Virus record (IMG/VR): IMGVR_UViG_3300030441_000216
Length of the DNA stretch: 64,000 nt
Origin: a virus
Reading direction: 5' to 3' (one strand)
Part shown: one piece after another, positions 1 through 64,000 of the stretch
How the letters are laid out: each line of letters opens with the position of its first letter
How positions within the stretch are numbered: the first letter of the stretch is position 1
Translations under genes and position numbers: made by a program
The notes under the pieces: model-generated
Seen by the model: the letters and a program-made list of their open reading frames with translations, nothing else
Told to the model about the DNA's origin: nothing
Database searches by the model: none

Positions 1-1
1 G

Positions 2-178
2 GAATACTTTAATGAAATTTGTGAAATGACAGACAAAGAGAAAGAGTGGTTCGGCATTGAAGAGAATAGTCCATTAGCGAACAGTAAGTTTGAGAATCCT
101 ATGTATAACAAGGGATATGACGATGGGTTTTCGGATGCAATGAATGAGAATGAAAGCGAGGACAAAAATTATGGTTAA
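2..178 (+). CDS. hypothetical protein, 3' fragment (start lies outside window)
   Basis: Frame is open from the window edge and has an acidic C-terminus. TAA at 176-178 overlaps the next start (ATGGTTAA). Confidence 0.4.
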   Translation, partial: EYFNEICEMTDKEKEWFGIEENSPLANSKFENPMYNKGYDDGFSDAMNENESEDKNYG

Positions 179-449
179 ATTTTATGACGAATGTATAGAT
201 AGTTCGGATTGGATAGAAGAAATAACAGGATATAGACCTGTTAATGATTTAATTACTATTAATGAACTAAATGAGATCACACAAGACCCCAATAAAAATG
301 GAGGCGATGATGGTCTTCCTAATCATTGGGATTATCCTTTGAGTGAAATTCCAAACCTTGTATCTGACGGTGCTGATGGTACAAGATATGTAATTGTCAG
401 ATTTGATGATGGCTACAATGGATATGAATATAGGGTATGTGAAATATGA
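171..449 (+). CDS. hypothetical small protein
   Basis: ORF-track 144..449, trimmed to ATG 171, which overlaps the upstream stop and follows a weak SD (GCGAGGAC). Confidence 0.5.
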   Translation: MVKFYDECIDSSDWIEEITGYRPVNDLITINELNEITQDPNKNGGDDGLPNHWDYPLSEIPNLVSDGADGTRYVIVRFDDGYNGYEYRVCEI

Positions 450-504
450 GATTCGCTGAAATAAAGTAAATGGATATTTCATAGTGAAAGGTAGGTAAAA
501 AAGA

Positions 505-855
505 ATGGATAAATTAAGAGTATGGTGGATTCCACAAGCAGGTGCAACGGAGGGAGCATTTTATGTTCCTGTAAAAACAGTTGAAGAAGGCAAAAAAGTA
601 ATGGATATGTTAGCAGCATATGATGCATATCAAAGACAGAATAGAATTAAGCCTGATTATTGTAATTGCGGTGGAATTCAGAGATGGGACGAAGATTCTC
701 AGGACTGGGAAGATTGGTATATGGAAACAGAAGATGACTACTTTGATAATGTGGATGATTACTGTGAACAGTGCGAAAAGGCAGATGAACTTGAAGAGTT
801 TACACATGAATTATTTAAACAGATTGATTGGGAAAAGATCAAGAAAATGTCATAA
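505..855 (+). CDS. hypothetical acidic protein with paired Cys motifs (CNCGG...CEQCEK)
   Basis: AAAGGTAGGTAAAAAAGA leader followed by ATG; ORF-track ORF. Confidence 0.6.
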   Translation: MDKLRVWWIPQAGATEGAFYVPVKTVEEGKKVMDMLAAYDAYQRQNRIKPDYCNCGGIQRWDEDSQDWEDWYMETEDDYFDNVDDYCEQCEKADELEEFTHELFKQIDWEKIKKMS

Positions 856-896
856 TAAATGCGTGTTTTCTTGGATTAGAAAGGTAGGTAAAAAAG

Positions 897-1097
897 ATGA
901 ACGGAATGCAGATATGGGAAGTAAATGGAATTGATGATTTAGAAGGCACTTGTTTTGCACAGTGTTCTACCAAAGAAAAGGCAGAAAAGGCAATGCAAAT
1001 TCTTGAAGAAAACGGTTTTGAAGATATGCTTGAGGTTGAACAAAGTAATTTAAGATTAGACCAGTTATTGATTGGAGATAAATTAATTCAACTGTAA
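897..1097 (+). CDS. hypothetical small protein
   Basis: Same conserved leader (AAAGGTAGGTAAAAAAG-ATG) as gene 505. Confidence 0.55.
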   Translation: MNGMQIWEVNGIDDLEGTCFAQCSTKEKAEKAMQILEENGFEDMLEVEQSNLRLDQLLIGDKLIQL

Positions 1098-1132
1098 AAA
1101 ATTCGTGTTCTCTTAGAATGGAGGTAAGAGAA

Positions 1133-1354
1133 ATGATTGTAAATGCTTATTTAAAAGTAACTCAAAAACAATGGGAAGACATTAAAGAGAAATATGTAGA
1201 ACCGAATATGTATCATATTGTAAGCAGTTCAAAGCGAAAGTGCAAGCGTTGTGACGGATGCAGTGCGTACAATCCTTGTACAACTTATGAAGGATATTGT
1301 GCAGAAGTAGAAGGATTAGTTGACAGAAATTCTACTTGCGAAAGTTGGCACTAA
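1133..1354 (+). CDS. hypothetical Cys-rich small protein (CKRCDGCSAYNPC)
   Basis: The ORF-track start at 1118 is an ATG inside the SD (aATGGAGGTAAGAGAAATG). The true start is the SD-proximal ATG at 1133. Confidence 0.55.
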   Translation: MIVNAYLKVTQKQWEDIKEKYVEPNMYHIVSSSKRKCKRCDGCSAYNPCTTYEGYCAEVEGLVDRNSTCESWH

Positions 1355-1387
1355 ATATGTGTTTCTTATTGATTGGAGGTAAGAGAA

Positions 1388-1603
1388 ATGAAATATAAAA
1401 GACAGTTAAGATGTATAAAGGATTATGAAGAAGATTTAACAGGCGATGATGATTTTGCTACGGTTTGGACGGCTGGTAAAGTATATGGAGCAATTAAGCA
1501 TCATGACGGAACATATACAGTTGAAACAAATATGGGTACAAAAGGAATTGTAGGTGTTGAATATTCATGTACACCAGATTATTTTGAAGAAGTAAAAGAG
1601 TAA
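1388..1603 (+). CDS. hypothetical small protein
   Basis: Same GGAGGTAAGAGAAATG leader as gene 1133. The ORF-track start at 1373 is the ATG inside the SD. Confidence 0.55.
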   Translation: MKYKRQLRCIKDYEEDLTGDDDFATVWTAGKVYGAIKHHDGTYTVETNMGTKGIVGVEYSCTPDYFEEVKE

Positions 1604-1642
1604 AAGAAATTCGCATTTCATGAAAAAGGATGGTAGATAAAT

Positions 1643-1789
1643 ATGTATAGAGTTGAATGGTTAGATATTGATGGAGAACAAAAAGTAATGAGGGGCTTTA
1701 AAACAAGTGAGGAAGCTCATGAGTGGATTAGAACGCATCATTTCGATATGGATTTTGAAATGCCAATGGTATTCTATGATGGCGAATAA
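1643..1789 (+). CDS. hypothetical 48-aa protein (not in ORF track)
   Basis: Leader AAAAAGGATGGTAGATAAAT-ATG; open frame to TAA at 1787-1789. Confidence 0.4.
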   Translation: MYRVEWLDIDGEQKVMRGFKTSEEAHEWIRTHHFDMDFEMPMVFYDGE

Positions 1790-1808
1790 TATAGATTGGA
1801 GGAAAGAT

Positions 1809-1988
1809 ATGTTAGATCTGAATAAGATAGTAAACAACGAGATTGAGAAAGCATACTTAAAAGGAAGAAAAGATGCAGCAAGTGAGTTAAGAGATATATT
1901 ATCAAAGAAAAATAACAATAATGCATATGAAATTGATATGCAAATGATTGATAAAATATCTGAAGAATTAAACCGTGAATGGTCTTGA
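1809..1988 (+). CDS. hypothetical small protein
   Basis: ORF-track 1707..1988 trimmed to ATG 1809, which follows TTGGAGGAAAGAT. Confidence 0.5.
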   Translation: MLDLNKIVNNEIEKAYLKGRKDAASELRDILSKKNNNNAYEIDMQMIDKISEELNREWS

Positions 1989-2020
1989 AACTAAGATTTC
2001 TTAGGAAGGAGTGAAGGGAA

Positions 2021-2212
2021 ATGGCAAAATATACATGTAGCAAGACAAAGGATGAAATTCTTGAAATTATTGCAGAGGAATTTAGAAAAGTAAATAAGGA
2101 TTATGATGATGCAATGCAGAACGACAATGATAAACTCAAAGAACGGAATCAGGGTAGATATGTAGCAATGTTTGATTTGTTACATAAGTTAGAAATTTAT
2201 GAAAAGGAGTGA
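2021..2212 (+). CDS. hypothetical small protein
   Basis: SD GGAGTGAAGGGAAATG. Confidence 0.55.
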   Translation: MAKYTCSKTKDEILEIIAEEFRKVNKDYDDAMQNDNDKLKERNQGRYVAMFDLLHKLEIYEKE

Positions 2213-2218
2213 AGCGAA

Positions 2219-2434
2219 ATGACAACTATTGAAAAGTCAAAAGAGGATGCACGGAACTTAAATGAACTCACGGATCAACTGATTAAGCTGCTTGAATCGG
2301 ATGACAAGCGGTTCTCATTTGAATTTTGTGTAGGTGGCACAATGGAGATTTACGACAAAGAAAAAGAAATCGGTTATGCAGTTCACATTGCACCGATTGA
2401 ATATGATGAAGATGGAAATGCAATAAATTTATAG
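2219..2434 (+). CDS. hypothetical small protein
   Basis: SD GGAGTGAAGCGAAATG. Confidence 0.55.
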   Translation: MTTIEKSKEDARNLNELTDQLIKLLESDDKRFSFEFCVGGTMEIYDKEKEIGYAVHIAPIEYDEDGNAINL

Positions 2435-2443
2435 TAACCGCAA

Positions 2444-2483
2444 AGGCAGTTAGGAGAATAAATACCTAGCTGCCTATTTTATT
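2444..2483 (+). terminator. intrinsic terminator
   Basis: AGGCAGTTAGG-loop-CCTAGCTGCCT stem followed by ATTTTATT. Confidence 0.5.
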
Positions 2484-2505
2484 ACAAGAAAGTGAGGTTG
2501 ATTTT

Positions 2506-4122
2506 ATGAGTACCTATTATGAATATCAAGATGTAGGCGTAATGATAGCACATAAACTTATGGCAATGGACGGATGGGAAGTGTTCGGATACCATGCAGA
2601 CCATAGCGACATGATGACAGATTATTACGATCCTGCTTATTGGGGTGGAATTGCTACAAAGAATGGATATACATTAGTTGTAAATTGTAGTAGTGAAGCA
2701 AAGCCAGAAGAGATACGCAAATACAATTATGACGGAACACTTCAGAATAGAAGTATTTCAGAAAAGATTGCAAAGCTTGAACAGATGACAATGGAAAGAG
2801 GAGCAAGCGAACAGGAAGAAGAATCAGCAAAGAAAATGATTGAGAAGTTACGGAGTAAGGAAAGCGAAGCTTCTGAAAAATATATTGTAACTGGTATCAT
2901 TCCTGGACATATGGCAAATCCACCTAGGATGAATTGGCATATTGAAAAAGATGGTGTCTATGTAGCAAAGGGAAACGGAATCTTAAAGTTTGCTCATATT
3001 GATAGTTATTATAGATATGAAGGCTACATGAAAGATATGCAGAATTTCAGAACCATGAAGCGAGAAGAATATAAAAAATCTTTGATAACAACCTATATGG
3101 GTAGATGGAATGATAATGAAGAAAGTGCAGCACGACAGGCAGACAGTCACATTGAATCAATGGAAAAAGATAAAGCACTCATGGATCAGTTCGAAGCATT
3201 TATCAACAAGATTGATACTACTTGTGGTGGAATGCTTGGAGAAGGAGATGGAGTCGTATATGAAAAGGTAAAAGTTACTGAATATAAAAAGGAAAACAAA
3301 GCTGTAGAAGTTACAGATGGAAGTATTAAAGATGGTCAATGCTTTATTGTAAAGACATCTTTCAATTATGGTCATAACAAAGGATATGTTTATAGAATTC
3401 ATGAAACAGATTATAACGGAAAGAAAATGTATCATGCTTATAAGCTCAATGGAAAGCTCACAAAAGAATGTACAGGAATGGCTAATCAAGCAAATCATTG
3501 GTACATTACAGATAATTTCATAAGATGGTTTGAAAAGGGAAGTCTTGCATGGTGTGAAATTCAAGAAGTTAAAACACCTTATGAGGTTGAAAAGGTTGTA
3601 AAGAAGGTTATTAAGTCTGAAACAAATAAGACAGAAGAAAAGGCAACCGAAACTGATGTAGATGTAAACAAATATACTTATGAAGTGACAGAAGATACAG
3701 ATACACGAACAGGAGAAAGGATATATCTTGCAAAAGTAGTTGAGAAGTTAAGTCGTGAAGAATATATCAAGGTGAATCAGTACATCAAATCTCTTGGAGG
3801 TTATTATAGTAAATTCAAACATGCTTTCTTATTCAAAGAAAACCCATGTGAGAAATTAAATACAACCATTAAAGAGACAGGGAATAATACAGTGGATGAT
3901 ACAACAGAACAGACAGAAACACAAATCACATACACTGTAACAGAAGATGTACACACAAAGACAGGCGAAAAGTTATTTGTAGTAAAGCCTGATACAGAGT
4001 TGTCAAAGTCAGACTTTGCAGATGTAAAGCGAAAGTTGGCAACATTACAGGGATTTTACAGTAGCTTTAAGAAGGGATTTATATTCAAATATGATCCGAC
4101 TGAAAAGCTTAGTACAGTATAA
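2506..4122 (+). CDS. large hypothetical protein with C-terminal tandem ~62-aa repeats
   Basis: 538-aa ORF behind the SD GAGGTTGATTTT. Two homologous C-terminal modules (TYEVTEDTDTRTGERIYLAKV...FKHAFLFKENPCEKL and TYTVTEDVHTKTGEKLFVVKP...FKKGFIFKYDPTEKL). Confidence 0.8.
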   Translation: MSTYYEYQDVGVMIAHKLMAMDGWEVFGYHADHSDMMTDYYDPAYWGGIATKNGYTLVVNCSSEAKPEEIRKYNYDGTLQNRSISEKIAKLEQMTMERGASEQEEESAKKMIEKLRSKESEASEKYIVTGIIPGHMANPPRMNWHIEKDGVYVAKGNGILKFAHIDSYYRYEGYMKDMQNFRTMKREEYKKSLITTYMGRWNDNEESAARQADSHIESMEKDKALMDQFEAFINKIDTTCGGMLGEGDGVVYEKVKVTEYKKENKAVEVTDGSIKDGQCFIVKTSFNYGHNKGYVYRIHETDYNGKKMYHAYKLNGKLTKECTGMANQANHWYITDNFIRWFEKGSLAWCEIQEVKTPYEVEKVVKKVIKSETNKTEEKATETDVDVNKYTYEVTEDTDTRTGERIYLAKVVEKLSREEYIKVNQYIKSLGGYYSKFKHAFLFKENPCEKLNTTIKETGNNTVDDTTEQTETQITYTVTEDVHTKTGEKLFVVKPDTELSKSDFADVKRKLATLQGFYSSFKKGFIFKYDPTEKLSTV

Positions 4123-4152
4123 AAAAGGTGGTTGAAATATACCACCTTTTAT
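4122..4152 (+). terminator. intrinsic terminator
   Basis: AAAGGTGG-loop-CCACCTTT hairpin with an A-run before and a T-run after. Confidence 0.6.
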
Positions 4153-4163
4153 AATGAAAGGAA

Positions 4164-4370
4164 ATGGTAAATATGGTAATTGGAAATTATAAATATGGAA
4201 TTAGTTATCTTCCAGACAATTGTATAGCTTATAGAGACGGTTATAGATATGGTGCATATAAAGAAAACATCAATAACAAAAATGATATACATATAACAGA
4301 ATGGTTCAAAACAAAAGATGAGATACAAAAATTCGTAAATCAACATAAAGAATATGGAAAAGAGGTATAG
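4164..4370 (+). CDS. hypothetical small protein
   Basis: SD GAAAGGAAATGGTAAAT-ATG. Confidence 0.5.
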   Translation: MVNMVIGNYKYGISYLPDNCIAYRDGYRYGAYKENINNKNDIHITEWFKTKDEIQKFVNQHKEYGKEV

Positions 4371-4373
4371 AAT

Positions 4374-6008
4374 ATGTTCACAGATAATAAAGATTTCTAC
4401 CCAACACCACAAAATCTTATAGATAAAATGCTTGATGGATTGGATTGGAAAATGATACATACAGTTCTTGAACCATCAGCAGGTAAGGGAAATATTGTTG
4501 AAGCATTAAAGAAAAAGGAAGATTTTAATAACAGATGGTACACAACAATCAAGTTAAATATTGACTGTATAGAGAATGACGTAAACTTACGAGCAGTATT
4601 AAAGGAAAAGAATTTCAGAGTTGTACATGATGATTTTTTGACATACGACACAATGAAGGAATATGACTTAATTATTATGAATCCTCCGTTCTCAAATGGA
4701 TGTAAACATCTGTTAAAAGCATTGGAAATGCAACAGAGAAATGGCGGTGCTGTTATTTGTCTACTTAACGCAGAGACATTAAAAAATGAATGCAACAATG
4801 AAAGAATAATGCTGAATAGAATGTTAGAAGAATACAATGCAGACATTCAGTATATTCAGGATGCTTTTATGGATGCAGAGAGAAAAACAAACGTTGAAAT
4901 TGCATTGATAAAAGTAAAACTTCCAGATGTACAGAGAGATTCTTTTATCTTTGATAGCTTAGAGAAAGCCAAGGAACAGAGAGAATATACATATAACACA
5001 GAAAACACGCAGCTTGCAGAAAATGATTTTTTAAAGGCAATAGTCGAACAGTATAAAATGGAAGTTGAAGCAGGCGTGAAACTCATTAAAGAGTATTATG
5101 CAATGTCACCACATATCCTATATCAGTTTGGAAAAGACAAGCAGACAGGACAGACAATACAGACTGGCGGTTGCGTGTTAAATCTTAGTATTGGAAAAGA
5201 TAGTGCATCAGTAAACGGATATATAAGAGAAATTCGTGGTAAATATTGGTCAGCATTATTTGATAATCCGAAGTTCATTGGTCAGCTCACAAATAATTTG
5301 CAGAGAGAATACTATAACAAGGTCGAAGAATTAAAAGACTATGAATTTTCGCTGCACAATATATACGAACTGAAAATTGATATGAGCAAGAAAATCATAA
5401 AGGGAATTGAAGATACAATTATTTCACTCTTTGAAGAACTGAGTAATAAATATTCCTATTATGATGAATGCAGTAAGAACATTCATTATTTTAATGGATG
5501 GAAAACAAATAAAGCATGGATTATAAATAAAAAAGTAATCATTCCATTAAGAGGATGGAGAGATTTGGAATATTCATGGGGTGGATTTAAACCAACCGAT
5601 CACGATGTAGTAAGCAAATTAAGAGATATTGAAAAGTGCTTCAATTATCTTGATGGCGGCTTGACAGAAGCAGTTGATTTATTCCAGTCACTAGAATTTG
5701 CTGAAGAATATGGAGAGTCAAAAGATATTGTATTGAAGTATTTCAATGTAACTTTTTATAAGAAGGGAACTTGCCACATTACATTTACAAATGAAGAGTT
5801 ATTGAAAAAGTTCAATATATTTGGAGCACAACATAAAGGATGGCTGCCACCTTCATATGGAAAGAAAAAATATTCTGATATGACATTAGAAGAAAAAGCA
5901 GTTGTAAATGACTTTGAAGGTGAAGTTGAATACAACAAGGTAATGTGCAACACAAGTTATTATCTGGCAGACACAAACAGTATGTTGATGTTGGATATGG
6001 CAGAATAG
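4374..6008 (+). CDS. N6-adenine DNA methyltransferase (gamma-type order) with ~340-aa C-terminal domain
   Basis: FYPTPQ...EPSAGKGN (motif I) and IMNPPF (motif IV NPPF); SD AAGAGGTATAGAAT-ATG. Confidence 0.85.
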   Translation: MFTDNKDFYPTPQNLIDKMLDGLDWKMIHTVLEPSAGKGNIVEALKKKEDFNNRWYTTIKLNIDCIENDVNLRAVLKEKNFRVVHDDFLTYDTMKEYDLIIMNPPFSNGCKHLLKALEMQQRNGGAVICLLNAETLKNECNNERIMLNRMLEEYNADIQYIQDAFMDAERKTNVEIALIKVKLPDVQRDSFIFDSLEKAKEQREYTYNTENTQLAENDFLKAIVEQYKMEVEAGVKLIKEYYAMSPHILYQFGKDKQTGQTIQTGGCVLNLSIGKDSASVNGYIREIRGKYWSALFDNPKFIGQLTNNLQREYYNKVEELKDYEFSLHNIYELKIDMSKKIIKGIEDTIISLFEELSNKYSYYDECSKNIHYFNGWKTNKAWIINKKVIIPLRGWRDLEYSWGGFKPTDHDVVSKLRDIEKCFNYLDGGLTEAVDLFQSLEFAEEYGESKDIVLKYFNVTFYKKGTCHITFTNEELLKKFNIFGAQHKGWLPPSYGKKKYSDMTLEEKAVVNDFEGEVEYNKVMCNTSYYLADTNSMLMLDMAE

Positions 6009-6017
6009 GAGGTCATA

Positions 6018-6284
6018 ATGGAAATTCACAAAACTACAGATTATTTTAACATTACGAAAGAAGAAGCAGGTAAGATTCGTAACGGACATGGTACACGAGA
6101 AGAAGCAGAAGTGTTAGATTCTGGGCTTGAGCATTATTTCTTTGAAACTTTAGAAGGTCTTACGAAGGAATATAATTCTAAAGAACGTAAGGAATATATC
6201 AAGAAAAAGGGTTATGACGTAATCTTGTTTGAATTTGTAGCAGACAATAGTAATCATAATAAATATTGCATGGTCTTTAGATAG
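6018..6284 (+). CDS. hypothetical small protein
   Basis: SD AGGAGGTCATA-ATG. Confidence 0.55.
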   Translation: MEIHKTTDYFNITKEEAGKIRNGHGTREEAEVLDSGLEHYFFETLEGLTKEYNSKERKEYIKKKGYDVILFEFVADNSNHNKYCMVFR

Positions 6285-6296
6285 GAGCGTGATTAT

Positions 6297-6470
6297 ATGG
6301 CATATTACAGTAGTCCACGAAAGTATGAAAACGCAACAGGTAAAAGATTTACAACAAATTGTAGTTGTATTCATGTAACAGGTAGTGTTAGAGGTATGGT
6401 AAAGTTAGGATTTTGGAGTAAATATAGCGACAAGGTAAGACATGGAAACTGGATTTATCAGCAACCATAG
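6297..6470 (+). CDS. hypothetical 57-aa protein (not in ORF track)
   Basis: SD TAGGAGCGTGATTAT-ATG; open frame to TAG at 6468-6470. Confidence 0.4.
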   Translation: MAYYSSPRKYENATGKRFTTNCSCIHVTGSVRGMVKLGFWSKYSDKVRHGNWIYQQP

Positions 6471-6483
6471 AAAGGATGATTAT

Positions 6484-6759
6484 ATGGCACAACAAATATA
6501 TTACTTGCATAGCTGCAATGAATGGAAAGAATATTCTAGTATGAGTCTTTTATTCATTGGCACATCACAACAGAAGTTAAAGATGAAAATCTCGAAAGAG
6601 ATTGAAGAAGGCAATATGGAATATTATGATGGCGACTTATCTCAAAAAGAGCAAGCTAAAAAGTTTCGCAAAGACTGGAAAACTGAAACAAGAGCTACAA
6701 TTAATTCAAGATTAACATATGGAGATTTTGATTATACATATAATAATGAAGAAATGTAA
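6484..6759 (+). CDS. hypothetical small protein
   Basis: ORF-track 6442..6759 trimmed to ATG 6484 after AAAGGATGATTAT. Confidence 0.5.
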   Translation: MAQQIYYLHSCNEWKEYSSMSLLFIGTSQQKLKMKISKEIEEGNMEYYDGDLSQKEQAKKFRKDWKTETRATINSRLTYGDFDYTYNNEEM

Positions 6760-6813
6760 TCAAAGGAAATTGTAATTTACAGCGAAATTTAAGAAAGGTA
6801 AAAGGTGATTTAT

Positions 6814-7065
6814 ATGAAAAAATATGTAGTAATTTGTTATGCAGTACACGAAAAGGAAATCGCAAGTCATAATACATTTGATAATGAGGATGATGCTTAT
6901 GCATTTCTCGAAAAGGATGCACAGAATACTTATGAAGAAGAAATGAATAACGCAAGCGAAGAAGATAAGAATTCGATTGATTTTACAATAAGTGATGATG
7001 GTTCAGCATATCTTTCATCTTATGATGGAGAATATGAATGGACTTGGGAAGTAATTGAGGTTTAA
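6814..7065 (+). CDS. hypothetical acidic small protein
   Basis: ATG 6814 follows AAAGGTAAAAGGTGATTTAT. Confidence 0.55.
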   Translation: MKKYVVICYAVHEKEIASHNTFDNEDDAYAFLEKDAQNTYEEEMNNASEEDKNSIDFTISDDGSAYLSSYDGEYEWTWEVIEV

Positions 7066-7078
7066 TACAGAGAATAAT

Positions 7079-7116
7079 AAGACAGACGCAAACAAATGTG
7101 TCTGTCTTATTTATTT
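7079..7116 (+). terminator. intrinsic terminator
   Basis: Perfect 9-bp stem AAGACAGAC / GTCTGTCTT followed by ATTTATTT. Confidence 0.65.
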
Positions 7117-7132
7117 GGAAGGAGCGAATGAA

Positions 7133-7471
7133 ATGATTATATTGCAAAGAGATTCACGGTATGAGGTGGGTGATCCTGATTGTGTGTTCAAAGTAAAATC
7201 AGGTGACTTAATTACGCCTATAAAGCGAATTGGATATAAAACTACATTTGATGATTGGAAAGATTACGGAGAAATTACGGATGAAGATATAAAAGATTTA
7301 TATATTTTCTGTTGTCCTAATAACGATGAAACTCAAACAGAAGTTTATATTTCAATTTGTTCAAATTGGGATTTAATTTTTGTTGGTAGATATAAAGGTA
7401 TTTTCTTTGATAATACAGAGGCTATTACAGCAAAAATTAATGCATGGATTAACAACAATATGGAGGTGTGA
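7133..7471 (+). CDS. hypothetical protein
   Basis: ORF-track 7055..7471 would span the terminator, so it is trimmed to ATG 7133 after GGAAGGAGCGAATGAA. Confidence 0.55.
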   Translation: MIILQRDSRYEVGDPDCVFKVKSGDLITPIKRIGYKTTFDDWKDYGEITDEDIKDLYIFCCPNNDETQTEVYISICSNWDLIFVGRYKGIFFDNTEAITAKINAWINNNMEV

Positions 7472-7695
7472 CTATGAATACGTTAGAAGATATTTTAAAT
7501 GCATTAGGAAGTAAAAAATCATTCTTAGACAAGATAATAATTGATGAAGATGGTGGAAGGCAACCATTCACTAAAGGCGGTGCTAAAGCATATGAAAAAT
7601 TGACAGAAATCTTATATGCGGTTGGAGAACTTACTAACACAGATATGAATGATATTGTTGAAGAATTAGATAGTATAGCAAATCAGGATATGTAG
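7468..7695 (+). CDS. hypothetical small protein
   Basis: SD ATGGAGGTGTGACT-ATG; overlaps the upstream stop. Confidence 0.55.
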   Translation: MTMNTLEDILNALGSKKSFLDKIIIDEDGGRQPFTKGGAKAYEKLTEILYAVGELTNTDMNDIVEELDSIANQDM

Positions 7696-7707
7696 GAGGT
7701 AAGCGAA

Positions 7708-7911
7708 ATGGTACAATTACGGCAATACAAAATGGTTGAAGGAATTGGAAGTCATTGGAATAAACGATGGGAAATCCAAGAGAAATATAAATATTTTGAA
7801 AATGGAGAATGGGTTTATTCCTGGCATTTAGTATTTTGGAGCAGTGATAAAGCGAGATGCGAAGAAGTGTTTGAGAAATATAAAAAATTAGGAGGTAAGC
7901 GAAATGATTGA
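7708..7911 (+). CDS. hypothetical small protein
   Basis: SD GGAGGTAAGCGAAATG. Confidence 0.55.
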   Translation: MVQLRQYKMVEGIGSHWNKRWEIQEKYKYFENGEWVYSWHLVFWSSDKARCEEVFEKYKKLGGKRND

Positions 7912-8215
7912 GTTAAAAGATTTATTGGAAGAAAATGAAACACTTGTAACATTTCATCTTTGCAATGAATATTGGTCACGGAATGCAATCACAGTAAAAG
8001 GAAATGATGATATTTCTGGTGCATTAGAAATGACATTACATAGAATACTTGAAGCTGGTGGAATAGAAGATGATGTAAAGCGAATTATGGGTGCTGAAAT
8101 TCCAACAGAAGATGAACTAAAAGAACTTGAAGAGTTTGATGAATTTAGTTGGATAGATTTAGGTTATGTATTACCTGGTTTAATTGATTTATGGGAAGAA
8201 AGCGAGGTTGATTGA
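7904..8215 (+). CDS. hypothetical acidic protein
   Basis: SD GGAGGTAAGCGAAATG; overlaps the upstream stop. Confidence 0.55.
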   Translation: MIELKDLLEENETLVTFHLCNEYWSRNAITVKGNDDISGALEMTLHRILEAGGIEDDVKRIMGAEIPTEDELKELEEFDEFSWIDLGYVLPGLIDLWEESEVD

Positions 8216-8216
8216 T

Positions 8217-9191
8217 ATGACAATAGAAATATTAAAAACCAGAATAGATGAAATATTAAAGAAAATGTGGGGTGTAAATGAAGATGGTGGCATCGAAATT
8301 TATACTGACTACAGAGAAAGAGAACTTTCTGATAGTTTCTTAAAAGAGATATTTGAGCATGATAATCCAAGAGAGGCATTTAATGATGAATTAGCTGATT
8401 GGGCTATGGATTATGCAATGGAGTATGGAGAAGATGAGTTTGAAAAGGATATTCGTGAAGAAATGACGGATGAAGAGGAAGAGTATTTTACAGATAATTT
8501 TAATGAGATATGGGAGTATGTAAGAGAAAATACATATTTTTATTACAACGCCGAGGATTTTAATAATGAAGTCAAAGTAAATATTATGGTGGATTGTGGT
8601 AATTGGAATTACGATTGCGTTTGCGATAATGTTCTGAATTGGTATGGAAATTCAGGAGATGGAAGTATTGACAAAGAATCATCTATGCTATGGTTAGCAA
8701 AAACACAAGGTAAAGCAACAGCATTAAGAAAGGCATGTAAACAAGTACATAGGGATGATGGATATTATGTAGATAGAGATAAAAACAAAGACAAATTTAT
8801 AGAAAGCTGCATACAGGAATTTGAAAATCTTCCATCACATATGGCAACTGTAACATTTCTTGTAAAAATGCCGTTATTTGATTTGTTTGATTTAATCGAA
8901 TTACAGAATAAAGAATATGACGAAAAAGGAAAATATGATCCACGAAAGAATGAAAAATCAAAATCTTATATAGTTCTTGGAAAAGAAACAATGTGTGGGT
9001 TGTATGATTCTTGGTCTGGTGGTGGTTCTGTATTAGAAGTAGAACTGGATAAGGATGTTAAACTTCCTATTAAATATGCAATCTTTTGTGTAGAGGGATG
9101 TAAGATGCATGGATATGATATTGATGAAGTTTATGGACTGATTGATAGTTGTTGGAAAGAAACAGTAAAGGAAATAAAAGAGGTTGCATAA
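8217..9191 (+). CDS. hypothetical acidic protein (324 aa)
   Basis: ATG 8217 follows GAAAGCGAGGTTGATTGAT, 1 nt after the upstream stop; ORF-track 8184..9191. Confidence 0.7.
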   Translation: MTIEILKTRIDEILKKMWGVNEDGGIEIYTDYRERELSDSFLKEIFEHDNPREAFNDELADWAMDYAMEYGEDEFEKDIREEMTDEEEEYFTDNFNEIWEYVRENTYFYYNAEDFNNEVKVNIMVDCGNWNYDCVCDNVLNWYGNSGDGSIDKESSMLWLAKTQGKATALRKACKQVHRDDGYYVDRDKNKDKFIESCIQEFENLPSHMATVTFLVKMPLFDLFDLIELQNKEYDEKGKYDPRKNEKSKSYIVLGKETMCGLYDSWSGGGSVLEVELDKDVKLPIKYAIFCVEGCKMHGYDIDEVYGLIDSCWKETVKEIKEVA

Positions 9192-9239
9192 AACCAAAGG
9201 AAAGAACTGTTTCTTGAAAAGAAAGTGAGGTAAAAAATT

Positions 9240-9413
9240 ATGATGACAAGAGAAAGATTTGCAGAAACAAGCTGGAAAATGAGTTATGAGGAATATCAGA
9301 AATGCGATTGTACTGAATGCAAAAGAGAAGAATGTCCACATAGAGGAGCATATAGAAGAGTGCCTGAGATTGATGGTGGACTTGGTTTATGTCCTAATCT
9401 GAAGGGAGAGTGA
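9240..9413 (+). CDS. hypothetical Cys-rich 57-aa protein (not in ORF track)
   Basis: SD GAAAGTGAGGTAAAAAATT-ATG; motif CDCTECKREECPH...C. Confidence 0.4.
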   Translation: MMTRERFAETSWKMSYEEYQKCDCTECKREECPHRGAYRRVPEIDGGLGLCPNLKGE

Positions 9414-9418
9414 TTAAG

Positions 9419-9613
9419 ATGTTTAAATATATTATCAGTTATGATGGTGGTCAGTTAAGAGACAGTGGAGATTTTGAATGGGGATTATTTAATTCCTATG
9501 GTGAAGCAGAAGAAGCTGCCAATGATGCAAAAGAAGAATATATGAATGACTGGGACGTTGAAGGCAGTGAATATGATCCTGATGATTTCTGTATTGAGAT
9601 TGTGGAGGTGTAG
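9419..9613 (+). CDS. hypothetical small acidic protein
   Basis: ATG 9419 follows GAAGGGAGAGTGATTAAG; ORF-track 9410..9613. Confidence 0.5.
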   Translation: MFKYIISYDGGQLRDSGDFEWGLFNSYGEAEEAANDAKEEYMNDWDVEGSEYDPDDFCIEIVEV

Positions 9614-9615
9614 GT

Positions 9616-9801
9616 ATGATATGTGTAAAAATATTAGGAATTGTAATCAAACATGGAAAGAATGATGTTGGTTATTGGGAAGGATTTAATCTTACTGAAG
9701 CCGAAGAAAATGCAATCTGGAATATCCTTAGTAAACATGATTCAGAAGGTTGTTCTTTGAGAGGGACACCAAAAGAAATCGTAGAAGAGATTGGAGAGTG
9801 A
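9616..9801 (+). CDS. hypothetical small protein
   Basis: SD GTGGAGGTGTAGGT-ATG. Confidence 0.5.
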   Translation: MICVKILGIVIKHGKNDVGYWEGFNLTEAEENAIWNILSKHDSEGCSLRGTPKEIVEEIGE

Positions 9802-9806
9802 TAAAT

Positions 9807-10235
9807 ATGGAAGAGAAAATTACTACAACAGAAAATTTAGCAACAGAACTTTTGGGATGTATGGGTTCGGCAATAGTAGATTATGGAAATTATACTATTG
9901 CAGTTTGGGAACATTGCCATAAGGGAAGCATTGCAGAGATTTATAAGCTGATTGAGATGCCAAAGGAATATGAACTAGGAAGATGTGAATGTAAGATTTC
10001 AAGAATTGAAAGAAAAGAAAGTTTTGAAGATCCGGGACACGCAATGAAATGGGCGCTTGATAAAGTAGTAAATGGAAATATGGAATACATTAAGCAAGAA
10101 GAACTACCTAAGTATTGGAAAACAAAAGCCATTTGTATCGAATTTGCAGATGGTTCTGATGCTTTAGCACAAGAAAATGGATATACATTAGAACAATGTA
10201 TGGAAATGACAGATGCTAAGTTCTTTTTAGATTAG
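9807..10235 (+). CDS. hypothetical protein
   Basis: ATG 9807 follows ATTGGAGAGTGATAAAT; ORF-track 9750..10235 trimmed. Confidence 0.55.
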   Translation: MEEKITTTENLATELLGCMGSAIVDYGNYTIAVWEHCHKGSIAEIYKLIEMPKEYELGRCECKISRIERKESFEDPGHAMKWALDKVVNGNMEYIKQEELPKYWKTKAICIEFADGSDALAQENGYTLEQCMEMTDAKFFLD

Positions 10236-10251
10236 TTAAAAGGAGATAAAT

Positions 10252-10551
10252 ATGATAAGCACAATAGAAAGAGATTTTATAGTAAAAGATGGTGTAGCAA
10301 GTTTTCCGATGAAAGAATATCCAAACTATTGCGGAATTGAAGATATTGGATATATTTCACACGGAGAATGGGCAGACGCAGAACTTGAATACAAGGGAAA
10401 ATTATTCAATGAAAATGTGGTGTCAGATGTAATGTGGGAAAGATTTATTGAAGAATTTCCTGATAAAGATGGAAATTATGAAGCGTTTAATCAGTATATG
10501 TATGACAATAAAGACGAAGTATATGAGTTATTAGAAGGTTGGAGTGATTAA
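10252..10551 (+). CDS. hypothetical protein
   Basis: SD AAAAGGAGATAAAT-ATG. Confidence 0.55.
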   Translation: MISTIERDFIVKDGVASFPMKEYPNYCGIEDIGYISHGEWADAELEYKGKLFNENVVSDVMWERFIEEFPDKDGNYEAFNQYMYDNKDEVYELLEGWSD

Positions 10552-10552
10552 T

Positions 10553-10864
10553 ATGGTAGATCAGTGGACAGGTGAATGGACGGAAGAAAAAGATTATAGT
10601 ACATATCCAAAAGAAAAATGGTGCGATTACGATTATATGGCTGCATGGATCAGAGAACAGAAATACGAACCAGAAACATCAATGAAAAATTTAATAGGAA
10701 TGATTTTTGGTTATTACTTTGAAAATAATGATGTAAAAGAAAGAGGATATTTTGCAATTAAGGATGAAAGAAAATATCCTGATAATCTTATGATATTTGT
10801 TCCAGATGTAGCAGAATATGTATTTGCAAGTGGTGGATTAAGTGAATTTGATTATGAAACATAG
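10553..10864 (+). CDS. hypothetical protein
   Basis: ATG 10553 follows GGTTGGAGTGATTAAT. Confidence 0.55.
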   Translation: MVDQWTGEWTEEKDYSTYPKEKWCDYDYMAAWIREQKYEPETSMKNLIGMIFGYYFENNDVKERGYFAIKDERKYPDNLMIFVPDVAEYVFASGGLSEFDYET

Positions 10865-10879
10865 ATTGGAGTGATGAAA

Positions 10880-11260
10880 ATGAGAAGAACAACTAAAAAA
10901 GAACGAAAAGAAAATGCAAATAGATTTTATAATATGTTTATGAATAGTAATTGCAATCAGGCAGCTATTGTAGTTGAAAAAACAGAAAGTAGTAACCCGA
11001 ATATCAATAGGTGCAGATTCATAGCAGTTCCATCAACACTTGCATTTATGGAAAATCCAATAGTAATCGCAGAGTCTGTATCTGGGATTACAGGTTGTTT
11101 TATAGAATTATTAGATGATATTAAGTCAAGAAGAGGAACAGAAAAAACATATTTTGATGATGGTTTTAATGATTGGCTTGAAGAAACGTATAAGTTCAGA
11201 ATTACATATAAGGATGGACTTGTATTTATGTTGGAAAAGAATATTGAAGAAACACAGTAA
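10880..11260 (+). CDS. hypothetical protein
   Basis: ATG 10880 lies 6 nt after TTGGAGTG. Confidence 0.55.
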   Translation: MRRTTKKERKENANRFYNMFMNSNCNQAAIVVEKTESSNPNINRCRFIAVPSTLAFMENPIVIAESVSGITGCFIELLDDIKSRRGTEKTYFDDGFNDWLEETYKFRITYKDGLVFMLEKNIEETQ

Positions 11261-11286
11261 ATAGCAATTTCATAAGGAGGTTTGAC

Positions 11287-11511
11287 ATGAGATTACATCT
11301 ATTTTGGCTTGATAAGAATTGGAAGAAACGTGGTGATTGTGCAAATAATTATAACCTCATTGTTTATATGGAAAATAAAACATATAAGGTATATACGAAT
11401 GCTTTTTATGGATATTATCATCAAGAAGATATTGAAGTTAAAAAGAAATCAGATATTGAAGATTACATAGAGTATTTAAAGAGAAATGGATTTACAGAAA
11501 TGGAGCGATAA
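11287..11511 (+). CDS. hypothetical protein
   Basis: SD AAGGAGGTTTGAC-ATG. Confidence 0.55.
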   Translation: MRLHLFWLDKNWKKRGDCANNYNLIVYMENKTYKVYTNAFYGYYHQEDIEVKKKSDIEDYIEYLKRNGFTEMER

Positions 11512-11514
11512 ATC

Positions 11515-11751
11515 ATGACAGTGAGAGAATTAAATAGAGATCAATTAACTGAATTAAAGCGTATGTATTATGTACAACTTGTCAATGAATGCTTATTTGC
11601 AAAAGTAATGGGTGTTGATATTGATGAACCATCATATGACATGATAGAGAAAGTCAACGAATATGTCTCGGATGAAGTTATTTTCGATGCATATGATAAC
11701 ACTGTGTTTACAGAAGATGATTTCTTCTGTAGTGCGGAAAGGAGTGCTTAA
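11515..11751 (+). CDS. hypothetical protein
   Basis: ATG 11515, 3 nt after the upstream stop. Confidence 0.55.
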   Translation: MTVRELNRDQLTELKRMYYVQLVNECLFAKVMGVDIDEPSYDMIEKVNEYVSDEVIFDAYDNTVFTEDDFFCSAERSA

Positions 11752-11755
11752 TATA

Positions 11756-11980
11756 TTGGATATTACAAATTTATATGCTTACAGAATTGAAGAATTGGCT
11801 ATTGGTATTGTAAAGGCAGAGTCATATGAAGATGCAAGAGAAAAGGTGAAAGTAGCTTATTTGAAACACAACGATTGCTTTGATTCTGAAAGAGATTTTA
11901 TTGAGTTAAAGGAAATTGCAGAGAATGATTCATGGTTTAGTGATAATCCTGATGTAGTTGAAGTTGATGAATTAATATAA
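11756..11980 (+). CDS. hypothetical protein, start uncertain
   Basis: ORF-track 11663..11980 overlaps the upstream gene. The nearest in-frame start after the SD AAAGGAGTG is TTG 11756. Confidence 0.35.
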   Translation: MDITNLYAYRIEELAIGIVKAESYEDAREKVKVAYLKHNDCFDSERDFIELKEIAENDSWFSDNPDVVEVDELI

Positions 11981-11996
11981 AAATGGAGTGACAAAT

Positions 11997-12332
11997 ATGA
12001 ATTATACTTATTTTGGAAACAGAATTGAAAGAAGCCCATTAGGAAATATGGGGTTACAGTTATTAGAAGCTCAAGAGAAATTAGTTTCTCAGGAATATGA
12101 AGTTGAGAATCTTAGAATTAAAGCAGCTATGTATAAAGCATATTTCTTTCGTAATTCCATATTAGCAGAAAAATTAGAAAAACAAAGTGAAGAAAACAGA
12201 GATGCACTTATTGGAGAATTTGATGGTTTTTCATATGCAAGTTGGAGAGCTAATGCTGTATATAGAACGCTTGAAGATATGTGCTATGAAGGACTATTAA
12301 CTGAAAAAGAATATAGAGAATGCAAAGTATGA
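11997..12332 (+). CDS. hypothetical protein
   Basis: ATG 11997 follows ATGGAGTGACAAAT. Confidence 0.55.
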   Translation: MNYTYFGNRIERSPLGNMGLQLLEAQEKLVSQEYEVENLRIKAAMYKAYFFRNSILAEKLEKQSEENRDALIGEFDGFSYASWRANAVYRTLEDMCYEGLLTEKEYRECKV

Positions 12333-12368
12333 AACAAGAGTTTCCTATGGAAGAATGGAGGATATAAT

Positions 12369-12686
12369 ATGCGATTACCACAAGAATTATTTGCAGAAGC
12401 CTTATGGTTGGAATGGGATAATCATTATGGAATTATCCATAAAGAAAAATTACCAGACCTTCTCAGACGATACAATCTAAAATTAAAAAAGGAAAAGACT
12501 TTGGATGATATACAACTAGCTTTCGGTCGAGGTCTTAAAGATACGTTTGGTAATACGGTAAAACAAATAGAGCAAATTGCTGAAGAAATTTACAAAATCT
12601 GTATCATTGCCAATTGGGAAGATGCGGTTGCAAAGTATAAAATTGCTGCGGAAAGAGAGGAAAAATATTATGAGTATGAGAAGTAG
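12369..12686 (+). CDS. hypothetical protein
   Basis: SD ATGGAGGATATAAT-ATG. Confidence 0.55.
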   Translation: MRLPQELFAEALWLEWDNHYGIIHKEKLPDLLRRYNLKLKKEKTLDDIQLAFGRGLKDTFGNTVKQIEQIAEEIYKICIIANWEDAVAKYKIAAEREEKYYEYEK

Positions 12687-13128
12687 TTTTATTTATGGAT
12701 ATGGATTTAATAGTGATTGCGATGAGGGAAAATTAATTGATTTTATCAAAAATCATAAAAAAGCATTTTGTAAGACAGATGGAGAAAAAGAACTGTATGA
12801 AGAAATGCTTGATTATACTGAAAAGGAATATGATTTAGAAGATTTCTTTGAAAATTATGAATGTGATAGTAATAGACTTAAAGGAATTGGTGCTGTTATT
12901 GCTAACATCATGTCAAGAGAAACGGGAATTCGATTTGATTATTGTATGCCAGATGGAGATTGTAATACTTTGGCTTCGGTTGTATTTGAAACTGGTTATC
13001 CTTGGCAGCTTAATGAGACTGAAAAGAATTTAACAGAAGAGAAATTAAAAGAAATTTGCAAGACATATATGGATGAAATTGGTTTAATTGATGAACCTGA
13101 TTATTTAGAACTTGAATATTTTGGATAA
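12670..13128 (+). CDS. hypothetical protein
   Basis: ATG 12670 follows GAGAGGAAAAATATT and overlaps the upstream gene end. ORF-track 12577..13128 trimmed. Confidence 0.55.
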   Translation: MSMRSSFIYGYGFNSDCDEGKLIDFIKNHKKAFCKTDGEKELYEEMLDYTEKEYDLEDFFENYECDSNRLKGIGAVIANIMSRETGIRFDYCMPDGDCNTLASVVFETGYPWQLNETEKNLTEEKLKEICKTYMDEIGLIDEPDYLELEYFG

Positions 13129-13162
13129 TATGAAATGAGGATTTACAAGGAAAGGAAATATT

Positions 13163-13405
13163 ATGAATAACGGAATTTATCATATAAAGGATAATAAAAT
13201 TTACAAAATGTCAATAGATAAACCAGAAGAACAGATAAGGGTTGTTGCAAGTATTGAAGATAGAAACAATCTTATAGATGATTTTGCCAATAATCTCATA
13301 AACAAAATTGAATTAAAATATTGTAATGGAAATTTAACCAGTCAATATATTGGAATGCAAGCTTGTGAATGGATTAAAGAAATTGCAGAAAACATGAAAC
13401 GATGA
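13163..13405 (+). CDS. hypothetical protein
   Basis: SD CAAGGAAAGGAAATATT-ATG. Confidence 0.5.
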   Translation: MNNGIYHIKDNKIYKMSIDKPEEQIRVVASIEDRNNLIDDFANNLINKIELKYCNGNLTSQYIGMQACEWIKEIAENMKR

Positions 13406-13432
13406 TTTACTGATAAGATTGGAGGATGTTAT

Positions 13433-13744
13433 ATGGTAAATAGAAGTAAGGAGTGTATAGAATTTAGAAATGACCATGAATCAAAATGTTATTTAGTAAA
13501 TTCAGACACAAAACAGACTGGATTTCAGAGAATACCATTATCACAAGGATATGAAGAGTACGGAAATGGAAACACAATGTATTTCTTCGAAGCTGTTGGG
13601 AAATATGATAGTTCAATTTTAGATATCATCCATGCAAACACAAGAGAAGAAGCAGAGGAACTTGTAAATACTAAATATAAGGAAAGATTTAGAAGAAATA
13701 CAATTATTCCATTTTCAACCAGAGAACTTGTTGATGAAAGGTGA
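13433..13744 (+). CDS. hypothetical protein
   Basis: SD ATTGGAGGATGTTAT-ATG. Confidence 0.55.
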   Translation: MVNRSKECIEFRNDHESKCYLVNSDTKQTGFQRIPLSQGYEEYGNGNTMYFFEAVGKYDSSILDIIHANTREEAEELVNTKYKERFRRNTIIPFSTRELVDER

Positions 13745-13777
13745 TATTAAAGTGGTGACTTAGAAAGGAATGATTAT

Positions 13778-14110
13778 ATGAAATGTAACTATATTGAGTA
13801 TCATAGACTAACAGATCAGATGTTTTATGGTATTGCACAAACGGACGCACATCTAAATCAATATACGGAGGTTTTAAGACAATATCTTATAAATGGTGGT
13901 GCAGGTGATATAATGCTAAAACTTGGTGTTGGAATACAACTCATAACTAAGAAATTTATGTTGTTATCTGAAGAAGTTATTATGAGAAGATTTATATGGC
14001 TTAAAGGTAATAGAAAAGGAGAGTTATTAAAAAGATACGAAATAGAGGCATTAGGAATGTTTCTTCCTGGTGGTGCTTTATATGGAAAAGAAGATAATTA
14101 TAAATGGTAA
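13778..14110 (+). CDS. hypothetical protein
   Basis: SD GAAAGGAATGATTAT-ATG. Confidence 0.55.
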   Translation: MKCNYIEYHRLTDQMFYGIAQTDAHLNQYTEVLRQYLINGGAGDIMLKLGVGIQLITKKFMLLSEEVIMRRFIWLKGNRKGELLKRYEIEALGMFLPGGALYGKEDNYKW

Positions 14111-14148
14111 TGGAGTGATGATTTCTTGACAGAATGGAGGCTTGGAAT

Positions 14149-14451
14149 ATGACAAGAGAAAAAGCCACGAGAATTGTAAATGGATTTTTTAATGATATGA
14201 ATCCTACTTTATGGAATGGAGAAGGTAATAAACCCGAAAGCTTTGATGAACGACCTTGGCAATGCAAAATAGTTGATGGTATAAATCTTGAAATTACTTT
14301 TGCTTATGACGAAGAAGATGGATGGCATCATTATTGCGATTTAGTTTATACCAAAGATAACAGTTCTTTTGACTTAATGAGTGGTTATGGAATTGATTCT
14401 AAACTAAATGTGATAGATACAGTAATGGATATATGTAGAGACTATGAGTAA
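14149..14451 (+). CDS. hypothetical protein
   Basis: ATG 14149 follows AATGGAGGCTTGGAAT. Confidence 0.55.
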   Translation: MTREKATRIVNGFFNDMNPTLWNGEGNKPESFDERPWQCKIVDGINLEITFAYDEEDGWHHYCDLVYTKDNSSFDLMSGYGIDSKLNVIDTVMDICRDYE

Positions 14452-14486
14452 GTATTGGAATTGTGATTTAGATAGGAGTGATTGGA

Positions 14487-14672
14487 ATGGATTATAAAAT
14501 AGGTGATACAGTAAAAATATCTGTTTATGTAACAGAAAAATGGGGCAGATTAGTTACTTGTAAAATCACCAATAAGTATATAAGAAATAATACTACTTAT
14601 TATTCTTTGCAAGAGATAAATGGAATTTATAGAGTAAGTAACGTAAAAGAAAACCGATTCATACTTGATTAA
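14487..14672 (+). CDS. hypothetical small protein
   Basis: ATG 14487 follows GATAGGAGTGATTGGA. Confidence 0.5.
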   Translation: MDYKIGDTVKISVYVTEKWGRLVTCKITNKYIRNNTTYYSLQEINGIYRVSNVKENRFILD

Positions 14673-14721
14673 CATGAAACAGAAATCTAACGAATCGGCT
14701 ATTTAAATAGGAAGTGGTAAT

Positions 14722-14904
14722 ATGAACGAAACACAAGAAAAGATATATGGCTTGTTGGAAAGTTATTTAGAATACTGTAAGACAAACGGATATACAGAGT
14801 TTGAGGTATGGTGTGAAGATAATATTGATACTATTAATGAGGATGCATTAATACAAGATATATATCAGGAAGTAAACTATATAGCTGATAAATTATTTGA
14901 ATAG
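14722..14904 (+). CDS. hypothetical small acidic protein
   Basis: SD AGGAAGTGGTAAT-ATG. Confidence 0.5.
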   Translation: MNETQEKIYGLLESYLEYCKTNGYTEFEVWCEDNIDTINEDALIQDIYQEVNYIADKLFE

Positions 14905-14920
14905 AAAGTGAGGAAATAAT

Positions 14921-15223
14921 ATGGTAAGAAAAATTAACAATAGATTGTATAAAGTTAATACATATGCTTCTGCACACATTATTGAAGTAGATGATAATTA
15001 TGATGAAGAAGTACAGAAACTAAGAAAAGAAATCCAACTTGACAGTATTGGATGCAAATTGAACTTACTTGCATATCTTGCCACATTAACGGTACAAGGA
15101 TATGCAATCTTAAGTGTAACTGTAACTGAGTTTAATTCAGATGGAAGCAAGCCTAGAGTTGCTTATGCAAGCAATAAAGATTTTAAAAAGATTGTTAAGT
15201 ATTATCTTGGGAAGAAAGCCTAA
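14921..15223 (+). CDS. hypothetical protein
   Basis: SD AAAGTGAGGAAATAAT-ATG. Confidence 0.5.
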   Translation: MVRKINNRLYKVNTYASAHIIEVDDNYDEEVQKLRKEIQLDSIGCKLNLLAYLATLTVQGYAILSVTVTEFNSDGSKPRVAYASNKDFKKIVKYYLGKKA

Positions 15224-15253
15224 GAATCAGCGATTTAGAAAGGAGAATTAAAA

Positions 15254-15442
15254 ATGAAACAGAATCATTATATTGTAACTTTTAACAATGGGAAAACTGT
15301 ATTTGCATCTGGGTTTAATACGGAGGAAGTAGAAATCCTTGCAAAAGCCGTAATGATAAAGAATGGATTATCTTATGACATTAAAAGTGTTAAGACAACA
15401 AGTAATTTATCTGATATGGCAGATACAGATTTTGTAGCATAG
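15254..15442 (+). CDS. hypothetical small protein
   Basis: SD AAAGGAGAATTAAAA-ATG. Confidence 0.5.
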   Translation: MKQNHYIVTFNNGKTVFASGFNTEEVEILAKAVMIKNGLSYDIKSVKTTSNLSDMADTDFVA

Positions 15443-15473
15443 GAAACGGAAATTTAAAAAGGGGGAAGATGAA

Positions 15474-15770
15474 ATGACAATCAAGGATGTAAAAGAAGAA
15501 TATAAAAATAAATATATAGAATTAGAAGTATATGAAGCAGTGAGTAATGGAAAATATTATCCTAGTAATTTTCATACGGATAATTGCAGATCATTAGGAG
15601 AAGATTCACCATATGGAAACTATACTGAGGATATGGAAGTAGGTCTATATGAGCTGATGGATGAAGAAGAATACAATAATACTATAATGGCAAATTGTGA
15701 TATTTATGCAGATTTTGAAGATTGGTATGGTGATAAATATGCAAAAGTATTATGTGTTATGATTAAGTAA
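15474..15770 (+). CDS. hypothetical acidic protein
   Basis: SD AAGGGGGAAGATGAA-ATG. Confidence 0.55.
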   Translation: MTIKDVKEEYKNKYIELEVYEAVSNGKYYPSNFHTDNCRSLGEDSPYGNYTEDMEVGLYELMDEEEYNNTIMANCDIYADFEDWYGDKYAKVLCVMIK

Positions 15771-15805
15771 ACAATTAGATACTATTAGAAATGGTGGTAA
15801 AATTT

Positions 15806-16000
15806 ATGGATAGGAAAGAATATTTATTAAGACAGGTACTAAAGTTATTTAAGCAACAAAAAGAAAGTCGTTATGTTTTAAATATTGAAGAGATGACTGT
15901 TATATACGATGGAACTGAATGTAATGGAAGTTGTCTTTGTGATGATATTATGGAAGAAGTAGGAATTGACAGCTTAGAAGATATTGAGGATGAGAAATAA
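15806..16000 (+). CDS. hypothetical small acidic protein
   Basis: The ORF-track start at 15791 is an ATG inside the SD (ATGGTGGTAAAATTT). The SD-proximal ATG at 15806 is taken instead. Confidence 0.5.
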   Translation: MDRKEYLLRQVLKLFKQQKESRYVLNIEEMTVIYDGTECNGSCLCDDIMEEVGIDSLEDIEDEK

Positions 16001-16037
16001 AGTGTGATATAATATGTAAGAAAGAAGGTTGATGAAT

Positions 16038-16553
16038 ATGGCAGGGTATAACGGATGGTCAATGAGTAATAACGCAGTTGCAGCTTATGAAGATGGTGAA
16101 AAACCATTAAGTAAGTGGACAAAGACAGATATTTTTGATACAATAGTTGATACAGAAATTGAATTAAAATGTTCAATTGAGAAGTTAAGAAAACTACCTG
16201 TGAAAGTTTTAAAAGAAGTTTGTTTGAGGTATTCTTCGTGGCATCATACAAGCAATCATTATAATCAGACAGATTTTTATTCTTTGGATATAAGCAGAAT
16301 AGAAAATTTAACAGATGAAAAAATTGATAGATTACTTGCAGATTACAAGGCAGAGAAAAAGAATGAAGAAAAGCCTACTGAAGAGAAATGGAGATGTGCT
16401 TTTTTAGAATGGTCTGGAACTAGAAAACATCCAGTTGCAAAAGAAATAGTTGAAGAGGGTATTGTAAAAGGCGATTGGTTCTATCGTAAAAATGGAACTA
16501 AAAAGAAAACAACAGCAAATGGGTTTGAATTTATTAAGAAATTGGAGGAATGA
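16038..16553 (+). CDS. hypothetical protein (171 aa)
   Basis: ATG 16038 lies 9 nt after AAGG; ORF-track 16029 is a TTG start. Confidence 0.6.
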   Translation: MAGYNGWSMSNNAVAAYEDGEKPLSKWTKTDIFDTIVDTEIELKCSIEKLRKLPVKVLKEVCLRYSSWHHTSNHYNQTDFYSLDISRIENLTDEKIDRLLADYKAEKKNEEKPTEEKWRCAFLEWSGTRKHPVAKEIVEEGIVKGDWFYRKNGTKKKTTANGFEFIKKLEE

Positions 16554-16558
16554 TAATA

Positions 16559-16831
16559 ATGGCATTTATAAATGAACAAGGAATAAAAATTAGCTTTGAG
16601 TGTTCAGATTTAATTAAAGAACTTAAAGAAGATATTACTGAATTTGGTGGTGACACAGTTGTTGCTGTTTGGTGTAAGGATAATTCAGGAGTTACATTAT
16701 ATGTAAATTATGATTTTATTAATAAAGATCAGCCAATAACTGAAAAAGAATTAGATAAAGATGAATACATACAGAAAATGACAATGAGTGCATTATTAAT
16801 TTTATTAGAAAAGCAAAATGAAATTTTGTAA
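16559..16831 (+). CDS. hypothetical protein
   Basis: ATG 16559 follows TTGGAGGAATGATAATA. Confidence 0.55.
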   Translation: MAFINEQGIKISFECSDLIKELKEDITEFGGDTVVAVWCKDNSGVTLYVNYDFINKDQPITEKELDKDEYIQKMTMSALLILLEKQNEIL

Positions 16832-16861
16832 TTGAAAATAAAATATAATATTAATTAAATT

Positions 16862-16896
16862 GAGACGGATAATTATATATTATCTGTCTTTTTTAT
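16862..16896 (+). terminator. intrinsic terminator
   Basis: GAGACGGATAAT-loop-ATTATCTGTCT followed by TTTTTT. Confidence 0.55.
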
Positions 16897-16913
16897 TGGA
16901 TTGGAGTGATATT

Positions 16914-17117
16914 ATGAGAAGAGAATTTAAAGTAAATAAAACAAAATGTGCGATAGTAAATCGCAATACTGGCAATATGGAAATTAACAAATATAATCAG
17001 AAATATGAAGTTAGGTGTTTTTCACAAAAATATAATGGTTGGATTAGGTTGTGTAGTTGTGCAACTATCTCTGAAGGAAGAGAAAAGGCTGTACAAATAT
17101 TATCATTGGCGATATAA
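16914..17117 (+). CDS. hypothetical small Cys-containing protein
   Basis: ATG 16914 follows TTGGAGTGATATT. ORF-track 16860..17117 would span the terminator. Confidence 0.45.
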   Translation: MRREFKVNKTKCAIVNRNTGNMEINKYNQKYEVRCFSQKYNGWIRLCSCATISEGREKAVQILSLAI

Positions 17118-17147
17118 TATGTATATAATTATTTTTGGAGGTACAAT

Positions 17148-17396
17148 ATGACAAAATTGGGGTTATTAGAAGCGTTTCAATATGCTGTCGAAACAGTAAA
17201 TGTTACAAAATTTGAAGAGGCTTTAATAATATTTTCTGTTGAGTATGGTATTCAGATACCAAGGGAGGCGGCAGAGTTAATTAAAGCTCAAGATGATAAT
17301 TTGTCAAAAGAAAAATTAAAGGAAATTATGCTAAAGATACAAATGCCTATCTATAATTATATTAAGACAAATGGCAATGTTAATGAATTAAAGTAA
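17148..17396 (+). CDS. hypothetical protein
   Basis: SD TTTGGAGGTACAAT-ATG. Confidence 0.55.
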   Translation: MTKLGLLEAFQYAVETVNVTKFEEALIIFSVEYGIQIPREAAELIKAQDDNLSKEKLKEIMLKIQMPIYNYIKTNGNVNELK

Positions 17397-17421
17397 TAAA
17401 TAGAATAATAGAGAATATAGT

Positions 17422-17455
17422 AAGAGACTTGTAAAAAACAAGTCTCTTATTTTTA
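17422..17455 (+). terminator. intrinsic terminator
   Basis: Perfect stem AAGAGACTTGT / ACAAGTCTCTT followed by ATTTTT. Confidence 0.7.
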
Positions 17456-17476
17456 TGGAAAGGAACAGTGATTACT

Positions 17477-17701
17477 ATGTTTGACTATAAAGAATTTAAG
17501 AAGGAAATGTCTAAAAGAGGACATGAAGTACATAAACATGGAGATTATATAACTATTGAACCCAATAATAATTATGAAGGATATAATAAAGGATTTTTAT
17601 ATGCATCGGATGTCATTAAAGGATTTGAACATGAGTTAAAACTTGTTTATATGCATCATTTCAATACTTGGATATATAGTGTAAGATTCAGGTTAGTATG
17701 A
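17477..17701 (+). CDS. hypothetical protein
   Basis: ATG 17477 follows GGAAAGGAACAGTGATTACT. Confidence 0.5.
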   Translation: MFDYKEFKKEMSKRGHEVHKHGDYITIEPNNNYEGYNKGFLYASDVIKGFEHELKLVYMHHFNTWIYSVRFRLV

Positions 17702-17756
17702 TATAATTAAAATATAGTAACTGTGGGAATGGAATTTAAAAACGGAGGTAATTGTT

Positions 17757-17870
17757 ATGATAGAATTAATTAGTGTAATTATAGGTTGGATTGTTGTATT
17801 TACAATCCTAAACAGATTTTTAAGCAAATCAGAAGCTAAGAAGAGAGAAGAAAGATATAAAAATATGTAA
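17757..17870 (+). CDS. hypothetical 37-aa single-TM protein (not in ORF track)
   Basis: SD AACGGAGGTAATTGTT-ATG; hydrophobic core LISVIIGWIVVFTIL followed by a basic tail. Confidence 0.35.
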   Translation: MIELISVIIGWIVVFTILNRFLSKSEAKKREERYKNM

Positions 17871-17884
17871 GGAGAGTGATGAAT

Positions 17885-18535
17885 ATGTTAGGATTATTGT
17901 TGTCTTTAGGAATATTTGGTGGAGCGGCTGCAAAAAATGCTTACGACAATGCAGCAATGAAGAAGTATACAAGTTCTTATGATAATAATGGAAATCATCA
18001 TTATTGTGATAATAACATGAGAGAATATATTAATGGTGAGAGAATTAGAAATAGTGGATATACTGATAATGACGGAATATATCACAGAACGGAAATTGGA
18101 CTAAATAGTGGAAAGGTATATACAGATTATGTATGCCCGTCTGAACAGTTGAAAAAGAAATACGATGATGAAGATAGGGAATATTACCGTAAAAAAGGAT
18201 TCCCTGCATATCCAGCTTATAATCCACGATTTAAGAGAAAAGTAACAACTGAATTTAGTACGGGAAAAGTGGTAGCTGCTGTAGTATGGTTTCACAATAT
18301 ATTTACTCAAGAAAATCATTGGGTTAAGTTTTATGTTAAGCCTGACGCAAAAGAGTATGAATATGATACACCAGGAGAATACGACAAAGGAATTGAGATT
18401 ACCAAGGAAGAAGCTGAGTTATATGATAGAATATTAGGGAAATCTCATAGCGGCATGGCATTCGGAAACAAGATTTGGGATGGATTTGACACGAGAAAGC
18501 CTGAAGGATGGGATGAAGTACATAGGAAGAAATAA
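17885..18535 (+). CDS. membrane-anchored or secreted hypothetical protein
   Basis: ATG 17885 follows GGAGAGTGATGAAT. The N-terminal hydrophobic segment LGLLLSLGIFGGAAA is followed by a hydrophilic domain. Confidence 0.65.
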   Translation: MLGLLLSLGIFGGAAAKNAYDNAAMKKYTSSYDNNGNHHYCDNNMREYINGERIRNSGYTDNDGIYHRTEIGLNSGKVYTDYVCPSEQLKKKYDDEDREYYRKKGFPAYPAYNPRFKRKVTTEFSTGKVVAAVVWFHNIFTQENHWVKFYVKPDAKEYEYDTPGEYDKGIEITKEEAELYDRILGKSHSGMAFGNKIWDGFDTRKPEGWDEVHRKK

Positions 18536-18556
18536 TAGTTTCATTGGAAGATTGGA

Positions 18557-18871
18557 GTGAGTAATATTAGAAGAGAAACAAAAATAATTCAATCGTTGTT
18601 AAAAGAGATATATCCAAATAGAAAATTCTCAATACAATTAAAGCAACCATCATCCTATGTATCTAATTCGGATAAAATAAAGATTAAGTGTCCTGAATTT
18701 GTAGATGTAAATAATGTAATTGCTGAATTAAAAAAATATGTACATGGCATTGATGTTTATGAAAAAGGAAGTTTTGGATATATTTCTCATATAAATAATA
18801 CACCATATATAGAAATGTCAAATGGTGATAAAGTAGAAATGGATATGGTTGAATTTATTGAAGTAGGATGA
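18557..18871 (+). CDS. hypothetical protein, paralogue of 22005..22313 (family A)
   Basis: The shared motif LL.E.YP..KFSI.....Y...SD.I...C links it to its paralogue. The only in-frame starts after the SD GGAGTGAG are GTG 18557 and ATT 18566 (the ATT aligns with the paralogue's ATG). Confidence 0.55.
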   Translation: MSNIRRETKIIQSLLKEIYPNRKFSIQLKQPSSYVSNSDKIKIKCPEFVDVNNVIAELKKYVHGIDVYEKGSFGYISHINNTPYIEMSNGDKVEMDMVEFIEVG

Positions 18872-18904
18872 AACCAAGTTTTCTTGTAGAAAGGAAAATA
18901 AAAT

Positions 18905-19177
18905 ATGAAAATAACATTAGAAATGGTAACAGAATTTAACAATGAACTTGCATTAAAAGGTTGTCCTTTTAGATACGAATATGATGAATATGGTGCAAGC
19001 GGAAATTCGCAAATAAAGATTACGCTCCCAAGTATGAGCAGTGTTGATAGCTTTATAATTAACCCAACAAGAGATTTCTTTGATTGGATGGAATTATGGT
19101 TCAAGAACAAAGGAATTGAATTAAGCTGCAATGCAGACGGAAGTATTTTATGGAGCAAATCTGGTTGGAATAAGTAA
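18905..19177 (+). CDS. hypothetical protein
   Basis: SD GAAAGGAAAATAAAAT-ATG. Confidence 0.5.
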   Translation: MKITLEMVTEFNNELALKGCPFRYEYDEYGASGNSQIKITLPSMSSVDSFIINPTRDFFDWMELWFKNKGIELSCNADGSILWSKSGWNK

Positions 19178-19221
19178 AAAAAATCTAAATTTACAATTAG
19201 TTTGAAAGGAGTATTAAGATT

Positions 19222-19671
19222 GTGGGAAGGTTTTCAGAAGAAGAACAGAATATTATAAAATACTCATTGAAATTTTTACACAATAGAGACTTGTCTTTAT
19301 TTTACGATAAAGAATTCATTTCTACATTGGAAAATACTATGCGCAAATTTGAAATAGAATTCACTCCACAAGAAGAAATTGATAAAAAGAAAATAGAGAA
19401 ATATATAGTAATATATGAAGAAGAGAAAAAGGAAATTTTCTTAAACGAATCAGACAAACAGCTTTCATCGGATATTCTTGAGGACACGATTGCTAGAGTT
19501 ATAAAAAAGTATAACTTATCTTCAGCTAGTTTAAAAATACTGATGAATAAAAATACTTTTGATTGTCTATCTAAAATATTTACAACAATGCCTTATGTTA
19601 TGGGGTTATTTTATTATTCTGTTAATATAGATGAAAGTACAGGAAATGGAGAAATAAAAATAGCTAAGTAA
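19222..19671 (+). CDS. hypothetical protein
   Basis: GTG 19222 lies 8 nt after GAAAGGAGT. Confidence 0.55.
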   Translation: MGRFSEEEQNIIKYSLKFLHNRDLSLFYDKEFISTLENTMRKFEIEFTPQEEIDKKKIEKYIVIYEEEKKEIFLNESDKQLSSDILEDTIARVIKKYNLSSASLKILMNKNTFDCLSKIFTTMPYVMGLFYYSVNIDESTGNGEIKIAK

Positions 19672-19705
19672 ATTTAACTTTCCTTTGATGATTGGAGGTA
19701 GAAAA

Positions 19706-20152
19706 ATGGAAAATAAAAATTTAGATAGTTATGGATATTTATTAAATTGTCCAGATGAAATGCTTGGCGATGTGAATAAAACGATGAACGATAAACGAGC
19801 CATTATAAATTGGAATAATTTTAATGTAGGTGATGCTTTTTACACAGAAAATATTTACAGATGTGTAATGGTAGATCACGTAATGAAAAGAATTGTGTTT
19901 GTAACTGAAGAGGAATATAAAAATGAGTTTGAATTAAGATATAATAACAATAAACATAAAAAGCCAGATATGAGAGAAAAGATAAGAGAATATATTAATG
20001 AGCTTGATACAGAAATTAATAGGTGTGAAAATGAATTGCAAAAATATTATAAGAGTAATGGAGATATAGGTGTTATAAGTATGCAAAATAGAATTCAAGT
20101 TTTAATCGAAGTAAAGAATGATTTACTTGGAAGAATGGAAGAGGTGGTATAG
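19706..20152 (+). CDS. hypothetical protein, paralogue of 23148..23477 (family B)
   Basis: ATG 19706 follows ATTGGAGGTAGAAAA. It shares C-terminal motifs P.MREK..EYI.EL..EI.R.E and L.GR.EE.V with its paralogue. Confidence 0.6.
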   Translation: MENKNLDSYGYLLNCPDEMLGDVNKTMNDKRAIINWNNFNVGDAFYTENIYRCVMVDHVMKRIVFVTEEEYKNEFELRYNNNKHKKPDMREKIREYINELDTEINRCENELQKYYKSNGDIGVISMQNRIQVLIEVKNDLLGRMEEVV

Positions 20153-20340
20153 TGAAAGAATTTAGAAGTACTGATGAGATCACAAAAGAAGACCTTGAGA
20201 AAATGTATAACGCAATTGCTAAATTTGATAATTATATTTCATCAGCAACAAGAAAGCCAACAGATGAAAACATTGGATTATATGAACATTGGATTGATTG
20301 CAGGTATGATATAGAGAATTTAATTGTAACTGAGAGATAA
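20152..20340 (+). CDS. hypothetical small protein
   Basis: GTG 20152 follows GGAAGAGGTGGTATA and overlaps the upstream stop. Confidence 0.5.
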   Translation: MKEFRSTDEITKEDLEKMYNAIAKFDNYISSATRKPTDENIGLYEHWIDCRYDIENLIVTER

Positions 20341-20352
20341 GAGGTGAAGTAA

Positions 20353-20643
20353 ATGGAAAGACTTGATATTTATAAAACTAATGATGGGAAATCTTTAGTT
20401 CTTTTAAACAATGAAAATGATTCGAATGGATATATAAATTATTTACCAATTACAAATAATGCAAAAAATGGTATGAGTGTTAATACAAAATCTGGCAATC
20501 CTGTTATTATAGATATAGACAATGTATCTATAATTAAGTTGAACGAGTTAGAGTCGTGTATTGATCATGTAATAGAAAGTGATTTTGATTTTAAAATTAA
20601 GTGGTATATTGATGGTAGGCAAAGAGAAGAGGTAAAAGATTGA
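20353..20643 (+). CDS. hypothetical protein
   Basis: SD AAGAGGTGAAGTAA-ATG. Confidence 0.5.
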   Translation: MERLDIYKTNDGKSLVLLNNENDSNGYINYLPITNNAKNGMSVNTKSGNPVIIDIDNVSIIKLNELESCIDHVIESDFDFKIKWYIDGRQREEVKD

Positions 20644-20653
20644 GGTGAGTAAA

Positions 20654-20812
20654 ATGAAAGACAAACCAAATAAAATAAAGGCAAGATTAACAGTAGAAGT
20701 CGAAGCTGAATTTTATGATGACGAAAGTAGTGAAGAAACTGTTAGATATTGTGTTGAACAGGATTTAGAAGATGCAGGATTAAATGTTATTGATGTGTCT
20801 GTGATGGAATGA
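20654..20812 (+). CDS. hypothetical acidic 52-aa protein (not in ORF track)
   Basis: SD TTGAGGTGAGTAAA-ATG; open frame to TGA at 20810-20812. Confidence 0.4.
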   Translation: MKDKPNKIKARLTVEVEAEFYDDESSEETVRYCVEQDLEDAGLNVIDVSVME

Positions 20813-20822
20813 GGTGATACAA

Positions 20823-21002
20823 ATGGAATTTAAGAAAGGTGATAGAGTATTTCATAAGGGCTTAAGGGTTATAGGAACTTTTATGGAATATTCATGGAAT
20901 AGTGATGAAGAAGCTATTGTGAAATTTGATAATGCTGACAATCCTGATGATTGCAGACATATATCTGTAAATCAATTACAGAAATATCCAAGTAACGAAT
21001 AA
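20823..21002 (+). CDS. hypothetical small protein
   Basis: ATG 20823 follows TGAGGTGATACAA. Confidence 0.5.
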   Translation: MEFKKGDRVFHKGLRVIGTFMEYSWNSDEEAIVKFDNADNPDDCRHISVNQLQKYPSNE

Positions 21003-21041
21003 ATTGGTAAAAAATTGCGAGGTATAACAGTGGTAAAATAT

Positions 21042-21236
21042 ATGGAATGTTCTAAATGTGGTAAGTCATTACTTGAAAATTCAATTATTGTTGTACGAAC
21101 TGGGTTTACAGATAAATATTGTTCATATGGTTGTGCAGCAATTGATAGTGGACTTTTTGAAAATATAAAATTAACTGATGAAATTGTCCAAGAACACAAA
21201 TCTTGTGATGGAAGAGATTGGCTAATAGGAGATTGA
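21042..21236 (+). CDS. zinc-ribbon small protein (CSKCGK...CSYGC)
   Basis: ATG 21042 chosen. ORF-track 21015 is a TTG start with no SD. Confidence 0.45.
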   Translation: MECSKCGKSLLENSIIVVRTGFTDKYCSYGCAAIDSGLFENIKLTDEIVQEHKSCDGRDWLIGD

Positions 21237-21246
21237 GGTGATATAA

Positions 21247-21447
21247 ATGAGTCGAATTAATAAAACACAAAATAACTTGCAGTCAGTATGGAATAATTTG
21301 GATTTAGCTTATGAATATATGGAAAGAGCTATTGAGGATTTATCACAAATGACTGGATTATCTGATGAATTAGAGAAAATGGTTGAGCAGTATGATTTAT
21401 CGGAAATTAGTATGATAAAGCAGGAAGTTGAAGAATTGATGAAATGA
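21247..21447 (+). CDS. hypothetical small protein
   Basis: SD ATTGAGGTGATATAA-ATG. Confidence 0.5.
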   Translation: MSRINKTQNNLQSVWNNLDLAYEYMERAIEDLSQMTGLSDELEKMVEQYDLSEISMIKQEVEELMK

Positions 21448-21457
21448 GGTAATGTAG

Positions 21458-21721
21458 ATGGAAAATAAAAAAACATTAAAATATTTAAACGATATGAAGA
21501 ATAGTAAAATGCCACCATTTGATAGTCAATATGAATTTTTCTTTGCTACACTGGAAGATTATTATATTGCAAAATCAAATGGTGCAAAGATAATAAAAGA
21601 GGAGCTTATGGAATGGGATTCTGAAGCACAAAAAGAAATTGTTAATATATTGGCTGATATTATAGAATCTGATGAATTGATTGGCTTTGATAAAAATGAT
21701 ATTTTATCGTTAGCTGATTAA
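21458..21721 (+). CDS. hypothetical protein
   Basis: SD AAATGAGGTAATGTAG-ATG. Confidence 0.5.
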   Translation: MENKKTLKYLNDMKNSKMPPFDSQYEFFFATLEDYYIAKSNGAKIIKEELMEWDSEAQKEIVNILADIIESDELIGFDKNDILSLAD

Positions 21722-21788
21722 ATGACGATTTACTTGGCTTTTAAACAGAGAATAATACTATATAAAATTGAAATGGAGTGTGATGCAT

Positions 21789-21992
21789 ATGTCAAAGCTT
21801 ATATTACAAAGAAAAGACAGAAAACTCATAGATAATATTTTCGAGCATCCTGGAAATATTTTCAGTGTACACTTTGCAGGATATGAAGATACAGTTTGGT
21901 GTAAATCTATTTCAGAAATTTATATGGCATTAGAGCAATTTAAGAAAAATGGATTTGTGAAGACAGATGAAAATGCAGAGTTATTAGTATAG
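21789..21992 (+). CDS. hypothetical small protein
   Basis: ATG 21789 lies 7 nt after GGAGTG; ORF-track 21768 is a TTG start. Confidence 0.45.
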   Translation: MSKLILQRKDRKLIDNIFEHPGNIFSVHFAGYEDTVWCKSISEIYMALEQFKKNGFVKTDENAELLV

Positions 21993-22004
21993 AAAGTGAG
22001 AATT

Positions 22005-22313
22005 ATGAGAGAAGAATGTAAGGCATTAAAGCAATTACTATCTGAACTATATCCATCATCAAAATTCAGTATTCGATTCAAACGGGCGAGAAATTATATA
22101 GATACATCGGATATGATAATTGTAAGATGTCTATCAAGCATAGATACAGATGAACTTATAAAGCAAATCAAACATTATTCTTCTGGAATAGCAGTATTTA
22201 AAGATGGTTCTTGTAAATCTATATGGAATCGAAAAATTGAACCTAAAATTCTCATACCATCTACAAAAACTGTAATAGATTTAGATACAACAGAATTTAT
22301 AAAAATAATATAG
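22005..22313 (+). CDS. hypothetical protein, paralogue of 18557..18871 (family A)
   Basis: ATG 22005 follows GAAAGTGAGAATT; shares the motif of gene 18557. Confidence 0.55.
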   Translation: MREECKALKQLLSELYPSSKFSIRFKRARNYIDTSDMIIVRCLSSIDTDELIKQIKHYSSGIAVFKDGSCKSIWNRKIEPKILIPSTKTVIDLDTTEFIKII

Positions 22314-22330
22314 AAAAGAGGGGAAATATA

Positions 22331-22609
22331 ATGACAAAAAATCAGATAGAAAAATTCGCAGTAGGTTATCCTTATTATCCCACAGATTATGTTGAAGCAG
22401 TATTAAAAGTTTCAAATTTTGATACGGAGATAGCTGAAGAAATTTTAGATGATAAAGAGAAAACATTGGCAATTTGGCAAAATGGAACAATTATGATTGA
22501 TGGAATTACATCTTGTTGTGGTTATGATTTTGGAGAAGATGCATTCAGCAAAAAGATAAATATTGGTTATTGTCCGATTTGTGGAAGAAAAATTGTAATT
22601 AAAAAGTAA
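22331..22609 (+). CDS. hypothetical protein with C-terminal zinc ribbon (CCGYD...CPICGRK)
   Basis: SD AAGAGGGGAAATATA-ATG. Confidence 0.55.
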   Translation: MTKNQIEKFAVGYPYYPTDYVEAVLKVSNFDTEIAEEILDDKEKTLAIWQNGTIMIDGITSCCGYDFGEDAFSKKINIGYCPICGRKIVIKK

Positions 22610-22640
22610 TGAAAGAATTGATTCAAAAGGAGGCATAGTG

Positions 22641-22892
22641 ATGAATGCTTTTGATATAAATAAATATATAATTGAAGAAATGGAATCAGCAGAAGAAAAA
22701 GGAGAAGATGTCACCGTCAGATTATATTTATCAAACAGTGAAATTATAGAGATATGGTTTGATAAGGAAAATGATTATTATACATGGAGTAATGCTTCTT
22801 ATGGGTATGAAGATACACTTGCAATTATGAATGATATATTTGAATGGCTTCACGAAGAATCGTTATCTGTAATTAATATGGAAACGATTTAG
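22641..22892 (+). CDS. hypothetical acidic protein
   Basis: ATG 22641 follows AAAGGAGGCATAGTG. Confidence 0.55.
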   Translation: MNAFDINKYIIEEMESAEEKGEDVTVRLYLSNSEIIEIWFDKENDYYTWSNASYGYEDTLAIMNDIFEWLHEESLSVINMETI

Positions 22893-22902
22893 TATAATAG
22901 CT

Positions 22903-22937
22903 GCTAGTAGAAATGCTGGCAGTTATTTTTATTGTAA
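22903..22937 (+). terminator. intrinsic terminator
   Basis: CTGCTAG-loop-CTGGCAG hairpin (one G-U pair) followed by TTATTTTTATT. Confidence 0.55.
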
Positions 22938-22981
22938 GAGAGAATATTATAATATAAAATAAAAGAAAGGTTGTGATATGA

Positions 22982-23161
22982 ATGATAACAACAGGAATTG
23001 TAAGACGCTTTGACGACTTAGGGAGAATACATATTCCAAAAGAAATTAGAAAAAAGGTGTTTGGAAAATATAATGTAGAAGGTACACCTATGGAAATTTT
23101 TTATGATAAGGATGGAAATATTATTATAAAACTATACAAGGAGAGCAATGTCAATGAGTAA
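22982..23161 (+). CDS. AbrB/MazE/SpoVT-family DNA-binding protein (59 aa, not in ORF track)
   Basis: N-terminus MITTGIVRRFDDLGRIHIPKEIRKK matches the swapped-hairpin AbrB/MazE signature (GIVRK.D.LGR..IP.E.R). ATG 22982 follows AAAGAAAGGTTGTGAT. Confidence 0.6.
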   Translation: MITTGIVRRFDDLGRIHIPKEIRKKVFGKYNVEGTPMEIFYDKDGNIIIKLYKESNVNE

Positions 23162-23477
23162 ATTAGTACAGAAAGTCAAATGGAATTTAGATGGTTCTAA
23201 TATAGAAATGTATATATATGGCGAAGCTGATTTTGAGGCAAACAAAGCAATGCAAGAACCATTAGAAAAGCTGTATCAGTATGAGAATCAGCCTAATATG
23301 AGAGAAAAGGTTGTTGAATATATTGGTGAGCTTAAAATGGAAATAAAGAGAGTAGAGCAATACATTGTTGATAACGAAAAGGAAGCAGAAACAACAAATA
23401 ATATGTTACTTGCACGTTGTCAGACTTTACAAGAAGTTATCAATGATTTAAAAGGTAGATTGGAGGAAAGAGTATGA
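23148..23477 (+). CDS. hypothetical protein, paralogue of 19706..20152 (family B)
   Basis: ORF-track ORF. Its start overlaps the end of the AbrB-like gene, and it shares the C-terminal motifs of gene 19706. Confidence 0.55.
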   Translation: MSMSKLVQKVKWNLDGSNIEMYIYGEADFEANKAMQEPLEKLYQYENQPNMREKVVEYIGELKMEIKRVEQYIVDNEKEAETTNNMLLARCQTLQEVINDLKGRLEERV

Positions 23478-23707
23478 TTGAAGCAAAGAGAATGATTATA
23501 AAGCATTTAAGAGAAGTTACGTTTTGTATGGTTGAAGAATCGAATGAAGAAACAGATTGTACAAAAAATAGATTTGGTAATAGGACAATGGATGAACTTA
23601 ACAATATAAAATTTGATAAGGTTAGGTTATCGCAAATTAGTGATGATATTCCAAAAGTAAGAGAACAGTTTTATGGTAAAAATTTGTGGTTATTATTAGA
23701 TGAATGA
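23474..23707 (+). CDS. hypothetical protein
   Basis: SD TTGGAGGAAAGAGT-ATG; overlaps the upstream stop. Confidence 0.5.
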   Translation: MIEAKRMIIKHLREVTFCMVEESNEETDCTKNRFGNRTMDELNNIKFDKVRLSQISDDIPKVREQFYGKNLWLLLDE

Positions 23708-23732
23708 GTTATTTCAAATGGGAGGTGTAATT

Positions 23733-23954
23733 ATGGAAAGAGTATATCCTTCAGATTTTAACATGTCGGAAAATAAATCACAAGAATCCTTTGTTAGAGT
23801 GAGCGAAATAAATGATATGATTGCATATGGTGTATTCAAATTAGATAGAAATAAATTAAAAGAATATAAGTTTGATACAACAGTAATATACAATAAGGAA
23901 AGATATACGAGAGAGGAAGCAATGAATTTGTTCGGAAGTTTGGTTGGATTATAA
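23733..23954 (+). CDS. hypothetical protein
   Basis: ATG 23733 follows ATGGGAGGTGTAATT. Confidence 0.5.
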   Translation: MERVYPSDFNMSENKSQESFVRVSEINDMIAYGVFKLDRNKLKEYKFDTTVIYNKERYTREEAMNLFGSLVGL

Positions 23955-24177
23955 ACCCAAAGAAAAATTGCTTTCAATAGCAGAACGGAGGATGATAAAA
24001 ATGGAAAGACAGCACACTGTAGAAGTGACAATAACGGTTGATGACAAAGATTTGTTTCATTAACAAACAGTTGATGAATTAGTTTTTGGATAGTTTAGAA
24101 GAAGCTCCTTTCCAAGTTGATACTATAGTGGTAAAATAAAGACAGTTGAAGATTGTTTTCAAGAGGAAAGTAATTAT

Positions 24178-24792
24178 ATGGAAATAAATATAGGTGATAA
24201 ATTTGGTGATTGGACTGTGCTAGCTTTGTCAGATAAAACAGATTCGTCACACAATAAGTATTACACATGTCAATGTGTGTGTGGGACAATTAGAGCAATT
24301 AACAAAGGAAAATTAATTTCAGGAAAGTCTAAGTCTTGTGGTTGTAAAAGAAAATTAGATATGACTAGGAAAATCGTAAAAGATTTATTGTTTTTAGAGC
24401 CTTTTGGCTATGAAAATGGAAAAGTTATATGGAAATGTAAATGTCTAAAATGTGGAAGAATGTGCTACAGAACGGTATCTGAGGCAAAAAAGGTTGGTAC
24501 TTGTGGAAATCATAGAGATGGGAAAACATTAAATGAAAATAGAAAAAAGCGTACACAGGTCGATGGAACGATTGTACAAACTTTAACTCAAAAAGTTTCA
24601 AAAAATAATACTTCAGGTATAAAAGGAGTTTCTTTTGACAAAACCAGAAAATTGTGGGTTGCACAAATTGGATTTCAAGGAAAGAATTATAGTCTCGGTA
24701 AATTTAAAAAAATTGAAGATGCAGAAAAAGCTAGAAAAGATGCAGAAGATAGATTTTTTAAACCGATTATAGATAAGTATAAAAAAGACTGA
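24178..24792 (+). CDS. AP2-domain DNA-binding protein with two N-terminal Cys4 zinc-ribbon motifs
   Basis: GIKGVSFDKTRKLWVAQIGFQGKNYSLGKFKKIEDAEKARKDAEDRF matches the AP2 fold (YRGV...W.A.I...G....LG.F...EEAA.AY). Repeated W.C.C.CG....SCGC motifs. No HNH motif seen. Confidence 0.7.
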   Translation: MEINIGDKFGDWTVLALSDKTDSSHNKYYTCQCVCGTIRAINKGKLISGKSKSCGCKRKLDMTRKIVKDLLFLEPFGYENGKVIWKCKCLKCGRMCYRTVSEAKKVGTCGNHRDGKTLNENRKKRTQVDGTIVQTLTQKVSKNNTSGIKGVSFDKTRKLWVAQIGFQGKNYSLGKFKKIEDAEKARKDAEDRFFKPIIDKYKKD

Positions 24793-24809
24793 TTTGAAAG
24801 GAAGGAAAA

Positions 24810-25142
24810 ATGCCAAGAATTAGAGATTGTGTTATTTGTGGTAAGAGGTTTACAAGTTACCATGGAATAAATGTATGTAGTGAACAATGTAAAATAGAAA
24901 AAAAGAAACGACAAGATGAAAATTCGAATAAAAGAAGATATAGTAAGGAATCGAATACACCAATAATTAAAATCTGTCCTATTTGTGGGGAAAAGTTTGA
25001 AACACTTAGAAGAACATATTGTTCAGAAGAGTGTTCTGAGAAAGCACATAAAATACATGTAAAGGAAATTTCAGATCAATACTATAAAGATCATAGAGAA
25101 GAAATAATTGATAAAGTAAAAGAAAGAAATAATAAATATTAA
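24810..25142 (+). CDS. zinc-ribbon protein (4 CxxC pairs)
   Basis: CVICGK...CSEQC...CPICGEK...CSEEC; SD AAAGGAAGGAAAA-ATG. Confidence 0.55.
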   Translation: MPRIRDCVICGKRFTSYHGINVCSEQCKIEKKKRQDENSNKRRYSKESNTPIIKICPICGEKFETLRRTYCSEECSEKAHKIHVKEISDQYYKDHREEIIDKVKERNNKY

Positions 25143-25149
25143 TTATAAG

Positions 25150-25179
25150 GAAGCAGAAATTGTCTGCTTCTTTTTTTTG
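25150..25179 (+). terminator. intrinsic terminator
   Basis: GAAGCAGA-AATTG-TCTGCTTC followed by TTTTTTTTG. Confidence 0.7.
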
Positions 25180-25205
25180 TTACAAAAAAATGAGGTGAAT
25201 AATGT

Positions 25206-25487
25206 TTGAGTAGATATAAGAACGGAAATCCAAAACATGCAAGTCGATTCATATGTTTAAAATGTATGCAAGAAAATATGTTAGCAAGAGGAATTCAGCG
25301 TAAGAAACAACGTGAGAAATTTCATATTAAAGATCTTACTTGTATATTATGCGGTGGAATTGAAACTAAAAATATGGAAGTAAGGTATTGTGATGATTAT
25401 AAAGAGATTTATACAAAAGCATTAGAGAAAAGAGAGAATTATTATACAGGAGATTTTAGAAAGGTGGTTGATAATTATGTGTTATAA
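25206..25487 (+). CDS. zinc-ribbon protein (CLKC...CILCGG)
   Basis: TTG 25206 lies 7 nt after GAGGTGA. It overlaps the integrase start by 11 nt. Confidence 0.45.
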   Translation: MSRYKNGNPKHASRFICLKCMQENMLARGIQRKKQREKFHIKDLTCILCGGIETKNMEVRYCDDYKEIYTKALEKRENYYTGDFRKVVDNYVL

Positions 25488-26457
25488 AATAGAAGTCCAA
25501 AATAAAAATGCAGAGAAGCTTAACAGGAAGTTGGATGAGTTGAATCTTCCTATATATACGAGAAAATATTTCACTGTTAAAATTGAAAGCAAAGCAGGTG
25601 CATTAAATTATCTTGGAGTTATTGTAGATTTGCTCAATTGGTTTATTGAAGAGAAACTTATTAATAAAACAAATATTTCAGATATTGAGCCATCGGATTT
25701 TACAGATATCATGGCAGAAGATATTACATTATATTTAAAGACAAAAGAACAAAATGGAATGTCGCCAACTACATTAGAAACAAGGAAACATATTATAAGT
25801 AGCTTTTGGGATTATATGAGTAGAGTAAAGGGAACTGAAATTAAAGATGGATTCTTTAAAGATGTAACCTATAAGGGAATTCCATCTGGAAATAATTTAA
25901 CAAAAAAACTTCCAACAGAAAAGCAGCTTAATGATATGGAAGAGAAAATAATGTGGAAAAAGGATGAATGTGTAAGAAATAGGAATATTGCTATCTTTCG
26001 AGTGTTAAGAGGAACTGGAATAAGAGAATCTGAACTTGCAGGTTTAGATTTGTCTAATTTGCATTTAAAAGAAGAAATGCCATACATTACTATTCTTGGC
26101 AAAGGTGTGTACAGAGAACTGCAAAATAGAACAGTATATCTTAGTGGATCTGCTTTAAAAGCATTAAGAGAATGGTTAGAATACAGAAGTACATTGAATA
26201 ATGTTGTAGACAAAGAAGCTGTGTTTATAAATAAAAACGGTACACGTACAACAGAAAGAAATATTAAACAGATATTTGAAAATTATGGCAATGGCATCAC
26301 TCCACATATGATGCGACATTATTATGCCAGTATAATGAACAGAAATGGAAATCTTGCATTTGTACAGCAACAGCTTGGACATAGTAGTGTAAATACGACA
26401 GTTAATAATTATGCAAACGGAGCAGTGGGAATGAAAGATATATTAGACAATATGTGA
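25477..26457 (+). CDS. int: tyrosine site-specific recombinase / phage integrase
   Basis: C-terminal catalytic signature HMMRHYYASIM...LGHSSVNTTVNNYAN (R-H-R-Y family). ATG 25477 follows AAAGGTGGTTGATAATT. Confidence 0.9.
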   Translation: MCYKIEVQNKNAEKLNRKLDELNLPIYTRKYFTVKIESKAGALNYLGVIVDLLNWFIEEKLINKTNISDIEPSDFTDIMAEDITLYLKTKEQNGMSPTTLETRKHIISSFWDYMSRVKGTEIKDGFFKDVTYKGIPSGNNLTKKLPTEKQLNDMEEKIMWKKDECVRNRNIAIFRVLRGTGIRESELAGLDLSNLHLKEEMPYITILGKGVYRELQNRTVYLSGSALKALREWLEYRSTLNNVVDKEAVFINKNGTRTTERNIKQIFENYGNGITPHMMRHYYASIMNRNGNLAFVQQQLGHSSVNTTVNNYANGAVGMKDILDNM

Positions 26458-26463
26458 TATGTA

Positions 26464-26495
26464 AAGGACGATACAGATTAATTTGTGTCGTCCTT
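26464..26495. terminator. bidirectional hairpin between convergent int and repressor genes
   Basis: AAGGACGA-16 nt-TCGTCCTT, 8-bp perfect stem. It overlaps the repressor stop codon. Confidence 0.5.
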
Positions 26496-26748
26496 ATTCT
26501 TACTTGCTTTATTAATTTCAGTTGCATAGGTTAGTAATCGCTTCATTTGATAGTCATCAGTATCTAATATTTCGAGTGGCGAACAATTAAGTTCTTTACA
26601 AATTGCCTCTAAAATATCAAATTTAATTGAAGTTGATTCACCTTTGTAGATTTTGTCAATTGTTGGATATGTTACGCCTATTTTTTTAGCCAGTTCGTAA
26701 CGTGTCATATTTTTTTCTTTTAATTTGTTTTGAATAGATAATTTCATG
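26478..26748 (-). CDS. XRE-family helix-turn-helix transcriptional repressor (CI/Cro-like)
   Basis: MKLSIQNKLKEKNMTRYELAKKIGVTYPTIDKIYKGES matches the XRE HTH. Start ATG (- strand) at 26748 preceded by AGGAGGATTACATTC. The longer ORF-track form (26478..27095) has a spurious hydrophobic extension. Confidence 0.8.
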
Positions 26749-26823
26749 AATGTAATCCTCCTATATACATAGAGTACCATATATAAAAGAAAAAATAAAT
26801 ATAAAAAATAATTGTAATAATAC

Positions 26824-26852
26824 TTGACAATATATATAGTGAAGTATATAAT
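26824..26852 (+). promoter_or_regulatory. sigma70-type promoter (TTGACA-17-TATAAT) with embedded palindromic box
   Basis: TTGACA 26824-29, 17-nt spacer ATATATATAGTGAAGTA, TATAAT 26847-52. It sits 44 nt upstream of the mazF-like GTG start and is divergent from the repressor. Confidence 0.65.
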
Positions 26853-26895
26853 ACAAAATATCAAAGGAACAAACAGAGAAAGGAGGGCTAACATA

Positions 26896-27246
26896 GTGGA
26901 AATTAAACGTGGTGAAATATATTTCGCTGATATAACTAAATATGATTCTAAAGGTTCAGAACAGAGTGGTAGAAGACCAGTACTGATATTGCAGAATGAT
27001 ATTGGCAATAAGTTTAGCCCTACCACTATAATTGCCATCATAACAACAAAATCTAAAAGGGAATTGCCAACACATGTAGAAATACATAAGAACAAGCTTA
27101 ATGGGTTGAAATATGATTCTGTTGTGGCATTAGAGCAGATTTCGACAATTGATAAAGATAGGATTCAATTTAAAATTGGTGAATTATCTGCTGAAGATAA
27201 TTTAAAGGTTATGGAAGCAATGAAAATTAGTTTGGCTATGATATAA
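26896..27246 (+). CDS. mazF: MazF/PemK/EndoA-family endoribonuclease toxin
   Basis: VEIKRGEIYFADIT...GSEQSGRRPVLILQNDIGNKFSPTTIIAIITTK...LPTHVEI...LEQISTIDKDRI is close to Bacillus EndoA/NdoA. GTG 26896 follows AAAGGAGGGCTAACATA. No antitoxin gene lies immediately upstream. Confidence 0.85.
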   Translation: MEIKRGEIYFADITKYDSKGSEQSGRRPVLILQNDIGNKFSPTTIIAIITTKSKRELPTHVEIHKNKLNGLKYDSVVALEQISTIDKDRIQFKIGELSAEDNLKVMEAMKISLAMI

Positions 27247-27264
27247 GAGTGAGGAGAGAACATT

Positions 27265-27561
27265 ATGAAGACAGAAACTTATGATTACGCAAGTATAGAT
27301 GAAGCAATTGAAAGATTACAAAAGTTAAAAGCTGAAGGTAAAAATCCTAAAAATGTTGTTATATTAACAATGGATTTTGATAATAATACCTCTTCAAAGA
27401 AAATCACAACTCCTGATGATGGATGTTTATTAGTAAGAAAATCAAAAACAATTATTGTGAACGAAGATGCTTATATCCCTCATATGCAGCTATTCAATAC
27501 CGAACAGGATATAGAGAATATTATTAAAAGAGGAATTATGCATGACATTCTGTTAAGATAA
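27265..27561 (+). CDS. hypothetical protein downstream of the mazF-like gene (antitoxin candidate?)
   Basis: SD GAGTGAGGAGAGAACATT-ATG, 18 nt after the mazF stop. Confidence 0.55.
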   Translation: MKTETYDYASIDEAIERLQKLKAEGKNPKNVVILTMDFDNNTSSKKITTPDDGCLLVRKSKTIIVNEDAYIPHMQLFNTEQDIENIIKRGIMHDILLR

Positions 27562-27589
27562 TTTATTCGAATATTTGTTTGGTTTTATA

Positions 27590-27621
27590 TTGACACAAAC
27601 GTATGTTTGGAGTAATATAAT
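27590..27621 (+). promoter_or_regulatory. candidate sigma70 promoter
   Basis: TTGACA-17 nt-TAATAT/TATAAT in the 300-bp intergenic region. Confidence 0.4.
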
Positions 27622-27640
27622 GGAAGAGGAAATAAAAAAT

Positions 27641-27675
27641 GCTTGACTAGAAAGTTGGCAGCTGGCTAGTCAAGC
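27641..27675. repeat. 10-bp perfect inverted repeat GCTTGACTAG-15 nt-CTAGTCAAGC
   Basis: Read directly; the spacer contains CAGCTG. Confidence 0.5.
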
Positions 27676-27865
27676 AACATACAAAGTCTATTTCTTGGGG
27701 AAATAATCAGTATGCATTCAAATTATACATAGTAATAGTTATAAAAGTCAATTGCATATCAGCAAAATTTCCAATTTTTTATCACAATTTAATAGCATTT
27801 TTAATTTTTCTTTGGTATTTCCAAGGCTTATTAAAGTGCGCTAAAAATCAGAGAGGAGTGTTGTT

Positions 27866-28534
27866 TTGTTTATATTAACAGATGGAAAGAATTATGTTAT
27901 GGAAAATCCTATGAAGTCAGGTGAGTATATGATAACGACTTCGAGTTCTATGGCAAAGGAGTTTACTTACAAACAAGCGAGATCGTTAGTGCAAAACAGT
28001 AGAAAGAAATATTCATGGATTAAAAAATATAATCTTATTGATGTGGATACAGGACAGAAATCTGATAAATCTCTTTATTATAGAGGAAATGCAAATGTCT
28101 ATACAGGAGATGAAGGTAATTTCGATTATGCTTTATTAGATAAGATTGAATCAGAAGCCAATTCTATCTTAGGGTTAGCAGGTTGGGACGACAATCAACT
28201 TATTACATATAAAAATTTATTAAATACTGAACTATCAAAGTGCGATAGCGCAGAAAGTGATATTAATCATGCATTAGAGAAGTATAAGAAAGTACATAAT
28301 GGTAAGAAACCACAAGCTCATAAAGTAGCAAAGATAGGATATTTGCTTGATGATATTCGTGATAAACATAAACGAATAAAGCAGTGTATAAGATATGTTC
28401 AGGTTATGCAAGATGCGATAGTCAAAGGATATAACATTGAGAAGATAAAATTAGAACTTAGTAAAGTCACTAGCGATGATTACAAGGGAAGAACGGAATA
28501 TTGGAAAATGGCTAATGATATTTTGGAGGATTAA
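27866..28534 (+). CDS. hypothetical protein (222 aa), first gene of the DUF262 operon
   Basis: TTG 27866 lies 5 nt after AGAGAGGAGTG. Confidence 0.6.
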   Translation: MFILTDGKNYVMENPMKSGEYMITTSSSMAKEFTYKQARSLVQNSRKKYSWIKKYNLIDVDTGQKSDKSLYYRGNANVYTGDEGNFDYALLDKIESEANSILGLAGWDDNQLITYKNLLNTELSKCDSAESDINHALEKYKKVHNGKKPQAHKVAKIGYLLDDIRDKHKRIKQCIRYVQVMQDAIVKGYNIEKIKLELSKVTSDDYKGRTEYWKMANDILED

Positions 28535-28536
28535 TT

Positions 28537-28728
28537 ATGGTGATATGTAGAAACTGTTTAATTCCTATGGTAGAGACTATGAGTTTTCAACAAGGAGAAA
28601 GAAATCGACATGATAGATATTGTAAGTGTCCAAAATGTAAAAGAGAAACTAAACATATTAAAGTTATGAATTCTGAATTGTCTTTCGGGGAATATGTGAA
28701 TAAAGAATTGCGAAAGGCAGGTAGATGA
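28537..28728 (+). CDS. zinc-ribbon small protein (CRNC...CKCPKC)
   Basis: SD TTTGGAGGATTAATT-ATG, 2 nt after the upstream stop. Confidence 0.55.
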   Translation: MVICRNCLIPMVETMSFQQGERNRHDRYCKCPKCKRETKHIKVMNSELSFGEYVNKELRKAGR

Positions 28729-28729
28729 A

Positions 28730-30952
28730 ATGATTAATAAAGAGATGATGAGGATTATTAATAGTAATCCTGAGATGATGAAAATCATTAATGATTATTC
28801 AGATGATGAAAACAAAAAATTAAAAAAATTATGTCACAAGATTTGGCTTGGGAAGATTGATATGTATGAATATGATGATTTATATGATGTCGCTATACAA
28901 TGCTTAATGGAATCTGTGTATAGTTTTAATTCAGAGAAAGCAAATTTTGAAACATATTTAACAGGAAACATTAAAAGAAAATTTGATACATGGATGCGAG
29001 ATAATAGATTTCGACTAAAAAGAAATAATCTTGTCACGGATGAAAAAGGAAAAATAATTTATGACGAAAACGGCACTCCAACGATAATTAAAAATATCTC
29101 ATTAGATGCACATACGGAAGATGATAATAACTTAATAGAGAAATTAGATTCAGGAATAAATATAGAAGATGAATGTAAATTTAATTTTGATTCTGATGAA
29201 AAAGTAGAAAAGTTTCTCAATTCATTATCTAAAATACAAAAAAATATCTTGCTTATGCGGATGGAGGATTTTCCTTCTGAGAAAATCAAAGAAGAATTAG
29301 GTATTTCTAATGGAGAATATAACAGTGCAATGAAAGCAATAAAAATGAACAAAGGGCTTTCGATGTTCTCAATAAATAAAAATGATGGTGGTTATAATAT
29401 GGAGGTAAATATGGAAGATAGAATTATTGAAATTAGCGAATCTGAAAATTACAGAATGGATAAATATAGTATGTACTCGTTGTTACAAGATAAAAAAAAT
29501 GGGGATATGAATTGCAACTATATCTTGCAGCGTGAACCGTTTCAATGGAGTAAGGAAGAAGCAAATAGATATTTCTGTCGTATTCTTAGCAATCTTCCAA
29601 TTCCTGAAATTATACTTTGTGAACAGAAGAAAAAGGGATTAACTATATCACATTTGATTGATGGATTGCAGAGACTTTCATATGCAGAAGCTTTTAAGGA
29701 GAATCGAATTAAGATTGGTTCGGCAGGAGCGGAAAGACACTTAATTCAGTATAGAGATTATGTTTTAGATGATAATGGAAATCGTGTGCCTGATGAAGAA
29801 GGATTTCCTGAGTATGAAATGAAAGTTTTTGATGTTATTGGAAAATATTATAAAGATTTACCAGATGAGTTAAAGAAAAGATTTAATAATTTTAATATTA
29901 ATGTAACAAAGTTTTTTGATTGTACTGACGAGCAGATTGCCGATCATATTCGTGATTACAATAATCATGCAAGTATGAATAAAGAACAGGGTGGATTACT
30001 CAACGTATCAGCCGATATTGCTGGACATATTAAAAAGATTTCTCAAAAAAATTCATTTTTCAAAAACTGCGGTAAGTTTACAAATAATAATTCAATTAAA
30101 GGAAAACTTGAAAGAGTTGTTGTTGAATCAATTATGTTGTTATTCTTTCGTGAATCGTGGAGAGCGAGTTTAGATTCGATTTATAAATTCGTCAATGAAA
30201 ATACAACAGAACAGCAATTTTTAAAATTGAATTCACAGTTTAACAGATTGGAACTAGCATTAGGTGATAATAACAAAGATTTATCAAAGGAATTATTTAC
30301 ACCTACAACAATGCCAATGTGGATTTCAGTGTTTGATAAATTTACTACATATAATATAGAAGATAGTCGTTTCGTAGATTTCTTAAATGCATATAGCATA
30401 GAACTCAAAGACAAAGAAATCAATGGTATATCAATGGCTGACTTTAAGGATCAACAGACCAAGAAAAAGACAACTATTGTAGGTAAGATTGATTTACTTA
30501 TAAGGCTTATGAATGATTTTTTACATATTGATACAACTGAAACAGAGAATAATATAGAGTCTTCTGATAATAAGGTAACAAATGATAATGAATCTGAACA
30601 GAATACGGGTTGTGATGATGAAATATTATCATTTGTTAAAGAAAATGTTGCCGATGATATAGAGGATATTGATATAAAGGAATACCAGGATTTCGTGGAT
30701 GTGTATTTAGATATAAATAATCCATTATATATACAATGCAAGGCAGCATTAATGGCATTAACAGCATATGCTTACAGAACCGAAAAGGATGTTGAATTGG
30801 CGACCTGGTTGGAAAATTATCAGAAGAATGCTACTGATAAGAATTATAGTCCATCACAAGATGTTAATTATAAGTATATTAAGATGGATTTTGATAATTA
30901 CATAAACTTCTTAAATAATGTGAAGAAAGGAGGGATAATTAATGTTAATTAA
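28730..30952 (+). CDS. fusion protein: sigma-70-family region 2 / region 4-like N-terminal domain plus DUF262 (ParB/GmrS-like) domain
   Basis: DLYDVAIQCLMESVYSFNSEKANFETYLTGNIKRKFDTWMR resembles sigma region 2 (DL.QEG..GL..AV.KFD...G..FSTYA.WWIR). LSKIQKNILLMRMEDFPSEKIKEELGISNGEYNSAMKAIK resembles the region 4 HTH. YILQREPFQWSKEEANRYFCRILSNLPIPEIIL...ISHLIDGLQRL matches the DUF262 QR..W / DGQQR motifs. An in-frame internal GGAGGTAAAT-ATG lies at 29411. Confidence 0.8.
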   Translation: MINKEMMRIINSNPEMMKIINDYSDDENKKLKKLCHKIWLGKIDMYEYDDLYDVAIQCLMESVYSFNSEKANFETYLTGNIKRKFDTWMRDNRFRLKRNNLVTDEKGKIIYDENGTPTIIKNISLDAHTEDDNNLIEKLDSGINIEDECKFNFDSDEKVEKFLNSLSKIQKNILLMRMEDFPSEKIKEELGISNGEYNSAMKAIKMNKGLSMFSINKNDGGYNMEVNMEDRIIEISESENYRMDKYSMYSLLQDKKNGDMNCNYILQREPFQWSKEEANRYFCRILSNLPIPEIILCEQKKKGLTISHLIDGLQRLSYAEAFKENRIKIGSAGAERHLIQYRDYVLDDNGNRVPDEEGFPEYEMKVFDVIGKYYKDLPDELKKRFNNFNINVTKFFDCTDEQIADHIRDYNNHASMNKEQGGLLNVSADIAGHIKKISQKNSFFKNCGKFTNNNSIKGKLERVVVESIMLLFFRESWRASLDSIYKFVNENTTEQQFLKLNSQFNRLELALGDNNKDLSKELFTPTTMPMWISVFDKFTTYNIEDSRFVDFLNAYSIELKDKEINGISMADFKDQQTKKKTTIVGKIDLLIRLMNDFLHIDTTETENNIESSDNKVTNDNESEQNTGCDDEILSFVKENVADDIEDIDIKEYQDFVDVYLDINNPLYIQCKAALMALTAYAYRTEKDVELATWLENYQKNATDKNYSPSQDVNYKYIKMDFDNYINFLNNVKKGGIINVN

Positions 30953-31136
30953 AACATTGTTCAAAAGTATCGTATTGAAAAAGAAGATAAAAATCGAAGT
31001 AGTGGAAACCTTATCTGATATTTGTTTATACATACAATTAGACGGATTCAAAAAAGATAATGGGTATGGTCAATTTATGTATGCACATTATAACAATTTA
31101 CAAGATATTCTAAAAGAATATAAGGGAGAAAAATAA
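30942..31136 (+). CDS. hypothetical small protein
   Basis: ORF-track ORF; SD AAGGAGGGATAATTA-ATG overlaps the upstream gene end. Confidence 0.45.
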   Translation: MLIKTLFKSIVLKKKIKIEVVETLSDICLYIQLDGFKKDNGYGQFMYAHYNNLQDILKEYKGEK

Positions 31137-31227
31137 CTACGCAGGATATTACAATGTATTTTAGCAAAAAGTGTAATCCTAGACAGAACATAAATCTACC
31201 ACTGATTAATGAAAGGAGGGAAATTAA

Positions 31228-31422
31228 ATGATTGGATTTATTATGATTATAATTATAGTTTCAATTATATGTAGCTCATTTTTATTCGGATTTTACATGT
31301 CTTGTTGTAAAGAAAATGAAGTTGGAATGTTTAAAAAAACAACTTATGATGAAGAGAGATTAAATGAGTTAGAACAGCGAATTGAAATGTTAGAAAATAG
31401 GAATCTAAGGGAGAATGTATAA
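31228..31422 (+). CDS. small single-TM protein with coiled-coil tail
   Basis: MIGFIMIIIIVSIICSSFLFGFY; SD AAAGGAGGGAAATTAA-ATG. Confidence 0.5.
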   Translation: MIGFIMIIIIVSIICSSFLFGFYMSCCKENEVGMFKKTTYDEERLNELEQRIEMLENRNLRENV

Positions 31423-31584
31423 ATGCCAGTATTTTTTATATTAGTTCTAATAGGATTAATAATTCTATGGTTTCTACTGTCGCCTTTATTTGTAAAAATT
31501 GGTGAGTTTGTTATCAATATTATAAATAAGGTATTTTCGACAGATGAAATAAATAATAACGAAAAAAAGGAGACAAAGAGATGA
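31423..31584 (+). CDS. small TM protein (53 aa, not in ORF track)
   Basis: ATG overlaps the upstream TAA (TAAATG). Hydrophobic ILVLIGLIILWFLLSPLFV. Its stop overlaps the next ATG (ATGA). Confidence 0.4.
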   Translation: MPVFFILVLIGLIILWFLLSPLFVKIGEFVINIINKVFSTDEINNNEKKETKR

Positions 31585-32444
31585 AGAAGAAAGCAATTGG
31601 AGGAGTAGTAACAGTGGTAGTAATTGTTGTGGCAGCAATATTATTACTAATATCGAGTGTTCGTGTACCTGCTGGGTATATTGCCGTACAGTACAGTATG
31701 TCGGGTGGCGTAAAGGGTGATATTCTTACACAAGGATGGCATTTAAAGTCACCAACTGTAAAAACGACACTTTACTCAGTAAGTTTAGAACAGAGCTATC
31801 TTACATCTGGTAAGGACGGAGACTCTAAAAACGATGACAGCTTTTCAGCAAGTTCATCTGAAGGTAAGGCTATGCAGATAGATCTTACATTTACATATCA
31901 GTATAGTCCTGATAAGGTAGCTGATTTATTTACAAGATTCAGAGGTCAGTCTGGTAAGGAAGTAAGAGATAGTTTCATCAAACCAAACATTATTAGCTGG
32001 ACTAAGGAAATTGTTGCAAATTATAAGGTATCAGACATTCTTGGTTCTGAGAGAGCAAACGTTAATACAGCATTAACTGATTATCTTAATAAGAAATTTG
32101 AACCATATGGAATTGCAATTAGCAATGTATCATTAATTAACATTTCTGTGGATGAGAAGACACAAGAAGCTATTAATGCAAAGATTACAGCACAGCAGGC
32201 AGCCGAAACTCAGGAAATTAACAATCAGACAGCTATTAATAAGGCAAAGGCAGATGCAGAAGTAACTAAGGCAGAAGCAAAGGCTAAAGCTGATGCACAG
32301 CTCATAGAAGCTCAGGCACAGGCAGAAGCTAATAGTAAATTAAGTTCTTCAATCACTGATGAACTTATAAGAATGAAGGAAGCAGAAGCAAGAGTTGAAC
32401 ATGGCTGGGTCGAAATTCAGGGTGTCAATACTGTAGTTAAGTAA
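31581..32444 (+). CDS. SPFH/band-7 (prohibitin/HflKC-like) membrane protein
   Basis: N-terminal TM VVTVVVIVVAAILLLI, SPFH core (GYIAVQYSMSGGVKGDILTQGWHLKSPTVKT...) and Ala/Gln-rich coiled coil. Confidence 0.85.
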   Translation: MKKKAIGGVVTVVVIVVAAILLLISSVRVPAGYIAVQYSMSGGVKGDILTQGWHLKSPTVKTTLYSVSLEQSYLTSGKDGDSKNDDSFSASSSEGKAMQIDLTFTYQYSPDKVADLFTRFRGQSGKEVRDSFIKPNIISWTKEIVANYKVSDILGSERANVNTALTDYLNKKFEPYGIAISNVSLINISVDEKTQEAINAKITAQQAAETQEINNQTAINKAKADAEVTKAEAKAKADAQLIEAQAQAEANSKLSSSITDELIRMKEAEARVEHGWVEIQGVNTVVK

Positions 32445-32487
32445 TTATAAAGTAAATAAGGGTGTGGCGAAATTCCGCACCTGACAA

Positions 32488-32560
32488 TGGTCTGTGGTGA
32501 AGTGGTCAACACAACAGATTTTGATTCTGTCATTCGTGGGTTCAAGTCCCACCAGCCTAG
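32488..32560 (+). tRNA. tRNA-Gln(UUG)
   Basis: Hand-folded 73-nt cloverleaf: U8, A14, anticodon loop UUUUGAU (U33, anticodon UUG, A37), T-arm GTGGG-TTCAAGT-CCCAC, U1-A72. One acceptor mismatch (4-69) and one D-stem mismatch. The antisense ORF 32417..32638 shows the typical GWWDLNP artefact. Confidence 0.6.
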
Positions 32561-32675
32561 TCTTGAATCGTTAAATCGGTTGGTAGAGCATTTGATTTTT
32601 AAGATGTTGGAAGACAGAAATGCAAAGAAACTAATCAAGATGAAAGTAACGTAGCATTTCAGGAGGTAGAATTGT

Positions 32676-32840
32676 ATGAAAAAGATAATTAAAAGCTATA
32701 TGGAATACGGAAAACATTGTGGAATTGCGAAACAAGTCGAAGGAAAGGTCGTTGATGCAGAATTAGGAAAAGATAATCTTTGGCATTTTGAATTTGGTGG
32801 ATATAAATGGGTAGCAAGCGACTATGCATTTAAAGAGTAA
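32676..32840 (+). CDS. hypothetical 54-aa protein (not in ORF track)
   Basis: Strong SD CAGGAGGTAGAATTGT-ATG; open frame to TAA at 32838-32840. Confidence 0.5.
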   Translation: MKKIIKSYMEYGKHCGIAKQVEGKVVDAELGKDNLWHFEFGGYKWVASDYAFKE

Positions 32841-32870
32841 AATTCTTTTCTTTGAATTATGAGGTGAAAT

Positions 32871-33146
32871 ATGGAGATACAAGAAATGGAAGTACATCAA
32901 ACAGTAAAAAAATATATCTTAACAGAGGACGAATATCATAGTTTAATAAACCAAAATAGAAAATATGGAAGCAGAAAAATTAAAGAGTATATTATTTTTT
33001 GCATAGAGTATTACAAATTTGAATTAAACGTTCGTGGAATGCAAGAATTAATTCAGGATATTATTAATTTTGTAGAAGGAAACAGAAATGATATTCCGAA
33101 TTTATATGACAAGAATTTTTTTAAATGGTTGGATGAAAATAGGTAA
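32871..33146 (+). CDS. hypothetical protein
   Basis: SD TGAGGTGAAAT-ATG. Confidence 0.55.
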   Translation: MEIQEMEVHQTVKKYILTEDEYHSLINQNRKYGSRKIKEYIIFCIEYYKFELNVRGMQELIQDIINFVEGNRNDIPNLYDKNFFKWLDENR

Positions 33147-33198
33147 ATGATAACAAGAATTAAATGTCCGATTTTTTTTGGAAGAGAGGTAGAAAAAG

Positions 33199-33444
33199 AT
33201 GTTTAGAAGAAAAACAAAACTTGAGAAAATATTAGACAAGAGAATAAATTATGTGACATTTAGAGATTTTTTATCATCGTTATCACATAAGGAATTACAT
33301 ATCTTGGCAGAAGAAATAATCTGGAAAGATTATGATGGATATAATGGTTCATCTTGTTATATGGAACAAAATCATTATGACTTAATGGATAGATGGCAAA
33401 AAGAATTTTATATAGAGGAAAGAGAGTATTTATTGCCATATTAA
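33199..33444 (+). CDS. hypothetical protein
   Basis: SD GAAGAGAGGTAGAAAAAG-ATG. Confidence 0.55.
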   Translation: MFRRKTKLEKILDKRINYVTFRDFLSSLSHKELHILAEEIIWKDYDGYNGSSCYMEQNHYDLMDRWQKEFYIEEREYLLPY

Positions 33445-33475
33445 TGTTAGGTTTCATAGGAAGAAAGGTGAAAAG

Positions 33476-33847
33476 ATGCAAATAAATATTAGTTATACAT
33501 TATATACAGACGGTGATTACAGTTTAAGGAATGCCGAAGATTTTGGCTGTACTAATAGAGACGTAGTAGTTGATGATTCTGAATATTATGATTATGTTGG
33601 TTCTATGGAATTTAAATATGAAGATGAGTGGCATTGTAAAAGCGAAGCAAAAGATTTTCTTTGGAGATTTTTATGTGATGGAATTCATATATCTTATACA
33701 CATCCTTGGTTGCTTAAAGATTTTTATGATATTATGAAATATTTAGAAAATGTTATCAATGAATATCAGAATGGAGTGTTTGTAACAAAAAGGCGCATCA
33801 CGGGTAATTACGAAGGTACTGAAATTGAAGTAAGAATATCAAAGTAA
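33476..33847 (+). CDS. hypothetical protein
   Basis: SD GAAAGGTGAAAAG-ATG. Confidence 0.55.
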   Translation: MQINISYTLYTDGDYSLRNAEDFGCTNRDVVVDDSEYYDYVGSMEFKYEDEWHCKSEAKDFLWRFLCDGIHISYTHPWLLKDFYDIMKYLENVINEYQNGVFVTKRRITGNYEGTEIEVRISK

Positions 33848-33929
33848 AATTCTTTCTTTAAATGGTGAGTTTAAGTTATGGATGAATAATAAAAATATTC
33901 TATTTTTAGAAAATCGAAAGGAGACAATT

Positions 33930-34313
33930 ATGAGTCAGTGGACACATGTAGCGGCAATTTTTAGATTAGATAGCATAGGGGGAATTTCAGACGAAAGTAT
34001 TTATAAAGCTTTTGGTAAGGAAGTAACTTGGAATGATTTATATAACTATGACGAATCAGATGATATAAAGACATTACCTATGGGAAGTGAAGGAACATTA
34101 GAGATGAGTATCTGGCACAATCCAGATAAAGGTTGTATAGCTTCTACAACAGTATCAGTGTTTGGAGATTTAAGAGATTATGGTGGAAGAGATATAGACA
34201 AACTAAAAGAGTGGTTTAATGATTGTTGTAAACAATTTAGGGTTAGACAGGCAGTAATGCATGTAATTGATGAATATGCCGATGAGCCGATAGTTGTACA
34301 GTATGTTGATTAA
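33930..34313 (+). CDS. hypothetical protein
   Basis: ATG 33930 follows CGAAAGGAGACAATT; ORF-track 33882..34313 trimmed. Confidence 0.55.
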   Translation: MSQWTHVAAIFRLDSIGGISDESIYKAFGKEVTWNDLYNYDESDDIKTLPMGSEGTLEMSIWHNPDKGCIASTTVSVFGDLRDYGGRDIDKLKEWFNDCCKQFRVRQAVMHVIDEYADEPIVVQYVD

Positions 34314-34351
34314 GAATGTTCGATTTCTTGGGAAAATGAAAGGAGATTTAT

Positions 34352-34744
34352 ATGGGCGTATCATGTGATGTTTGTAAGTATGGATGTGAACACGATTATG
34401 TGAGAGGTAATTATTATTGTTCAAACAAGAATAGTGGTCATCCAACAGCGGATTCTCCAATTATAAATAATTGTACACATGGAGAAATAGATCAGTGGAA
34501 ATATAATTTTAAATATAAACCAGATAAAAGTGATCGTAATGTATCAAAGAAACTTATGTATGAAGAATTAAAAAAGATTCTTTTTGGGATTAAACTCAAA
34601 GACATTGATACTATTATGACAGAAATTAACGATTTACAAGAAAAGATTACATCGTATAGAGAGCCTTATAAATGCGAAACTTGTGCGGTTAAAGAGTGTG
34701 ATGTATATGCATTAGGTTGTAGAGATTGTAGTGGTTGGAAGTAG
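34352..34744 (+). CDS. Cys-rich hypothetical protein (CDVCKYGCEH...CETCAVKECDVYALGCRDC)
   Basis: SD GAAAGGAGATTTAT-ATG. Confidence 0.55.
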   Translation: MGVSCDVCKYGCEHDYVRGNYYCSNKNSGHPTADSPIINNCTHGEIDQWKYNFKYKPDKSDRNVSKKLMYEELKKILFGIKLKDIDTIMTEINDLQEKITSYREPYKCETCAVKECDVYALGCRDCSGWK

Positions 34745-34786
34745 TAAGAAAACTTCGTTTCATGCGAAATTAAGAAAGGAGACAAT

Positions 34787-35098
34787 ATGTTAAACGTAGG
34801 AGATTATGTAGGACAGATTAACAAAGATTCATCTGGTGTATGGAAGTTATATAAGGATAAGATAAATAAAATCACTACAACAAAGAAATATGATAGAAGA
34901 TATTTTACCAAAACAGTGTTTCGACCATTAGATGCAGATGATGTAAATAACAATACAAAAGATATGGAAGAGTCGATTTGTGAAGGATATATCATCGTAA
35001 GAGAAGTGTTTGGGTTAAATAATAAGACTGAACCTTATGCTGAAAGATGGATAAAATGGGCTAATGAAAATCCAGATAAAGCGACTGGTTTGATATAA
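34787..35098 (+). CDS. hypothetical protein
   Basis: SD AAGAAAGGAGACAAT-ATG. Confidence 0.55.
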   Translation: MLNVGDYVGQINKDSSGVWKLYKDKINKITTTKKYDRRYFTKTVFRPLDADDVNNNTKDMEESICEGYIIVREVFGLNNKTEPYAERWIKWANENPDKATGLI

Positions 35099-35162
35099 AC
35101 GGAGAATATAATAATAGAAGCAATTAACAAAAAATAAATATAAGAAAGAAGAGGTACAAAAC

Positions 35163-37220
35163 ATGGATGGATTTATGATGTTTAAGAAGGCTTTACAGAA
35201 GCACTTCGATGAAATGCAGAAAGAGGCAACACATTTATTTGAGGTAAATGTAGATAAGGATGAATTATGGAATACATATCTTGATAGCTTCCCTGCTGGT
35301 ACAAATGAGATTTTCAGAGAGCGTAGAGAGCATGATTGTAGTTGTTGTAGACAGTTTATTAAGAATATTGGTTCTGCTGTCACTATCAAGGATAACCAGA
35401 TTCATACGATTTGGGAACTGAATCTTGGTGATACAACATATCAGCCAGTATGTGATGCACTTGATACTTTTGTAAAAGCTCATACAGTTACAGATATTTA
35501 TACAACTAAGTTCCCCAAAATTGGTACAGATTTTAACTTTGAGGAAATCAATGAAAAATCTCATCAGTGGGATCATTTCTTCTTAGAGCTTCCAAACAAG
35601 TTCGTAAATAGAAGTAGTCGTTCTAACGAGGAAGTTAAAGGACAGTTCAGAGATACAAGAAATGTATTTAAGCGTTCTCTCGATGAGATTACTATGGAAG
35701 CACTTGATACAATTCTTGAACTTATCAATTCAAATACGCTTTACAAGGGCGAAGAGTGGAAAGGTGTACTCGCAGAGTTCAAGAAGTATAAGAAGGAATA
35801 CGATAAGCTGACTTCTGATACTGAAAAGGATTTATATGCTTGGGAGAAGTCGGTAACAGCAGGTATGGCTATTGGTAGAATTAGAAATCATTCTATTGGA
35901 ACACTTCTTATTAATGTAAGTGAGGATATGGATCTTGACACAGCAGTTAAGAAGTATGAGCAGATTACAGCACCGAGCAACTATAAAAGACCAAAGGCTA
36001 TTTTTACAAAGAAGATGCTTGAGGATGCAAAGAAGACCATTACAGAACTTGGATATATGGATTCATTACAGAGAAGATTTGCTAATCTGAATGATATTAC
36101 TGTAAATAATGTACTGTTCTCAAATAAGAGTGCTGCAAGAAGAATGGTTGGCGCAGATGATATTTTTGGTCAGATGGAAAAAGATGTTGCTGTAAGTCCT
36201 AAGAAGTTTTCTAAGGTTGAGGAGATTTCAGCACAGGATTTCATTGATAAGGTACTTCCAACTGCAAAGGAGATTGAAGCTTTTGTAGAGAATAAGCATG
36301 AGAAGAACTTTGTTTCTATGATTGCACCTGTTAATCCAGACGCTAAGACAATGTTCAAATGGAATAATGGATTATCTTGGGCTTATTCAGGAAACATTAC
36401 TGACTCTGATATGAAGCAGAATGTAAAAGCTGCTGGCGGTAATGTTGACGGTGTACTCAGATTTTCTATTCAGTGGAATGAAGATGGTCATGATAATTAC
36501 GACCTTGATGCCCATTGTGTTGAGCCAAATGGAACAGAAATTTATTATGGTAGTTACAAAGCACCAAGAATTACTTCTATGGGCGGTCAGTTAGATGTTG
36601 ATGTTATTGATCCACGTGGAAAAGTTGCAGTAGAGAATATTACATGGCAGGATTTATCAAAAATGAAACCAGGAACATATAGATTCTTTGTACATCAGTA
36701 TTCAGGCGCAGTAAGGCATGGATTCAGAGCGGAAGTTGAGTTTAATGGAGAGATTTATTCATTTGATTATAGCAATCCTATGAGAACTGGTGAAAATGTT
36801 CAGGTGGCAGAAGTTACACTTGACGAGAATGGAAACTTCTCAATTAAGGAAAAACTGTCTGGAAGTTCATCTATTTCAAGTCGTGAGATTTGGGGTGTAA
36901 ATACTAATCAGTTTGTTCCTGTATCAGTAATCAGCTATAGTCCAAACTATTTTGATGAGCAGGATGGAATTGGTCATAGACATTTATTCTTCTTCTTGAA
37001 GGATTGTGTGAATAACGAAAGTCCTAATGGATACTACAATGAATTCTTAAAGAGTGATCTTGAAAAGCATAAGAGAGTATTTGAGGCTTTAGGTGCTAAG
37101 TGTCATGTAGAAGATACTGATGATCAGCTTTCAGGAATTGGATTCTCTATGACAAAGAGAGCAGATTTAGTTGTTAAGGTTAAGGGTGCAACAGAGCGTG
37201 TAATGAAGATTAAGTTTTAA
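35163..37220 (+). CDS. large hypothetical protein (685 aa)
   Basis: SD AAGAAGAGGTACAAAAC-ATG. Long uninterrupted ORF with composition that looks less AT-rich by eye (not computed). No motif recognised. Confidence 0.8.
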   Translation: MDGFMMFKKALQKHFDEMQKEATHLFEVNVDKDELWNTYLDSFPAGTNEIFRERREHDCSCCRQFIKNIGSAVTIKDNQIHTIWELNLGDTTYQPVCDALDTFVKAHTVTDIYTTKFPKIGTDFNFEEINEKSHQWDHFFLELPNKFVNRSSRSNEEVKGQFRDTRNVFKRSLDEITMEALDTILELINSNTLYKGEEWKGVLAEFKKYKKEYDKLTSDTEKDLYAWEKSVTAGMAIGRIRNHSIGTLLINVSEDMDLDTAVKKYEQITAPSNYKRPKAIFTKKMLEDAKKTITELGYMDSLQRRFANLNDITVNNVLFSNKSAARRMVGADDIFGQMEKDVAVSPKKFSKVEEISAQDFIDKVLPTAKEIEAFVENKHEKNFVSMIAPVNPDAKTMFKWNNGLSWAYSGNITDSDMKQNVKAAGGNVDGVLRFSIQWNEDGHDNYDLDAHCVEPNGTEIYYGSYKAPRITSMGGQLDVDVIDPRGKVAVENITWQDLSKMKPGTYRFFVHQYSGAVRHGFRAEVEFNGEIYSFDYSNPMRTGENVQVAEVTLDENGNFSIKEKLSGSSSISSREIWGVNTNQFVPVSVISYSPNYFDEQDGIGHRHLFFFLKDCVNNESPNGYYNEFLKSDLEKHKRVFEALGAKCHVEDTDDQLSGIGFSMTKRADLVVKVKGATERVMKIKF

Positions 37221-37238
37221 TTAGAAAAGGAGATTATT

Positions 37239-37628
37239 ATGACAAACAACGAATTATTTATTAATGCAACAAGAGCTAACTATCAGTTCCCATTCAGAGG
37301 AATGATTAACGTAATTGATTTGTGGGATTTATCTCTCGCAAATCTGGACTCAGTATTTAAGACACTCAATGCGGAAGTAAAGAAGTCTGAGGAAGAGAGC
37401 CTTCTGAATACTAAGTCAAAGGAAGACGAGGAGATTTCTAACAAGATTGAAATTGTTAAGTATATTGTTAGCGTGAAGTTGGATGAGAAAAAGAAGAGAG
37501 AAGACGCTAAGAAAAATGCTGAGATGAGACAGAGATTGCTTGAAATCAAAGCAAAGAGACAGGATGCAAAACTTGAAAATATGTCTGATGAGGATCTGGA
37601 TAAGGCACTTGCAGAGTTAGGCGAGTAG
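37239..37628 (+). CDS. coiled-coil, Lys/Glu-rich hypothetical protein
   Basis: SD AAAAGGAGATTATT-ATG. Confidence 0.6.
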   Translation: MTNNELFINATRANYQFPFRGMINVIDLWDLSLANLDSVFKTLNAEVKKSEEESLLNTKSKEDEEISNKIEIVKYIVSVKLDEKKKREDAKKNAEMRQRLLEIKAKRQDAKLENMSDEDLDKALAELGE

Positions 37629-37639
37629 TTGTTACAATA

Positions 37640-37685
37640 TACCATATATAGTATTAAAAACAAGCAATATATACTATATATGGTA
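37640..37685. promoter_or_regulatory. paired palindromic boxes TACCATATATAGTA-18 nt-TACTATATATGGTA
   Basis: The two 14-mers are exact reverse complements. They lie between gene 37239 and gene 37742. Confidence 0.55.
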
Positions 37686-37741
37686 TATATTTTACATTGG
37701 AATGAAACGCACATTTCTTGCGGAATTTTTGGAGGTAAAAT

Positions 37742-37978
37742 ATGAAATCATATGATAGAATTTGTAGAATTGATATAGATGATATTATAAAAGAATCTCA
37801 AGGTGAAGACATTGAATATATTAGAGATGGAGATAGAAGTGCTGATGATCTTGATGTTATATGTGACTTTATGAAAAAAGGATACTTACATGAAATAAGG
37901 TGCGAAAAAGGATTTTATCATACAGAAAGAATAGTGATAAAATTTAGTAAAATTAAAAATCAAGAGGAAAGATTATGA
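37742..37978 (+). CDS. hypothetical small protein
   Basis: SD TTTTTGGAGGTAAAAT-ATG. Confidence 0.5.
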   Translation: MKSYDRICRIDIDDIIKESQGEDIEYIRDGDRSADDLDVICDFMKKGYLHEIRCEKGFYHTERIVIKFSKIKNQEERL

Positions 37979-38038
37979 CATCGCATTGAAGAAAGATGAG
38001 CTGTTGTTTTTAGATATGATTACGAATGGAGGATAACT

Positions 38039-38197
38039 ATGAAATCTACAATAAGATTTTTAATATGGCTTATGACATTAAACTTATTAATGAATTTTAT
38101 TTTTCCCGAACCAGTTGAATTATGGAAATTTTTATTAATAGAGACATGTTTGGGATTTTTATCATTTATTATGGTTGATTGGAAAGAAGACAAGTGA
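38039..38197 (+). CDS. small 2-TM membrane protein (52 aa, not in ORF track)
   Basis: SD ATGGAGGATAACT-ATG; sequence MKSTIRFLIWLMTLNLLMNFIF...LGFLSFIMV. Confidence 0.4.
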   Translation: MKSTIRFLIWLMTLNLLMNFIFPEPVELWKFLLIETCLGFLSFIMVDWKEDK

Positions 38198-38206
38198 GGT
38201 GAGATT

Positions 38207-38416
38207 ATGAAAATTATTGTAGATAAAATGCCAGATGAACCAAAAGAATGCATCTTTTCTGAATGTACAAATCAGTTGCGTGGTAATTATGCATGTAATT
38301 TATACCAAGGAAGAGGATGTGAACCTAATAGATGCGATTTTTTAAAGCCAATTACAGATTATCATGCGGTTGAACATATGGGTGATAATATAGCGAGAAT
38401 GATACCAATAGAATGA
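38207..38416 (+). CDS. Cys-rich small protein
   Basis: SD AAGTGAGGTGAGATT-ATG. Confidence 0.5.
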   Translation: MKIIVDKMPDEPKECIFSECTNQLRGNYACNLYQGRGCEPNRCDFLKPITDYHAVEHMGDNIARMIPIE

Positions 38417-38426
38417 GGTGAAATAA

Positions 38427-38870
38427 ATGACGTATAGAGAAGAAAATAAAGACTTATTTACAGTACCAGAAAATTATTATTTAGCACATTGTATTAGTGC
38501 AGATTTTGGAATGGGTAAAGGGATTGTAGTTGAATTCAATAAAAGATTTGATATGAAACGAAAATTACAGACAAAATATCCAGATTATCTTAATCAGTAT
38601 ACTCATAAGAGAATTGGTGGTGACTGTCTATTAGAGGGTAGGGTATTAAATCTTATTACAAAAGAGAGATATTTTCACAAACCAACAATTATCACAATGA
38701 GACTTGCACTTGAAAAGATGAAACAGATTTGTTTAAAAAATAATATCAAAAAGATTGCAATGCCTGTAATTGGTTGTGGTTTAGATAGGTTGAACTGGAA
38801 TGATGTCTCAGAACAGATTAAAGATGTTTTTGCAGATATGGATGTTGAGATTTTAGTGTGTAAGAGGTAA
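38427..38870 (+). CDS. macro-domain protein, TARG1/DarG-like subtype
   Basis: DLFTVPENYYLAHCISADFGMGKGIVVEFNKRF and IAMPVIGCGLDRLNW match the OARD1/TARG1-type macro domain (LAHCIS.D..MG.GIA). Confidence 0.8.
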   Translation: MTYREENKDLFTVPENYYLAHCISADFGMGKGIVVEFNKRFDMKRKLQTKYPDYLNQYTHKRIGGDCLLEGRVLNLITKERYFHKPTIITMRLALEKMKQICLKNNIKKIAMPVIGCGLDRLNWNDVSEQIKDVFADMDVEILVCKR

Positions 38871-38873
38871 ATT

Positions 38874-39647
38874 ATGGCAGTATATGTAACAGGTGATATA
38901 CATGGAAATCCTACACGATTAAGTAAAGATAATTTCTATGAACAGAAAGATTTTTCTGGTAATAGAGATGAGAACACTGTAATTATTTTAGGAGATTTCG
39001 GTCTTGTATGGAACAGAAATGGTGAAAGCAGGCGGGAAAAATATTGGTTGGATTGGTTAAATCAGAAACCATTCACAACAGTATTTATTGATGGAAATCA
39101 TGAGAACCATAAAAGACTTGCAACTTATCCTATAAAAGAATGGTGTGGCGGTAAGGTTCATGAAGTCAGATCCAATGTACTTCATCTAAAGCGTGGTGAG
39201 ATTTTTACTATAGAAGATAAGAAATTCTTTACATTTGGCGGTGCATCAAGTCACGATATTCAGGATGGTATTCTCGATTACAATGATGAAGATTGGAGAG
39301 AAGAAGCCAAGAAACTTGATAAGCAAGGAAAATATATGTATCGTATCAAAGATCTGTCTTGGTGGAAAGAAGAATTACCAACAGTTGAAGAAATGCAGCA
39401 TGGGTTAGAAATACTAAAAGAGAATAATAATGTAGTTGATTATATTATTACTCATAGTCCTTCTACATCAGAGTTATATCTTATGGGTGGTAAAGGATTA
39501 TATGAATCAGATATATTGACTAATTATTTGGAAGAAGTGAAAGCTACAACTGAATACAAAAAACATCTGTTTGGTCATATGCATTTAAATAAGGCAATCA
39601 ATGATAGAGATATTTGTTTGTATGAACAGATTGTTAGGATATTGTAA
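38874..39647 (+). CDS. calcineurin-like metallophosphoesterase (lambda-PPase/ApaH-like)
   Basis: Motifs GDIHG, GDFG..WNRNG, GNHE, ITHSP, FGHMH. Confidence 0.85.
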   Translation: MAVYVTGDIHGNPTRLSKDNFYEQKDFSGNRDENTVIILGDFGLVWNRNGESRREKYWLDWLNQKPFTTVFIDGNHENHKRLATYPIKEWCGGKVHEVRSNVLHLKRGEIFTIEDKKFFTFGGASSHDIQDGILDYNDEDWREEAKKLDKQGKYMYRIKDLSWWKEELPTVEEMQHGLEILKENNNVVDYIITHSPSTSELYLMGGKGLYESDILTNYLEEVKATTEYKKHLFGHMHLNKAINDRDICLYEQIVRIL

Positions 39648-39661
39648 AGTGAGGTGAGAAT

Positions 39662-40051
39662 GTGAAAATAAAAGATAAAATACGAAATAAATTAAGAACT
39701 TGGTTCTTTGAGACTGAATTAAAAGACTTGCAAAAATCTACTATACAGATGCAAATGGCACGAAACCAATATTCAGACGCATATAGATTAGTCAATGATT
39801 GTCATCAATTAATAAATTCAATGATGGATGTCGGAACTGATATTCATTTACATAGCGACCATTCTTGGGCTGTTGTATGTATTAAAGGTCACCCAGAGTA
39901 CGTATCATTTATGCCATTATCATCTGGTGATGCTCGTGATGTAATCAGATTTTTACAACAATTCAAATATTCAGATAGGGTGATTGATTCACCTTTTGGA
40001 TTTAAAAATATGATTAATGACCATATTATGGATAATCCATTTGTAAAGTAG
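39662..40051 (+). CDS. hypothetical protein
   Basis: GTG 39662 follows AAGTGAGGTGAGAAT. Confidence 0.55.
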   Translation: MKIKDKIRNKLRTWFFETELKDLQKSTIQMQMARNQYSDAYRLVNDCHQLINSMMDVGTDIHLHSDHSWAVVCIKGHPEYVSFMPLSSGDARDVIRFLQQFKYSDRVIDSPFGFKNMINDHIMDNPFVK

Positions 40052-40105
40052 AGAATAATCTAATATAGAAGTAATTCTATTCAAAGGTTGGTCAGCCAAA
40101 TTAAG
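40049..40105 (+). repeat. direct repeat copy 1 (AGAATAATC..ATATAGAA..TTCTAT..TCAGCCAAATT)
   Basis: About 50 bp, roughly 75% identical to 40410..40465. Contains the palindrome ATAGAAGTAATTCTAT. Confidence 0.5.
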
Positions 40106-40117
40106 CGAGGTGATAAA

Positions 40118-40420
40118 GTGAAGAAATATTGGAAAACAGGTGAAAAGAATAAATTTGGTAAGGAATGTTATAAATTACATTTTAGTCAATTTTATGAAGA
40201 AGATGATGAAAAAAATGTAGTAGCTGGTTTTGTACAAGATGAGACAGACGAAAACATATTTATATATGTATCAAAAGAACTAAATGTTGAATATGATACA
40301 TTGTTTGCAGACAGTATAGAAGATGCAAAGCATCAAATTGAAGAGATGTTAATAGACCATTGGAATGAAGAGATTGATTATTTAGAAAATCGAATTAAAT
40401 CATTTCAAGGCGAAGAATAA
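40118..40420 (+). CDS. hypothetical protein flanked by direct repeats
   Basis: GTG 40118 follows AAGCGAGGTGATAAA; ORF-track 40088 is a TTG start. Confidence 0.5.
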   Translation: MKKYWKTGEKNKFGKECYKLHFSQFYEEDDEKNVVAGFVQDETDENIFIYVSKELNVEYDTLFADSIEDAKHQIEEMLIDHWNEEIDYLENRIKSFQGEE

Positions 40421-40465
40421 TCATATATAGAAATTTCTATCTTGGCGATTCAGCCAAATTTTCCA
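40410..40465 (+). repeat. direct repeat copy 2
   Basis: GAAGAATAATCATATATAGAAATTTCTATCTTGGCGATTCAGCCAAATT. Confidence 0.5.
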
Positions 40466-40612
40466 AATAAAAGTAACAAGAATTATTTTTTCCTATGGTC
40501 TTTGCAGACGTGCAAATTCTATAGGATTTTACAACAAAATAATTAAGAAGAAAGGATTTAACAGTAAATTCTAGGTAATTATGGTTACGTAACCTCTGTA
40601 AAATAGTGTATT

Positions 40613-41536
40613 TTGACAGAGAATAATGAAAAAAATAATTCTCAAGGGCTACGAGTATTAAGTTTATGTGGTGGCGTTGAAACAGGATTGTATGCGTTAC
40701 AGCAGCTCGGAATATCTATAAGAGAATATCATACATATGAAATTTTGCCAGAAGCCATAGCGGTTTCTCAGTACCATTTTCCGTTTGTGGTACATCATGG
40801 CGATTTATATGAAGCGGATTTTGAACAGTTCAAAGGATTTGATTTACTGTTGGCAGGAACTTGTTGTCAGTCACTTTCAAGAGTACGAATTGAAAGTAAA
40901 GAGGTCAATAATGGTCTTGATGGTAAGTCAAGAATTTTCTTTAAAGCTATTGAGTGTCTTAGGGCAATTCAGCCCAAATATTTCATGTTTGAGAATGTAA
41001 TACCAAGTAGTGACGAAGATCTGAAGACAATGACAGAATGTATTGGTGTAGAACCTATTTTAATTGATTCAGGAAAATTTTCTGCACAGAGTCGTGAAAG
41101 ATATTATTGGACAAACATACCATTAGGTAAATTACCTGATGAATCTCCATTAGTTTTGAAAGATATTATGGAGAATAGTGTAGATGAGAAATATTTCTAT
41201 AAGAAAGATTTTGAAATCTTGGATATGCAAAAGCGTGTATGTGCAGAGTTGAAAGTTAATACAACTGAGATGTGCAAACGTATTTTTAATCCAGATTTCA
41301 AAATGTCTACATTAACTTGCGTGTCAGGTGGATATCAGGAAAAGAAGGTATTAGATAGGGGTAAACCACGAAAACTTACAGAAGTTGAATATGAAAGATT
41401 ACAGGGATTGCCTGATAATTTTACAAAAATTCAGCTTAACAATCGTTGGTTGTCATACTCAAAAAGATGTAGTTTGATGGGTAATGGATGGAATGAACCT
41501 ACTGTTGAATGGATTTTGAGTGGGTTAAGAGAATAA
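40613..41536 (+). CDS. DNA (cytosine-5)-methyltransferase
   Basis: Motif I LSLCGGVETG, motif IV GTCCQSLS (PCQ-like), ENV motif FMFENV, motif X MGNGW. TTG start 40613 with no SD; the TTGACA at the start also looks like a -35 element. Confidence 0.85.
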   Translation: MTENNEKNNSQGLRVLSLCGGVETGLYALQQLGISIREYHTYEILPEAIAVSQYHFPFVVHHGDLYEADFEQFKGFDLLLAGTCCQSLSRVRIESKEVNNGLDGKSRIFFKAIECLRAIQPKYFMFENVIPSSDEDLKTMTECIGVEPILIDSGKFSAQSRERYYWTNIPLGKLPDESPLVLKDIMENSVDEKYFYKKDFEILDMQKRVCAELKVNTTEMCKRIFNPDFKMSTLTCVSGGYQEKKVLDRGKPRKLTEVEYERLQGLPDNFTKIQLNNRWLSYSKRCSLMGNGWNEPTVEWILSGLRE

Positions 41537-41593
41537 AAGAAAGGAGTAAGAGGTTTGGTATACCGAAAACGCAGCGTTTACTCCTGATACATA

Positions 41594-42097
41594 ATGATAA
41601 TAAATAGAATTTGGCAGATGCCAAGTAGTAATACATTTTCAATTAAGCCAATTAAGGAATTGATTGAGAAATATGCAACTGGTAAGATTGTTGATCCGTT
41701 TGCAAATAGTAATAAGCTGGCAACAGTAACAAATGACTTAGATACACAATATGATACTGATTACCATATGGACGCACTGAATTTCTTAAAGATATTCGAT
41801 GATAACTCAGTAGATACAGTGCTATATGATCCACCATACTCGCCACGACAGGTAAGCGAATGTTACAAAAATCTTGGACAGACAGTAAATATGCAGACAA
41901 CACAAGCTTCATATTGGTCTAAACAGAAGGAACAGATAGGAAGAATTGTAAAGAAAGATGGCATTGTAATTACTTGTAGCTGGAATAGTGGTGGCATTGG
42001 TAAGAAGTATGGCTTTGAAATTCAGGAAATTTTACTTGTTCCTCATGGTGGTTGGCACAATGACACGATTGTTGTGGTTGAAAAGAAGATTGAGTAG
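41594..42097 (+). CDS. DNA methyltransferase, N4/N6 DPPY class (small)
   Basis: VLYDPPYSPRQ motif. Start ATG 41594 or 41618. The 5' leader forms the hairpin AGGAGTAA-27 nt-TTACTCCT, which sequesters the SD. Confidence 0.75.
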   Translation: MIINRIWQMPSSNTFSIKPIKELIEKYATGKIVDPFANSNKLATVTNDLDTQYDTDYHMDALNFLKIFDDNSVDTVLYDPPYSPRQVSECYKNLGQTVNMQTTQASYWSKQKEQIGRIVKKDGIVITCSWNSGGIGKKYGFEIQEILLVPHGGWHNDTIVVVEKKIE

Positions 42098-42163
42098 AGA
42101 ATAACAGAATATGAAGTTCGCAGGAAAGCGGAATTTCTTATGGGCGAAAGGAGAGAGAATTAT

Positions 42164-42370
42164 ATGAAATTAGTGCAAAATTATAGAGCTGATGGAAGAA
42201 TACCAACTGATGATGAAATAAATCAGTGTATTGAAATTGCAAATAGAGAGGATTGTATCGTTCATTTGGAATGGGTTTTTCCATATAGCGGAAGATATTC
42301 AGTAGATATTGTCAAAGGAATGGCTTACGAAGCTGTAAAAAATAAGTTGCCAAAATGTTATCCAGTATAA
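42164..42370 (+). CDS. hypothetical small protein
   Basis: ATG 42164 follows GAAAGGAGAGAGAATTAT. Confidence 0.5.
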   Translation: MKLVQNYRADGRIPTDDEINQCIEIANREDCIVHLEWVFPYSGRYSVDIVKGMAYEAVKNKLPKCYPV

Positions 42371-42381
42371 GGGGGATTGTA

Positions 42382-42657
42382 ATGAGTAAAGCTGTTTTAA
42401 TGATGGATATGCCAAATAGTTGTGATAAATGTCCATGTTTTTGTGGTCATTATTCTGATATGTGTTGCATGGCTTTAAATAACCGTACAATTAATTATCC
42501 TTATCCGAAAGATTTTAGACAAAGATGGTGTCCATTAAAAGAATTGCCAGAAGAGACACACAATAATGAGTATATGGACGAATATTGCGATGGTTATGAT
42601 GATGGTTGGAACTCATTAAGAAAGAAAATTTTAGGCGAAGATGAGGAGGATAAATAG
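42382..42657 (+). CDS. Cys-rich hypothetical protein (CDKCPCFCGH...CCM)
   Basis: ATG 42382 follows AAGGGGGATTGTA. Confidence 0.5.
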   Translation: MSKAVLMMDMPNSCDKCPCFCGHYSDMCCMALNNRTINYPYPKDFRQRWCPLKELPEETHNNEYMDEYCDGYDDGWNSLRKKILGEDEEDK

Positions 42658-43161
42658 ATGACAGTTGGTGTAAAAATATGTGAAGCAAAAGATACAATTA
42701 AGAAATACGAAAACCTTGGGTATAGATTTGTTAGTGAAGAAAATGTGGGTGAAGGATATTTAAAACTTAACTTCAGAGATCCAATTGTTCCAGAAGAGAA
42801 TAATACAACAGATATTCAATTTCATGAAGGTGATTATGTAGAAAATAGTGATGGCAAAGTTGGATATATTTCATCCATTTGTCATTGTGATGAGTGCAAG
42901 AGGCGTGGATTCTTTGAACCAACTATTAAATATTCCGATGGAACAACAGATTACATTAGCAATTATTCTGTTAAAACTGTTTCGTCTGATTATAAGCAGA
43001 TTGGAACTCAGAAGTTTTCAACAGAAGATATATTGAAAAATAAAATAGCTGCACTTGAAAAAGAGAATAAAGAATTAACTGAAAAGGTAAATTATTTGAC
43101 TGATAGAAATCATGAATTGCTCAGTCTATGCTGCTTTTATGATATGGAAAGGAACGGATGA
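42658..43161 (+). CDS. hypothetical protein with C-terminal coiled coil
   Basis: SD GAGGAGGATAAATAG-ATG; contains CHCDECKRRG. Confidence 0.6.
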   Translation: MTVGVKICEAKDTIKKYENLGYRFVSEENVGEGYLKLNFRDPIVPEENNTTDIQFHEGDYVENSDGKVGYISSICHCDECKRRGFFEPTIKYSDGTTDYISNYSVKTVSSDYKQIGTQKFSTEDILKNKIAALEKENKELTEKVNYLTDRNHELLSLCCFYDMERNG

Positions 43162-43165
43162 GACA

Positions 43166-43363
43166 ATGGTAGATATTCAATGTAAAGACGGAAAATATAT
43201 TATTGACGCAAGAATTCATAGTGAAGTTGATACAAATGATATTGCAAAAGTGCAGGAAAGATTTACTTCTGATTGTGCTTATGAGTTTGCAGAAGCTATG
43301 AGAGAAGCAGTAAACGTTAGCCATTTGGTAATGAAAGAACAAAGAAAAGAGGTAACAAAATGA
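43166..43363 (+). CDS. hypothetical small protein, start uncertain
   Basis: ORF-track 43112..43363, with ATG 43166 chosen just after the upstream stop. Confidence 0.4.
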   Translation: MVDIQCKDGKYIIDARIHSEVDTNDIAKVQERFTSDCAYEFAEAMREAVNVSHLVMKEQRKEVTK

Positions 43364-43872
43364 GAGAAACATTAATTGTTGTAGATATGCAGAATGATTT
43401 TATTGATGGAACACTTGGTACAAAGGAAGCACAGGCGATTGTATCAAATGTAGCAAAGAAAATTAAGGAGTACAAGGATGCTGGTAAACAGGTAATCTTT
43501 ACAAGAGACACACATCCCGAGAATTATTTAGAGACATATGAAGGTATACATCTTCCTGTTACTCACTGTGTAAAGAATACTGCTGGTTGGCAGATTTTAG
43601 ATAAGTTAGATTTTGATATTGATAATGACATTCTGATTGACAAAATTACTTTTGGATGGACTCATTGGGATGATTTTAGATTTGAAAGCGTTGAGATTTG
43701 CGGATTATGCACCGATATCTGCGTGATTTCAAATGCACTTATTATTAGAGCAAACTATCCTGAGATTGATATTACAGTAGATGCAAGCTGTTGTGCAGGT
43801 GTCACACCTGATACTCACAAGGCTGCATTAGCAACTATGAAGATGTGTCAGATTGAAGTGATTGGAGAGTAG
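43360..43872 (+). CDS. pncA: isochorismatase-family hydrolase, nicotinamidase (PncA)-like
   Basis: LIVVDMQNDFIDG (Asp), K in the KNTAGW region, and the catalytic Cys context CGLCTDICVISNAL. Confidence 0.8.
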   Translation: MRETLIVVDMQNDFIDGTLGTKEAQAIVSNVAKKIKEYKDAGKQVIFTRDTHPENYLETYEGIHLPVTHCVKNTAGWQILDKLDFDIDNDILIDKITFGWTHWDDFRFESVEICGLCTDICVISNALIIRANYPEIDITVDASCCAGVTPDTHKAALATMKMCQIEVIGE

Positions 43873-43875
43873 AAT

Positions 43876-44712
43876 ATGATTAAAATTAATGGCGATATTG
43901 TAACAATCAATAAGTTCCCAGATGGAACACCAAGAGTAAATATTGATATAAACAACATTGAGGAAGACTCTTATGATGGCTCTCCTTGTATTTGGATTGA
44001 ATGGATTTATGAGAGTAACGATGAGATATTTTATCTGATGTTAGTAAAGAAACATCTTGAAAGATTTTTTACTAATGTGGATTATTATTTGTCTCTTCCA
44101 TATATTCCTAATGCACGAATGGATAGAGTAAAAAATGATGATGAAGTATTCACATTGAAGTATTTTTGCGATTTTATCAATTGGTTAGGATTTTCATCAG
44201 TTTATGTTTTAGATGCTCATAGCGATGTTTCTACTGCATTACTCAATAATTGTGTAAAAGAAAATCCAAAAGAGTATGTTGATAAAGCTATTTCAAAGAT
44301 TGGTATGAGAAATCTTGTACTTTATTTTCCAGATGCAGGTGCAGCTAAGAGATATTCAGATTTATTCCCTGAGTTACCGTATTGTTATGGTGAAAAGAAG
44401 AGAGATTGGAAGACTGGTAAAATCCTTGGATTAGACATTAGAACAAATGGTATTGATTTGAAGGATAAAGCTGTGTTAATGATTGATGATATTATCGCAT
44501 ATGGCGGTTCACTTTATTATAGTGCAGAAGAATTAAAGAAACATGGTGTAACTGAGATTTATGCGTATGCAACACATACAGAGAATTCAATTCTTGATAA
44601 AGAAAAAGGAACGTTGATCAAGTCTTTGGAGAATAATACAGTGAACAGATTATTTACGACAAACAGTTTATTTAATGGTAGTCATGAAAAAATTACAGTT
44701 ATGGAGGTTTAA
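43876..44712 (+). CDS. ribose-phosphate pyrophosphokinase (Prs)-family protein, candidate ADPR-pyrophosphate synthetase (Adps-like)
   Basis: Aligns by eye to Prs: KFPDGTPRVNI, LPYIPNARMDRV, VLDAHSD, FPDAGAAKRYSDL, VLMIDDIIAYGGSL...IYAYATH (PRPP-binding loop). Confidence 0.85.
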   Translation: MIKINGDIVTINKFPDGTPRVNIDINNIEEDSYDGSPCIWIEWIYESNDEIFYLMLVKKHLERFFTNVDYYLSLPYIPNARMDRVKNDDEVFTLKYFCDFINWLGFSSVYVLDAHSDVSTALLNNCVKENPKEYVDKAISKIGMRNLVLYFPDAGAAKRYSDLFPELPYCYGEKKRDWKTGKILGLDIRTNGIDLKDKAVLMIDDIIAYGGSLYYSAEELKKHGVTEIYAYATHTENSILDKEKGTLIKSLENNTVNRLFTTNSLFNGSHEKITVMEV

Positions 44713-44716
44713 AATT

Positions 44717-46177
44717 ATGGATAACACAATGGCTTTATTATTATCAGATACTTATAAACAGTGTCATGATCGCATGTACCCAAATGGTTTGACTAAATTG
44801 GTGTCGTATTGGGTGCCTAGAAAATCAATGTTAGAGAATCAGAATGAAATGGTTTTCTTTGGATTACAGGCATTTATCAAAGAATATTTAATGGGATATT
44901 TTCAGAAAAATTTCTTCGATTTATCGGAAGATGAGATGCTAACTCTTTATACAGATTCGATGGACGTACAGATTGGTAGAGACAACTATGATTTAGATAA
45001 AATTGTAGAGCTTCACAGATTAAGATATTTACCACTTGAGATTAGAGCATTACCAGAAGGTACACTTGTTCCTATGGGTGTTCCTTGTATTGAGATTACA
45101 AATACGGATGATAAATTTGCTTGGCTTGTTCAGTGGATCGAATGTATTCTTCAGGTAGAATTATGGAAGCCTTGTTGTCATGCAACTATCGGTCATATGT
45201 ATCGTGAGATTGCAGATTATTGGTATAACAAGACAACAGACGGGTTGCCTGGAAATATGGCTTGTGCAGATTTTGGCATGAGAGGAATGTCTTGTATGGA
45301 TGAAGCTACAAGATGTTCAGCATCATGGTTGCTTTCATTTAATAAGACATCTACAATTCCAGCAATTAATTATATTGATAGATATTACAATGCCGATTGT
45401 AAGAATAATGGTATTGGAATCGGTGCTGTCTCAACTGAGCATTCTGTAATGGGGGCTAATTTCTCAATTGATGGAGATGAGATTACGTTCGTTAAGAGAC
45501 TTTTAACAGAGTTATATCCAAATACATCATTTAGTATGGTTTCAGATACTTATGATTATTGGAATATGGTAAATAATATTCTTCCACAGTGTAAAGAAGA
45601 GATTATGAATCATAATGGAAAGCTCTTGGTTCGTCCTGATAGTGGTGATATTGTAGAGATTTCAGTTAAGACAGTTGAAAGGTTATGGGAGATTTTTGGT
45701 GGTTCTGTAAATGGTAAAGGTTATAAGGTATTAAATCCGCATATCGGTATTATTTATGGTGATGGCTGCACACTTTCTAATGTAGAAACTATTTGGAAAG
45801 AATTAGAAAAGCGTGGTTTCGCAGCTAATAATATTGCTTATGGTGTAGGAGCTTTTTGCTTCACTGCAATCGTTGAAAATGGCAAGATGATTGTTGTTAC
45901 AAGAGATACTTTTGGTATTGCAATGAAAGCTACATATGGAGTAATTGATGGTAAGAAGTTAATGATTTTCAAAGATCCTAAGACAGATACGAGTCACTTA
46001 AAGAAATCTCATAAAGGATGTTGTAGAGTATACGATGATAACGGTGAATTAAAGTGTCAAGATCAGTTACTTGAAATGAGTGATAACAGTTTACTTACTA
46101 CCGTATTTAAAGATGGAGAGTTAGTAAGAGAAGATACATTTGCGGATATCAGAAACAGAATGTACGGAGGTAAGTAA
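44717..46177 (+). CDS. nicotinamide phosphoribosyltransferase (NAMPT/NadV)-family protein, candidate Namat-like
   Basis: N-terminus LLLSDTYKQCHDRMYPNG matches the NAMPT start (LLATDSYKVTHYKQYPP). 486 aa; ATG 44717 lies 9 nt after GGAGG. Confidence 0.8.
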   Translation: MDNTMALLLSDTYKQCHDRMYPNGLTKLVSYWVPRKSMLENQNEMVFFGLQAFIKEYLMGYFQKNFFDLSEDEMLTLYTDSMDVQIGRDNYDLDKIVELHRLRYLPLEIRALPEGTLVPMGVPCIEITNTDDKFAWLVQWIECILQVELWKPCCHATIGHMYREIADYWYNKTTDGLPGNMACADFGMRGMSCMDEATRCSASWLLSFNKTSTIPAINYIDRYYNADCKNNGIGIGAVSTEHSVMGANFSIDGDEITFVKRLLTELYPNTSFSMVSDTYDYWNMVNNILPQCKEEIMNHNGKLLVRPDSGDIVEISVKTVERLWEIFGGSVNGKGYKVLNPHIGIIYGDGCTLSNVETIWKELEKRGFAANNIAYGVGAFCFTAIVENGKMIVVTRDTFGIAMKATYGVIDGKKLMIFKDPKTDTSHLKKSHKGCCRVYDDNGELKCQDQLLEMSDNSLLTTVFKDGELVREDTFADIRNRMYGGK

Positions 46178-46638
46178 TGATTAAAATTATTGATGGAGAC
46201 TTGCTCACTTCGAACACTGATATTATTGCGCACCAGGTTAATTGCAAAGGTGCTTTTAATTCTGGTGTTGCAAAAGCGATCCGTGATTATGATGCGCAAG
46301 TATATAAAGATTATCATAGTTTTTGTTCGATTAATACACCTGAACAATTATTGGGTTCTGTTAGATATTTTCAGTCTAATATTGACGCAAGAATATATGC
46401 AAATTTATTTGCACAAAAATCATATGGCTATGACGGAAAACAGTATACAGATATTAATTCTTTAAGAAAATGTTTTGAAAATTTGAGATCATATGCGGTT
46501 TTGGAAAATATGAGTATTGCAATGCCATATAAAATTGGCTGTGTTCGTGGCGGTGCAAATTGGGAGGAAGTACATCAAATGATAGAGGATATTTTTTATG
46601 ATTGCAATGTTGAATTATGGAGGCTTGACAAAGGATGA
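46177..46638 (+). CDS. macro-domain protein (second copy)
   Basis: IIDGDLLTSNTDIIAHQVNCKGAFNSGVAKAI matches GDIT...DAIVNAAN..L.GGGV..AI. Confidence 0.8.
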   Translation: MIKIIDGDLLTSNTDIIAHQVNCKGAFNSGVAKAIRDYDAQVYKDYHSFCSINTPEQLLGSVRYFQSNIDARIYANLFAQKSYGYDGKQYTDINSLRKCFENLRSYAVLENMSIAMPYKIGCVRGGANWEEVHQMIEDIFYDCNVELWRLDKG

Positions 46639-47048
46639 TAAATGAATTTAGAGGTAAATATTATTTTTTAAGCAACTTTTATTCTTCTCCTGTTACATAT
46701 GAAGGACTTACATATTTGAATAATGAAGCCGCTTTTCAATCAGCAAAAACTTTTTCAGATAGAGAATGTTTCACGAATTTAGATCCATCATCTGCAAAGA
46801 AACTTGGCAGAAGAGTTCAGCTTCGATCTGATTGGGAAGATGTGAAGTACAACGTTATGTACGAAATTGTAAAAGCGAAATTTACTCAAAATTTAAAGCT
46901 CAAAGCAAAGTTACTTGAGACTGATAATCAGCATCTCGAAGAAGGTAATACTTGGGGTGATAAAATTTGGGGCACAGTGAATGGTGTTGGAGAAAATAAT
47001 TTAGGAAAAATTCTTATGAGAGTTAGAGAGGAGATTAGACATGAGTAA
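46635..47048 (+). CDS. NADAR/YbiA-like (DUF1768) protein
   Basis: GKYYFLSNFYSSPVTYEGLTYLNNEAAFQSAK...WGDKIWG fits the NADAR signature (FLSNF...E..FQ..K). Confidence 0.75.
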   Translation: MINEFRGKYYFLSNFYSSPVTYEGLTYLNNEAAFQSAKTFSDRECFTNLDPSSAKKLGRRVQLRSDWEDVKYNVMYEIVKAKFTQNLKLKAKLLETDNQHLEEGNTWGDKIWGTVNGVGENNLGKILMRVREEIRHE

Positions 47049-47778
47049 TTTTGATGTAAAGAAAGCAACTAATGATTGCGTTCAGTGGATTAAGGATTTC
47101 TTTGAACAGAATGGTAAAGATTGTATGGCAGTAGTGGGTATCTCAGGCGGAAAGGATTCAAGTGTTGTGGCAGCATTATGTGTAGAAGCTCTTAGTAAGG
47201 ATAGAGTAATTGGAGTCCTTATGCCACAAGGAGAACAAAGTGATATCGAATATTCAAAAATGTTGGTTGACTTTTTAGACATCACTAGAATTACGTGCAA
47301 TATTGAGGGTGCTGTCAATGAAGTGTTAGAGAGTTTTGAAGGTGTAGTTTCACCGACACCTCAGACAACAACAAATCTTCCTGCTCGTATTCGTATGGCT
47401 ACATTATATGCTATTTCTCAGTCAGTAAATGGTCGTGTTGCTAATACGTGTAATCTTTCCGAAAATTGGGTAGGTTACGCCACAAAATATGGTGACGCTG
47501 CTGGTGATTTCAGTCCGTTATCTCAGCTTACAGTAACAGAGGTTAAAGCTATTGGTCGTGAGTTGGGACTTCCGTCAGAATTAGTTGATAAGACACCTAC
47601 CGATGGTCTTTGCGGAAAGACTGATGAAGATAACCTTGGATTTACTTATGCTGAATTAGATGCATATATCAGAGATGGAATTGAGCCAAACGAGGAAGTA
47701 AAAACTAAGATTGATTCAATGCATGAGAAAAATCTGTTTAAATTACAGCCAATGCCAAGTTTTGTGTACCAGGCGTAA
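47041..47778 (+). CDS. nadE: NH3-dependent NAD+ synthetase
   Basis: PP-loop VVGISGGKDSSV, RIRMATLYAIS, ENWVGYATKYGDAAGDFSPL, DKTPTDGL...DEDNLGFTYAELDAYI. Confidence 0.9.
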   Translation: MSNFDVKKATNDCVQWIKDFFEQNGKDCMAVVGISGGKDSSVVAALCVEALSKDRVIGVLMPQGEQSDIEYSKMLVDFLDITRITCNIEGAVNEVLESFEGVVSPTPQTTTNLPARIRMATLYAISQSVNGRVANTCNLSENWVGYATKYGDAAGDFSPLSQLTVTEVKAIGRELGLPSELVDKTPTDGLCGKTDEDNLGFTYAELDAYIRDGIEPNEEVKTKIDSMHEKNLFKLQPMPSFVYQA

Positions 47779-47785
47779 ACAAGAT

Positions 47786-47829
47786 ACTATATATAGTGCT
47801 TATAGAAAATATAGACACTATATATAGTG
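47786..47829. promoter_or_regulatory. paired palindromic boxes TACTATATATAGTG-18 nt-CACTATATATAGTG
   Basis: Lies between nadE and gene 47890; the second box is a perfect 14-bp palindrome. Confidence 0.55.
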
Positions 47830-47889
47830 ATATTTTTACAAAGAAACATAGATTTCTTTTGGAGAATAAATTAGCAGGAGGTAAGCAAT

Positions 47890-48426
47890 ATGGAATATAG
47901 AGAGATTAATTTTTGCTGCGGTTGGACTATTGAACGAGCTGTAAAGGAATTACACGAAAGAGCAAAGGATGGCAATAAATATTGTGGTGAATTCAATGGG
48001 AATAAACTAACATCTGATATGTCTTTAGATGATGCTTATATGCTTTGTATAGGCAAAACTTTTGACGAATTTAATAAAGAGCAAGAAGAAAGTCGTCAAA
48101 GATTAATTCATGAAGAGGAAGAACACAAAAGAAAAATCCCTGAATTATCAAAGTATTGGATAGAAGAAGGTCATAAGGTTTTATCTAAAGATAAATGGGA
48201 AATGTGGGATAAATGTGTTCCTATTCGACTTGGTGATTTATATAGAGGAATGGAACTTGGTCAGTGTTTAGATATTATCAGAACCGTTAAAGAAAAATCT
48301 ATTCAAGATGGAATTGAAATTATGAAAAATCAGGGACATTCTGGTATGTCATGGGGATTAATGAAGTCTATGGTTAGAGAATTTTGTGATTGTGGAAACG
48401 AATTCTTAGAACAGTTGGGAGAATAA
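47890..48426 (+). CDS. hypothetical protein
   Basis: SD AGCAGGAGGTAAGCAAT-ATG. Confidence 0.6.
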   Translation: MEYREINFCCGWTIERAVKELHERAKDGNKYCGEFNGNKLTSDMSLDDAYMLCIGKTFDEFNKEQEESRQRLIHEEEEHKRKIPELSKYWIEEGHKVLSKDKWEMWDKCVPIRLGDLYRGMELGQCLDIIRTVKEKSIQDGIEIMKNQGHSGMSWGLMKSMVREFCDCGNEFLEQLGE

Positions 48427-48427
48427 T

Positions 48428-48691
48428 ATGGCAGGATTTGTATCAAAGCAACCAAATGGATTATATTGTAGATTTTCGAGTGTTACGGATTGTCCTACAG
48501 CATGGAATATGACGAGAGAAGATTATATCAATATGAAAATGCAGGAAGCAAAAGAAGATGCTGAAGATGTATTAGATAATTATTTAAAGCCGTTTGATAT
48601 AGTGATGGATATGTATTATCCGAACAATATGACAAAAGAGGAATTTGATAAATTTCTTGAAGAGACTGGATATGATAAGAAATCTAAATAA
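48428..48691 (+). CDS. hypothetical protein
   Basis: ATG overlaps the upstream stop (GGAGAATAATATGG). Confidence 0.5.
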   Translation: MAGFVSKQPNGLYCRFSSVTDCPTAWNMTREDYINMKMQEAKEDAEDVLDNYLKPFDIVMDMYYPNNMTKEEFDKFLEETGYDKKSK

Positions 48692-48724
48692 AGCAGAGAA
48701 TAACATAATAGGAGGTGCAAATAA

Positions 48725-49138
48725 ATGCAGAATATTAGTATTAAAGGAGTTTGCGATTGTGTAGACTTAGACAGAAATATCAAATTAACAAATGGTGCAG
48801 TCGTAGTGCAGAAAGAAAATAACAATGTAATAGGTGTTTATTTAGTGATTTCGTTCAGAGACAATAAAAACAAATATGGTGGTGACACTACATCAACATA
48901 TTGTAGTTTGGTAAATCTCGACAATGGACAATTAGCTTTTGAAGAAAGATGTAGTCGTGCTACAACAGAGAGACGTGTTCTTAGACATTTAACAAGAGCA
49001 GGTTTTAGTTATCCTTATGATCCAAATTCTCATGAGCAGGATAGTAAGTTTTATAATATGAGGGTTCAGGTTTATAACAATGGAAATTACAAAATGAATC
49101 TTGAACTTGGTGATGAATACATTATGTATGGTAGATAG
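48725..49138 (+). CDS. hypothetical protein
   Basis: SD ATAGGAGGTGCAAATAA-ATG. Confidence 0.55.
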   Translation: MQNISIKGVCDCVDLDRNIKLTNGAVVVQKENNNVIGVYLVISFRDNKNKYGGDTTSTYCSLVNLDNGQLAFEERCSRATTERRVLRHLTRAGFSYPYDPNSHEQDSKFYNMRVQVYNNGNYKMNLELGDEYIMYGR

Positions 49139-49141
49139 GAG

Positions 49142-49511
49142 AATAAATCATATGAAGAAGAAAATTTTATATAGTTTGGCTTTACTATTAGCATTTATGT
49201 TTATATTAACCGGCTGTGCAAAATGCATTAGCACCGAAATATCTACGGTTCAAGTAAAAATAATAGATGAATATCACAGGGCTGCTTATACAACAATGCA
49301 TTATAGTCCTGCGACTAAAACGATGATACCACAATCGCATCCAGCAGTTTATAGAATTACTGTTGAATATAACGGTGTAGAATATAATATTTCTGGTAGT
49401 AATACATATAACAAATATTCAGACAAAATTGGAGAATATGTTGATGGAATATTAGAAACCAAGAAATATGACGATGGCACTGTTAGATACAATATTGTTG
49501 ACTTACCATAG
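49142..49511 (+). CDS. lipoprotein
   Basis: MKKKILYSLALLLAFMFILTGC is a signal peptide plus lipobox (LTGC). SD TAGGAGAATAAATCAT-ATG. ORF-track 49101 trimmed. Confidence 0.7.
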
Positions 49512-49576
49512 TAAATAAATGATATTACAAAAGACACAGTAAACAGAAGTTTCTTTGCAACTTAGGAGGTATAAAA

Positions 49577-49918
49577 ATGCTATTTTCAGAAGCAAAAACG
49601 AAAATAGGAACTTGGACTGATATTGAATGTGTTCCTACTGGAAAGATTGAAACAAAAGAACAGTATGACTATTTAAAATATTATGTTGAAAATACACCAA
49701 TAGATGATAGATATATTAAATCATTTGAAGAATCAAAGGGTAAATATATACATATGGGATCTTGGTTTGGTGGTGCAGGGTTTTATTTTTATATGAGTGA
49801 TGAACCACAAGGCGATTATAATTACAGAATAGAAGATAAAAATGGTGTAATTGTTGGTTATACAAAATATGAAGAAGATTTTTCATATGGTAAATTAGGA
49901 AAAATTGAATTCGATTAA
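49577..49918 (+). CDS. hypothetical protein
   Basis: SD CTTAGGAGGTATAAAA-ATG. Confidence 0.55.
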   Translation: MLFSEAKTKIGTWTDIECVPTGKIETKEQYDYLKYYVENTPIDDRYIKSFEESKGKYIHMGSWFGGAGFYFYMSDEPQGDYNYRIEDKNGVIVGYTKYEEDFSYGKLGKIEFD

Positions 49919-49987
49919 GAGAATAATACATTGAAAGGAGCAAGAGATTTGCTGCAGCATTAAATCTGGATTTGCTCTGAGTAAAAA

Positions 49988-50851
49988 ATGTTAGAGATTA
50001 ACAAAATATACAATGAAGATTGTCTTGAAGGTATGAAAAAGATTGATGATAAGTCAATTGATTTTATCTTCACGGATTTGCCTTATAATACGACCAATAA
50101 TTTTTGGGAATGTGAAATGCCGTTAAATGATTATGTCGAGTTATCAGGTCAATATTTTTATGAAACAGATTTATTTAAGTTAGCTCAAGTAACAAATAGT
50201 AGTCTTGAATATACAAGAGATTGGTTTTATGAGAACAAAAAAGATGGTTTATGGACTCATTACAATCGAATCATCAAAGATAATGGTTGTATTGCATTAT
50301 GGGCGCAGTCACCATTTGATAAGAGACTCGCTTGTAGTAATGAAAAATTGTATCGCTATGAATGGATTATCGAAAAGACCAAAGCAACTGGTCATCTAAA
50401 TGCTAAGAAAATGCCTATGAAGGCACACGAAAATGTTTTGATTTTCTATAAAAAACTCCCTACTTACAATCCACAAATGACAGAAGGACATACACCTGTT
50501 CATTCTTATACAAAACATACAACAGATGGCAACTGTTATGGTGCTACAAAGACTGGTATTTCAGGTGGTGGCAGTACACAAAGATATCCAAGAGATGTTC
50601 TGCAGTTCAAGTGGGATACTCAGAAAAGTAGCTTACATCAGTGCCAAAAGCCTGTTGAAGCATGTGAGTATTTTATTAAGACCTACACCAATCCAGGAGA
50701 TTTAGTTCTTGATTCGTGTGCAGGAAGTTGTACAACTGCAGTTGCAGCTTTGAATATAGGTAGAAATTATATATGTTTTGAGAAGGACAAGGATATTTTT
50801 GAGGTTGGAAGTAAGAGAGTAGCTGAGTGCAAAGGAGAGAAAAATGACTGA
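49988..50851 (+). CDS. DNA methyltransferase, N4/N6 class (DPPY-type)
   Basis: FIFTDLPYNT (DPPY-like) and LVLDSCAGSCTTAVAALNIGRNYICFEKD (AdoMet-binding FxGxG-like, at the C-terminus). Confidence 0.8.
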   Translation: MLEINKIYNEDCLEGMKKIDDKSIDFIFTDLPYNTTNNFWECEMPLNDYVELSGQYFYETDLFKLAQVTNSSLEYTRDWFYENKKDGLWTHYNRIIKDNGCIALWAQSPFDKRLACSNEKLYRYEWIIEKTKATGHLNAKKMPMKAHENVLIFYKKLPTYNPQMTEGHTPVHSYTKHTTDGNCYGATKTGISGGGSTQRYPRDVLQFKWDTQKSSLHQCQKPVEACEYFIKTYTNPGDLVLDSCAGSCTTAVAALNIGRNYICFEKDKDIFEVGSKRVAECKGEKND

Positions 50852-51050
50852 GAAAGAAAAATTATTAGAATACATTAAGAAACCAGTATTGACCACAGCA
50901 AGAAATAGCATGGGTTGTGATGAAAATTGGTATAATTCATATTTTGCAATCAAAGAGACTTTTTCGATTGAAGAAATCAATTTTATGTCTGATAAGGAAG
51001 TAGCGAATCTCGTAAGACTTGGAGATTCAATGTCGGAAGCATTGTATTAA
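50844..51050 (+). CDS. hypothetical small protein
   Basis: SD AAAGGAGAGAAAA-ATG; overlaps the upstream gene end. Confidence 0.45.
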   Translation: MTEKEKLLEYIKKPVLTTARNSMGCDENWYNSYFAIKETFSIEEINFMSDKEVANLVRLGDSMSEALY

Positions 51051-51117
51051 AAATAAGAATAATGAAAGGAGACGAGGTTCGTGTACACAAGAAGGAATTC
51101 CTTACTCCAAGTAATTT

Positions 51118-51840
51118 ATGAAATACGTTGGTAGCAAAAATAGATTAAGCAAAGATTTAGCACCAATTATTCAATCATATATAACTAATGAGACGGAAGG
51201 ATATTTAGAGCCTTTCGTTGGTGGTGCTAATATGATTGATAAAATTAAATGCGATAAAAAAATAGGTACAGACAATCACAAATATTTAATTGCTGTACTT
51301 AAAAAGTTATCTGAAGGTTGGACACCGCCAGAAGACATTACAGAAGAAAAATATAAGGATATTCAAAATAATAAAGAAGGATATCCAGATTATTTGGTTG
51401 GATATGTTGGGTTTCAGCTTTCATATGGTGGGAAATGGTTTGGTGGGTACAGAAGAGACAAGGTTGGAAAACGTAATTACTCATTAGAAGCATATAAAAA
51501 TACTATCAAACAAATCCCAAATCTTAAAAATATTCAATTTGAAGTGTTCGACTTCAGAAATATTCCCTTAGAAAAAATTAAAAATTATGTTATTTATTGC
51601 GATATTCCGTATCGTGATACAACAAAGTATTCAACTGGAGGCTTCCCATATGAAGAATTTTACGAATGGGTTAAGAAGACAAGTGTAAATAATACTGTTT
51701 TAATTAGTGAATATAACATGCCTGATGAGTTTGAATGTATCTGGCAAAAAGAAACTAAAACGCTTTTGGATAGTAACAAAGAAAAAAGCGATGATAAGAA
51801 TATTAGAATTGAGAAGTTGTTTACATATAACGGTAAATAA
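51118..51840 (+). CDS. Dam-family (D12 class) N6-adenine DNA methyltransferase
   Basis: N-terminal KYVGSKNRL (KWAGGK-like) and YCDIPYRD (DPPY). First in-frame ATG is at 51118, with the nearest SD 40 nt upstream. Confidence 0.8.
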   Translation: MKYVGSKNRLSKDLAPIIQSYITNETEGYLEPFVGGANMIDKIKCDKKIGTDNHKYLIAVLKKLSEGWTPPEDITEEKYKDIQNNKEGYPDYLVGYVGFQLSYGGKWFGGYRRDKVGKRNYSLEAYKNTIKQIPNLKNIQFEVFDFRNIPLEKIKNYVIYCDIPYRDTTKYSTGGFPYEEFYEWVKKTSVNNTVLISEYNMPDEFECIWQKETKTLLDSNKEKSDDKNIRIEKLFTYNGK

Positions 51841-51991
51841 AAACTAACAAGAAATTTTGGTTTCATGGTTTGTCACGAAAACCATACAATATTCGAGACA
51901 AAAAGAGAATATAACAATGTAATTACAAGTTAAGGAAAGGAAAAAAGTTCACATGTGAGTAAAGCTGCGCAGCTACTATTGGTGAACAAAT

Positions 51992-52828
51992 TTGAAAAAT
52001 ACATATATTAAATCGCCTCTAAATTATGTCGGAGGCAAGTATAAGTTACTACCAATCATTGTACCAATGTTCCCAGATAAGATAAATACTTTTGTGGATT
52101 TATTTGGTGGAGGTTTTAATGTTGGTATTAATGTAAATGCCGATCATATTATCTATAATGATATATGCAAACAGGTAGTTGGTTTTCTAAAATATTTACA
52201 AGGTTCAAATATTGAAGAAGTGCTACAGAAAATTGATTCATATATTGATAAGTATGAATTAACGAAAGAAAACAAAGAAGGATATTTACTGTTTAGAGAA
52301 GAATACAACATAGGTATCAAAGATCCAATTAAATTCTATACGCTTTTATGTTATGCGTTCAATAATCAAATCAGATTCAATTCCAAAGGTGAATATAATA
52401 TGCCTTTTGGCAAAGATAGATCAAGTTTTAATCCCACTCTTAGACAAAAATTTATAGATTTTCACAAGCGACTAAATGAAATAGATTGTAGTTTCTTAAA
52501 TATTCCATTTGAGAGATTTGATTTTTCTGATTTTATGGAAGGTGATTTTGTTTATGCAGATCCACCATATTTTAATTCTGTTGCTACATACAATGAAAAT
52601 GGTGGTTGGACAGAAGAAATGGAGAATAAATTACTAGAGACTCTTGATACTTTGAATGATAAAGGCGTTAAGTTTGCATTAAGTAATAATCTCAAATATG
52701 ATAATCCATTACTTGATAAATGGAAAGATAAATACATAGTTCATTATTTAAAACATGATTATAGCAACTGCAATTATCAGAAAAAGGACAAGAGTGCCGA
52801 TTGCGAGGTATTAATCACAAATTATTAA
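51992..52828 (+). CDS. Dam-family (D12 class) N6-adenine DNA methyltransferase
   Basis: PLNYVGGKYKLLP, FVDLFGGGFNVG and VYADPPYF. TTG 51992 lies 6 nt after GGTGA. Confidence 0.8.
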   Translation: MKNTYIKSPLNYVGGKYKLLPIIVPMFPDKINTFVDLFGGGFNVGINVNADHIIYNDICKQVVGFLKYLQGSNIEEVLQKIDSYIDKYELTKENKEGYLLFREEYNIGIKDPIKFYTLLCYAFNNQIRFNSKGEYNMPFGKDRSSFNPTLRQKFIDFHKRLNEIDCSFLNIPFERFDFSDFMEGDFVYADPPYFNSVATYNENGGWTEEMENKLLETLDTLNDKGVKFALSNNLKYDNPLLDKWKDKYIVHYLKHDYSNCNYQKKDKSADCEVLITNY

Positions 52829-52917
52829 AATCTCAATCTCTGAAATGCCCTAAAATCAAGGCTTTCAGAGGTTGAAAAAGCCAAGGAAAACCACGTTTCA
52901 TTTGAGGAGGTGATTGA

Positions 52918-53079
52918 GTGGATACATCATGTGAAACTTGTAAATGTAATACCTGTAAGATGAATGAAAATGGTGGCATTTATGGTGGATGTTTCGATTG
53001 TGAAGATTGTAAAGAACAAGATTTATACTGTGAAGATTGTTCAATGTATGAATATGACAAAGATAGACTGAGTAATTAG
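52918..53079 (+). CDS. Cys-rich 53-aa protein (not in ORF track)
   Basis: GTG 52918 lies 8 nt after TTGAGGAGGTG; sequence CETCKCNTCK...CFDCEDCK...CEDC. Confidence 0.45.
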   Translation: MDTSCETCKCNTCKMNENGGIYGGCFDCEDCKEQDLYCEDCSMYEYDKDRLSN

Positions 53080-53091
53080 GCGAATAATAGT

Positions 53092-53373
53092 ATGAATAAG
53101 AGACAGAAAAAGAAATTCATTAAGAAGAATATGACTAAGCTAAGGAAGATACATCCAAGCGAAGGTGATATTATAGTTCTTCGGTGGAATCCAGATAGTG
53201 AATATATAGATTTTGACACCATTGTTGAGTTTTATAAAGTTTGGAAGAATGCAGGAATTTTTGATAAATGTGGAGTTGCTATTGTCCCATGTGATTTTAA
53301 GATTTTCAATAATGAAGAGGCTCAAATATATATTGACAAATTACAGAGTATTGTAGATCAGATGGGGGAATAA
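53092..53373 (+). CDS. hypothetical protein
   Basis: ORF-track ORF. Confidence 0.5.
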   Translation: MNKRQKKKFIKKNMTKLRKIHPSEGDIIVLRWNPDSEYIDFDTIVEFYKVWKNAGIFDKCGVAIVPCDFKIFNNEEAQIYIDKLQSIVDQMGE

Positions 53374-53377
53374 GAAT

Positions 53378-53602
53378 ATGGGTAAAGTTGTAGATATGAG
53401 TAATTTTGATCCGTTATTTGATAATTTGGAAAAGTATGTGAATAAACAAGGATGTACTCTCGGTAAAGACGCTGAGAGATTACAAAAGTTATTATATTCA
53501 ATTCAGTATTGTTATATACATGGAGTATTAACAGATAGTCAAAATGAATCAGCTTGTAAGAAATTTAGAAAACAATTTCAGAAAGCTTTATATGAGAAAT
53601 AA
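53378..53602 (+). CDS. hypothetical protein
   Basis: SD GATGGGGGAATAAGAAT-ATG. Confidence 0.5.
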   Translation: MGKVVDMSNFDPLFDNLEKYVNKQGCTLGKDAERLQKLLYSIQYCYIHGVLTDSQNESACKKFRKQFQKALYEK

Positions 53603-53701
53603 GAAAGAAGCATTTCCTGTTAATTTTGTCTAAGAGCATTTCTACACACGGTTTTCCAAAATAAAAAAGAGAGAATAACTAAATATAAGGAGGTATAGAA
53701 C

Positions 53702-53959
53702 TTGCATATAAGAATTGTTGGTTTTAGCGACAGATATGATGATTATAAACTTCTTGGATATACAGAAGTAGAGAATATATCAGAAGTTTTTAAGACGCTA
53801 GATTATATGAGAAAGAACGAAATTCCATTAATAATCAATACTAATGATGTCATTGATACAGACGGAGAAGAATATTACATAGATAGTATTACAATGGTAT
53901 TCCCAAAAGTGAGTGGTGAGATTGGAAGTTGTATTACTGTTTATGTGGAAGATGTTTAG
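53702..53959 (+). CDS. hypothetical protein
   Basis: TTG 53702 lies 7 nt after AAGGAGGT. Confidence 0.5.
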   Translation: MHIRIVGFSDRYDDYKLLGYTEVENISEVFKTLDYMRKNEIPLIINTNDVIDTDGEEYYIDSITMVFPKVSGEIGSCITVYVEDV

Positions 53960-53971
53960 AAGGATAAAGAT

Positions 53972-54454
53972 ATGAAAATAGAATTGATTAGATTAAAATT
54001 TAATGGCACTCATTCGTACAAGTATAATCCATTTAAGCATTGCTGTGATGAAATTCAGAAGGATAAAACTATTGTATTTACAGGTGAAGATATAAATGAT
54101 ATTGGTGGAGAATATGAAGATGATGGCATCTATATTCCACAATTTTGTACTTCCTATACACAAACAGTTGGTTCTTGGGAGGACGAATGGGAGCAGACAG
54201 ACAATTTTCCAATTAAATTCTGCCCTCATTGCGGTGAAAAGATTGAGATTTCAGTTGTAGATAAGATTGATGTATCTGATAAATATGAAGAATTAACTAA
54301 GCAGCGTGATGAATTATGGGAGAGGTGTCAGAGAACAGATAGTAAGAAGAAAGAATCTGAACTAAGAGAGCAGGTTGGAAAGCTTGATAAGCAGATTGAC
54401 AGTTTCTATTGGTTGGATGAGTGGAAAGGAGAATATTATTATGGCAGTATTTAA
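53972..54454 (+). CDS. hypothetical protein with zinc ribbon (CPHCGEK)
   Basis: SD TAGAAGGATAAAGAT-ATG. Confidence 0.55.
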   Translation: MKIELIRLKFNGTHSYKYNPFKHCCDEIQKDKTIVFTGEDINDIGGEYEDDGIYIPQFCTSYTQTVGSWEDEWEQTDNFPIKFCPHCGEKIEISVVDKIDVSDKYEELTKQRDELWERCQRTDSKKKESELREQVGKLDKQIDSFYWLDEWKGEYYYGSI

Positions 54455-54716
54455 AAATTTTAAAGATGATGAATTGATTGTAAGTTGTAAGTGTGGATGT
54501 GACGAAGGTATTCATTTTAAAATTCATGATTATGGAGATGGCGACTATGCTTTCTTATCATATACAAATGGTAACTTTTACACTCAGCAAAGACCATTCT
54601 TTGAAAAATTGAAGAAGATTTGGGCGATTATTATGAATAAGGATTTTTATTATTCTGATATTGTGCTTACAAAGGATGATTTCAAAGAATTTAAGGAATG
54701 GATTAATAGAAAGTAG
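54441..54716 (+). CDS. hypothetical protein (CKCGCDEG)
   Basis: ATG 54441 follows GAAAGGAGAATATTATT; ORF-track 54375..54716 trimmed. Confidence 0.5.
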   Translation: MAVFKNFKDDELIVSCKCGCDEGIHFKIHDYGDGDYAFLSYTNGNFYTQQRPFFEKLKKIWAIIMNKDFYYSDIVLTKDDFKEFKEWINRK

Positions 54717-54823
54717 AGTAATAAGAATTTCAGGTTTCTTTGGTAACAAAGAGAGAATATTAAAGTAAGGATAAAATCAATGATTTTTATGAACTAAGAA
54801 AAAATAAAAGAGGTGAACGATTA

Positions 54824-55450
54824 ATGTCTTTAGTATATAAAAATGACACATATAACTATAATGGTGAATATGAAATGGGTTCATTAAATAAATTTGCACA
54901 AGTAGAAAGAAGATTGTCAGCAAAGAAACAAGCATTAGATGATATGAAGAATGAATATAATCTTATTGAACAACAGGCATTTCGCACTTATAAAGAGAAT
55001 ATTCAGTATATACTGCTTGATCAACCTTCTACGATTAAAACGTGTAGAGAATGGTTAAATATGTTATCAAAGAATCAGGATGCAGATGGTAACAAGCTTG
55101 ATAAGAGAAAGAAATATAAAGAAAAGGAAACATATGATTGGTATATTGATTATATTAAAAAGCTTCTTGATATTGAGTATATGAATAACGTTAAATTCAT
55201 TGATTATAATTTTGGTCAAGCTACTAATATCCAGTTTGAATATAAAGAGCATAATTGGTATTTAGAAATTCCTCATATTAAAGCTATCAAATTAGATGCA
55301 TATAAGAATTATGGTGGCAGTGTATTTAAACTTGCGTTAGTACACAATAATACAGAATATAGTTGTAGTTGGTCGCAGTTTGGCTCTACATATGAGGAAG
55401 ATGAATTAAGAGATATTATGGCACAAGGTATTGAGAAATATTGTAATTAG
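54824..55450 (+). CDS. hypothetical protein
   Basis: SD AAAGAGGTGAACGATTA-ATG. Confidence 0.6.
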   Translation: MSLVYKNDTYNYNGEYEMGSLNKFAQVERRLSAKKQALDDMKNEYNLIEQQAFRTYKENIQYILLDQPSTIKTCREWLNMLSKNQDADGNKLDKRKKYKEKETYDWYIDYIKKLLDIEYMNNVKFIDYNFGQATNIQFEYKEHNWYLEIPHIKAIKLDAYKNYGGSVFKLALVHNNTEYSCSWSQFGSTYEEDELRDIMAQGIEKYCN

Positions 55451-55502
55451 TTGAGGTAACTTCACAGGAAAGCAACATATCCTTGGATTATAGAGGTGAT
55501 AT

Positions 55503-55793
55503 ATGAAACGAGAAAATTTAGAAAAAGCAACAAAAATTAATCAAGAAATCAAGAGACTCGAACAAGAAATAGAGTTTCTTGACGATGCAAATATGAGAAG
55601 AACACATTCAATAGTTAAGGCATTAAAACCAAAGGAGTATACATATAAGGGATATTTTTGCTCAGAGCGAAATATTGATTCTATTGGTTCATGTATATAT
55701 TTAGATCATAAAGAATGTGTAGCTCTTGCAGATTTTAAACGAAATGAAATTGAAGAATTGCAGAAGCAATATGAATTATTGGATTCTGAATAA
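55503..55793 (+). CDS. hypothetical protein
   Basis: SD ATAGAGGTGATAT-ATG. Confidence 0.5.
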   Translation: MKRENLEKATKINQEIKRLEQEIEFLDDANMRRTHSIVKALKPKEYTYKGYFCSERNIDSIGSCIYLDHKECVALADFKRNEIEELQKQYELLDSE

Positions 55794-55821
55794 AAGAGAA
55801 TAATACATTGGAGGTGAAATT

Positions 55822-56214
55822 ATGTATCAAAATTGTTGTAAGAAATGTGGAAGCATTTCACTGCATACAGAATTAAAAGGTAATAATACAGGACTTTATT
55901 GTGATGATTGCGGAGCATGGATCAAATGGCTCGGAAAAAATGAATTGAGAGCTTTCGAACATGCAAATAAATCAAGAGGTTTAAGAGCAACTGCAAAAAT
56001 ATATGGCGATGTATTTGCCAATAATTCAACAGATAATGAAAACATTAGTGATTGTTTGATTATTGGATTTGATAAACATAAGGGTGAACAAACTTGGATG
56101 TCTATTGGTAGAAAAGATGGAGACGCATTGAACATTGTAAACATGATTAAGGATGAAAGAGCAGAAGAATTATATAAGCAACTACTTTCAACTCAAAAAT
56201 CAGTTTCGCAGTAA
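55822..56214 (+). CDS. hypothetical protein with N-terminal zinc ribbon (CCKKCGS...CDDCG)
   Basis: SD TTGGAGGTGAAATT-ATG. Confidence 0.55.
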   Translation: MYQNCCKKCGSISLHTELKGNNTGLYCDDCGAWIKWLGKNELRAFEHANKSRGLRATAKIYGDVFANNSTDNENISDCLIIGFDKHKGEQTWMSIGRKDGDALNIVNMIKDERAEELYKQLLSTQKSVSQ

Positions 56215-56350
56215 ACCAATCTTTCTTTTGGAAATTTTTAATCATATCTAAGCCATTCGGCTGTGGGAATCCCAGTAAATAAGAGAATATTACAAAGAAA
56301 GGATAATTAGTAGCTGGCTTTAAAGGTTGCAACCGCTTTGGTACTAATTA

Positions 56351-57157
56351 TTGAAATTACAAAATGACAAGTATTACACACCAATAGAATTAGCAAACCA
56401 CTGTTGGGATAAGGTTTTTGAAGTTGTTGGTGAAGAAAATATATCAGAGATTATTGAGCCTAGTGTTGGGAATGGCAGTTTTCTTCATCATGCAGAGCAA
56501 CTACCACATTTTGCGTATGATATTGAACCTGAGTGCGAATCTAATTTTACTCATATCTTTAAGCAGGATTATTTAAGTGCTGATATAAAGTATCTTTGGG
56601 GAAGGCTGATAATAGGAAATCCACCATACGGAAGATGTTTGAATATGGCACAAAAATTCTTTAAAAAGTCCGTAGAAATTGCAGATACAATCGCATTTAT
56701 TCTTCCAATAAGCCAATTGAATAACACGAGGTCAATGTATGAATTTGATTTAGTTTATAGTGAAGACTTAGGTATTCAGCATTATACAGATAGAGATTTG
56801 CATTGCTGCTTTAATATTTATCGCAGACCTGATAGTGGAGAATTAAATAGTAAACCAGTCGCAAAATTAAAGGATGTCACCATCTATCGTCAGGATAGCA
56901 AGGGATATGACGAGAAAGATTTTGATGTTCGTATGTGCTATTGGGGTGATGGATCTGCTGGAAAGATATTAAAGGATGATGAACATTATTCGGCAGAATA
57001 TAAAATCAAGATAAATAATGAAGAATTAAGAGAAGATATTATTGAAGTGCTTACTACATTTGATTGGAAGAAATATCTAAATTGCATTGCAATGAGAAAA
57101 ATACAACAATTTCACATCATAAATATACTTAAAGAGAATGTGGAAGGAATCAAATAG
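56351..57157 (+). CDS. N6-adenine DNA methyltransferase (NPPY type)
   Basis: YYTPIELANH, EPSVGNGSF (motif I) and IIGNPPYG (motif IV). TTG 56351 directly follows a stop codon with no SD. Confidence 0.8.
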   Translation: MKLQNDKYYTPIELANHCWDKVFEVVGEENISEIIEPSVGNGSFLHHAEQLPHFAYDIEPECESNFTHIFKQDYLSADIKYLWGRLIIGNPPYGRCLNMAQKFFKKSVEIADTIAFILPISQLNNTRSMYEFDLVYSEDLGIQHYTDRDLHCCFNIYRRPDSGELNSKPVAKLKDVTIYRQDSKGYDEKDFDVRMCYWGDGSAGKILKDDEHYSAEYKIKINNEELREDIIEVLTTFDWKKYLNCIAMRKIQQFHIINILKENVEGIK

Positions 57158-57581
57158 TCGAAGGAAATTTTTCTTTCTTTTGGGCAGATTGGAGGTGATT
57201 AATATTTTAGAGCTACATGGTAAATTTGAAAAAATAAGTGATGCTACAAAAGTCTTAATAGTTGGTAAACAGATAGATACCATAGGGAAAATGATAAGTG
57301 TAATAGCAGAAGCTCGAACAAAAAATGAACTTGAACAAAAATATAAAGACTTAGGCATACAAGTACAAGAAGATCCGCTTGCAAAGCTTCTTGAAACAAT
57401 TAATGAAATGCATTTTGGCGATAATTTTCCTATTGAATGTCTTGAACCTCCAAAACAAGAGATATCTACTCTTAAAAAGAGAATAAAGTATTGTAAGAAT
57501 CCTATGGAGAAAAAGAAATTAGAGCAGGAATTAAATGCTTTATATAAAGAACAGAAGAGAAATAGGAGAATAATATCATGA
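57138..57581 (+). CDS. hypothetical protein, start uncertain
   Basis: ORF-track ATG 57138 overlaps the MTase end. A strong SD TTGGAGGTG at 57189-57197 has only TTG, GTG or ATT in-frame starts nearby. Confidence 0.4.
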   Translation: MWKESNSRRKFFFLLGRLEVINILELHGKFEKISDATKVLIVGKQIDTIGKMISVIAEARTKNELEQKYKDLGIQVQEDPLAKLLETINEMHFGDNFPIECLEPPKQEISTLKKRIKYCKNPMEKKKLEQELNALYKEQKRNRRIIS

Positions 57582-57772
57582 AAGGTAAATATAAAGGCTG
57601 TGACATAGAAGTAGGACTAGATAGCTTAGGTTTCTTAACCTTTGCAGTGTTCGATAATGGATACGAAGTAACAAGTGGATTTTCTGAAAGTAGTGATTCT
57701 GTAAGAGATTATTTTAGTTATATGAAAAGTGTAGTAGATGACTATAAAGAACATCCAGAAGATTACGAATAG
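57578..57772 (+). CDS. hypothetical small protein
   Basis: SD AATAGGAGAATAATATC-ATG; overlaps the upstream stop. Confidence 0.5.
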   Translation: MKGKYKGCDIEVGLDSLGFLTFAVFDNGYEVTSGFSESSDSVRDYFSYMKSVVDDYKEHPEDYE

Positions 57773-57784
57773 GAGAATAATATT

Positions 57785-58102
57785 ATGAAGTTGATTAACA
57801 AATATGCAAATACAAGATATTCAAAAATGAATGAATATTATTGTGAAATTACAACAGAGTTGGACAAGCTTGCAGGACTTGATCCTAATGGACATTGGAA
57901 ACATTATGTGCTTTGTGATTATGAGGATAGTTGTTTGCCCATCAGAATTCCAGGTGGAACACTTGGAAGTATTGAGTATGATGAGAATAAGATTATTACA
58001 AAAATTCATGTTTGCACTGATTATGTTGTGAAAACTTATCCTGATGATGTAAATGAACAGCTTCAGAAGTTCATTGGTCAGAAGATAGAAATGGGAGACT
58101 AA
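57785..58102 (+). CDS. hypothetical protein
   Basis: SD TAGGAGAATAATATT-ATG. Confidence 0.55.
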   Translation: MKLINKYANTRYSKMNEYYCEITTELDKLAGLDPNGHWKHYVLCDYEDSCLPIRIPGGTLGSIEYDENKIITKIHVCTDYVVKTYPDDVNEQLQKFIGQKIEMGD

Positions 58103-58106
58103 CATT

Positions 58107-58364
58107 ATGGCACAGTTAATTGATAAAACAGTATTACGAAAAGAATTATCTAAGTTGCCATCTGAAATGGGATTTGTAAGAAAGTCTGATGTAATGCAAA
58201 CTCTTGGCAGTCAGAAATGTGCCTACGATATAAAAGAAGAGAGAAATAAAACTCTTGATGAAGTTCTAAAGGCTTGTGACATTGAATGTGGATTTTATAG
58301 TGGTGATGTTAAAAATCTCACAAGACACGTTTTGATGAGAGTATTGAATGGATTGAGAGAATAA
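58107..58364 (+). CDS. hypothetical protein
   Basis: ATG 58107 follows ATGGGAGACTAACATT. Confidence 0.5.
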   Translation: MAQLIDKTVLRKELSKLPSEMGFVRKSDVMQTLGSQKCAYDIKEERNKTLDEVLKACDIECGFYSGDVKNLTRHVLMRVLNGLRE

Positions 58365-58409
58365 TTTAACAGGAATGATTCGTTCCTTTTGGAAATGTGA
58401 GGTGGAATA

Positions 58410-58982
58410 ATGGAGAAATTTTATATTGTAACAAATGAGAAATTCTTAAAAGAGATTAATGATTATAGAAAACATGAAGAAGAAAGAAGAATAGTAGCAA
58501 ATAATTTTTTTGAGAACAAAGGTATTGTAGGGGAAGAATATTATATTAGTGGAGATGGATTTGTAAATCGCCCATTTAAAGAGCATGAAAAGAATAATAT
58601 CAGATTATATATATCTGATTGTAATGAAAATGATCAGAAATTTGGAAAAGAGTTACTGAAGCCAACGAAACTATTCAGTGATTCTGATGTGTTAATGAGA
58701 AAGTTTAGAGCTAACAGCAAGACTTTAAAAGAGTTTCAGAATTTATGCATCGAAAAGAATATTGTCATTAACAATCATTTGATTCGTGAAGGAGATTATT
58801 TTAAGGAACTACATTTAGGTGGGTATTCAGTTTCAAGATTTAAGTATGAGAATAAATTATACTTGAAAATTTCTACAATAAAACATGAAACTATCACACC
58901 AGATGATAGTACAGGTTTTATAGAAATTAAAGGTAGTGAATTTTATAAAGCACTTGAAGAATTTGAATCGAAGAATGAATAA
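58410..58982 (+). CDS. hypothetical protein
   Basis: SD GTGAGGTGGAATA-ATG. Confidence 0.6.
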   Translation: MEKFYIVTNEKFLKEINDYRKHEEERRIVANNFFENKGIVGEEYYISGDGFVNRPFKEHEKNNIRLYISDCNENDQKFGKELLKPTKLFSDSDVLMRKFRANSKTLKEFQNLCIEKNIVINNHLIREGDYFKELHLGGYSVSRFKYENKLYLKISTIKHETITPDDSTGFIEIKGSEFYKALEEFESKNE

Positions 58983-59035
58983 ATATCGTTTCCTTTAGAA
59001 ATAAATTTTGCACAAAGAAAGGAGAGAATAACAGA

Positions 59036-60298
59036 ATGAACAGTAGCATTTTTGTTCCTAAAACGATAAATGTTGGATATCAAAATCGTTCAGGAACTTA
59101 CACAGGAAAACTTGCTTATGTCATTTACTATGATGAAAAAGGTAAGCTACGAAAAGAAGCATCGTGGAATAGTTGGCGTGACGATAAAATTCCGAATGAT
59201 GAATTTGATAATGTGCCAACAGAAGGATTTGTATTAAATAAGAAAGCTGGCGATTACTCTACAGGATGGGATCACAGACATGCTTATTGTAGAGTATATG
59301 ATCCAAGAGGATTTGAGTTTGAAATTACCATTGAAAATTTATTATATATTCTTGAAAATGCGAATTGTATCAAGGGTAAGGGACTTGAAGGAGAATTTAT
59401 ATATGGATGGGATGGTAAGGATTTAGTTCTTATGCCAGTTGAGTCACCTGACTATAAGCAAATTGCGGCTTATAATAAGATTGTACATAATAATGAATCT
59501 ATTAAGACAAAAGATTTGATTATTGGTGCAACATATCTTACAAAAGAAAATATTGAATGGATTTATATGGGACGTTTTGAAACATATGGATATGGTTATG
59601 AGTTTATACAGGATGGTAAAATTGTAAGAACAAAATCTTATAAAGATATTCCAACTGAACCAGGTCGATTTGGATATACAAAAATTTCTCATAAAGGAAT
59701 TAACAACCTTCCATATGGTAAAATGCATTGGTTTGCAAGATTAAGAGATGGGAAGTATGAATTTGAGCAATTCAAAAGTGTTCCTAAAAACAAACTTATT
59801 AGTTGTCTTGATGCTAAATGCACATCTAAATATTCTGAAATTTATGATTCAATGGAATCATCTTATCAATTCTCCCCTATAGACGATAACAAAGATAAAA
59901 TCGTAAATATCTCATTTGAAGATTTTTATGAAAAAGCAATTAATACATATGTCGATAATGATATAACAAGAAAATATGTCGATGTTCGTTTTATGGTAAA
60001 CGACAATGGAGAATATATTAGATATGAAATGACAACGCCATATAGATCAGAAGATAACGGCAAATATACTGTTTATAAATATAGTACCAAGAATATCTAT
60101 CATGGAGATAAGGAAGCAATTGATATTTTCCCGACAGAAGAAAGAGAAGTGGAAGTACATTATGGTCAAAAAGAAATTCAGACGCATATGATCCCAGTTT
60201 CTATTGAAACAGTTTTTGAAAAGTTAAAACCAGTATGTAAGCAGAAATATTTAGCAAATGGTAGAGAATATAAAAAGGAGTACGAGTTTAATGAGTAA
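59036..60298 (+). CDS. hypothetical protein (420 aa)
   Basis: SD AAAGGAGAGAATAACAGA-ATG; long uninterrupted ORF. Confidence 0.7.
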   Translation: MNSSIFVPKTINVGYQNRSGTYTGKLAYVIYYDEKGKLRKEASWNSWRDDKIPNDEFDNVPTEGFVLNKKAGDYSTGWDHRHAYCRVYDPRGFEFEITIENLLYILENANCIKGKGLEGEFIYGWDGKDLVLMPVESPDYKQIAAYNKIVHNNESIKTKDLIIGATYLTKENIEWIYMGRFETYGYGYEFIQDGKIVRTKSYKDIPTEPGRFGYTKISHKGINNLPYGKMHWFARLRDGKYEFEQFKSVPKNKLISCLDAKCTSKYSEIYDSMESSYQFSPIDDNKDKIVNISFEDFYEKAINTYVDNDITRKYVDVRFMVNDNGEYIRYEMTTPYRSEDNGKYTVYKYSTKNIYHGDKEAIDIFPTEEREVEVHYGQKEIQTHMIPVSIETVFEKLKPVCKQKYLANGREYKKEYEFNE

Positions 60299-60698
60299 AA
60301 ATGATGACAGAATTTTAGAATTAAAGAAACAGATTGAAACTAAGAAGAAATCAATTTCTGAGAAGAAGGTTAGGTTCATTCCTGAAACAAATTGCGTTCT
60401 TAATATGGATGGTATGACAATTAATCTTAATGTGTGTTCAGACGATGCATTATTATTACTTTTGATTAGATTGAATTCATATTTAATGTCTGCAAAGGAT
60501 CTTAATATGTCTGATTTTGAAATTTCAGGATACAGTGTGACAGCATGGATTAAAGATATTAAGAGTAAGTTAGAGGTATCTGATCTGAAGAAAGAAGAGT
60601 CTGATTTGAAGAAAATGGAGAGTAAGCTGGACAAATTACTTTCTGATGATAAAAAAACAGAGCTGGAAATTGATGAGATTGCTGCTTTATTGAAGTAA
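60291..60698 (+). CDS. coiled-coil hypothetical protein
   Basis: ATG 60291 follows AAAAGGAGTACGAGTTTA and overlaps the upstream stop. Confidence 0.55.
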   Translation: MSKNDDRILELKKQIETKKKSISEKKVRFIPETNCVLNMDGMTINLNVCSDDALLLLLIRLNSYLMSAKDLNMSDFEISGYSVTAWIKDIKSKLEVSDLKKEESDLKKMESKLDKLLSDDKKTELEIDEIAALLK

Positions 60699-60732
60699 AA
60701 GAGAGAATAATACAATAGGTAGTATATTTCAT

Positions 60733-60777
60733 AAAATCAAATACTATATATAGTGATTAGATAGATTAAAACTACTA
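60733..60777. promoter_or_regulatory. paired palindromic boxes TACTATATATAGTG-17 nt-TACTATATATAGTG
   Basis: Direct copies 31 bp apart, between gene 60291 and gene 60830. Confidence 0.55.
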
Positions 60778-60829
60778 TATATAGTGACAAAATAGACAAG
60801 AAATATCGGTTTCCTTGAGAGGTAAAATA

Positions 60830-61255
60830 ATGGAGATTTTAGGAAATAAATTAAAAAGATTTTTTGACATTGTAGATAATCCACCAAATGATGCTGAAAT
60901 TACATATGCTGGGAATAGATATGAGGTATGGGAAATATCTGAAAACCTATTTAATAAGATGTGTGATATGTCAGAAGATGAATTTGTTAAATTAGCAGGT
61001 GAAGAGGCATGGTGGAGACAGTGTAATGGCAGTGTACTTGGTGTTCCTGATACAAAATTCATTATTAGTGGTGAAGAAATGGTAGGTTGGAATACAAGAG
61101 GAGAATATGAAAATTTTCAGTATGCTAAATTGACTGATTATCTATGCTATGGAATTGGAGCATCGCAACCTAAAAATGTATGTGCTTGTTGTGTGGATCT
61201 TGCAAAATACAATGATATGACAATGGCAGAATTATTTGAAAAGTATGGAGAATAA
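60830..61255 (+). CDS. hypothetical protein
   Basis: ATG 60830 follows TGAGAGGTAAAATA. Confidence 0.6.
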   Translation: MEILGNKLKRFFDIVDNPPNDAEITYAGNRYEVWEISENLFNKMCDMSEDEFVKLAGEEAWWRQCNGSVLGVPDTKFIISGEEMVGWNTRGEYENFQYAKLTDYLCYGIGASQPKNVCACCVDLAKYNDMTMAELFEKYGE

Positions 61256-61329
61256 CTTATTAGGGAGGTGCATGACATATCGAAAAATATCCAAGTATCG
61301 AAGATGTATCAAATTACTTAGTTGAAGAA

Positions 61330-61512
61330 ATGAAGAAGTATGACGAGTCTTATGATGGTGAAGTAAAAGATGTTGAACTTGACAAAGAACAAGTAGATAA
61401 ACAGACGATAGAATGGATAAAACTAGCTTTATCTAATTCTGGTTATCCAAGTAAGGAATGCAAAGAAAGATTAAAAAGAATATATGAAGGAGTTAAACAC
61501 GATGGAGAATAA
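61330..61512 (+). CDS. hypothetical small protein, probably coupled to a 17-codon upstream ORF
   Basis: No SD directly upstream. The SD AGGGAGGTG serves ATG 61273 of a 17-codon leader ORF that stops at TGA 61324-61326, 3 nt before ATG 61330. Confidence 0.45.
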   Translation: MKKYDESYDGEVKDVELDKEQVDKQTIEWIKLALSNSGYPSKECKERLKRIYEGVKHDGE

Positions 61513-61759
61513 TAAGGTAAGACAGTTTATTGATTTACTTGTCAATGAAGAAGAAACAATCGAAAATGCAGCAAAGGTATCTGGAATTGGCAATATGAAA
61601 TTGGTCGATGTTTTAAAGACTATTTCAGAGATGGAGTTTGAAAGTATTAAAGCTTTTTCAAGTGCTGTTGCTGGTATGAATAGTATGAAGGAAGCTATTC
61701 AGACGGTTAAGGATTTAGATTATGCATTAACAGACTTAAAGAAATCTTCTGAAAAGTAG
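61502..61759 (+). CDS. hypothetical protein
   Basis: ORF-track ATG 61484 lies inside the SD (ATGAAGGAG). The SD-proximal ATG at 61502 is chosen. Confidence 0.5.
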   Translation: MENNKVRQFIDLLVNEEETIENAAKVSGIGNMKLVDVLKTISEMEFESIKAFSSAVAGMNSMKEAIQTVKDLDYALTDLKKSSEK

Positions 61760-61805
61760 AGAATATATTGATAGATTGGTATTTATTGGTGAAGAGTAAA
61801 TAACA

Positions 61806-61852
61806 TACCATATATAGTGAGCGTAAAGCACAACAAACACTATATATGGTAT
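61806..61852. promoter_or_regulatory. paired palindromic boxes TACCATATATAGTG-19 nt-CACTATATATGGTA
   Basis: The two boxes are exact reverse complements. They lie upstream of gene 61904. Confidence 0.55.
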
Positions 61853-61903
61853 GGAAATCAAGACCGAATGAAACTGACATTTCTTGGTTGTGGAGGTGAG
61901 ATT

Positions 61904-62164
61904 GTGAAATACAACATTAAAACAGTAAGAACATTAGTAACAGATAACAAGAAAAACTTTAGAGTTGGTGAAGATATTGCATTTACGTTATTCAATAAAG
62001 TGACAAATCATCATGATCACTACATAGGAAATATTGTAGAAATGACAGACACTTCTATTAAAATTTCTAATATTGAAATTGATAGATATCATGAAGATGG
62101 CGAAATGATTATTGACTTAGAAAATATTGAATCCAATAGCTGTAATTATGTGTATTGTGATTAA
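61904..62164 (+). CDS. hypothetical protein
   Basis: GTG 61904 follows TGGAGGTGAGATT. The alternative ATG 61868 lacks an SD. ORF-track 61817 would span the regulatory boxes. Confidence 0.5.
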   Translation: MKYNIKTVRTLVTDNKKNFRVGEDIAFTLFNKVTNHHDHYIGNIVEMTDTSIKISNIEIDRYHEDGEMIIDLENIESNSCNYVYCD

Positions 62165-62194
62165 AACAGAGAATATATAGTTGGAGGTAAGAAT

Positions 62195-62578
62195 GTGATA
62201 TATACAAGTTATTTTGCAAAACTTAAATCGTTACCAGATAATATAATTCCAATTTCAATTTGTGGAAAAGCACCTAATTGGTATACAGGCTTGCAATATA
62301 AAAAGCTTGCACCAAAATATGACTTCTTTATGAAGTGGAAAGAAAATCATGATAATGATTATTATATAAAGTGCTTTAATGAGCAGGTATTAAATAAATT
62401 AAACGCTACTGATGTTGTCTTAGATTTTTCAAGAATTTGCTATGGATATAATGTTGGAGAAAATGACATTGCTTTGATTTGCTATGAAAAGCCTACAGAT
62501 TTTTGTCATCGTCATTTAGTATCCGATTGGTTAAATAAAAACGGCTTTAAATGTGATGAATATTTATTTAGCAAGTAA
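62195..62578 (+). CDS. hypothetical protein
   Basis: GTG 62195 follows TTGGAGGTAAGAAT. Confidence 0.55.
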   Translation: MIYTSYFAKLKSLPDNIIPISICGKAPNWYTGLQYKKLAPKYDFFMKWKENHDNDYYIKCFNEQVLNKLNATDVVLDFSRICYGYNVGENDIALICYEKPTDFCHRHLVSDWLNKNGFKCDEYLFSK

Positions 62579-62664
62579 ATCTAACTTATCTATGATTCCT
62601 TCGAATCACAATTTCCAATAAAAATGAAAATCAAATAGAGAATAAACATATAAAGGAGGATTTT

Positions 62665-62955
62665 ATGTTTGCAGAATTTGAAGATGATATACAGTTTTGG
62701 GGATGCAATATTCCGAATGAAGTGAAAATGGTTATAGATTCAGCAAATGAAAGTGTAGACAAATCATTCGATAATGAAGATCAAAAACAAGCTTATCATC
62801 TTGGTGTAGAAAATACATTGTCTGTATTGAAACAGTTACTTGATGAAGGGTTAAGTAGAGATAGCATTACATTTTATTATCCAAACGCAGCTACAACAGA
62901 AGAAATGGATATAGAAGATATTAACCAATGGCTAGAAACATTATCATATAAATAA
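62665..62955 (+). CDS. hypothetical acidic protein
   Basis: SD AAAGGAGGATTTT-ATG. Confidence 0.55.
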   Translation: MFAEFEDDIQFWGCNIPNEVKMVIDSANESVDKSFDNEDQKQAYHLGVENTLSVLKQLLDEGLSRDSITFYYPNAATTEEMDIEDINQWLETLSYK

Positions 62956-62994
62956 ATCACTGTTTCATTGGGAAATTTGAGAAGGTGACTATCA

Positions 62995-63207
62995 ATGCAG
63001 AAAGATGGTACAGATATATCAATCGTTTTTACATGTAGGTTTGTTGATGGTACAAAATATGGTTTATCAGTCGGCGAAAAACATGGTTGTATAAGAGAGT
63101 TTTGTGATTTTGATAGTGCAGAAGAAATTGAAACACTTATGCTTGGATTGGCTGATATGCTTAATAAAATCAGATTAGAACATAATGGAAAATTCCCAAG
63201 ATGGTAA
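62995..63207 (+). CDS. hypothetical small protein
   Basis: SD GAGAAGGTGACTATCA-ATG. Confidence 0.5.
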   Translation: MQKDGTDISIVFTCRFVDGTKYGLSVGEKHGCIREFCDFDSAEEIETLMLGLADMLNKIRLEHNGKFPRW

Positions 63208-63234
63208 GAGAATAACATTTTGAGGAGGTGAGAA

Positions 63235-63627
63235 ATGGATACGCAGCTATGTAAAGCAAAGAGCATTAGTAGTGGTCAATGGGTTTGTGGATATTATGTA
63301 AAAGGTTTAGATATGTATGGCAAAGAAATTCATATAATATTTGAACCTACGACAGTATTTTATTCTCATGGTGAAACCGATGGTTTTGAAGAAATAGATT
63401 CAAAGACATTATGTAGGTGCACTGGCAGTCATGATAAGAATGGTAATTTAATCTTTGAAAACGATATTCTAAACGGAGAATTATATAATGTAGTCTCTTA
63501 TGGGAATGGTGAGAATGAATTTCTTGGAATGAATGTTGGTTGGTATGTACAGAGAGATAATTTTGAATCATGGTGTGAATTAAATGATTTAGAGTTATAC
63601 GAGGTCACAGGAAATATCTTAGATTAG
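63235..63627 (+). CDS. hypothetical protein
   Basis: SD TGAGGAGGTGAGAA-ATG. Confidence 0.55.
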   Translation: MDTQLCKAKSISSGQWVCGYYVKGLDMYGKEIHIIFEPTTVFYSHGETDGFEEIDSKTLCRCTGSHDKNGNLIFENDILNGELYNVVSYGNGENEFLGMNVGWYVQRDNFESWCELNDLELYEVTGNILD

Positions 63628-63684
63628 TCTTGAACAATTCAGTTCAAAATTTCCAAATATAAAATAGAGAATATATGAATAGAG

Positions 63685-63996
63685 GTGATATACATAGAAG
63701 TAATTGAAACAAATCTAATCATTGATGAAAATAATATCATCAGAGATCATCAATCAAGAGTGGTTGAGGCAGACAGTTGGGATGAATATTGTGAAGCATA
63801 TAAAAATTATGATGGTAAAGCAGTTTTATTCAAGTCAAAAGTTATGAAAGGTAACAGTATACAATCTAATTGTAAAATTTCAAATCTTAAATATGATGAA
63901 ATGCATTTGTCTTGTAATATCACAAAATTAAAAGATAATGGAGAAGAAATATTTACAGATAAAAGGTTAGCATATCGAATAGTTGATCCGACTTAA
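63685..63996 (+). CDS. hypothetical protein, start uncertain
   Basis: GTG 63685 directly abuts AGAGGTG. An upstream 10-codon ATG ORF at 63676 ends inside it. Confidence 0.45.
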   Translation: MIYIEVIETNLIIDENNIIRDHQSRVVEADSWDEYCEAYKNYDGKAVLFKSKVMKGNSIQSNCKISNLKYDEMHLSCNITKLKDNGEEIFTDKRLAYRIVDPT

Positions 63997-64000
63997 TCAA

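Follow-up and report, generated by a model that had tools for sequence, protein, structure and literature searches.

A MazF-type endoribonuclease gene with a constantly linked downstream partner beside an exchangeable XRE regulator in a common gut phage

Results

Organization of the locus

The stretch of viral DNA analysed here (64,000 nucleotides, referred to as the window) contains a gene for a tyrosine recombinase that converges on the gene of a small XRE-family regulator. Divergent from the regulator lies a consensus promoter, followed by the gene of a MazF-type endoribonuclease and by a second gene encoding a 98-residue protein, termed p98. The features are listed in Table 1; the recombinase, the hairpin shared by the two convergent genes, the regulator, the promoter and an intact mazF were all located where the initial annotation had placed them.

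Table 1. Features of the locus, with positions given in the window.
Feature	Position	Strand	Remarks
AbrB/SpoVT-type gene, 59 aa	22982..23161	+	outside the module; PF04014 E 1e-6; SpoVT N-domain E 9e-16
Tyrosine recombinase ("integrase"), 326 aa	25477..26457	+	PF00589 E 8e-29; phrog_1 integrase E 1e-32
Hairpin, 14-bp stem	26464..26495		dG -19.3; where the recombinase and regulator genes converge
XRE-family HTH regulator, 89 aa	26478..26747	-	HTH_26 E 1e-17; HTH_3 E 3.5e-11
Two degenerate box copies	26763..26787		26763..26774 and 26776..26785; adjoin RBS and start of the regulator
Sigma-70-type consensus promoter TTGACA-17-TATAAT	26824..26852	+	12/12 match
Box CAATATATATAGTG	26828..26841		in and beside the promoter spacer; ATATATATAGTG (26830..26841) within the spacer
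Non-coding leader	26853..26895	+	RBS GGAGGG (26882..26887); kept beneath all promoter alleles
MazF/PemK endoribonuclease gene, 116 aa	26896..27246	+	GTG start at 26896; PF02452 E 1e-30
Putative promoter TTGATA-16-TAAAAT	27149..27176	+	10/12 match; inside mazF, upstream of the p98 gene
p98, 98 aa, putative antitoxin of a new family	27265..27561	+	starts 18 nt past the mazF stop
Second promoter region	27568..27618	+	TTGACA-17-TAATAT (27590..27618) with two LexA (Cheo-box)-like sites
LexA-like sites	27568..27581, 27596..27609		2 mismatches each in the window; bracket the second promoter
Hairpin past the second promoter	27641..27675		followed by a minus-strand T-run; leftward terminator
Leftward promoter TTGACT-18-TATAAT	27722..27751	-	11/12 match
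Genes fed by both promoters	27866..30952	+	222 aa; 63 aa; 740 aa, sigma-70-like and GmrSD_N/DUF262

The recombinase gene occupies a mid-contig position flanked by phage-type genes, and its alleles are swapped among relatives (100, 94, 75, 71 and 40% identity). The best NCBIfam matches of the protein were XerC/XerS-like, with scores below the cut-off. The tyrosine recombinase domain makes it a candidate integrase; its Xer-like character and its position within the contig speak against a firm assignment to chromosomal integration. The hairpin between the convergent genes overlaps the final codons of the regulator, its 3' arm encoding the terminal residues KDDTN, and an identical stem (GACGATAC...GTATCGTC) was found in the distant lineages L077-79, L084 and L038. 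A search of the window against Rfam gave nothing besides one tRNA.

The regulator and promoter cassette

The perfect promoter that had been described as divergent from the repressor is present and is the sole match with at most one mismatch in the window. Shuffled sequences yielded 2.3 such matches, so the match by itself is not beyond chance, and it is position and conservation that support the predicted promoter. The leader is non-coding as previously described, with no antitoxin gene before the toxin, since there is no room for a coding sequence between the -10 hexamer and the start codon; AAATATCAAAGGAACAAACAGAGAAAGGAGGGCTAAC was retained in all 28 distinct upstream sequences (28/28). The box copy in the promoter spacer and the two degenerate upstream copies were likewise recovered, the first of the latter reading ATATACATAGAG with 2 mismatches and the second pairing as an inverted copy.

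When the locus was compared with its relatives, the regulator gene and the region containing the -35, spacer and -10 were found to be replaced jointly, as one cassette with at least eight alleles, and homology returns approximately 7 nt past the -10. The regulators encoded at this position range from 66 to 149 aa and each is accompanied by its own operator-like repeats. The repeats overlapping the promoter differ by allele (ATAATATATG-TTGA-CATATATTAT, two copies of AATCTATATAAATATTG or three copies of TTAAGATATAT), and regulator alleles that share the box also have the recognition-helix sequence GVTYPTIDKIYKGES in common. The earlier suggestion that the repressor controls toxin expression is strengthened by this joint exchange and by the allele-specific repeats on the promoter; control of the mazF promoter by the XRE regulator is well supported by these comparisons, and the co-variation suggests that the protein binds the boxes.

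Paired copies of this palindrome are found at three further intergenic sites of the window, suggesting a wider regulon. An exact search with the class-B palindrome matched the site at the mazF promoter alone in each contig. Besides the XRE gene no convincing regulator was found on the minus strand of the 64 kb, and the XRE protein is a candidate for the immunity repressor of the phage. Among the readable upstream contexts a divergent HTH regulator was found in all but two; in L086 the gene is of the ribbon-helix-helix (RHH) type, and the mazF-p98 pair of L157, a distant context, has no regulator gene at all in front of it. Of the contigs with loci near 47.9 kb, compared for a change of the distal palindromes with the regulator allele, hardly any are among those whose regulator allele is known, and their upstream context is mosaic.

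The MazF toxin

The product of mazF matched PF02452 with 106 bits (cut-off 23.1) over residues 4-112 and phrog_1936 with an E-value of 1e-30, and the best solved structures were those of EndoA (PDB 4ME7 and 4MDX, E 5e-31). The resemblance to Bacillus EndoA proposed in the initial annotation amounts to 56% identity with the B. subtilis protein. Residues R27 and T50 align to Arg25 and Thr48 of EndoA, which are essential in MazF-bs (PMC10893535), and both are invariant in 36/36 distinct variants. The gene has a dN/dS of approximately 0.10 and was disrupted in none of 79 loci (0/79). The toxin gene is intact, and its product is predicted to be a sequence-specific RNA-cleaving enzyme that inhibits growth.

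In the relatives, none of the alternative-frame ORFs within mazF is conserved. Most close lineages keep the promoter-like sequence inside mazF, a conservation confounded by its overlap with codons preferred for a conserved peptide. On the sense strand of the phage the motif UACAU is not avoided (113 occurrences, compared to 151 for its complement) and no 5-7-mer is strongly depleted, so that host shut-off with self-protection through motif avoidance is not indicated. Neither MazF nor p98 matched a PADLOC defence model.

The downstream partner p98

The toxin had been described as an orphan. This is incorrect, because mazF always has the same 98-residue gene behind it: p98 lies directly downstream in 79/79 related loci with a gap of 4-21 nt, and a mazF/PemK gene adjoins its distant relatives in 9/9 informative contexts, at identities down to 23%. 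Family members at 23-61% identity (P0045, P0057, P0070, P0092, P0096, P0100, P0103, P0117 and P0121) all follow a PemK gene immediately, and with the distant contexts included the two genes overlap by as much as 13 nt or lie up to 21 nt apart. Around this conserved pair the upstream genes, the regulator, the recombinase and the downstream genes are shuffled. Of the two antitoxin candidates named at the outset, the gene in reverse order immediately downstream is favoured.

The dN/dS of p98 is approximately 0.03, indicating stronger purifying selection than on MazF, and MazF and p98 have diverged to similar extents (58 vs 61% and 53 vs 53% identity). Their calculated charges are opposite, with a pI of 5.6 for the acidic p98 and 8.8 for the basic MazF. 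The AlphaFold2 (AF2) model of p98 is that of a well-folded globular protein with a pLDDT of 90, and residues D68, H73, Q81, H93 and D94 are conserved polar positions. Searches of Pfam, PHROG, NCBIfam, PADLOC, PDB and BFVD gave no match outside the p98 family, the profile search of the PDB returning low-complexity artefacts only. The fold search matched no known antitoxin, RNA-binding or enzymatic fold, and no DNA-binding domain was detected by Pfam, NCBIfam or fold search. No family member was found in 185,579 species-representative genomes (GTDB), and deposited phages gave no match to the region by megablast or to p98 by tblastn. The C-terminus was considered as a mimic of the MazE helix (IIKRGIM, compared to LMRRGYM of EndoAI) and rejected, with an hhalign E-value of 0.26 and the segment forming a β-strand in the confident model.

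As judged by sequence comparison, p98 is an obligate partner of mazF that has stayed under strong constraint however deeply the lineages have diverged. Most plausibly it is a dedicated MazF inhibitor, that is an antitoxin, with linkage, co-divergence and opposite charge indirectly suggesting that it may bind and neutralise the toxin.

The second promoter and the downstream genes

Sites resembling CGAAC-N4-GTTCG accompany the promoter that follows p98. At least one, with 0-2 mismatches, was present in 39/39 distinct homologous sequences, and a pair with a start-to-start distance of 28 nt around the -35 was present in 37/39. The arms of the sites are conserved while the N4 spacer is free to vary. 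These putative LexA sites suggest that the second promoter is under LexA-type regulation, and because they are kept on this promoter in all lineages the lysogeny-type setting assigned to the module is supported.

Most lineages have a strong hairpin (8-13 bp) past the second promoter, built from unrelated stem sequences, and the hexamer columns of the leftward promoter are conserved in distant lineages; together these two elements predict an antisense RNA of approximately 80 nt. In the distant lineages L080, L082 and L086 a sigma-like and/or a GmrSD_N gene lies behind the mazF-p98 pair.

The phage and its host

The phage is extremely common in human gut metagenomes, and 758 blocks of the collection of assemblies are listed for the exact p98 sequence. 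One member of a protein cluster was labelled Lachnospira eligens (a MAG) and contigs extend to 1 Mb. These two observations, with the adjoining recombinase gene and the conserved LexA-like sites, were counted in favour of a temperate setting. The phage is large and probably temperate and SOS-inducible, and its host is probably a Lachnospiraceae bacterium.

Discussion

A proposed three-part cassette at a probable immunity switch

Our preferred reading, of moderate confidence, is that regulator, MazF and the putative antitoxin p98 form a three-part, toxin-antitoxin-like cassette whose gene order is reversed and which sits at the immunity switch of a Lachnospiraceae phage, itself probably temperate. 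The small XRE-type repressor, made from the leftward transcript, would bind the allele-specific repeats overlapping the strong rightward promoter, and while it is present mazF and p98 would remain silent. When repression is lifted, by infection or induction, MazF and p98 would both be produced from the opening genes of the early transcript and p98 would neutralise MazF, the toxin coming first, the antitoxin second and the regulator being separate. Through the LexA-type boxes of the second promoter DNA damage could activate the genes that follow (222 aa, 63 aa and sigma-like/DUF262) while bypassing mazF. For the target and purpose of MazF only candidate roles can be offered, among them takeover of host RNA, tuning of the lysis-lysogeny decision and exclusion.

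A bolder form of this proposal, which we regard as doubtful, is that the phage carries a self-contained arm of its lysis-lysogeny switch acting at the level of RNA. MazF and a dedicated inhibitor of unseen fold would occupy the position of cro and be released together as soon as the immunity repressor is lifted, so that the MazF:p98 balance rather than Cro would decide whether the early lytic transcript survives.

Alternative readings of the locus

The same gene content would be expected of an autonomous three-component prophage toxin-antitoxin (TA) system serving addiction or abortive infection. The XRE protein would then be no more than the module's own regulator, comparable to omega in omega-epsilon-zeta or PaaR in paaR-paaA-parE, the pair would be made at a low level in carriers, loss of a labile p98 would free MazF, and the true immunity repressor would lie elsewhere. 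A Xer-like recombinase beside a TA module is also a feature of plasmid stability regions. Three-component modules are known from prophages (PMC7167474), and temperate Staphylococcus phages carry pemK/mazF families close to integrase genes (PMC6507118). We consider this reading unlikely, however, as at least eight regulator and operator alleles among otherwise near-identical phages are the signature of an immunity region; to our knowledge TA autoregulators do not diversify in this way. The palindrome pairs at the three other intergenic sites, which suggest a wider regulon, the lack of a second convincing minus-strand regulator in the 64 kb and the absence of a PADLOC defence match all point in the same direction. 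If lysogens keep the promoter repressed, addiction in particular is a poor fit.

It is improbable that MazF and p98 form a phage RNA-processing pair, with p98 as cofactor, specificity subunit or activator in the processing or decay of host or early phage transcripts. The first slot of the early transcript and the very strong promoter would suit such a function, as would the conserved polar residues of p98 and its predicted globular fold, which is unlike the partly disordered typical antitoxins. An analogy can be drawn with RegB of phage T4, a RelE-like nuclease that processes and decays transcripts. MazF enzymes are nevertheless independent of cofactors, and we know of no member of the family that requires one, while the charge complementarity suits an inhibitor and p98 has no detected RNA-binding or enzymatic fold.

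There is similarly little probability that MazF is a true orphan held by transcriptional repression alone, with p98 an unrelated neighbouring early gene. Neither an upstream antitoxin gene nor a conserved overlapping ORF is present, p98 resembles no known antitoxin, and in the large phages PMBT24 and Perkons solo-looking MazF genes are followed by genes unrelated to p98. Against this stand the adjacency of p98 and PemK in every informative context sampled, from 100% to 23% identity, while the surroundings shuffle, the short gaps or overlaps between the two genes and the tighter constraint on p98 than on MazF.

The unlinked AbrB/MazE-like gene has next to no likelihood of being the antitoxin and was rejected despite its matches to PF04014 MazE_antitoxin and to phrog_4681 "antitoxin" (E 6e-12), as it is missing from genomes with identical MazF (from 10/10 20-kb loci and most 12-kb loci with identical or near-identical MazF, and in most loci from the 6-10 kb around identical copies of mazF), its domain fills residues 11-53 of 59 and leaves no toxin-binding tail, it fits the SpoVT/AbrB N-domain better, and the partner of EndoA-type MazF is a ribbon-helix-helix antitoxin rather than an AbrB-type one (4ME7).

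Comparison with known systems

The closest toxin system is EndoA/EndoAI of B. subtilis (MazEF-bs, 4ME7), with which the phage protein shares, besides its overall identity, both essential residues (Arg and Thr) and the majority of the RNA-groove motifs (GSEQ, NDIGN, LPTHVEI and LEQIxTIDK). The phage locus differs in having no upstream ribbon-helix-helix antitoxin, in a downstream partner that is unrelated in sequence and predicted fold, and in regulation by a separate divergent XRE protein. Compared with canonical mazEF/pemIK modules there is no co-transcribed upstream antitoxin of AbrB or RHH type and no autoregulating antitoxin, as the searches gave no DNA-binding domain in p98 and the operators co-vary with the separate XRE gene.

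The arrangement resembles CI/Cro immunity regions in its divergent repressor and early promoter, its allele-specific repeated operators, its mosaic alleles and its adjoining recombinase. Phage 186 (through tum) and GIL01 undergo LexA-controlled induction, and the LexA-type boxes on the neighbouring promoter are comparable to theirs; in the present phage the conserved boxes offer a direct handle on the induction of an uncultured virus. Unlike in CI/Cro regions, the first rightward genes encode MazF and p98, neither of which contains an HTH, there is no Cro-like protein, and the XRE repressor is very small and lacks a cleavage domain.

Reverse-order TA systems and three-component prophage TA systems have both been described (PMC7167474). 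[quoted passage not shown] The antitoxins of those systems, however, bind DNA and autoregulate, whereas p98 has no detectable DNA-binding domain, and the toxin families differ. As in omega-epsilon-zeta and the paaR-paaA-parE modules of E. coli O157 prophages, a regulator is separate from a non-DNA-binding antitoxin on a mobile element or prophage (PMC7167474), and comparative evidence points to a dedicated regulator on the TA promoter. The regulator here is divergent and thus outside a single operon, is exchanged as an immunity-like cassette, and is combined with a MazF toxin encoded before its antitoxin.

MazF toxins and prophage TA modules are familiar, as is the swapping of partners, which like variable gene order is common among TA systems (PMC10440598), and the existence of the toxin is ordinary. 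In the libraries and literature searched there was no description of an always-downstream MazF partner family without sequence or structural relatives, of a swappable immunity-type repressor cassette with its boundary at the transcription start, or of mazF-p98 at the head of the early genes in an extremely common gut phage. Confirmation of p98 as an inhibitor would add a new antitoxin fold, and the locus would be a compact and testable case of a phage's own MazF at a genetic switch.

The arbitrium-MazF circuit of phi3T/SPbeta (AimX, YosL) is similar in tying MazF activity to lysis-lysogeny control, and there the inhibitors of MazF are phage proteins that bear no relation to full-length MazE (PMC10769878). 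In that circuit MazF is host-encoded and its inhibitors mimic the MazE helix, whereas here MazF is encoded by the phage and p98 shows no significant mimicry. Should the MazF:p98 balance indeed take the place of Cro, the host-MazF/AimX/YosL circuit of phi3T would gain a phage-encoded counterpart and p98 would found a new class of MazF antitoxins.

The MazF toxin and its partner p98

The toxin clearly belongs to the MazF/PemK family, being 56% identical to B. subtilis EndoA and having 4ME7 and 4MDX (E 5e-31) as its best solved relatives. Full-length mazF was present in all 79 related loci with a median dN/dS of ~0.10 at dS ~0.65, and residues R27 and T50, the equivalents of EndoA Arg25 and Thr48 that are essential for catalysis (PMC10893535), were invariant. 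By these measures of sequence MazF is intact and under selection. Phages are already known to carry MazF, homologues being present in ~100 deposited phage records (also PMC6507118). The features of the module are listed in the table; the recombinase, shared hairpin, XRE gene, consensus promoter, MazF, boxes and 98-aa ORF were all present as described in the initial annotation.

Features of the mazF module and other elements of the window
Feature	Position	Strand	Remarks
AbrB/SpoVT-type gene, 59 aa	22982..23161		
Tyrosine recombinase	25477..26457	+	PF00589, E 8e-29
Hairpin, 14-bp stem	26464..26495		between convergent recombinase and XRE genes
XRE/HTH_26 gene, 89 aa	26478..26747	-	converges with recombinase gene on hairpin
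Promoter TTGACA-17-TATAAT	26824..26852	+	12/12 match, within 148-nt intergenic region
Box ATATATATAGTG			in mazF promoter spacer; degenerate copies at 26763 and 26776
mazF, MazF/PemK, 116 aa	GTG start 26896	+	RBS GGAGGG; PF02452, E 1e-30
Promoter-like TTGATA-16-TAAAAT	27149..27176		inside mazF, ~90 nt upstream of p98
p98 ORF, 98 aa	27265..27561		begins 18 nt past mazF stop
Second promoter with bracketing sites	27568..27618		whole element
Second promoter TTGACA-17-TAATAT	27590..27618	+	28 nt past p98
Hairpin after second promoter	27641..27675		terminator for leftward transcription only
Leftward promoter	27751..27722	-	conserved
740-aa gene	28730..30952		
tRNA-Gln (anticodon TTG)	32488..32560		only Rfam/ARAGORN match in window
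NAMPT and NAD synthase genes	44675..47778		500 aa, phrog_448 E 1e-161; 245 aa, PF02540 E 1e-53
Paired palindromes CACTATATATAGTG	47785..47829, 60742..60786, 61806..61849		intergenic, 30-31 nt apart

The toxin had initially been described as an orphan, a description that does not hold, as p98, the 98-aa product encoded downstream, followed mazF at a distance of 4-21 nt in 79 of 79 loci. When 1.84 billion representatives were searched with a profile, ~60 clusters of p98 relatives of 90-110 aa emerged. Ten distant contexts with 23-61% identity were examined, one of which was uninformative because its sequence breaks off 15 nt upstream of the gene; a PemK gene lay directly upstream of the p98 relative in all nine others, once with an overlap of 13 nt. 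The sequence upstream of mazF was readable in eight of these nine (L083 was cut), and in seven of the eight it contained a small regulator gene in divergent orientation, of HTH or RHH type or unannotated, the one exception being L157, where no divergent regulator gene was found upstream of mazF. MazF and p98 diverged in parallel, and p98 was under stronger constraint than MazF (dN/dS ~0.03). The recombinase and regulator alleles were shuffled around the fixed mazF-p98 pair, as were the small genes upstream of it and the genes downstream. A fixed pair amid shuffled surroundings, diverging in parallel and under constraint, is what a cognate two-gene unit would be expected to show.

No match to p98 was obtained in Pfam, PHROG, NCBIfam, PADLOC or PDB sequences, and none was found in scans of species-representative genomes. 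With a deep alignment the AlphaFold model was confident (pLDDT 90, pTM 0.82), predicting a globular alpha/beta fold of order beta-alpha-beta-beta-alpha-beta-beta-beta. The sole Foldseek match of this model in BFVD was an uncharacterised homologue, and we know of no antitoxin fold that resembles it. A resemblance to the MazE helix was not significant. p98 is mildly acidic (pI 5.6) and MazF basic (pI 8.8). The sense strand of the phage showed no avoidance of UACAU or any other short motif; this gives no sign that the phage protects itself by avoiding target sequences, and in itself speaks for an inhibitor that is a protein. p98 is a putative MazF inhibitor and probably represents a new antitoxin family. 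The promoter-like sequence inside mazF coincides with codons of a conserved peptide; a promoter inside the toxin gene is the arrangement by which reverse-order toxin-antitoxin systems (TAs) over-produce the antitoxin.

The AbrB/MazE-like gene, also named initially as a candidate antitoxin, was rejected: it was lacking over the 10 kb that precede identical MazF copies in 10/10 ENA loci and in most IMG/VR loci, and its product is an AbrB/SpoVT DNA-binding domain alone. This gene stands alone and is accessory, occurring in few relatives (L021, L064, L065, L069, L071), and could encode a transcription factor or act in counter-defence against host systems as an antitoxin-like orphan. An antitoxin overlapping mazF in another frame, the case that the initial annotation had left room for, finds no support, as no alternative-frame ORF is conserved within the gene.

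Control of the mazF promoter

Within the 64 kb of the window, the mazF promoter was the sole match to its consensus with ≤1 mismatch; shuffled sequence gave on average 2.3 such matches, so chance could account for the hexamers by themselves. Comparison of the upstream regions of 71 loci, representing 28 distinct sequences, revealed that the mazF leader AAATATCAAAGGAACAAACAGAGAAAGGAGGGCTAAC is common to all 28. The block replaced among relatives includes the regulator gene, -35, spacer and -10, and reaches to ~7 nt past the -10. Relatives carry at least eight regulator alleles of 66-149 aa, each with its own repeats: one or two copies overlie the mazF promoter, and further copies are close to the start of the regulator itself. 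In one allele a perfect 10-bp inverted repeat surrounds the -35 (ATAATATATG-TTGA-CATATATTAT); another has a 17-nt direct repeat AATCTATATAAATATTG present twice plus one inverted copy, one has three copies of TTAAGATATAT and one has four of TTAACAnTAT. The recognition-helix sequence GVTYPTIDKIYKGES is kept by those alleles that keep the box of the window, and the other classes differ there. This co-variation of regulator and promoter repeats is a strong comparative argument for action of the divergent regulator on the mazF promoter, in keeping with the repressor control suggested at the outset. Such regulator/operator diversification is typical of phage immunity regions.

The spacer box is a near-copy of the 14-bp palindrome CACTATATATAGTG, for which 37 matches with ≤2 mismatches were counted compared to 22 expected. 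The palindrome also occurs in pairs at three other intergenic sites; these are possible additional operators of the XRE regulator and hint at a wider regulon.

The recombinase is Xer-like, and on long contigs its gene lies mid-contig with phage-type genes on both sides, an unusual setting for a prophage integrase; for these two reasons integration into the host is putative. Its alleles, 100, 94, 75, 71 and 40% identical, were combined freely with the regulator alleles in related loci. Most regulator alleles, whose HTH parts are unrelated, end in KDDT(K/N/H) or a near variant such as KDDAK or KEDDIK, except that of L080, a distant lineage, which has no such tail. The codons for this tail lie in the 3' arm of the hairpin that follows the recombinase gene (26478..26495; L077, L078, L079, L084, L038), and the stem GACGATAC/GTATCGTC is retained even in distant lineages. 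The constraint may reflect a terminator, a peptide tail or a recombination junction.

The second promoter and downstream genes

No + strand terminator was found between p98 and the genes that follow. The second promoter is bracketed by two Cheo-box-like sites, the LexA box of Bacillota being CGAAC-N4-GTTCG. At least one LexA-like site with 0-2 mismatches was present in 39/39 distinct homologous sequences, the most distant lineages included, and 37 of these had two sites exactly 28 nt apart, with the arms kept and the central four bases variable. These sites suggest that the downstream genes (222 aa, 63 aa and sigma-like) are under SOS control and that the host belongs to the Bacillota.

The hairpin beyond this promoter is kept as a structure in most lineages with unrelated stem sequences. 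The leftward promoter and the hairpin, which terminates transcription in that direction only, together predict an antisense RNA of ~80 nt running from 27715 to 27630 and facing the leader of the transcript from the LexA-box promoter. The 15-nt hairpin loop occurs in both orientations in different genomes (the window and L073), as if a short segment between the arms of the stem had been inverted.

Beyond the second promoter lie genes for proteins of 222, 63 and 740 aa. The largest of these contains sigma-70 regions 2 and 4 and a GmrSD_N/DUF262 (NsnA-like) domain, and a sigma-like and/or DUF262 gene also lies behind the mazF-p98 pair in the distant lineages L080, L082 and L086. L009 and L010 have the 740-aa gene in two parts, of 213 and 517 aa. 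In L008 a TnpB/Cas12f-like (OrfB_IS605) gene (15044..16417 of that locus) is inserted between the 740-aa gene region and a Band_7 gene, an insertion absent from the window and the other loci.

The phage carrying the module

Nearly all genes of the window are on the + strand, and the recognisable products are of phage-type accessory kind: DNA methyltransferases, nicotinamide phosphoribosyltransferase (NAMPT), NAD synthase, YopX and DUF8224/phrog_1735. The genes for NAMPT and NAD synthase lie near one another and may form a counter-defence set that replenishes NAD; the window also has several DNA methyltransferase genes at other places. The exact p98 protein was found in 758 blocks of public assemblies, carried by IMG/VR viral contigs of ~150-160 kb and metagenome contigs of 0.2-1 Mb. 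No DNA-level match was found among deposited phages. One p98 cluster member was annotated in a Lachnospira eligens MAG, and the host assignment is based on a single MAG label.

Proposed mechanism and comparison with known systems

The components of the module and their conservation were observed, as were the co-variation of regulator and operators and the LexA-like sites; from these the following mechanism is proposed. In the lysogen the XRE repressor would hold the mazF promoter off and host LexA the second promoter, which would open upon DNA damage. Loss of repression or a fresh infection would cause the mazF promoter to fire, MazF and p98 would be made together as first products, and p98 would limit or time MazF activity. 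MazF could serve host-RNA takeover, lysis-lysogeny bias or the exclusion of competitors; in phi3T it is the host MazF that biases the lysis-lysogeny outcome (PMC10769878).

In the canonical mazEF operon the antitoxin is upstream and binds DNA, and both of these defining features are missing from the present module. It appears to work like the reverse-order TAs higBA, mqsRA, hicAB and rnlAB, and shares the logic of a separate regulator with the three-component systems omega-epsilon-zeta and paaR-paaA-parE (PMC7167474). Unlike in either group, the regulator is divergent and is swapped in the way that immunity cassettes are. TA networks often exchange partners and vary in gene order (PMC10440598).

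Follow-up and report, generated by a model that had tools for sequence, protein, structure and literature searches.

A phage sigma factor joined to a nuclease-less ParB/DUF262 module

The 64,000-nucleotide stretch of viral DNA analyzed here (the window; IMG/VR record IMGVR_UViG_3300030441_000216) encodes a sigma-70-family factor covalently joined to a ParB/DUF262 module without a nuclease domain. Comparison with related phages indicates that the two form a conserved pair, in most relatives encoded by separate genes, which is probably an SOS-controlled phage transcription module. The 740-aa ORF in the window (the long isoform; plus strand, 28730..30952, ATG start) has four parts: a sigma-70-family core comprising regions 2, 3.2-like and 4, a ParB/DUF262 NTPase domain, a BrxU/SspE-like helical domain and a small helical tail. 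A sequence-only reading had proposed such a sigma-DUF262 fusion, with these coordinates, strand and length, and the fusion proved to be real. The ORF is unbroken in many independent assemblies (97-100% identity), with no frameshift or stop splitting it, which rules out an assembly artefact. Profile searches recovered both the sigma-like and the DUF262 homology. Single-sequence Pfam searches placed all three domains where they had been proposed, each under the Pfam gathering score: Sigma70_r2 at aa 31-93 (E=9e-5), Sigma70_r4_2 at aa 157-201 (E=4e-3) and GmrSD_N/DUF262 at aa 265-406 (E=1.4e-4).

The AlphaFold model of the fusion (pLDDT 87.6) matches many sigma-2 and sigma-4 domains on one side and BrxU, SspE and ParB/Noc on the other; its pTM is 0.62, with no confident contact between the sigma and DUF262 halves. 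All parts are under purifying selection, dN/dS being 0.013 in DUF262, 0.07 in the helical domain, 0.12 in the tail and 0.15 in sigma, which indicates that both the sigma and the DUF262 half are functional. Literature searches gave no description of a sigma-DUF262 pair or fusion, and PHROGs holds no family for either half. Source annotations call these fusion proteins simply "sigma-70 family".

The sigma half, all on the plus strand, consists of region 2 (28802..29029, aa about 25-100), a linker with a region 3.2 (finger)-like motif, SLDAH..ED..L.EKL (29030..29197), and the region 4 helix-turn-helix (29198..29368, aa about 157-213). Region 2 is present by both sequence and fold, and so is the helix-turn-helix of region 4, as expected of a sigma-70 family member. 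NCBIfam TIGR02937 covers aa 31-195 as one stretch (E=1e-8). When a profile of the 62-member family was compared with solved structures, it matched SigA (3.5e-9) and SigH (3mzy, 2.6e-8, aa 39-194), the alignments running through regions 2, 3.2-like and 4. Here the family consensus "SLDaPi..ed..LgD.I.sd" aligns with "SLEtPIGkEEDSrLGDFIESD" of SigA. In Pfam searches across the 62 members, Sigma70_r2 was matched in 32 and Sigma70_r4_2 in 15. We know of no role for a region 3.2-like motif outside RNA polymerase, and its conservation favours a functional sigma over a DNA-binding head borrowed for another role. Searches with the sigma half gave zero matches in plasmids and only one marginal match in phages.

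The DUF262 (GmrSD_N) domain, an NTPase-type member of the ParB/Srx superfamily, occupies aa about 241-420 (29450..29989, plus strand). GmrSD_N was matched in 44 of the 62 family members, and the best match in the defence library was PADLOC NsnA (1.5e-9). The motifs QR267-268..W273, E298, DGLQR311-315 and N411..M416..Q420 are invariant or nearly so; the N-terminal DUF262 domain with QR..W and DGxQR motifs that characterizes GmrSD-type proteins is therefore present in the fusion. Foldseek similarity of the model to ParB/Noc is at the superfamily level only (probabilities 0.25-0.63). The next domain is all-helical in the model (29990..30529, plus strand, aa about 421-600), and Foldseek alignments of the fusion model to BrxU and SspE reach 455-567 columns. 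We provisionally assign this middle domain as the ParB-associated DNA-binding domain of NsnA, SspE and GmrSD, a concept introduced previously (PMC12065111). An acidic disordered linker (residues 606-626 of the model) then precedes a small all-helical C-terminal domain (30611..30937, plus strand, aa about 628-736, modelled helices at 628-732), in which W693, Q710 and N713 are conserved. No fold or family match was obtained for this small domain. No solved structure was matched by the sequence of the C-terminal module, searched singly or as a profile, and fold comparison is its sole link to BrxU and SspE.

Sigma and DUF262 form a conserved pair, fused or split

The window is a member of a family of temperate Lachnospiraceae phages with genomes of roughly 90-200 kb; these large phages are widespread in human and animal guts. 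We sampled relatives through the tyrosine integrase (25477..26457, plus strand; Pfam Phage_integrase, E=9e-29) as an anchor, which gave an unbiased set of 73. Sigma and DUF262 are encoded by two adjacent genes in 54 of them and by a fused gene in 15, and the sigma gene lies further upstream in the remaining 4; not one of the 73 phages is without the pair. An earlier set of loci, found through the fused protein itself, contained 108 fused and 9 split cases and overstated fusion, the ratio being reversed by sampling through the integrase. The separate, adjacent genes of most relatives had been overlooked in the sequence-only reading.

In every member examined, the pair, whose sigma is a divergent representative of the sigma-70 family, sits 1-3.5 kb downstream of the integrase / CI-type repressor / MazF module. 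Adjacency of the two holds down to about 26% identity, and otherwise near-identical phages swap the pair as a unit. The location had been taken for a defence-island position. Presence at the same place in 73 of 73 relatives, together with the dN/dS of DUF262, is instead the behaviour of a core gene and not of variable cargo. Copies of the element inside a complete Lacrimispora chromosome, along with the integrase gene, show that it integrates. Cultured carriers include Lacrimispora sp. HJ-01, Faecalicatena contorta NLAE-zl-C134 and Lachnospiraceae bacterium 28-4. The DUF262 module also occurs with no sigma gene nearby, in large Bacillus phages and in 127-166-kb non-mobilizable phage-like "plasmids" of the Bacillus group, and should thus be able to function alone.

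The fusion retains the start of the partner gene

The internal ribosome-binding site proposed for the fusion was confirmed in the sequence: a Shine-Dalgarno (SD) GGAGG (29401-29405), the spacer TAAAT and an in-frame ATG (29411-29413, Met228) lie on the plus strand at 29401..29413. In the model, they fall in a disordered linker (residues 218-234), and initiation at Met228 would give a predicted short isoform of 513 aa. Among the 69 ORFs of at least 100 aa in the window, this is the sole internal in-frame GGAGG followed by ATG at 4-10 nt. A strong SD with an in-frame ATG is kept in the linker of 45 of 48 non-redundant fused lineages; such sites number 46 in 1,632 linker codons versus 11 in 28,646 other codons, making them about 70-fold commoner in the linker. 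The SD is read as xxG-GAG-Gxx with a variable amino acid ahead of GAG, and it uses GAG, which makes up just 28% of the Glu codons gene-wide. Divergence at synonymous sites is reduced in the linker. These patterns indicate that selection at the nucleotide level acts on the internal start signal.

The split relatives account for this conservation. Their junctions consist of a stop codon, about 15 nt holding a strong SD, and then an ATG, all at the position of the linker, and the SD and ATG inside fused genes correspond to the ribosome-binding site and start of the separate DUF262 gene. The internal start is conserved because it is the retained start of a partner gene that is separate in most relatives. 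The window thus represents the minority, fused state with the partner's start retained. In its lineage, the stop codon is missing and the former spacer is translated as the disordered linker, giving the 740-aa fusion. With the partner's SD and ATG in place, a free 513-aa DUF262 protein should also be made, and this comparative evidence gives strong support to the earlier suggestion that one ORF yields two products.

Neighbouring genes and the promoter of the cassette

The gene order given in the sequence-only reading stands: integrase, repressor (minus strand), MazF, a 98-aa ORF, a 222-aa ORF, a zinc ribbon and the fusion. The HTH_3 (CI/Cro-type) repressor (26478..26750, minus strand; Pfam HTH_3), found in 61 of the 73 relatives, is divergent from the gene for a MazF/PemK-type toxin (26824..27246, plus strand; Pfam PemK_toxin, E=2e-30), which lies upstream of the sigma gene in 72 of 73. 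A perfect TTGACA-17-TATAAT promoter of MazF at 26824-26852 is overlapped by a palindrome (I4), and the true start of MazF is probably near 26893. We rejected MazF processing at UACAU upstream of SDs, as TACAT was neither enriched, depleted nor positionally concentrated.

The first gene behind the LexA-type promoter described below encodes a 222-aa protein (27866..28534, plus strand; SD GAGAGGAG), for which family searches gave no match. It is followed by a 63-aa Cys4 zinc-ribbon protein (28537..28728, plus strand) that has one weak PHROG zinc-finger match and whose stop codon ends 1 nt ahead of the ATG of the fusion. These genes and the fusion had been described as a three-gene operon, which we reject as an obligate unit: the 222-aa gene is present in 46 and the zinc-ribbon gene in 48 of the 73 relatives, and the former is mosaic relative to the sigma gene, being near-identical between loci whose fusions share only about 35% identity and located downstream in one locus (L082).

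The cassette has a sigma-A-type promoter (TTGACA, 17 nt, TAATAT; 27590..27618, plus strand; 10/12 in a consensus scan). LexA (Cheo)-like box 1, CGAATATTTGTTTG (27568..27581, plus strand), lies directly upstream of its -35, and box 2, CAAACGTATGTTTG (27596..27609, plus strand), fills the -35/-10 spacer. By sequence, this is the arrangement of a LexA regulon member, with a GAACN4GTT(C/T) operator overlapping a sigma-A promoter, here as two boxes bracketing the -35. Box 1 agrees with 8 of the 10 specified positions of the operator consensus CGAACNNNNGTTCG (PMC4234289) and differs at one position from the clostridial form GAACnnnnGTTT; in the 64 kb, no more than 6 sites score at least 8/10. Since both boxes of the window deviate by one base from the clostridial consensus (8/10 versus CGAACNNNNGTTCG), LexA repression may be weak here. 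Relatives carry near-consensus boxes at the positions of these two. They also conserve the block TATTGACA...TATAAT-like, and diverse lineages show one recurring layout: a box, about 8 nt, TTGACA, a second box and a TATAAT-like element. At least one box of 9/10 or better was found in 119 of 184 loci, and of 168 boxes scoring at least 9/10 (199 loci), 155 fall within 2.5 kb upstream of the sigma/DUF262 gene. The conserved layout predicts SOS induction of the cassette, with host LexA probably binding the promoter boxes. These boxes had been overlooked in the sequence-only reading.

Directly downstream of the predicted transcription start, an imperfect palindrome (I8; 27640..27676, plus strand) would form a leader hairpin (-22.8 kcal/mol, z=-4.0 versus shuffles), and an Rfam search of the long leader found no known RNA. 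The motif AGAGAATA is strongly strand-biased in the window (42 to 0, about 9 expected) and also in relatives, often lying between a stop codon and the next SD. As a promoter of the phage sigma it was not established: 576 distinct instances have no fixed upstream partner and are mostly inside genes. No sigma-specific promoter could be defined.

Discussion

A probable transcription module and its alternatives

A fusion to sigma, in a cassette behind a LexA-type promoter, points to a phage transcription module triggered by DNA damage rather than to a restriction enzyme. Overall we favour an SOS-controlled module as the better-than-even reading. Of the options offered in the sequence-only reading, the second, in which a phage sigma carries an unusual C-terminal module, is the best fit. 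In a lysogen, LexA of the host would sit on the operators to either side of the -35 in the cassette promoter, which is of the sigma-A type. Upon DNA damage LexA would leave, and the host holoenzyme would transcribe the genes for the 222-aa protein, the zinc ribbon, sigma and DUF262. The phage sigma would then bring core RNA polymerase to the promoters of the phage, in the manner of SigN on pBS32. The DUF262 partner could be a positive, NTP-gated DNA-binding cofactor that acts as a dimer, in fused lineages of a long and a short isoform, and that tethers the sigma-polymerase complex to phage DNA or licenses it there. We offer such a tethering or licensing role tentatively, as a possibility with rather less than an even chance. 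The function of the partner is suggested by analogy, with DNA binding by the helical domain in SspE (PMC12065111), with the ParB-family proteins KorB and VirB acting on transcription, and with clamp-coupled late transcription in T4 (PMC11790492). More doubtful is a complete lytic switch, where removal of LexA yields sigma and the DUF262 NTPase is an obligatory partner that loads on phage DNA and tethers or licenses the sigma-polymerase. Under that scheme the partner perhaps recognises the phage's own methylation, and long and short isoforms would act as mixed dimers in fused lineages. Several points count against the favoured reading: the LexA-like boxes of the window deviate from consensus, no sigma-specific promoter emerged, the model gives no confident contact between the halves, prophages also keep exclusion genes at sites beside the repressor, and the DUF262 module is found elsewhere without sigma.

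The sequence-only reading had favoured a GmrSD-like restriction enzyme, type IV-like and dependent on DNA modification, in which the sigma-like head serves as sensor. GmrSD_N does match the DUF262 domain, the nearest solved structures are BrxU and SspE, and two methyltransferase-type proteins were noted in the genome. Yet a DUF1524/HNH or other nuclease domain is found in 0 of 62 family members, residues 396-740 of the model are helical with two isolated bridge residues only and no beta-beta-alpha finger, and past residue 420 there is no conserved catalytic His/Asp/Glu pattern. Moreover, the N-terminal part retains the core-polymerase features of sigma factors, and the supposed head is a separate protein in most relatives. 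Without a nuclease domain the restriction-enzyme reading fails, and we consider it highly improbable. Prophage exclusion or abortive infection, with DUF262 sensing incoming or modified DNA and sigma as an effector that outcompetes the housekeeping sigma, would accord with the position next to the repressor and MazF toxin genes, with the PADLOC NsnA matches, with the sensor role of DUF262 in GmrSD, SspE and probably Menshen (PMC12065111), and with the intrinsic toxicity of SigN through competition for core polymerase (PMC10601692). We find it quite improbable given that all 73 relatives carry the pair in synteny, unlike variable cargo, that the DUF262 domain is under very strong purifying selection, that LexA boxes at the promoter imply a response to the lysogen's own DNA damage and not to infection, and that the Menshen partners NsnB and NsnC are absent nearby. 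As a system, Menshen itself was rejected, since neither an AAA_15/DUF3696 gene nor an effector gene lies within 10 kb, be it in the window's own contigs or in relatives.

If DUF262 were instead a negative regulator, an anti-sigma that frees sigma on NTP or DNA binding and acts in cis when fused, as regulatory C-terminal extensions do in some ECF sigma groups, the sigma-then-partner order and tight coupling would resemble sigma/anti-sigma operons, in which the anti-sigma is encoded downstream and co-translated, as for ECF anti-sigmas. Fused and split forms coexist here as they do in ECF sigmas with C-terminal extensions, and the internal start would provide additional free regulator. What makes this unlikely is that DUF262 is far more conserved than sigma (0.013 versus 0.15), which suggests an invariant ligand and not co-evolution with a fast-changing sigma; homologous DUF262 modules, besides, bind DNA and NTPs and exist without any sigma, and structure comparison matched no anti-sigma fold. 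The two proteins might also be unrelated neighbours, the fusion being a tolerated loss of a stop codon and DUF262 serving, for example, partition or protection of a plasmid-like prophage. The ParB-superfamily fold of DUF262 and its occurrence alone in large Bacillus phages and the 127-166-kb "plasmids" are in line with this idea, which we nonetheless regard as having only a slim chance: the two are adjacent in 73 of 73 relatives and stay so at an identity of about 26%, dozens of lineages keep the fusion under purifying selection, near-identical phages exchange the pair as a unit, no ParA-type ATPase lies within 10 kb and the element integrates. Plasmid partition as such is unlikely on the latter two grounds, the plasmid homologs being sigma-less DUF262 proteins only.

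Relation to known systems

The closest parallel to an SOS-controlled phage transcription module is SigN (ZpdN) of the Bacillus subtilis plasmid-prophage pBS32, likewise a sigma-70-family factor on a large Firmicute mobile element. We know of no ParB/DUF262 partner or fusion for SigN, and no sequence relationship to the sigma of the fusion was detected. SigN is an autoactivating sigma that drives a regulon on the element, and host LexA keeps its sigma-A promoter repressed until DNA damage turns it on (PMC6751061, PMC10601692); the promoter layout of the window cassette matches that of SigN, with LexA control predicted. GmrSD, BrxU and SspE share with the fusion an N-terminal DUF262 domain (QR..W, DGxQR) followed by a helical domain (PMC12065111), whereas their activity-defining DUF1524/HNH nuclease is absent from the fusion, which differs further in having a sigma partner and in being a core phage gene, not a host defence gene. 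Menshen NsnA has the same two-domain core (ParB-DUF262 plus ParBDB). Menshen is defined by NsnA followed by the ABC-type ATPase NsnB and the effector NsnC, and type II NsnA proteins carry extra N-terminal domains (PMC12065111); described sigma-related NsnA heads resemble region 1.1 only, while the head of the fusion is a complete sigma core (2, 3.2-like, 4).

ECF sigmas with C-terminal extensions and sigma/anti-sigma operons likewise have a sigma fused to or followed by a regulatory or sensory partner, with both arrangements within one family. Here, in contrast, the partner is a ParB-superfamily NTPase/DNA-binding module and no known anti-sigma or extension fold. The likeness to T4 late transcription (gp55 sigma, gp33, gp45 clamp), KorB and VirB is one of analogy only; DUF262 domains are not known to form sliding clamps. 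The in-ORF SD and ATG at a domain boundary recall T7 gene 4A/4B and the long and short forms of CheA, where an internal start yields a full-length and an N-terminally truncated protein; the short form of the fusion is predicted. Unlike in those cases, the internal start of the fusion is, as split relatives show, the kept start of a formerly separate gene.

Significance

To our knowledge, nearly all described DUF262/ParB-like NTPases are sensors of anti-phage nucleases. In this phage family a phage sigma is invariably accompanied by a nuclease-less DUF262 protein, in some phages as a covalent extension, and in annotation the DUF262 match of this protein could be misread as a restriction enzyme. 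The series of fused and split genes with a kept internal start is a clean natural case of a gene fusion that probably preserves both products. As cultured carriers exist, the predictions made here are directly testable. If the two halves act together, they would establish a novel type of sigma cofactor and give the ParB superfamily a new function in transcription, and would show a route by which these abundant prophages are induced, from LexA to sigma to phage genes. If the complete lytic switch is true, it would be a functional analogue of T4 late transcription with its sliding-clamp coupling, though made from a ParB-like module, and would be the first non-defence, transcriptional role of a sigma-partnered DUF262 protein.

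Domain architecture of the fusion

The 740-residue sigma-70/DUF262 open reading frame proposed in the sequence-only reading was reproduced at 28730-30952 on the plus strand, with an ATG start, and its domains are now secured at the family level. A 222-aa ORF (27866-28534) and a 63-aa Cys4 zinc-ribbon gene (28537-28728) come before it, the stop codon of the latter and the ATG of the fusion being one base apart; farther upstream are genes for a tyrosine integrase, a MazF/PemK toxin and, on the minus strand, an HTH_3 repressor. Single-sequence Pfam searches matched Sigma70_r2 (residues 31-93), Sigma70_r4_2 (157-201) and GmrSD_N (DUF262, 265-406), all with scores under the gathering thresholds, and further evidence on domain identity was therefore required. 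The general NCBIfam sigma-70 model spans residues 31-195 unbroken (E=1e-8). A word-indexed search returned 886 homologs, among them a big set of 732-735-aa proteins with full-length identity of 67-68%, many with precomputed PF04542 and PF03235 matches; when representatives clustered at 50% identity were searched exhaustively, 211 clusters reached E <=1e-30. A family profile built from 62 diverse full-length members matches dozens of solved sigma factors (best SigA, 3.5e-9, and SigH, 3mzy, 2.6e-8), and the residue-level alignment runs in the order region 2, region 3.2-like motif "SLDaPi..ed..LgD.I", region 4. Individually, GmrSD_N was matched by 44, Sigma70_r2 by 32 and Sigma70_r4_2 by 15 of the 62 members. 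The DUF262 motifs QR..W, E298, DGxQR and N..PMN..Q are invariant or almost so down to approximately 25% identity.

The AlphaFold model of the fusion is confident (pLDDT 87.6, from 88 sequences); it has disordered linkers at residues 146-150, 218-234 and 606-626 and, save for two isolated bridge residues, is helical beyond residue 395. The resulting map, in which we have high confidence, comprises sigma region 2 (residues ~25-100), a 3.2-like linker (~101-156), sigma region 4 (~157-213), a disordered linker (~214-240), the ParB-DUF262 domain (~241-420), a helical domain (~421-600), an acidic linker (~601-627) and a small helical tail (~628-736). Provisionally, we take the helical domain to be the counterpart of "ParBDB", a DNA-binding domain reported in NsnA, SspE and GmrSD (PMC12065111). 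A PHROG search gave no match for either the sigma or the DUF262 half, and the sigma half had a single match (E=7e-3) among 50,697 deposited phage genomes.

Homologs consisting of DUF262 and the helical module, with no sigma part, were observed in 142-166-kb Bacillus phages, for example at 42285-43472 in Bacillus phage FADO (L010), and on non-mobilizable "plasmids" (127-166 kb; search matches H9-H16) from Bacillus, Paenibacillus and Geobacillus. The FADO homolog lies near the NAD-salvage genes Prs and NAMPT, and NAMPT is also present in the window phage (44675-46177). A 176-kb faecal phage (L009, MT835469.1) that carries a 26%-identical fusion has three additional small ParB-like ORFs (4051-4503, 5139-5669 and 10268-10852) near the integrase and immediately after the fusion; one encodes a 176-aa DUF262-like protein (QRGHVW...VDGLQRLTS), and the remaining two have motifs of the DGWHR and IDGY types.

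Fused and split forms and the internal start

Because the first loci had been retrieved with the fused protein itself, we re-sampled relatives through the integrase (71-100% identity); counts cover the 73 integrase-anchored loci with sufficient downstream DNA. Both halves were present in 73/73 loci, 1.1-3.5 kb downstream of the integrase, as two adjacent genes in 54, fused in 15 and with sigma slightly farther upstream in 4. In some loci the sigma ORF stops exactly at the linker position, and DUF262 begins there as a gene of its own with a Shine-Dalgarno (SD) sequence and an ATG ("...ILF-stop-TTAGGAGGAAGCAAGTT-ATG..."). The fused linker of the window therefore represents an old intergenic spacer that is read through, and Met228 the old start of the partner gene. 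In locus L132 the integrase, 222-aa and zinc-ribbon genes are identical to those of the window, yet the sigma/DUF262 allele is split and its DUF262 part shares just 47% identity with the window's; the pair is therefore swapped as a unit. Purifying selection acts on all parts of the protein: dN/dS is lowest in DUF262 (0.013), followed by the helical domain (0.07), the tail (0.12) and the sigma part (0.15).

An internal SD-ATG ahead of DUF262, also put forward in the sequence-only reading, was found at 29401-29413 on the plus strand (GGAGG at 29401-29405, TAAAT, ATG at 29411, which is Met228) within the disordered linker, and it is the only such in-frame site among the 69 window ORFs of at least 100 aa. 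In 45 of 48 non-redundant fused lineages, a strong SD precedes an in-frame ATG by 3-11 nt, with the QR motif following 34-50 codons farther downstream. Strong SD-ATG sites number 46 per 1,632 linker codons versus 11 per 28,646 other codons, an approximately 70-fold enrichment. The SD follows the codon pattern xxG-GAG-Gxx: the preceding residue can be M, V, L, T, E, K, R or Q, yet its codon keeps a G in third position, and the central glutamate is almost invariably encoded by GAG, although GAG makes up just 28% of the Glu codons across these genes. Synonymous divergence is lowered in the linker (dS 0.14), whereas the sigma, DUF262 and helical domains on either side have values of 0.24-0.34. Judged from these sequence patterns, the constraint acts on nucleotides, and the internal start is a genuine conserved signal.

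LexA-like boxes at the cassette promoter

The cassette has its own sigma-A-type promoter at 27590-27618 (TTGACA, 17 nt, TAATAT). Aligning the upstream regions of relatives revealed CGAAC-N4-GTTCG palindromes around it. Among 199 loci (2.8 Mb) there are 168 sites matching this motif in at least 9 of 10 positions, 155 of them no more than 2.5 kb ahead of the sigma/DUF262 gene, and at least one box of 9/10 or better is present in 119 of 184 loci. The layout recurs in diverse lineages: a box, ~8 nt, TTGACA, a second box in the spacer and a TATAAT-like element. The window boxes, CGAATATTTGTTTG at 27568-27581 and CAAACGTATGTTTG at 27596-27609, each differ by one base from the clostridial form; just six sites in the 64 kb reach 8/10 or better, these two among them. 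The LexA operator of B. subtilis is GAACN4GTTC and the clostridial search motif is GAACnnnnGTT(T/C) (PMC4234289). From these boxes we thus predict that the cassette is repressed by LexA and SOS-inducible.

Behind the LexA-type promoter, a stable hairpin or palindrome at 27640-27676 (TGCTTGACTAG...CTAGTCAAGCA; -22.8 kcal/mol, z=-4.0), for which Rfam holds no matching family, lies at the start of a ~240-nt leader that extends to the 222-aa gene. In this interval, inspection of the alignment by eye revealed tRNA-like sequences in relatives L038, L059, L076, L077, L082 and L087, and the stretch looks like a variable insertion point. The window itself has one tRNA-Gln (32488-32560), downstream of a Band-7 gene.

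No sigma-specific promoter could be defined. The 8-mer AGAGAATA occurs 42 times on the plus strand of the window (copies include 48695, 49918, 53670, 55795, 62168, 62637 and 63207) and never on the minus strand, with ~9 expected, and shows a similar strand bias in relatives among loci L001-L090 (63/0, 21/1 and 18/0). It frequently lies directly after a stop codon, 8-15 nt ahead of the next SD; most copies are within genes, and no fixed upstream partner was found across 576 distinct instances. A promoter -10-like element, an RNA element and coding bias are all candidate explanations.

The element and the neighbouring genes

The element is a large temperate phage. The window has ~30% G+C, a strongly positive GC skew, almost all genes on one strand, and NAD-salvage and methyltransferase genes; the DNA-methyltransferase-type proteins observed are an MTase + DUF4942 protein and an N6_N4_Mtase (4374-6008, 49988-50851). 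Relatives were found on viral contigs of ~90-206 kb and in Lachnospiraceae genomes (Roseburia, Coprococcus, Hungatella, Blautia, Butyrivibrio, Faecalicatena and a complete Lacrimispora chromosome). Carriers available in culture are Lacrimispora sp. HJ-01, Faecalicatena contorta NLAE-zl-C134 and Lachnospiraceae bacterium 28-4.

Among the 73 integrase-anchored relatives, the upstream MazF is present in 72, the repressor in 61, the zinc ribbon in 48, the 222-aa gene in 46 and a 98-aa gene in 45, and the 222-aa gene is mosaic with respect to the sigma gene. Sigma and DUF262 thus form the obligate unit, in place of the three-gene operon suggested earlier.

MazF (26824-27246, E=2e-30) directly adjoins the repressor; no antitoxin gene is recognisable before it, the 98-aa gene downstream (27265-27561) had no match in a family search, and processing of transcripts at UACAU by the phage MazF was unsupported. 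Palindromes of type ACTATATATAGTG occur as a single copy over a perfect TTGACA-17-TATAAT promoter ahead of MazF (26820-26847) and in close pairs at four other intergenic sites (37645-37690, 47786-47830, 60743-60790 and 61811-61850). They are candidate operators of the CI-type repressor, which may govern several early promoters. Immediately upstream of the integrase is a run of cysteine-rich small proteins (24178-25487). One of them, 204 aa long, matches an AP2 DNA-binding domain (E=2e-7, under the Pfam cut-off), and two more are encoded by zinc-ribbon-like ORFs (24810-25142 and 25206-25487).

Possible roles of the sigma/DUF262 pair

GmrSD, BrxU and SspE are defined by a nuclease domain, whereas the window protein has none: DUF1524 or any other nuclease family was matched by 0 of the 62 members, and the family alignment contains no conserved catalytic-type residues past residue 420. 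The family search and the model thus rule out a restriction enzyme of this kind, and with it the type IV-like restriction favoured in the sequence-only reading. The sole PADLOC match was to NsnA of the Menshen system, which is ruled out as well, since its defining NsnB and NsnC genes are missing around the locus, both on the window's own contigs and in relatives.

The closest precedent is SigN, a sigma factor of the plasmid-prophage pBS32, which is expressed from a LexA-repressed sigma-A promoter and goes on to activate its own expression as well as over 20 promoters of the element (PMC6751061, PMC10601692). By analogy, DNA damage would remove LexA, cassette expression would follow, and the phage sigma would redirect core polymerase to phage promoters; genuine engagement of polymerase by the sigma half is supported by the conserved region 3.2-like motif. 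An SOS-controlled phage transcription module is the probable function. The main mechanistic rival concerns the DUF262 partner, which might be anti-sigma-like. We favour instead a positive, NTP-gated DNA-binding cofactor, because DUF262 is extremely conserved compared with the faster-evolving sigma, because homologous modules bind DNA and NTPs (PMC12065111), and because promoter control is known for the ParB-family proteins KorB and VirB and for the T4 gp45 clamp (PMC11790492). That such a cofactor would specifically tether or license the sigma-polymerase complex is a tentative suggestion.

No sigma/DUF262 pair or fusion was described in the literature searched, and sources naming these proteins call them "sigma-70 family" only. 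Each part of the module is of a known kind, and the whole is a sigma factor of a phage or element whose ParB-like partner is novel; what is new is that the two are partners, that they occur together throughout a widespread family of gut phages, the series of fused and split forms with a retained internal start, and the predicted LexA wiring. If the DUF262 partner senses modified DNA, the methylation state of the phage could matter.

Follow-up and report, generated by a model that had tools for sequence, protein, structure and literature searches.

Four intergenic pairs of short palindromic boxes lie in the window, that is, the whole stretch of 64,000 nucleotides of viral DNA analysed here, and we consider it likely, from the fit of their letters and positions, that each pair is a canonical NrdR operator lying over a phage promoter and controlled by the NrdR of the host. 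NrdR, a repressor with a Zn-ribbon and an ATP-cone, controls the genes for ribonucleotide reductase (RNR) by sensing the balance of dATP and ATP, and the phage would probably tie operons other than those for the reductase to the DNA-precursor status of its host by means of these sites. Judged by its letters, the DNA site itself is of an already-known kind, the NrdR operator; in the literature searched we found no report of multi-copy NrdR sites on phage genomes in front of non-RNR operons on exchangeable cassettes. Perfect NrdR-type operators are conserved across about 80 gut phage contigs in front of genes for NAD+ reconstitution, DNA methylation and replication-linked functions. If the reading is true, these phages would read the dATP/ATP status of the host to time gene expression and may manipulate that status, and a simple sequence rule would serve to predict replication-coupled phage genes in metagenomes; if NrdR does not bind the sites, the finding shrinks to a repeated phage operator.

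The motif YACYATATATRGTR had 8 exact matches in the window, all of them arranged in four pairs, against 0.00 expected from 100 dinucleotide-preserving shuffles, so that the recurrence described in the first-pass annotation clearly exceeds what the base composition would give. The pairs start at 37640/37672, 47785/47816, 60742/60773 and 61806/61838, the two starts of a pair being 32, 31, 31 and 32 bp apart, respectively, and at 37640-37685 the second 14-mer is the exact reverse complement of the first, with 18 bp between them. The box sequences of the first-pass annotation were reproduced on re-scanning, and its coordinates were slightly off for two of the sites (the second starts at 47785, not 47786, and the third at 60742, not 60733). 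All four pairs are located in short intergenic gaps in the same orientation, about 55-60 nt before start codons on the + strand, and the start codons proposed for the downstream genes (37742, 47890, 60830 and 61904) are each preceded by a Shine-Dalgarno (SD) sequence. In a relaxed scan that required only C4, A6, A8, T9, T11 and G13 in two 16-mers, the four pairs were the only 12/12 pairs within the window, and single boxes with 6/6 positions occurred at chance level (25 seen, 8 of which were inside the four pairs, vs 20.1 +/- 4.1 simulated). The boxes of the sites, referred to as A to D, are given below as 16-mers.

37639..37654, + strand: site A, NrdR-type box 1, ATACCATATATAGTAT; 6/6 conserved positions, nearly invariant among relatives
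37671..37686, + strand: site A, NrdR-type box 2, ATACTATATATGGTAT; conserved positions, linker 16 bp
47784..47799, + strand: site B, NrdR-type box 1, ATACTATATATAGTGC; conserved positions
47815..47830, + strand: site B, NrdR-type box 2, ACACTATATATAGTGA; conserved positions, linker 15 bp
60710..60725, + strand: site C, candidate 'box 0', ATACAATAGGTAGTAT; weak, 5/6 conserved positions, in phase, 31 bp upstream of box 1
60741..60756, + strand: site C, NrdR-type box 1, ATACTATATATAGTGA; conserved positions
60772..60787, + strand: site C, NrdR-type box 2, CTACTATATATAGTGA; conserved positions, linker 15 bp
61805..61820, + strand: site D, NrdR-type box 1, ATACCATATATAGTGA; conserved positions
61837..61852, + strand: site D, NrdR-type box 2, ACACTATATATGGTAT; conserved positions, linker 16 bp

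The candidate 'box 0' of site C was kept in two relatives only (L240 and L241) and was variable in the others. A possible counterpart at site B (47752-47767; 5/6 positions, in phase, 32 bp upstream of box 1) lies inside the end of the NAD synthase gene. Regarding promoters, -10-like hexamers overlap box 2 at the sites. At site C, a promoter-like TAGATA-16-TATAGT overlapping the linker and box 2 scored 9/12 in the promoter scan, and the 3' end of box 2 at site A is TGGTATATA, which from its sequence only looks like an extended -10 element; the same scan found no consensus sigma-70 promoter above threshold at sites A, B and D. No terminators were found ahead of the four sites.

The published NrdR site consists of two partially palindromic 16-bp boxes and, between them, a linker of 15-16 bp whose sequence is free; six positions are conserved in each box (C4, A6, A8, T9, T11 and G13), and two of these, C4 and G13, are essential (PMC13584703, PMC9110341, PMC12051234). 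Linkers of 14-17 bp are tolerated (PMC12051234), and single boxes are not bound by NrdR (PMC13584703, PMC12051234). Read as 16-mers, all eight boxes of the window carried 6/6 of these positions, with linkers of 16, 15, 15 and 16 bp from site A to site D. Several boxes were perfectly palindromic over the central 14 nt, and in every box 7 or 8 of the 8 bases between C4 and G13 were A/T, an AT-rich stretch of the kind allowing a sharp bend. The core CTATATATAGTG was identical to the core of box 1 of Escherichia coli nrdAB, CCCCTATATATAGTGT (PMC13584703, Table 1). On every feature by which sequence defines the NrdR operator, the boxes match it. Among bacteria, about 77% carry nrdR (PMC13584703), a group to which the host would have to belong. 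Heterologous sites are bound by NrdR proteins in vitro.

The association of this pattern with RNR genes was also seen in a scan of bacterial and archaeal genomes, one per species, with the strict pattern ATATATAGTR-N17-19-YACTATATATRGT. At least 120 loci from many phyla were obtained, and among the matches listed were those in Clostridia (gut species included), Bacilli, Fusobacteria, Proteobacteria, Cyanobacteria, Bacteroidales, Patescibacteria and others. For each listed site we took, on both sides, the nearest ORF directed away from it, which gave 144 ORFs, and searched these against Pfam. The domains found were Ribonuc_red_lgC (31 ORFs), ATP-cone (30), NRDD (27), Ribonuc_red_lgN (25) and the class II N-domain (7), together with NrdI, glutaredoxin and the small subunit, and no other function recurred more than 4 times. 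Since the flanks are dominated by RNR genes, the motif is a signal of RNR operons, in agreement with the literature. Gut Clostridia carried the same pattern at their own RNR genes, and at bacterial sites TGnTATAAT directly follows a box, giving the same overlap with a -10-like element as in the phage.

Compared with known bacterial NrdR operators (E. coli nrdAB, nrdHIEF and nrdDG; S. coelicolor nrdRJ and nrdAB; L. monocytogenes), the phage sites are alike in box, conserved positions, AT-rich centre and linker and in a predicted promoter overlap, and an occasional third box in phase is also found in the bacterial operators (box 0 of E. coli nrdAB, T. maritima nrdJ). Unlike them, the phage sites number four in 24 kb, none of which is upstream of an RNR operon or of nrdR, the usual position in an NrdR regulon, and each is trailed by a conserved inverted-repeat leader that was not seen at the bacterial sites. 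NrdR is called RNR-specific in the current literature, and recent genome-wide surveys of its sites covered only the regions upstream of RNR operons (10.64898/2026.05.11.724285, Methods). NrdR sites at non-reductase genes have a parallel in P. aeruginosa topA (PMC4409342) and in the S. pneumoniae SPD_1594-1595 operon, the latter being induced by phage infection (PMC6755750). Both differ from the phage sites in being chromosomal host genes, and topA differs further in its single box and in being activated rather than repressed (PMC4409342).

The inverted repeat trailing the boxes has the form (R)GAAAY-N4-6-RTTTC(YT), with the A-rich arm first, and starts 9-15 nt after box 2 in the four cassettes.

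37704..37717, + strand: site A, repeat core GAAAC-N4-ATTTC, followed by the SD sequence GGAGG (37731-37735) and ATG at 37742
47843..47856, + strand: site B, repeat core with the full stem AAAGAAA/TTTCTTT; SD sequence at 47877-47881, ATG at 47890
60800..60813, + strand: site C, repeat core GAAAT-N4-GTTTC; SD sequence at 60817-60822, ATG at 60830
61870..61883, + strand: site D, repeat core GAAAC-N4-ATTTC; SD sequence at 61892-61896, GTG at 61904

Copies of this repeat without boxes were also present at two junctions in the window (1986-2001 and 18869-18884) and at several junctions in relatives, indicating that the leader is an independent module. Similar repeats with other arms (ATGAAA/TTTCAT, ATAAAA/TTTTAT and TTAAAAT/ATTTTAA) occurred 9-11 nt after box 2 at several sites of unrelated phages. 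As an RNA hairpin it was poorly supported: RNAalifold gave no consensus structure, and free energies ranged from -3 to -10.5 kcal/mol, with only one of the four leaders below its shuffles. The pair count appeared high (79.8% paired; for pair 18-31, GC in 14, AU in 7 and none unpaired) and is biased, the sequences having been chosen for their stems. In a less biased set, namely 17 gene-side flanks of unrelated phages, a stem was found in 8 vs 3.9 in shuffles, and in 8 of the 17 opposite flanks vs 4.9, so that the excess of stems in these flanks is suggestive only. Types B and C lack the ATG that a small ORF beginning with ATGAAA would need, so this reading was rejected, and so was that of a third NrdR box, because the conserved positions are not matched.

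The window has about 30% G+C and a strong GC skew, and nearly all of its genes are on one strand. It was found in human-gut metagenome contigs of 148-160 kb, and one contig of 380 kb carried both of its ends. Just past the window lies an SPbeta-like replication module (AAA_24, YorH, DnaB, PDDEXK and Pol III alpha), from which we conclude that the window belongs to a large temperate phage of the human gut, SPbeta-like and about 150 kb in size. A megablast search of GenBank phages with 15 kb of the window returned nothing, and no bacterial locus matched the window. No RNR gene was detected in the window, and no NrdR homologue in the window or in the relatives fetched. Each of the four sites is followed by one of the gene blocks listed here.

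37742..47778, + strand: block behind site A, assigned from Pfam and PHROG matches; a predicted single transcription unit
47890..60698, + strand: block behind site B, with DNA methyltransferases of the N6_N4 class and the Dam type besides many genes of unknown function; predicted extent of the unit
60830..61759, + strand: block behind site C, short, with three small genes of unknown function
61904..64000, + strand: block behind site D, with DUF488-N3a and YopX-like genes, running on beyond the window into the replication module

The block behind site A contains macro-like, metallophosphoesterase, C5 DNA methyltransferase, isochorismatase/nicotinamidase-like, PRPS-like, Nampt-like, macro, NADAR and NAD synthase genes. 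In the NAD+ gene cluster at 43360-47778, the PRPS-like gene is directly followed by that for a Nampt-like protein of 500 aa, an order that is the same as in the NARP1 NAD+ reconstitution pair, Adps and Namat (10.1101/2024.02.11.579819, PMC13586617), and the cluster is likely a counter-defence module against NAD+-depleting immunity. DNA methyltransferases of three classes are encoded behind sites A and B (C5 at 40613-41536, N6_N4 at 49988-50851 and Dam-type D12 at 51992-52828), and further methyltransferase-like proteins at 2506-6008. Following the block of site D up to the replication genes in one relative (L241), we found neither a further box pair nor a called gap.

Relatives were collected from IMG/VR with the box pattern, which occurred in more than 118 stretches, about 80 of which share segments of 85-95% identity with the window. 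At orthologous sites the variation per column was 0.002-0.06 in the boxes, 0.08-0.25 in the linkers and 0.09-0.21 in the upstream flanks. Part of the invariance at the six key positions follows from the search itself, since the pattern used to fetch the loci fixes them; only the contrast between box and linker and the toggling between 15 and 16 bp are independent of that pattern. The linkers of the relatives were always 15 or 16 bp long, with drifting sequence. Homology among the relatives ended 35-40 nt past box 2, just after the inverted repeat, and the first genes behind one cassette type belonged to many families (8 families in 29 sites for type A, 12 in 21 for type B, 8 in 15 for type C and 5 in 11 for type D). 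One isochorismatase gene followed a type A cassette in one relative and a type D cassette in three. The conserved cassettes followed by differing first genes indicate that the cassettes mark the 5' edge of hypervariable cargo islands.

This arrangement resembles the PeSL cassettes of T4-type phages, in which an intergenic promoter with an inverted repeat is likewise repeated at the borders of hypervariable islands, the cassette being conserved in close relatives while the cargo is replaced (PMC2839356, PMC4122927); in the present phages this is seen at 5' borders. The phage lineage and the host are different, the stem is much weaker here, and the promoter part would be a putative operator of a host metabolic repressor, so that the likeness appears to concern how the cassette works, not membership of the same family. 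On unrelated phage contigs, the same box pairs flank genes for an NAD-dependent DNA ligase (with NrdD 3 kb downstream), AAA_24, MT-A70 and dUTPase. A class III reductase (ATP-cone, NRDD and Gly_radical) is encoded together with guanylate kinase in the early region of one relative (L243, 19026-20351), at a place occupied by different genes in the window. This reductase has no NrdR box pair in front of it, indicating that the phage does not use the sites for their canonical purpose. Another relative (L246) has an extra pair in its early region that is absent from the window, TTACAAGATATAGTGG-16-ATACTATATCTTGTAT at 14887-14934.

As for the mechanism, host NrdR would occupy the four sites at high dATP/ATP, for instance in the lysogen or before phage DNA synthesis, and would then occlude the predicted -10 region overlapping box 2. 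NrdR bound there could also block read-through from upstream genes, which is possible because no terminator precedes the sites. Replication of the phage would drain the dNTP pool and release NrdR, and the four blocks would be switched on, supplying the genes for NAD+ reconstitution and anti-defence, the methyltransferases for newly made DNA and the block leading to the replication module. Phage genes can be placed under the host LexA repressor, and the present case would be alike in concept, in that a sensor-repressor of the host is borrowed to time phage genes; the signal read is DNA damage for LexA and the dATP/ATP balance for NrdR. According to the published mechanism, the operator is bound by a tetramer of NrdR when dATP and ATP are both present, and NrdR with ATP only forms larger oligomers that are unable to bind DNA. 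In S. pneumoniae the host NrdR regulon is strongly derepressed during lytic phage infection (PMC6755750), showing that the signal exists at the right time.

Regarding the identity of the binding protein, the first-pass annotation had viewed the boxes as operators spaced three helical turns apart, bound cooperatively by a dimeric HTH protein and defining a small regulon, with the XRE repressor as the candidate. The predicted operators, their cooperative binding by an oligomer and a small + strand regulon agree with the arrangement of the boxes described above; the XRE repressor as the binder was not supported, because the same pattern marks RNR operons in many phyla without the phage XRE gene. 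A single copy of the motif, CAATATATATAGTG at 26828-26841, does exist in the promoter spacer next to the XRE gene, as had been pointed out. At box position 4 the critical C is replaced by A, a second box at a distance of 31-32 bp is lacking, and the copy lies within a 12/12 match to TTGACA-17-TATAAT (26824-26852) that serves as the promoter of the PemK/MazF gene. We therefore rejected this copy as a fifth site, a lone half-box inside a perfect sigma-70 promoter when NrdR ignores single boxes, and of the five loci proposed at first the four pairs stand. The divergent promoter region of the repressor holds this half-box only, and the motif is not confined to genomes carrying the XRE gene. In the same region, the PemK/MazF toxin gene (26896-27246) is divergent from the HTH_26/HTH_3 gene (26478-26747), a tyrosine-recombinase-like gene (25468-26457) adjoins the XRE gene, and no MazE-type antitoxin was recognised around 26478-27246.

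A binder encoded by the phage itself, either the XRE/HTH protein (26478-26747) or, by analogy to MrpR, the tyrosine-recombinase-like protein (25468-26457), would make the likeness to NrdR boxes a matter of mimicry or coincidence. This has a precedent in SPbeta, where lysogeny is maintained by MrpR bound to an element that recurs in about 10 early promoters, one of them driving the replication operon (PMC10516654), and the present phage is SPbeta-like, has a recombinase-like gene beside its XRE gene and carries the half-box in the XRE/mazF intergenic region. The two systems are alike in having a repeated operator before several early operons, one of which leads to replication genes; that of SPbeta differs in its unrelated sequence, in consisting of a single 15-bp element instead of a pair and in its phage-encoded binder (PMC10516654). 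We recovered the SPbeta element upstream of yorE, yorZ and yosX, about TAGACAAAnAyAAAnAATATGTATA, and an operator of the SPBRE/MrpR type was rejected because this element is unrelated to the boxes. In addition, 100 kb of SPbeta contained no strong NrdR-like pair, the single 11/12 match being inside yonB. The half-box has the defects described above, unrelated phages carry the pattern too, and the exact pattern recurs at RNR genes of many phyla that do not have these phage proteins, all of which makes a phage-encoded binder quite improbable. As to NrdR carried by phages, homologues were found in 19 of 50,697 GenBank phage records, mostly short unverified gut scaffolds, and the peptide pattern VAY[VLI]RFAS was found at nine IMG/VR loci on contigs of 4.6-62 kb, none of them on a contig listed for this clade, a search of the clade that relied on one conserved peptide pattern and on fragmentary genomes. 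Since NrdR homologues are so rare among phages and none was found in the clade, host NrdR, rather than the phage XRE protein, is most likely the predicted binder.

The boxes might otherwise be promoter elements recognised by an RNA polymerase or sigma factor specific to the phage, as the first-pass annotation had suggested as its alternative, since TATAGT and TATATA resemble -10 hexamers; a 740-aa protein (28730-30952) with a Sigma70_r2 match could be seen as a candidate factor, the match being under the Pfam threshold (22.6 bits vs a cut-off of 24). Promoter elements do not take the form of perfect palindromes repeated 31-32 bp apart, and the same architecture is present at bacterial RNR operons, so that we regard this as very improbable. 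The 740-aa protein also gave a Pfam match to GmrSD_N, likewise under the threshold, and no PHROG match.

Another possibility concerns what the sites do once bound by host NrdR. As a decoy or sponge, they would titrate host NrdR while the phage genome multiplies, derepress the RNR operons of the host and raise dNTPs, with control of the adjacent genes being secondary. The number of sites points in this direction, because four perfect 12/12 operators lie within 24 kb, with possible third boxes in phase at sites B and C, and bacteria usually have one site per RNR operon. The lack of an RNR gene in the window and the induction of the host NrdR regulon in lytic infection (PMC6755750) are also in favour of it, as is an unrelated, GC-richer IMG/VR contig (L115), in which six NrdR-like boxes form three complete double sites abutting head to tail in an intergenic stretch of 141 bp (5118-5258), an array that may be a super-operator or an NrdR decoy. 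On the other hand, the sites have a fixed orientation and a fixed distance to leader, SD sequence and start codon and never occur within genes or at dispersed positions; a pure decoy would need none of this, and we consider titration unlikely as their main role. It is compatible with repression of the phage operons by host NrdR. Combining the two, we tentatively propose that a widespread clade of SPbeta-like gut phages wires accessory and replication-linked operons to NrdR via mobile promoter/leader cassettes, that the replicated operators could sequester NrdR and thereby drive the host to higher dNTP production, and that NrdR might be a timing hub between phage and host instead of being RNR-specific.

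Two further features of the window were recorded. A tRNA-Gln (UUG) gene at 32488-32560 was the sole Rfam match, and a protein of 204 aa (24178-24792) matched the AP2 domain with 31.4 bits (cut-off 33.3).
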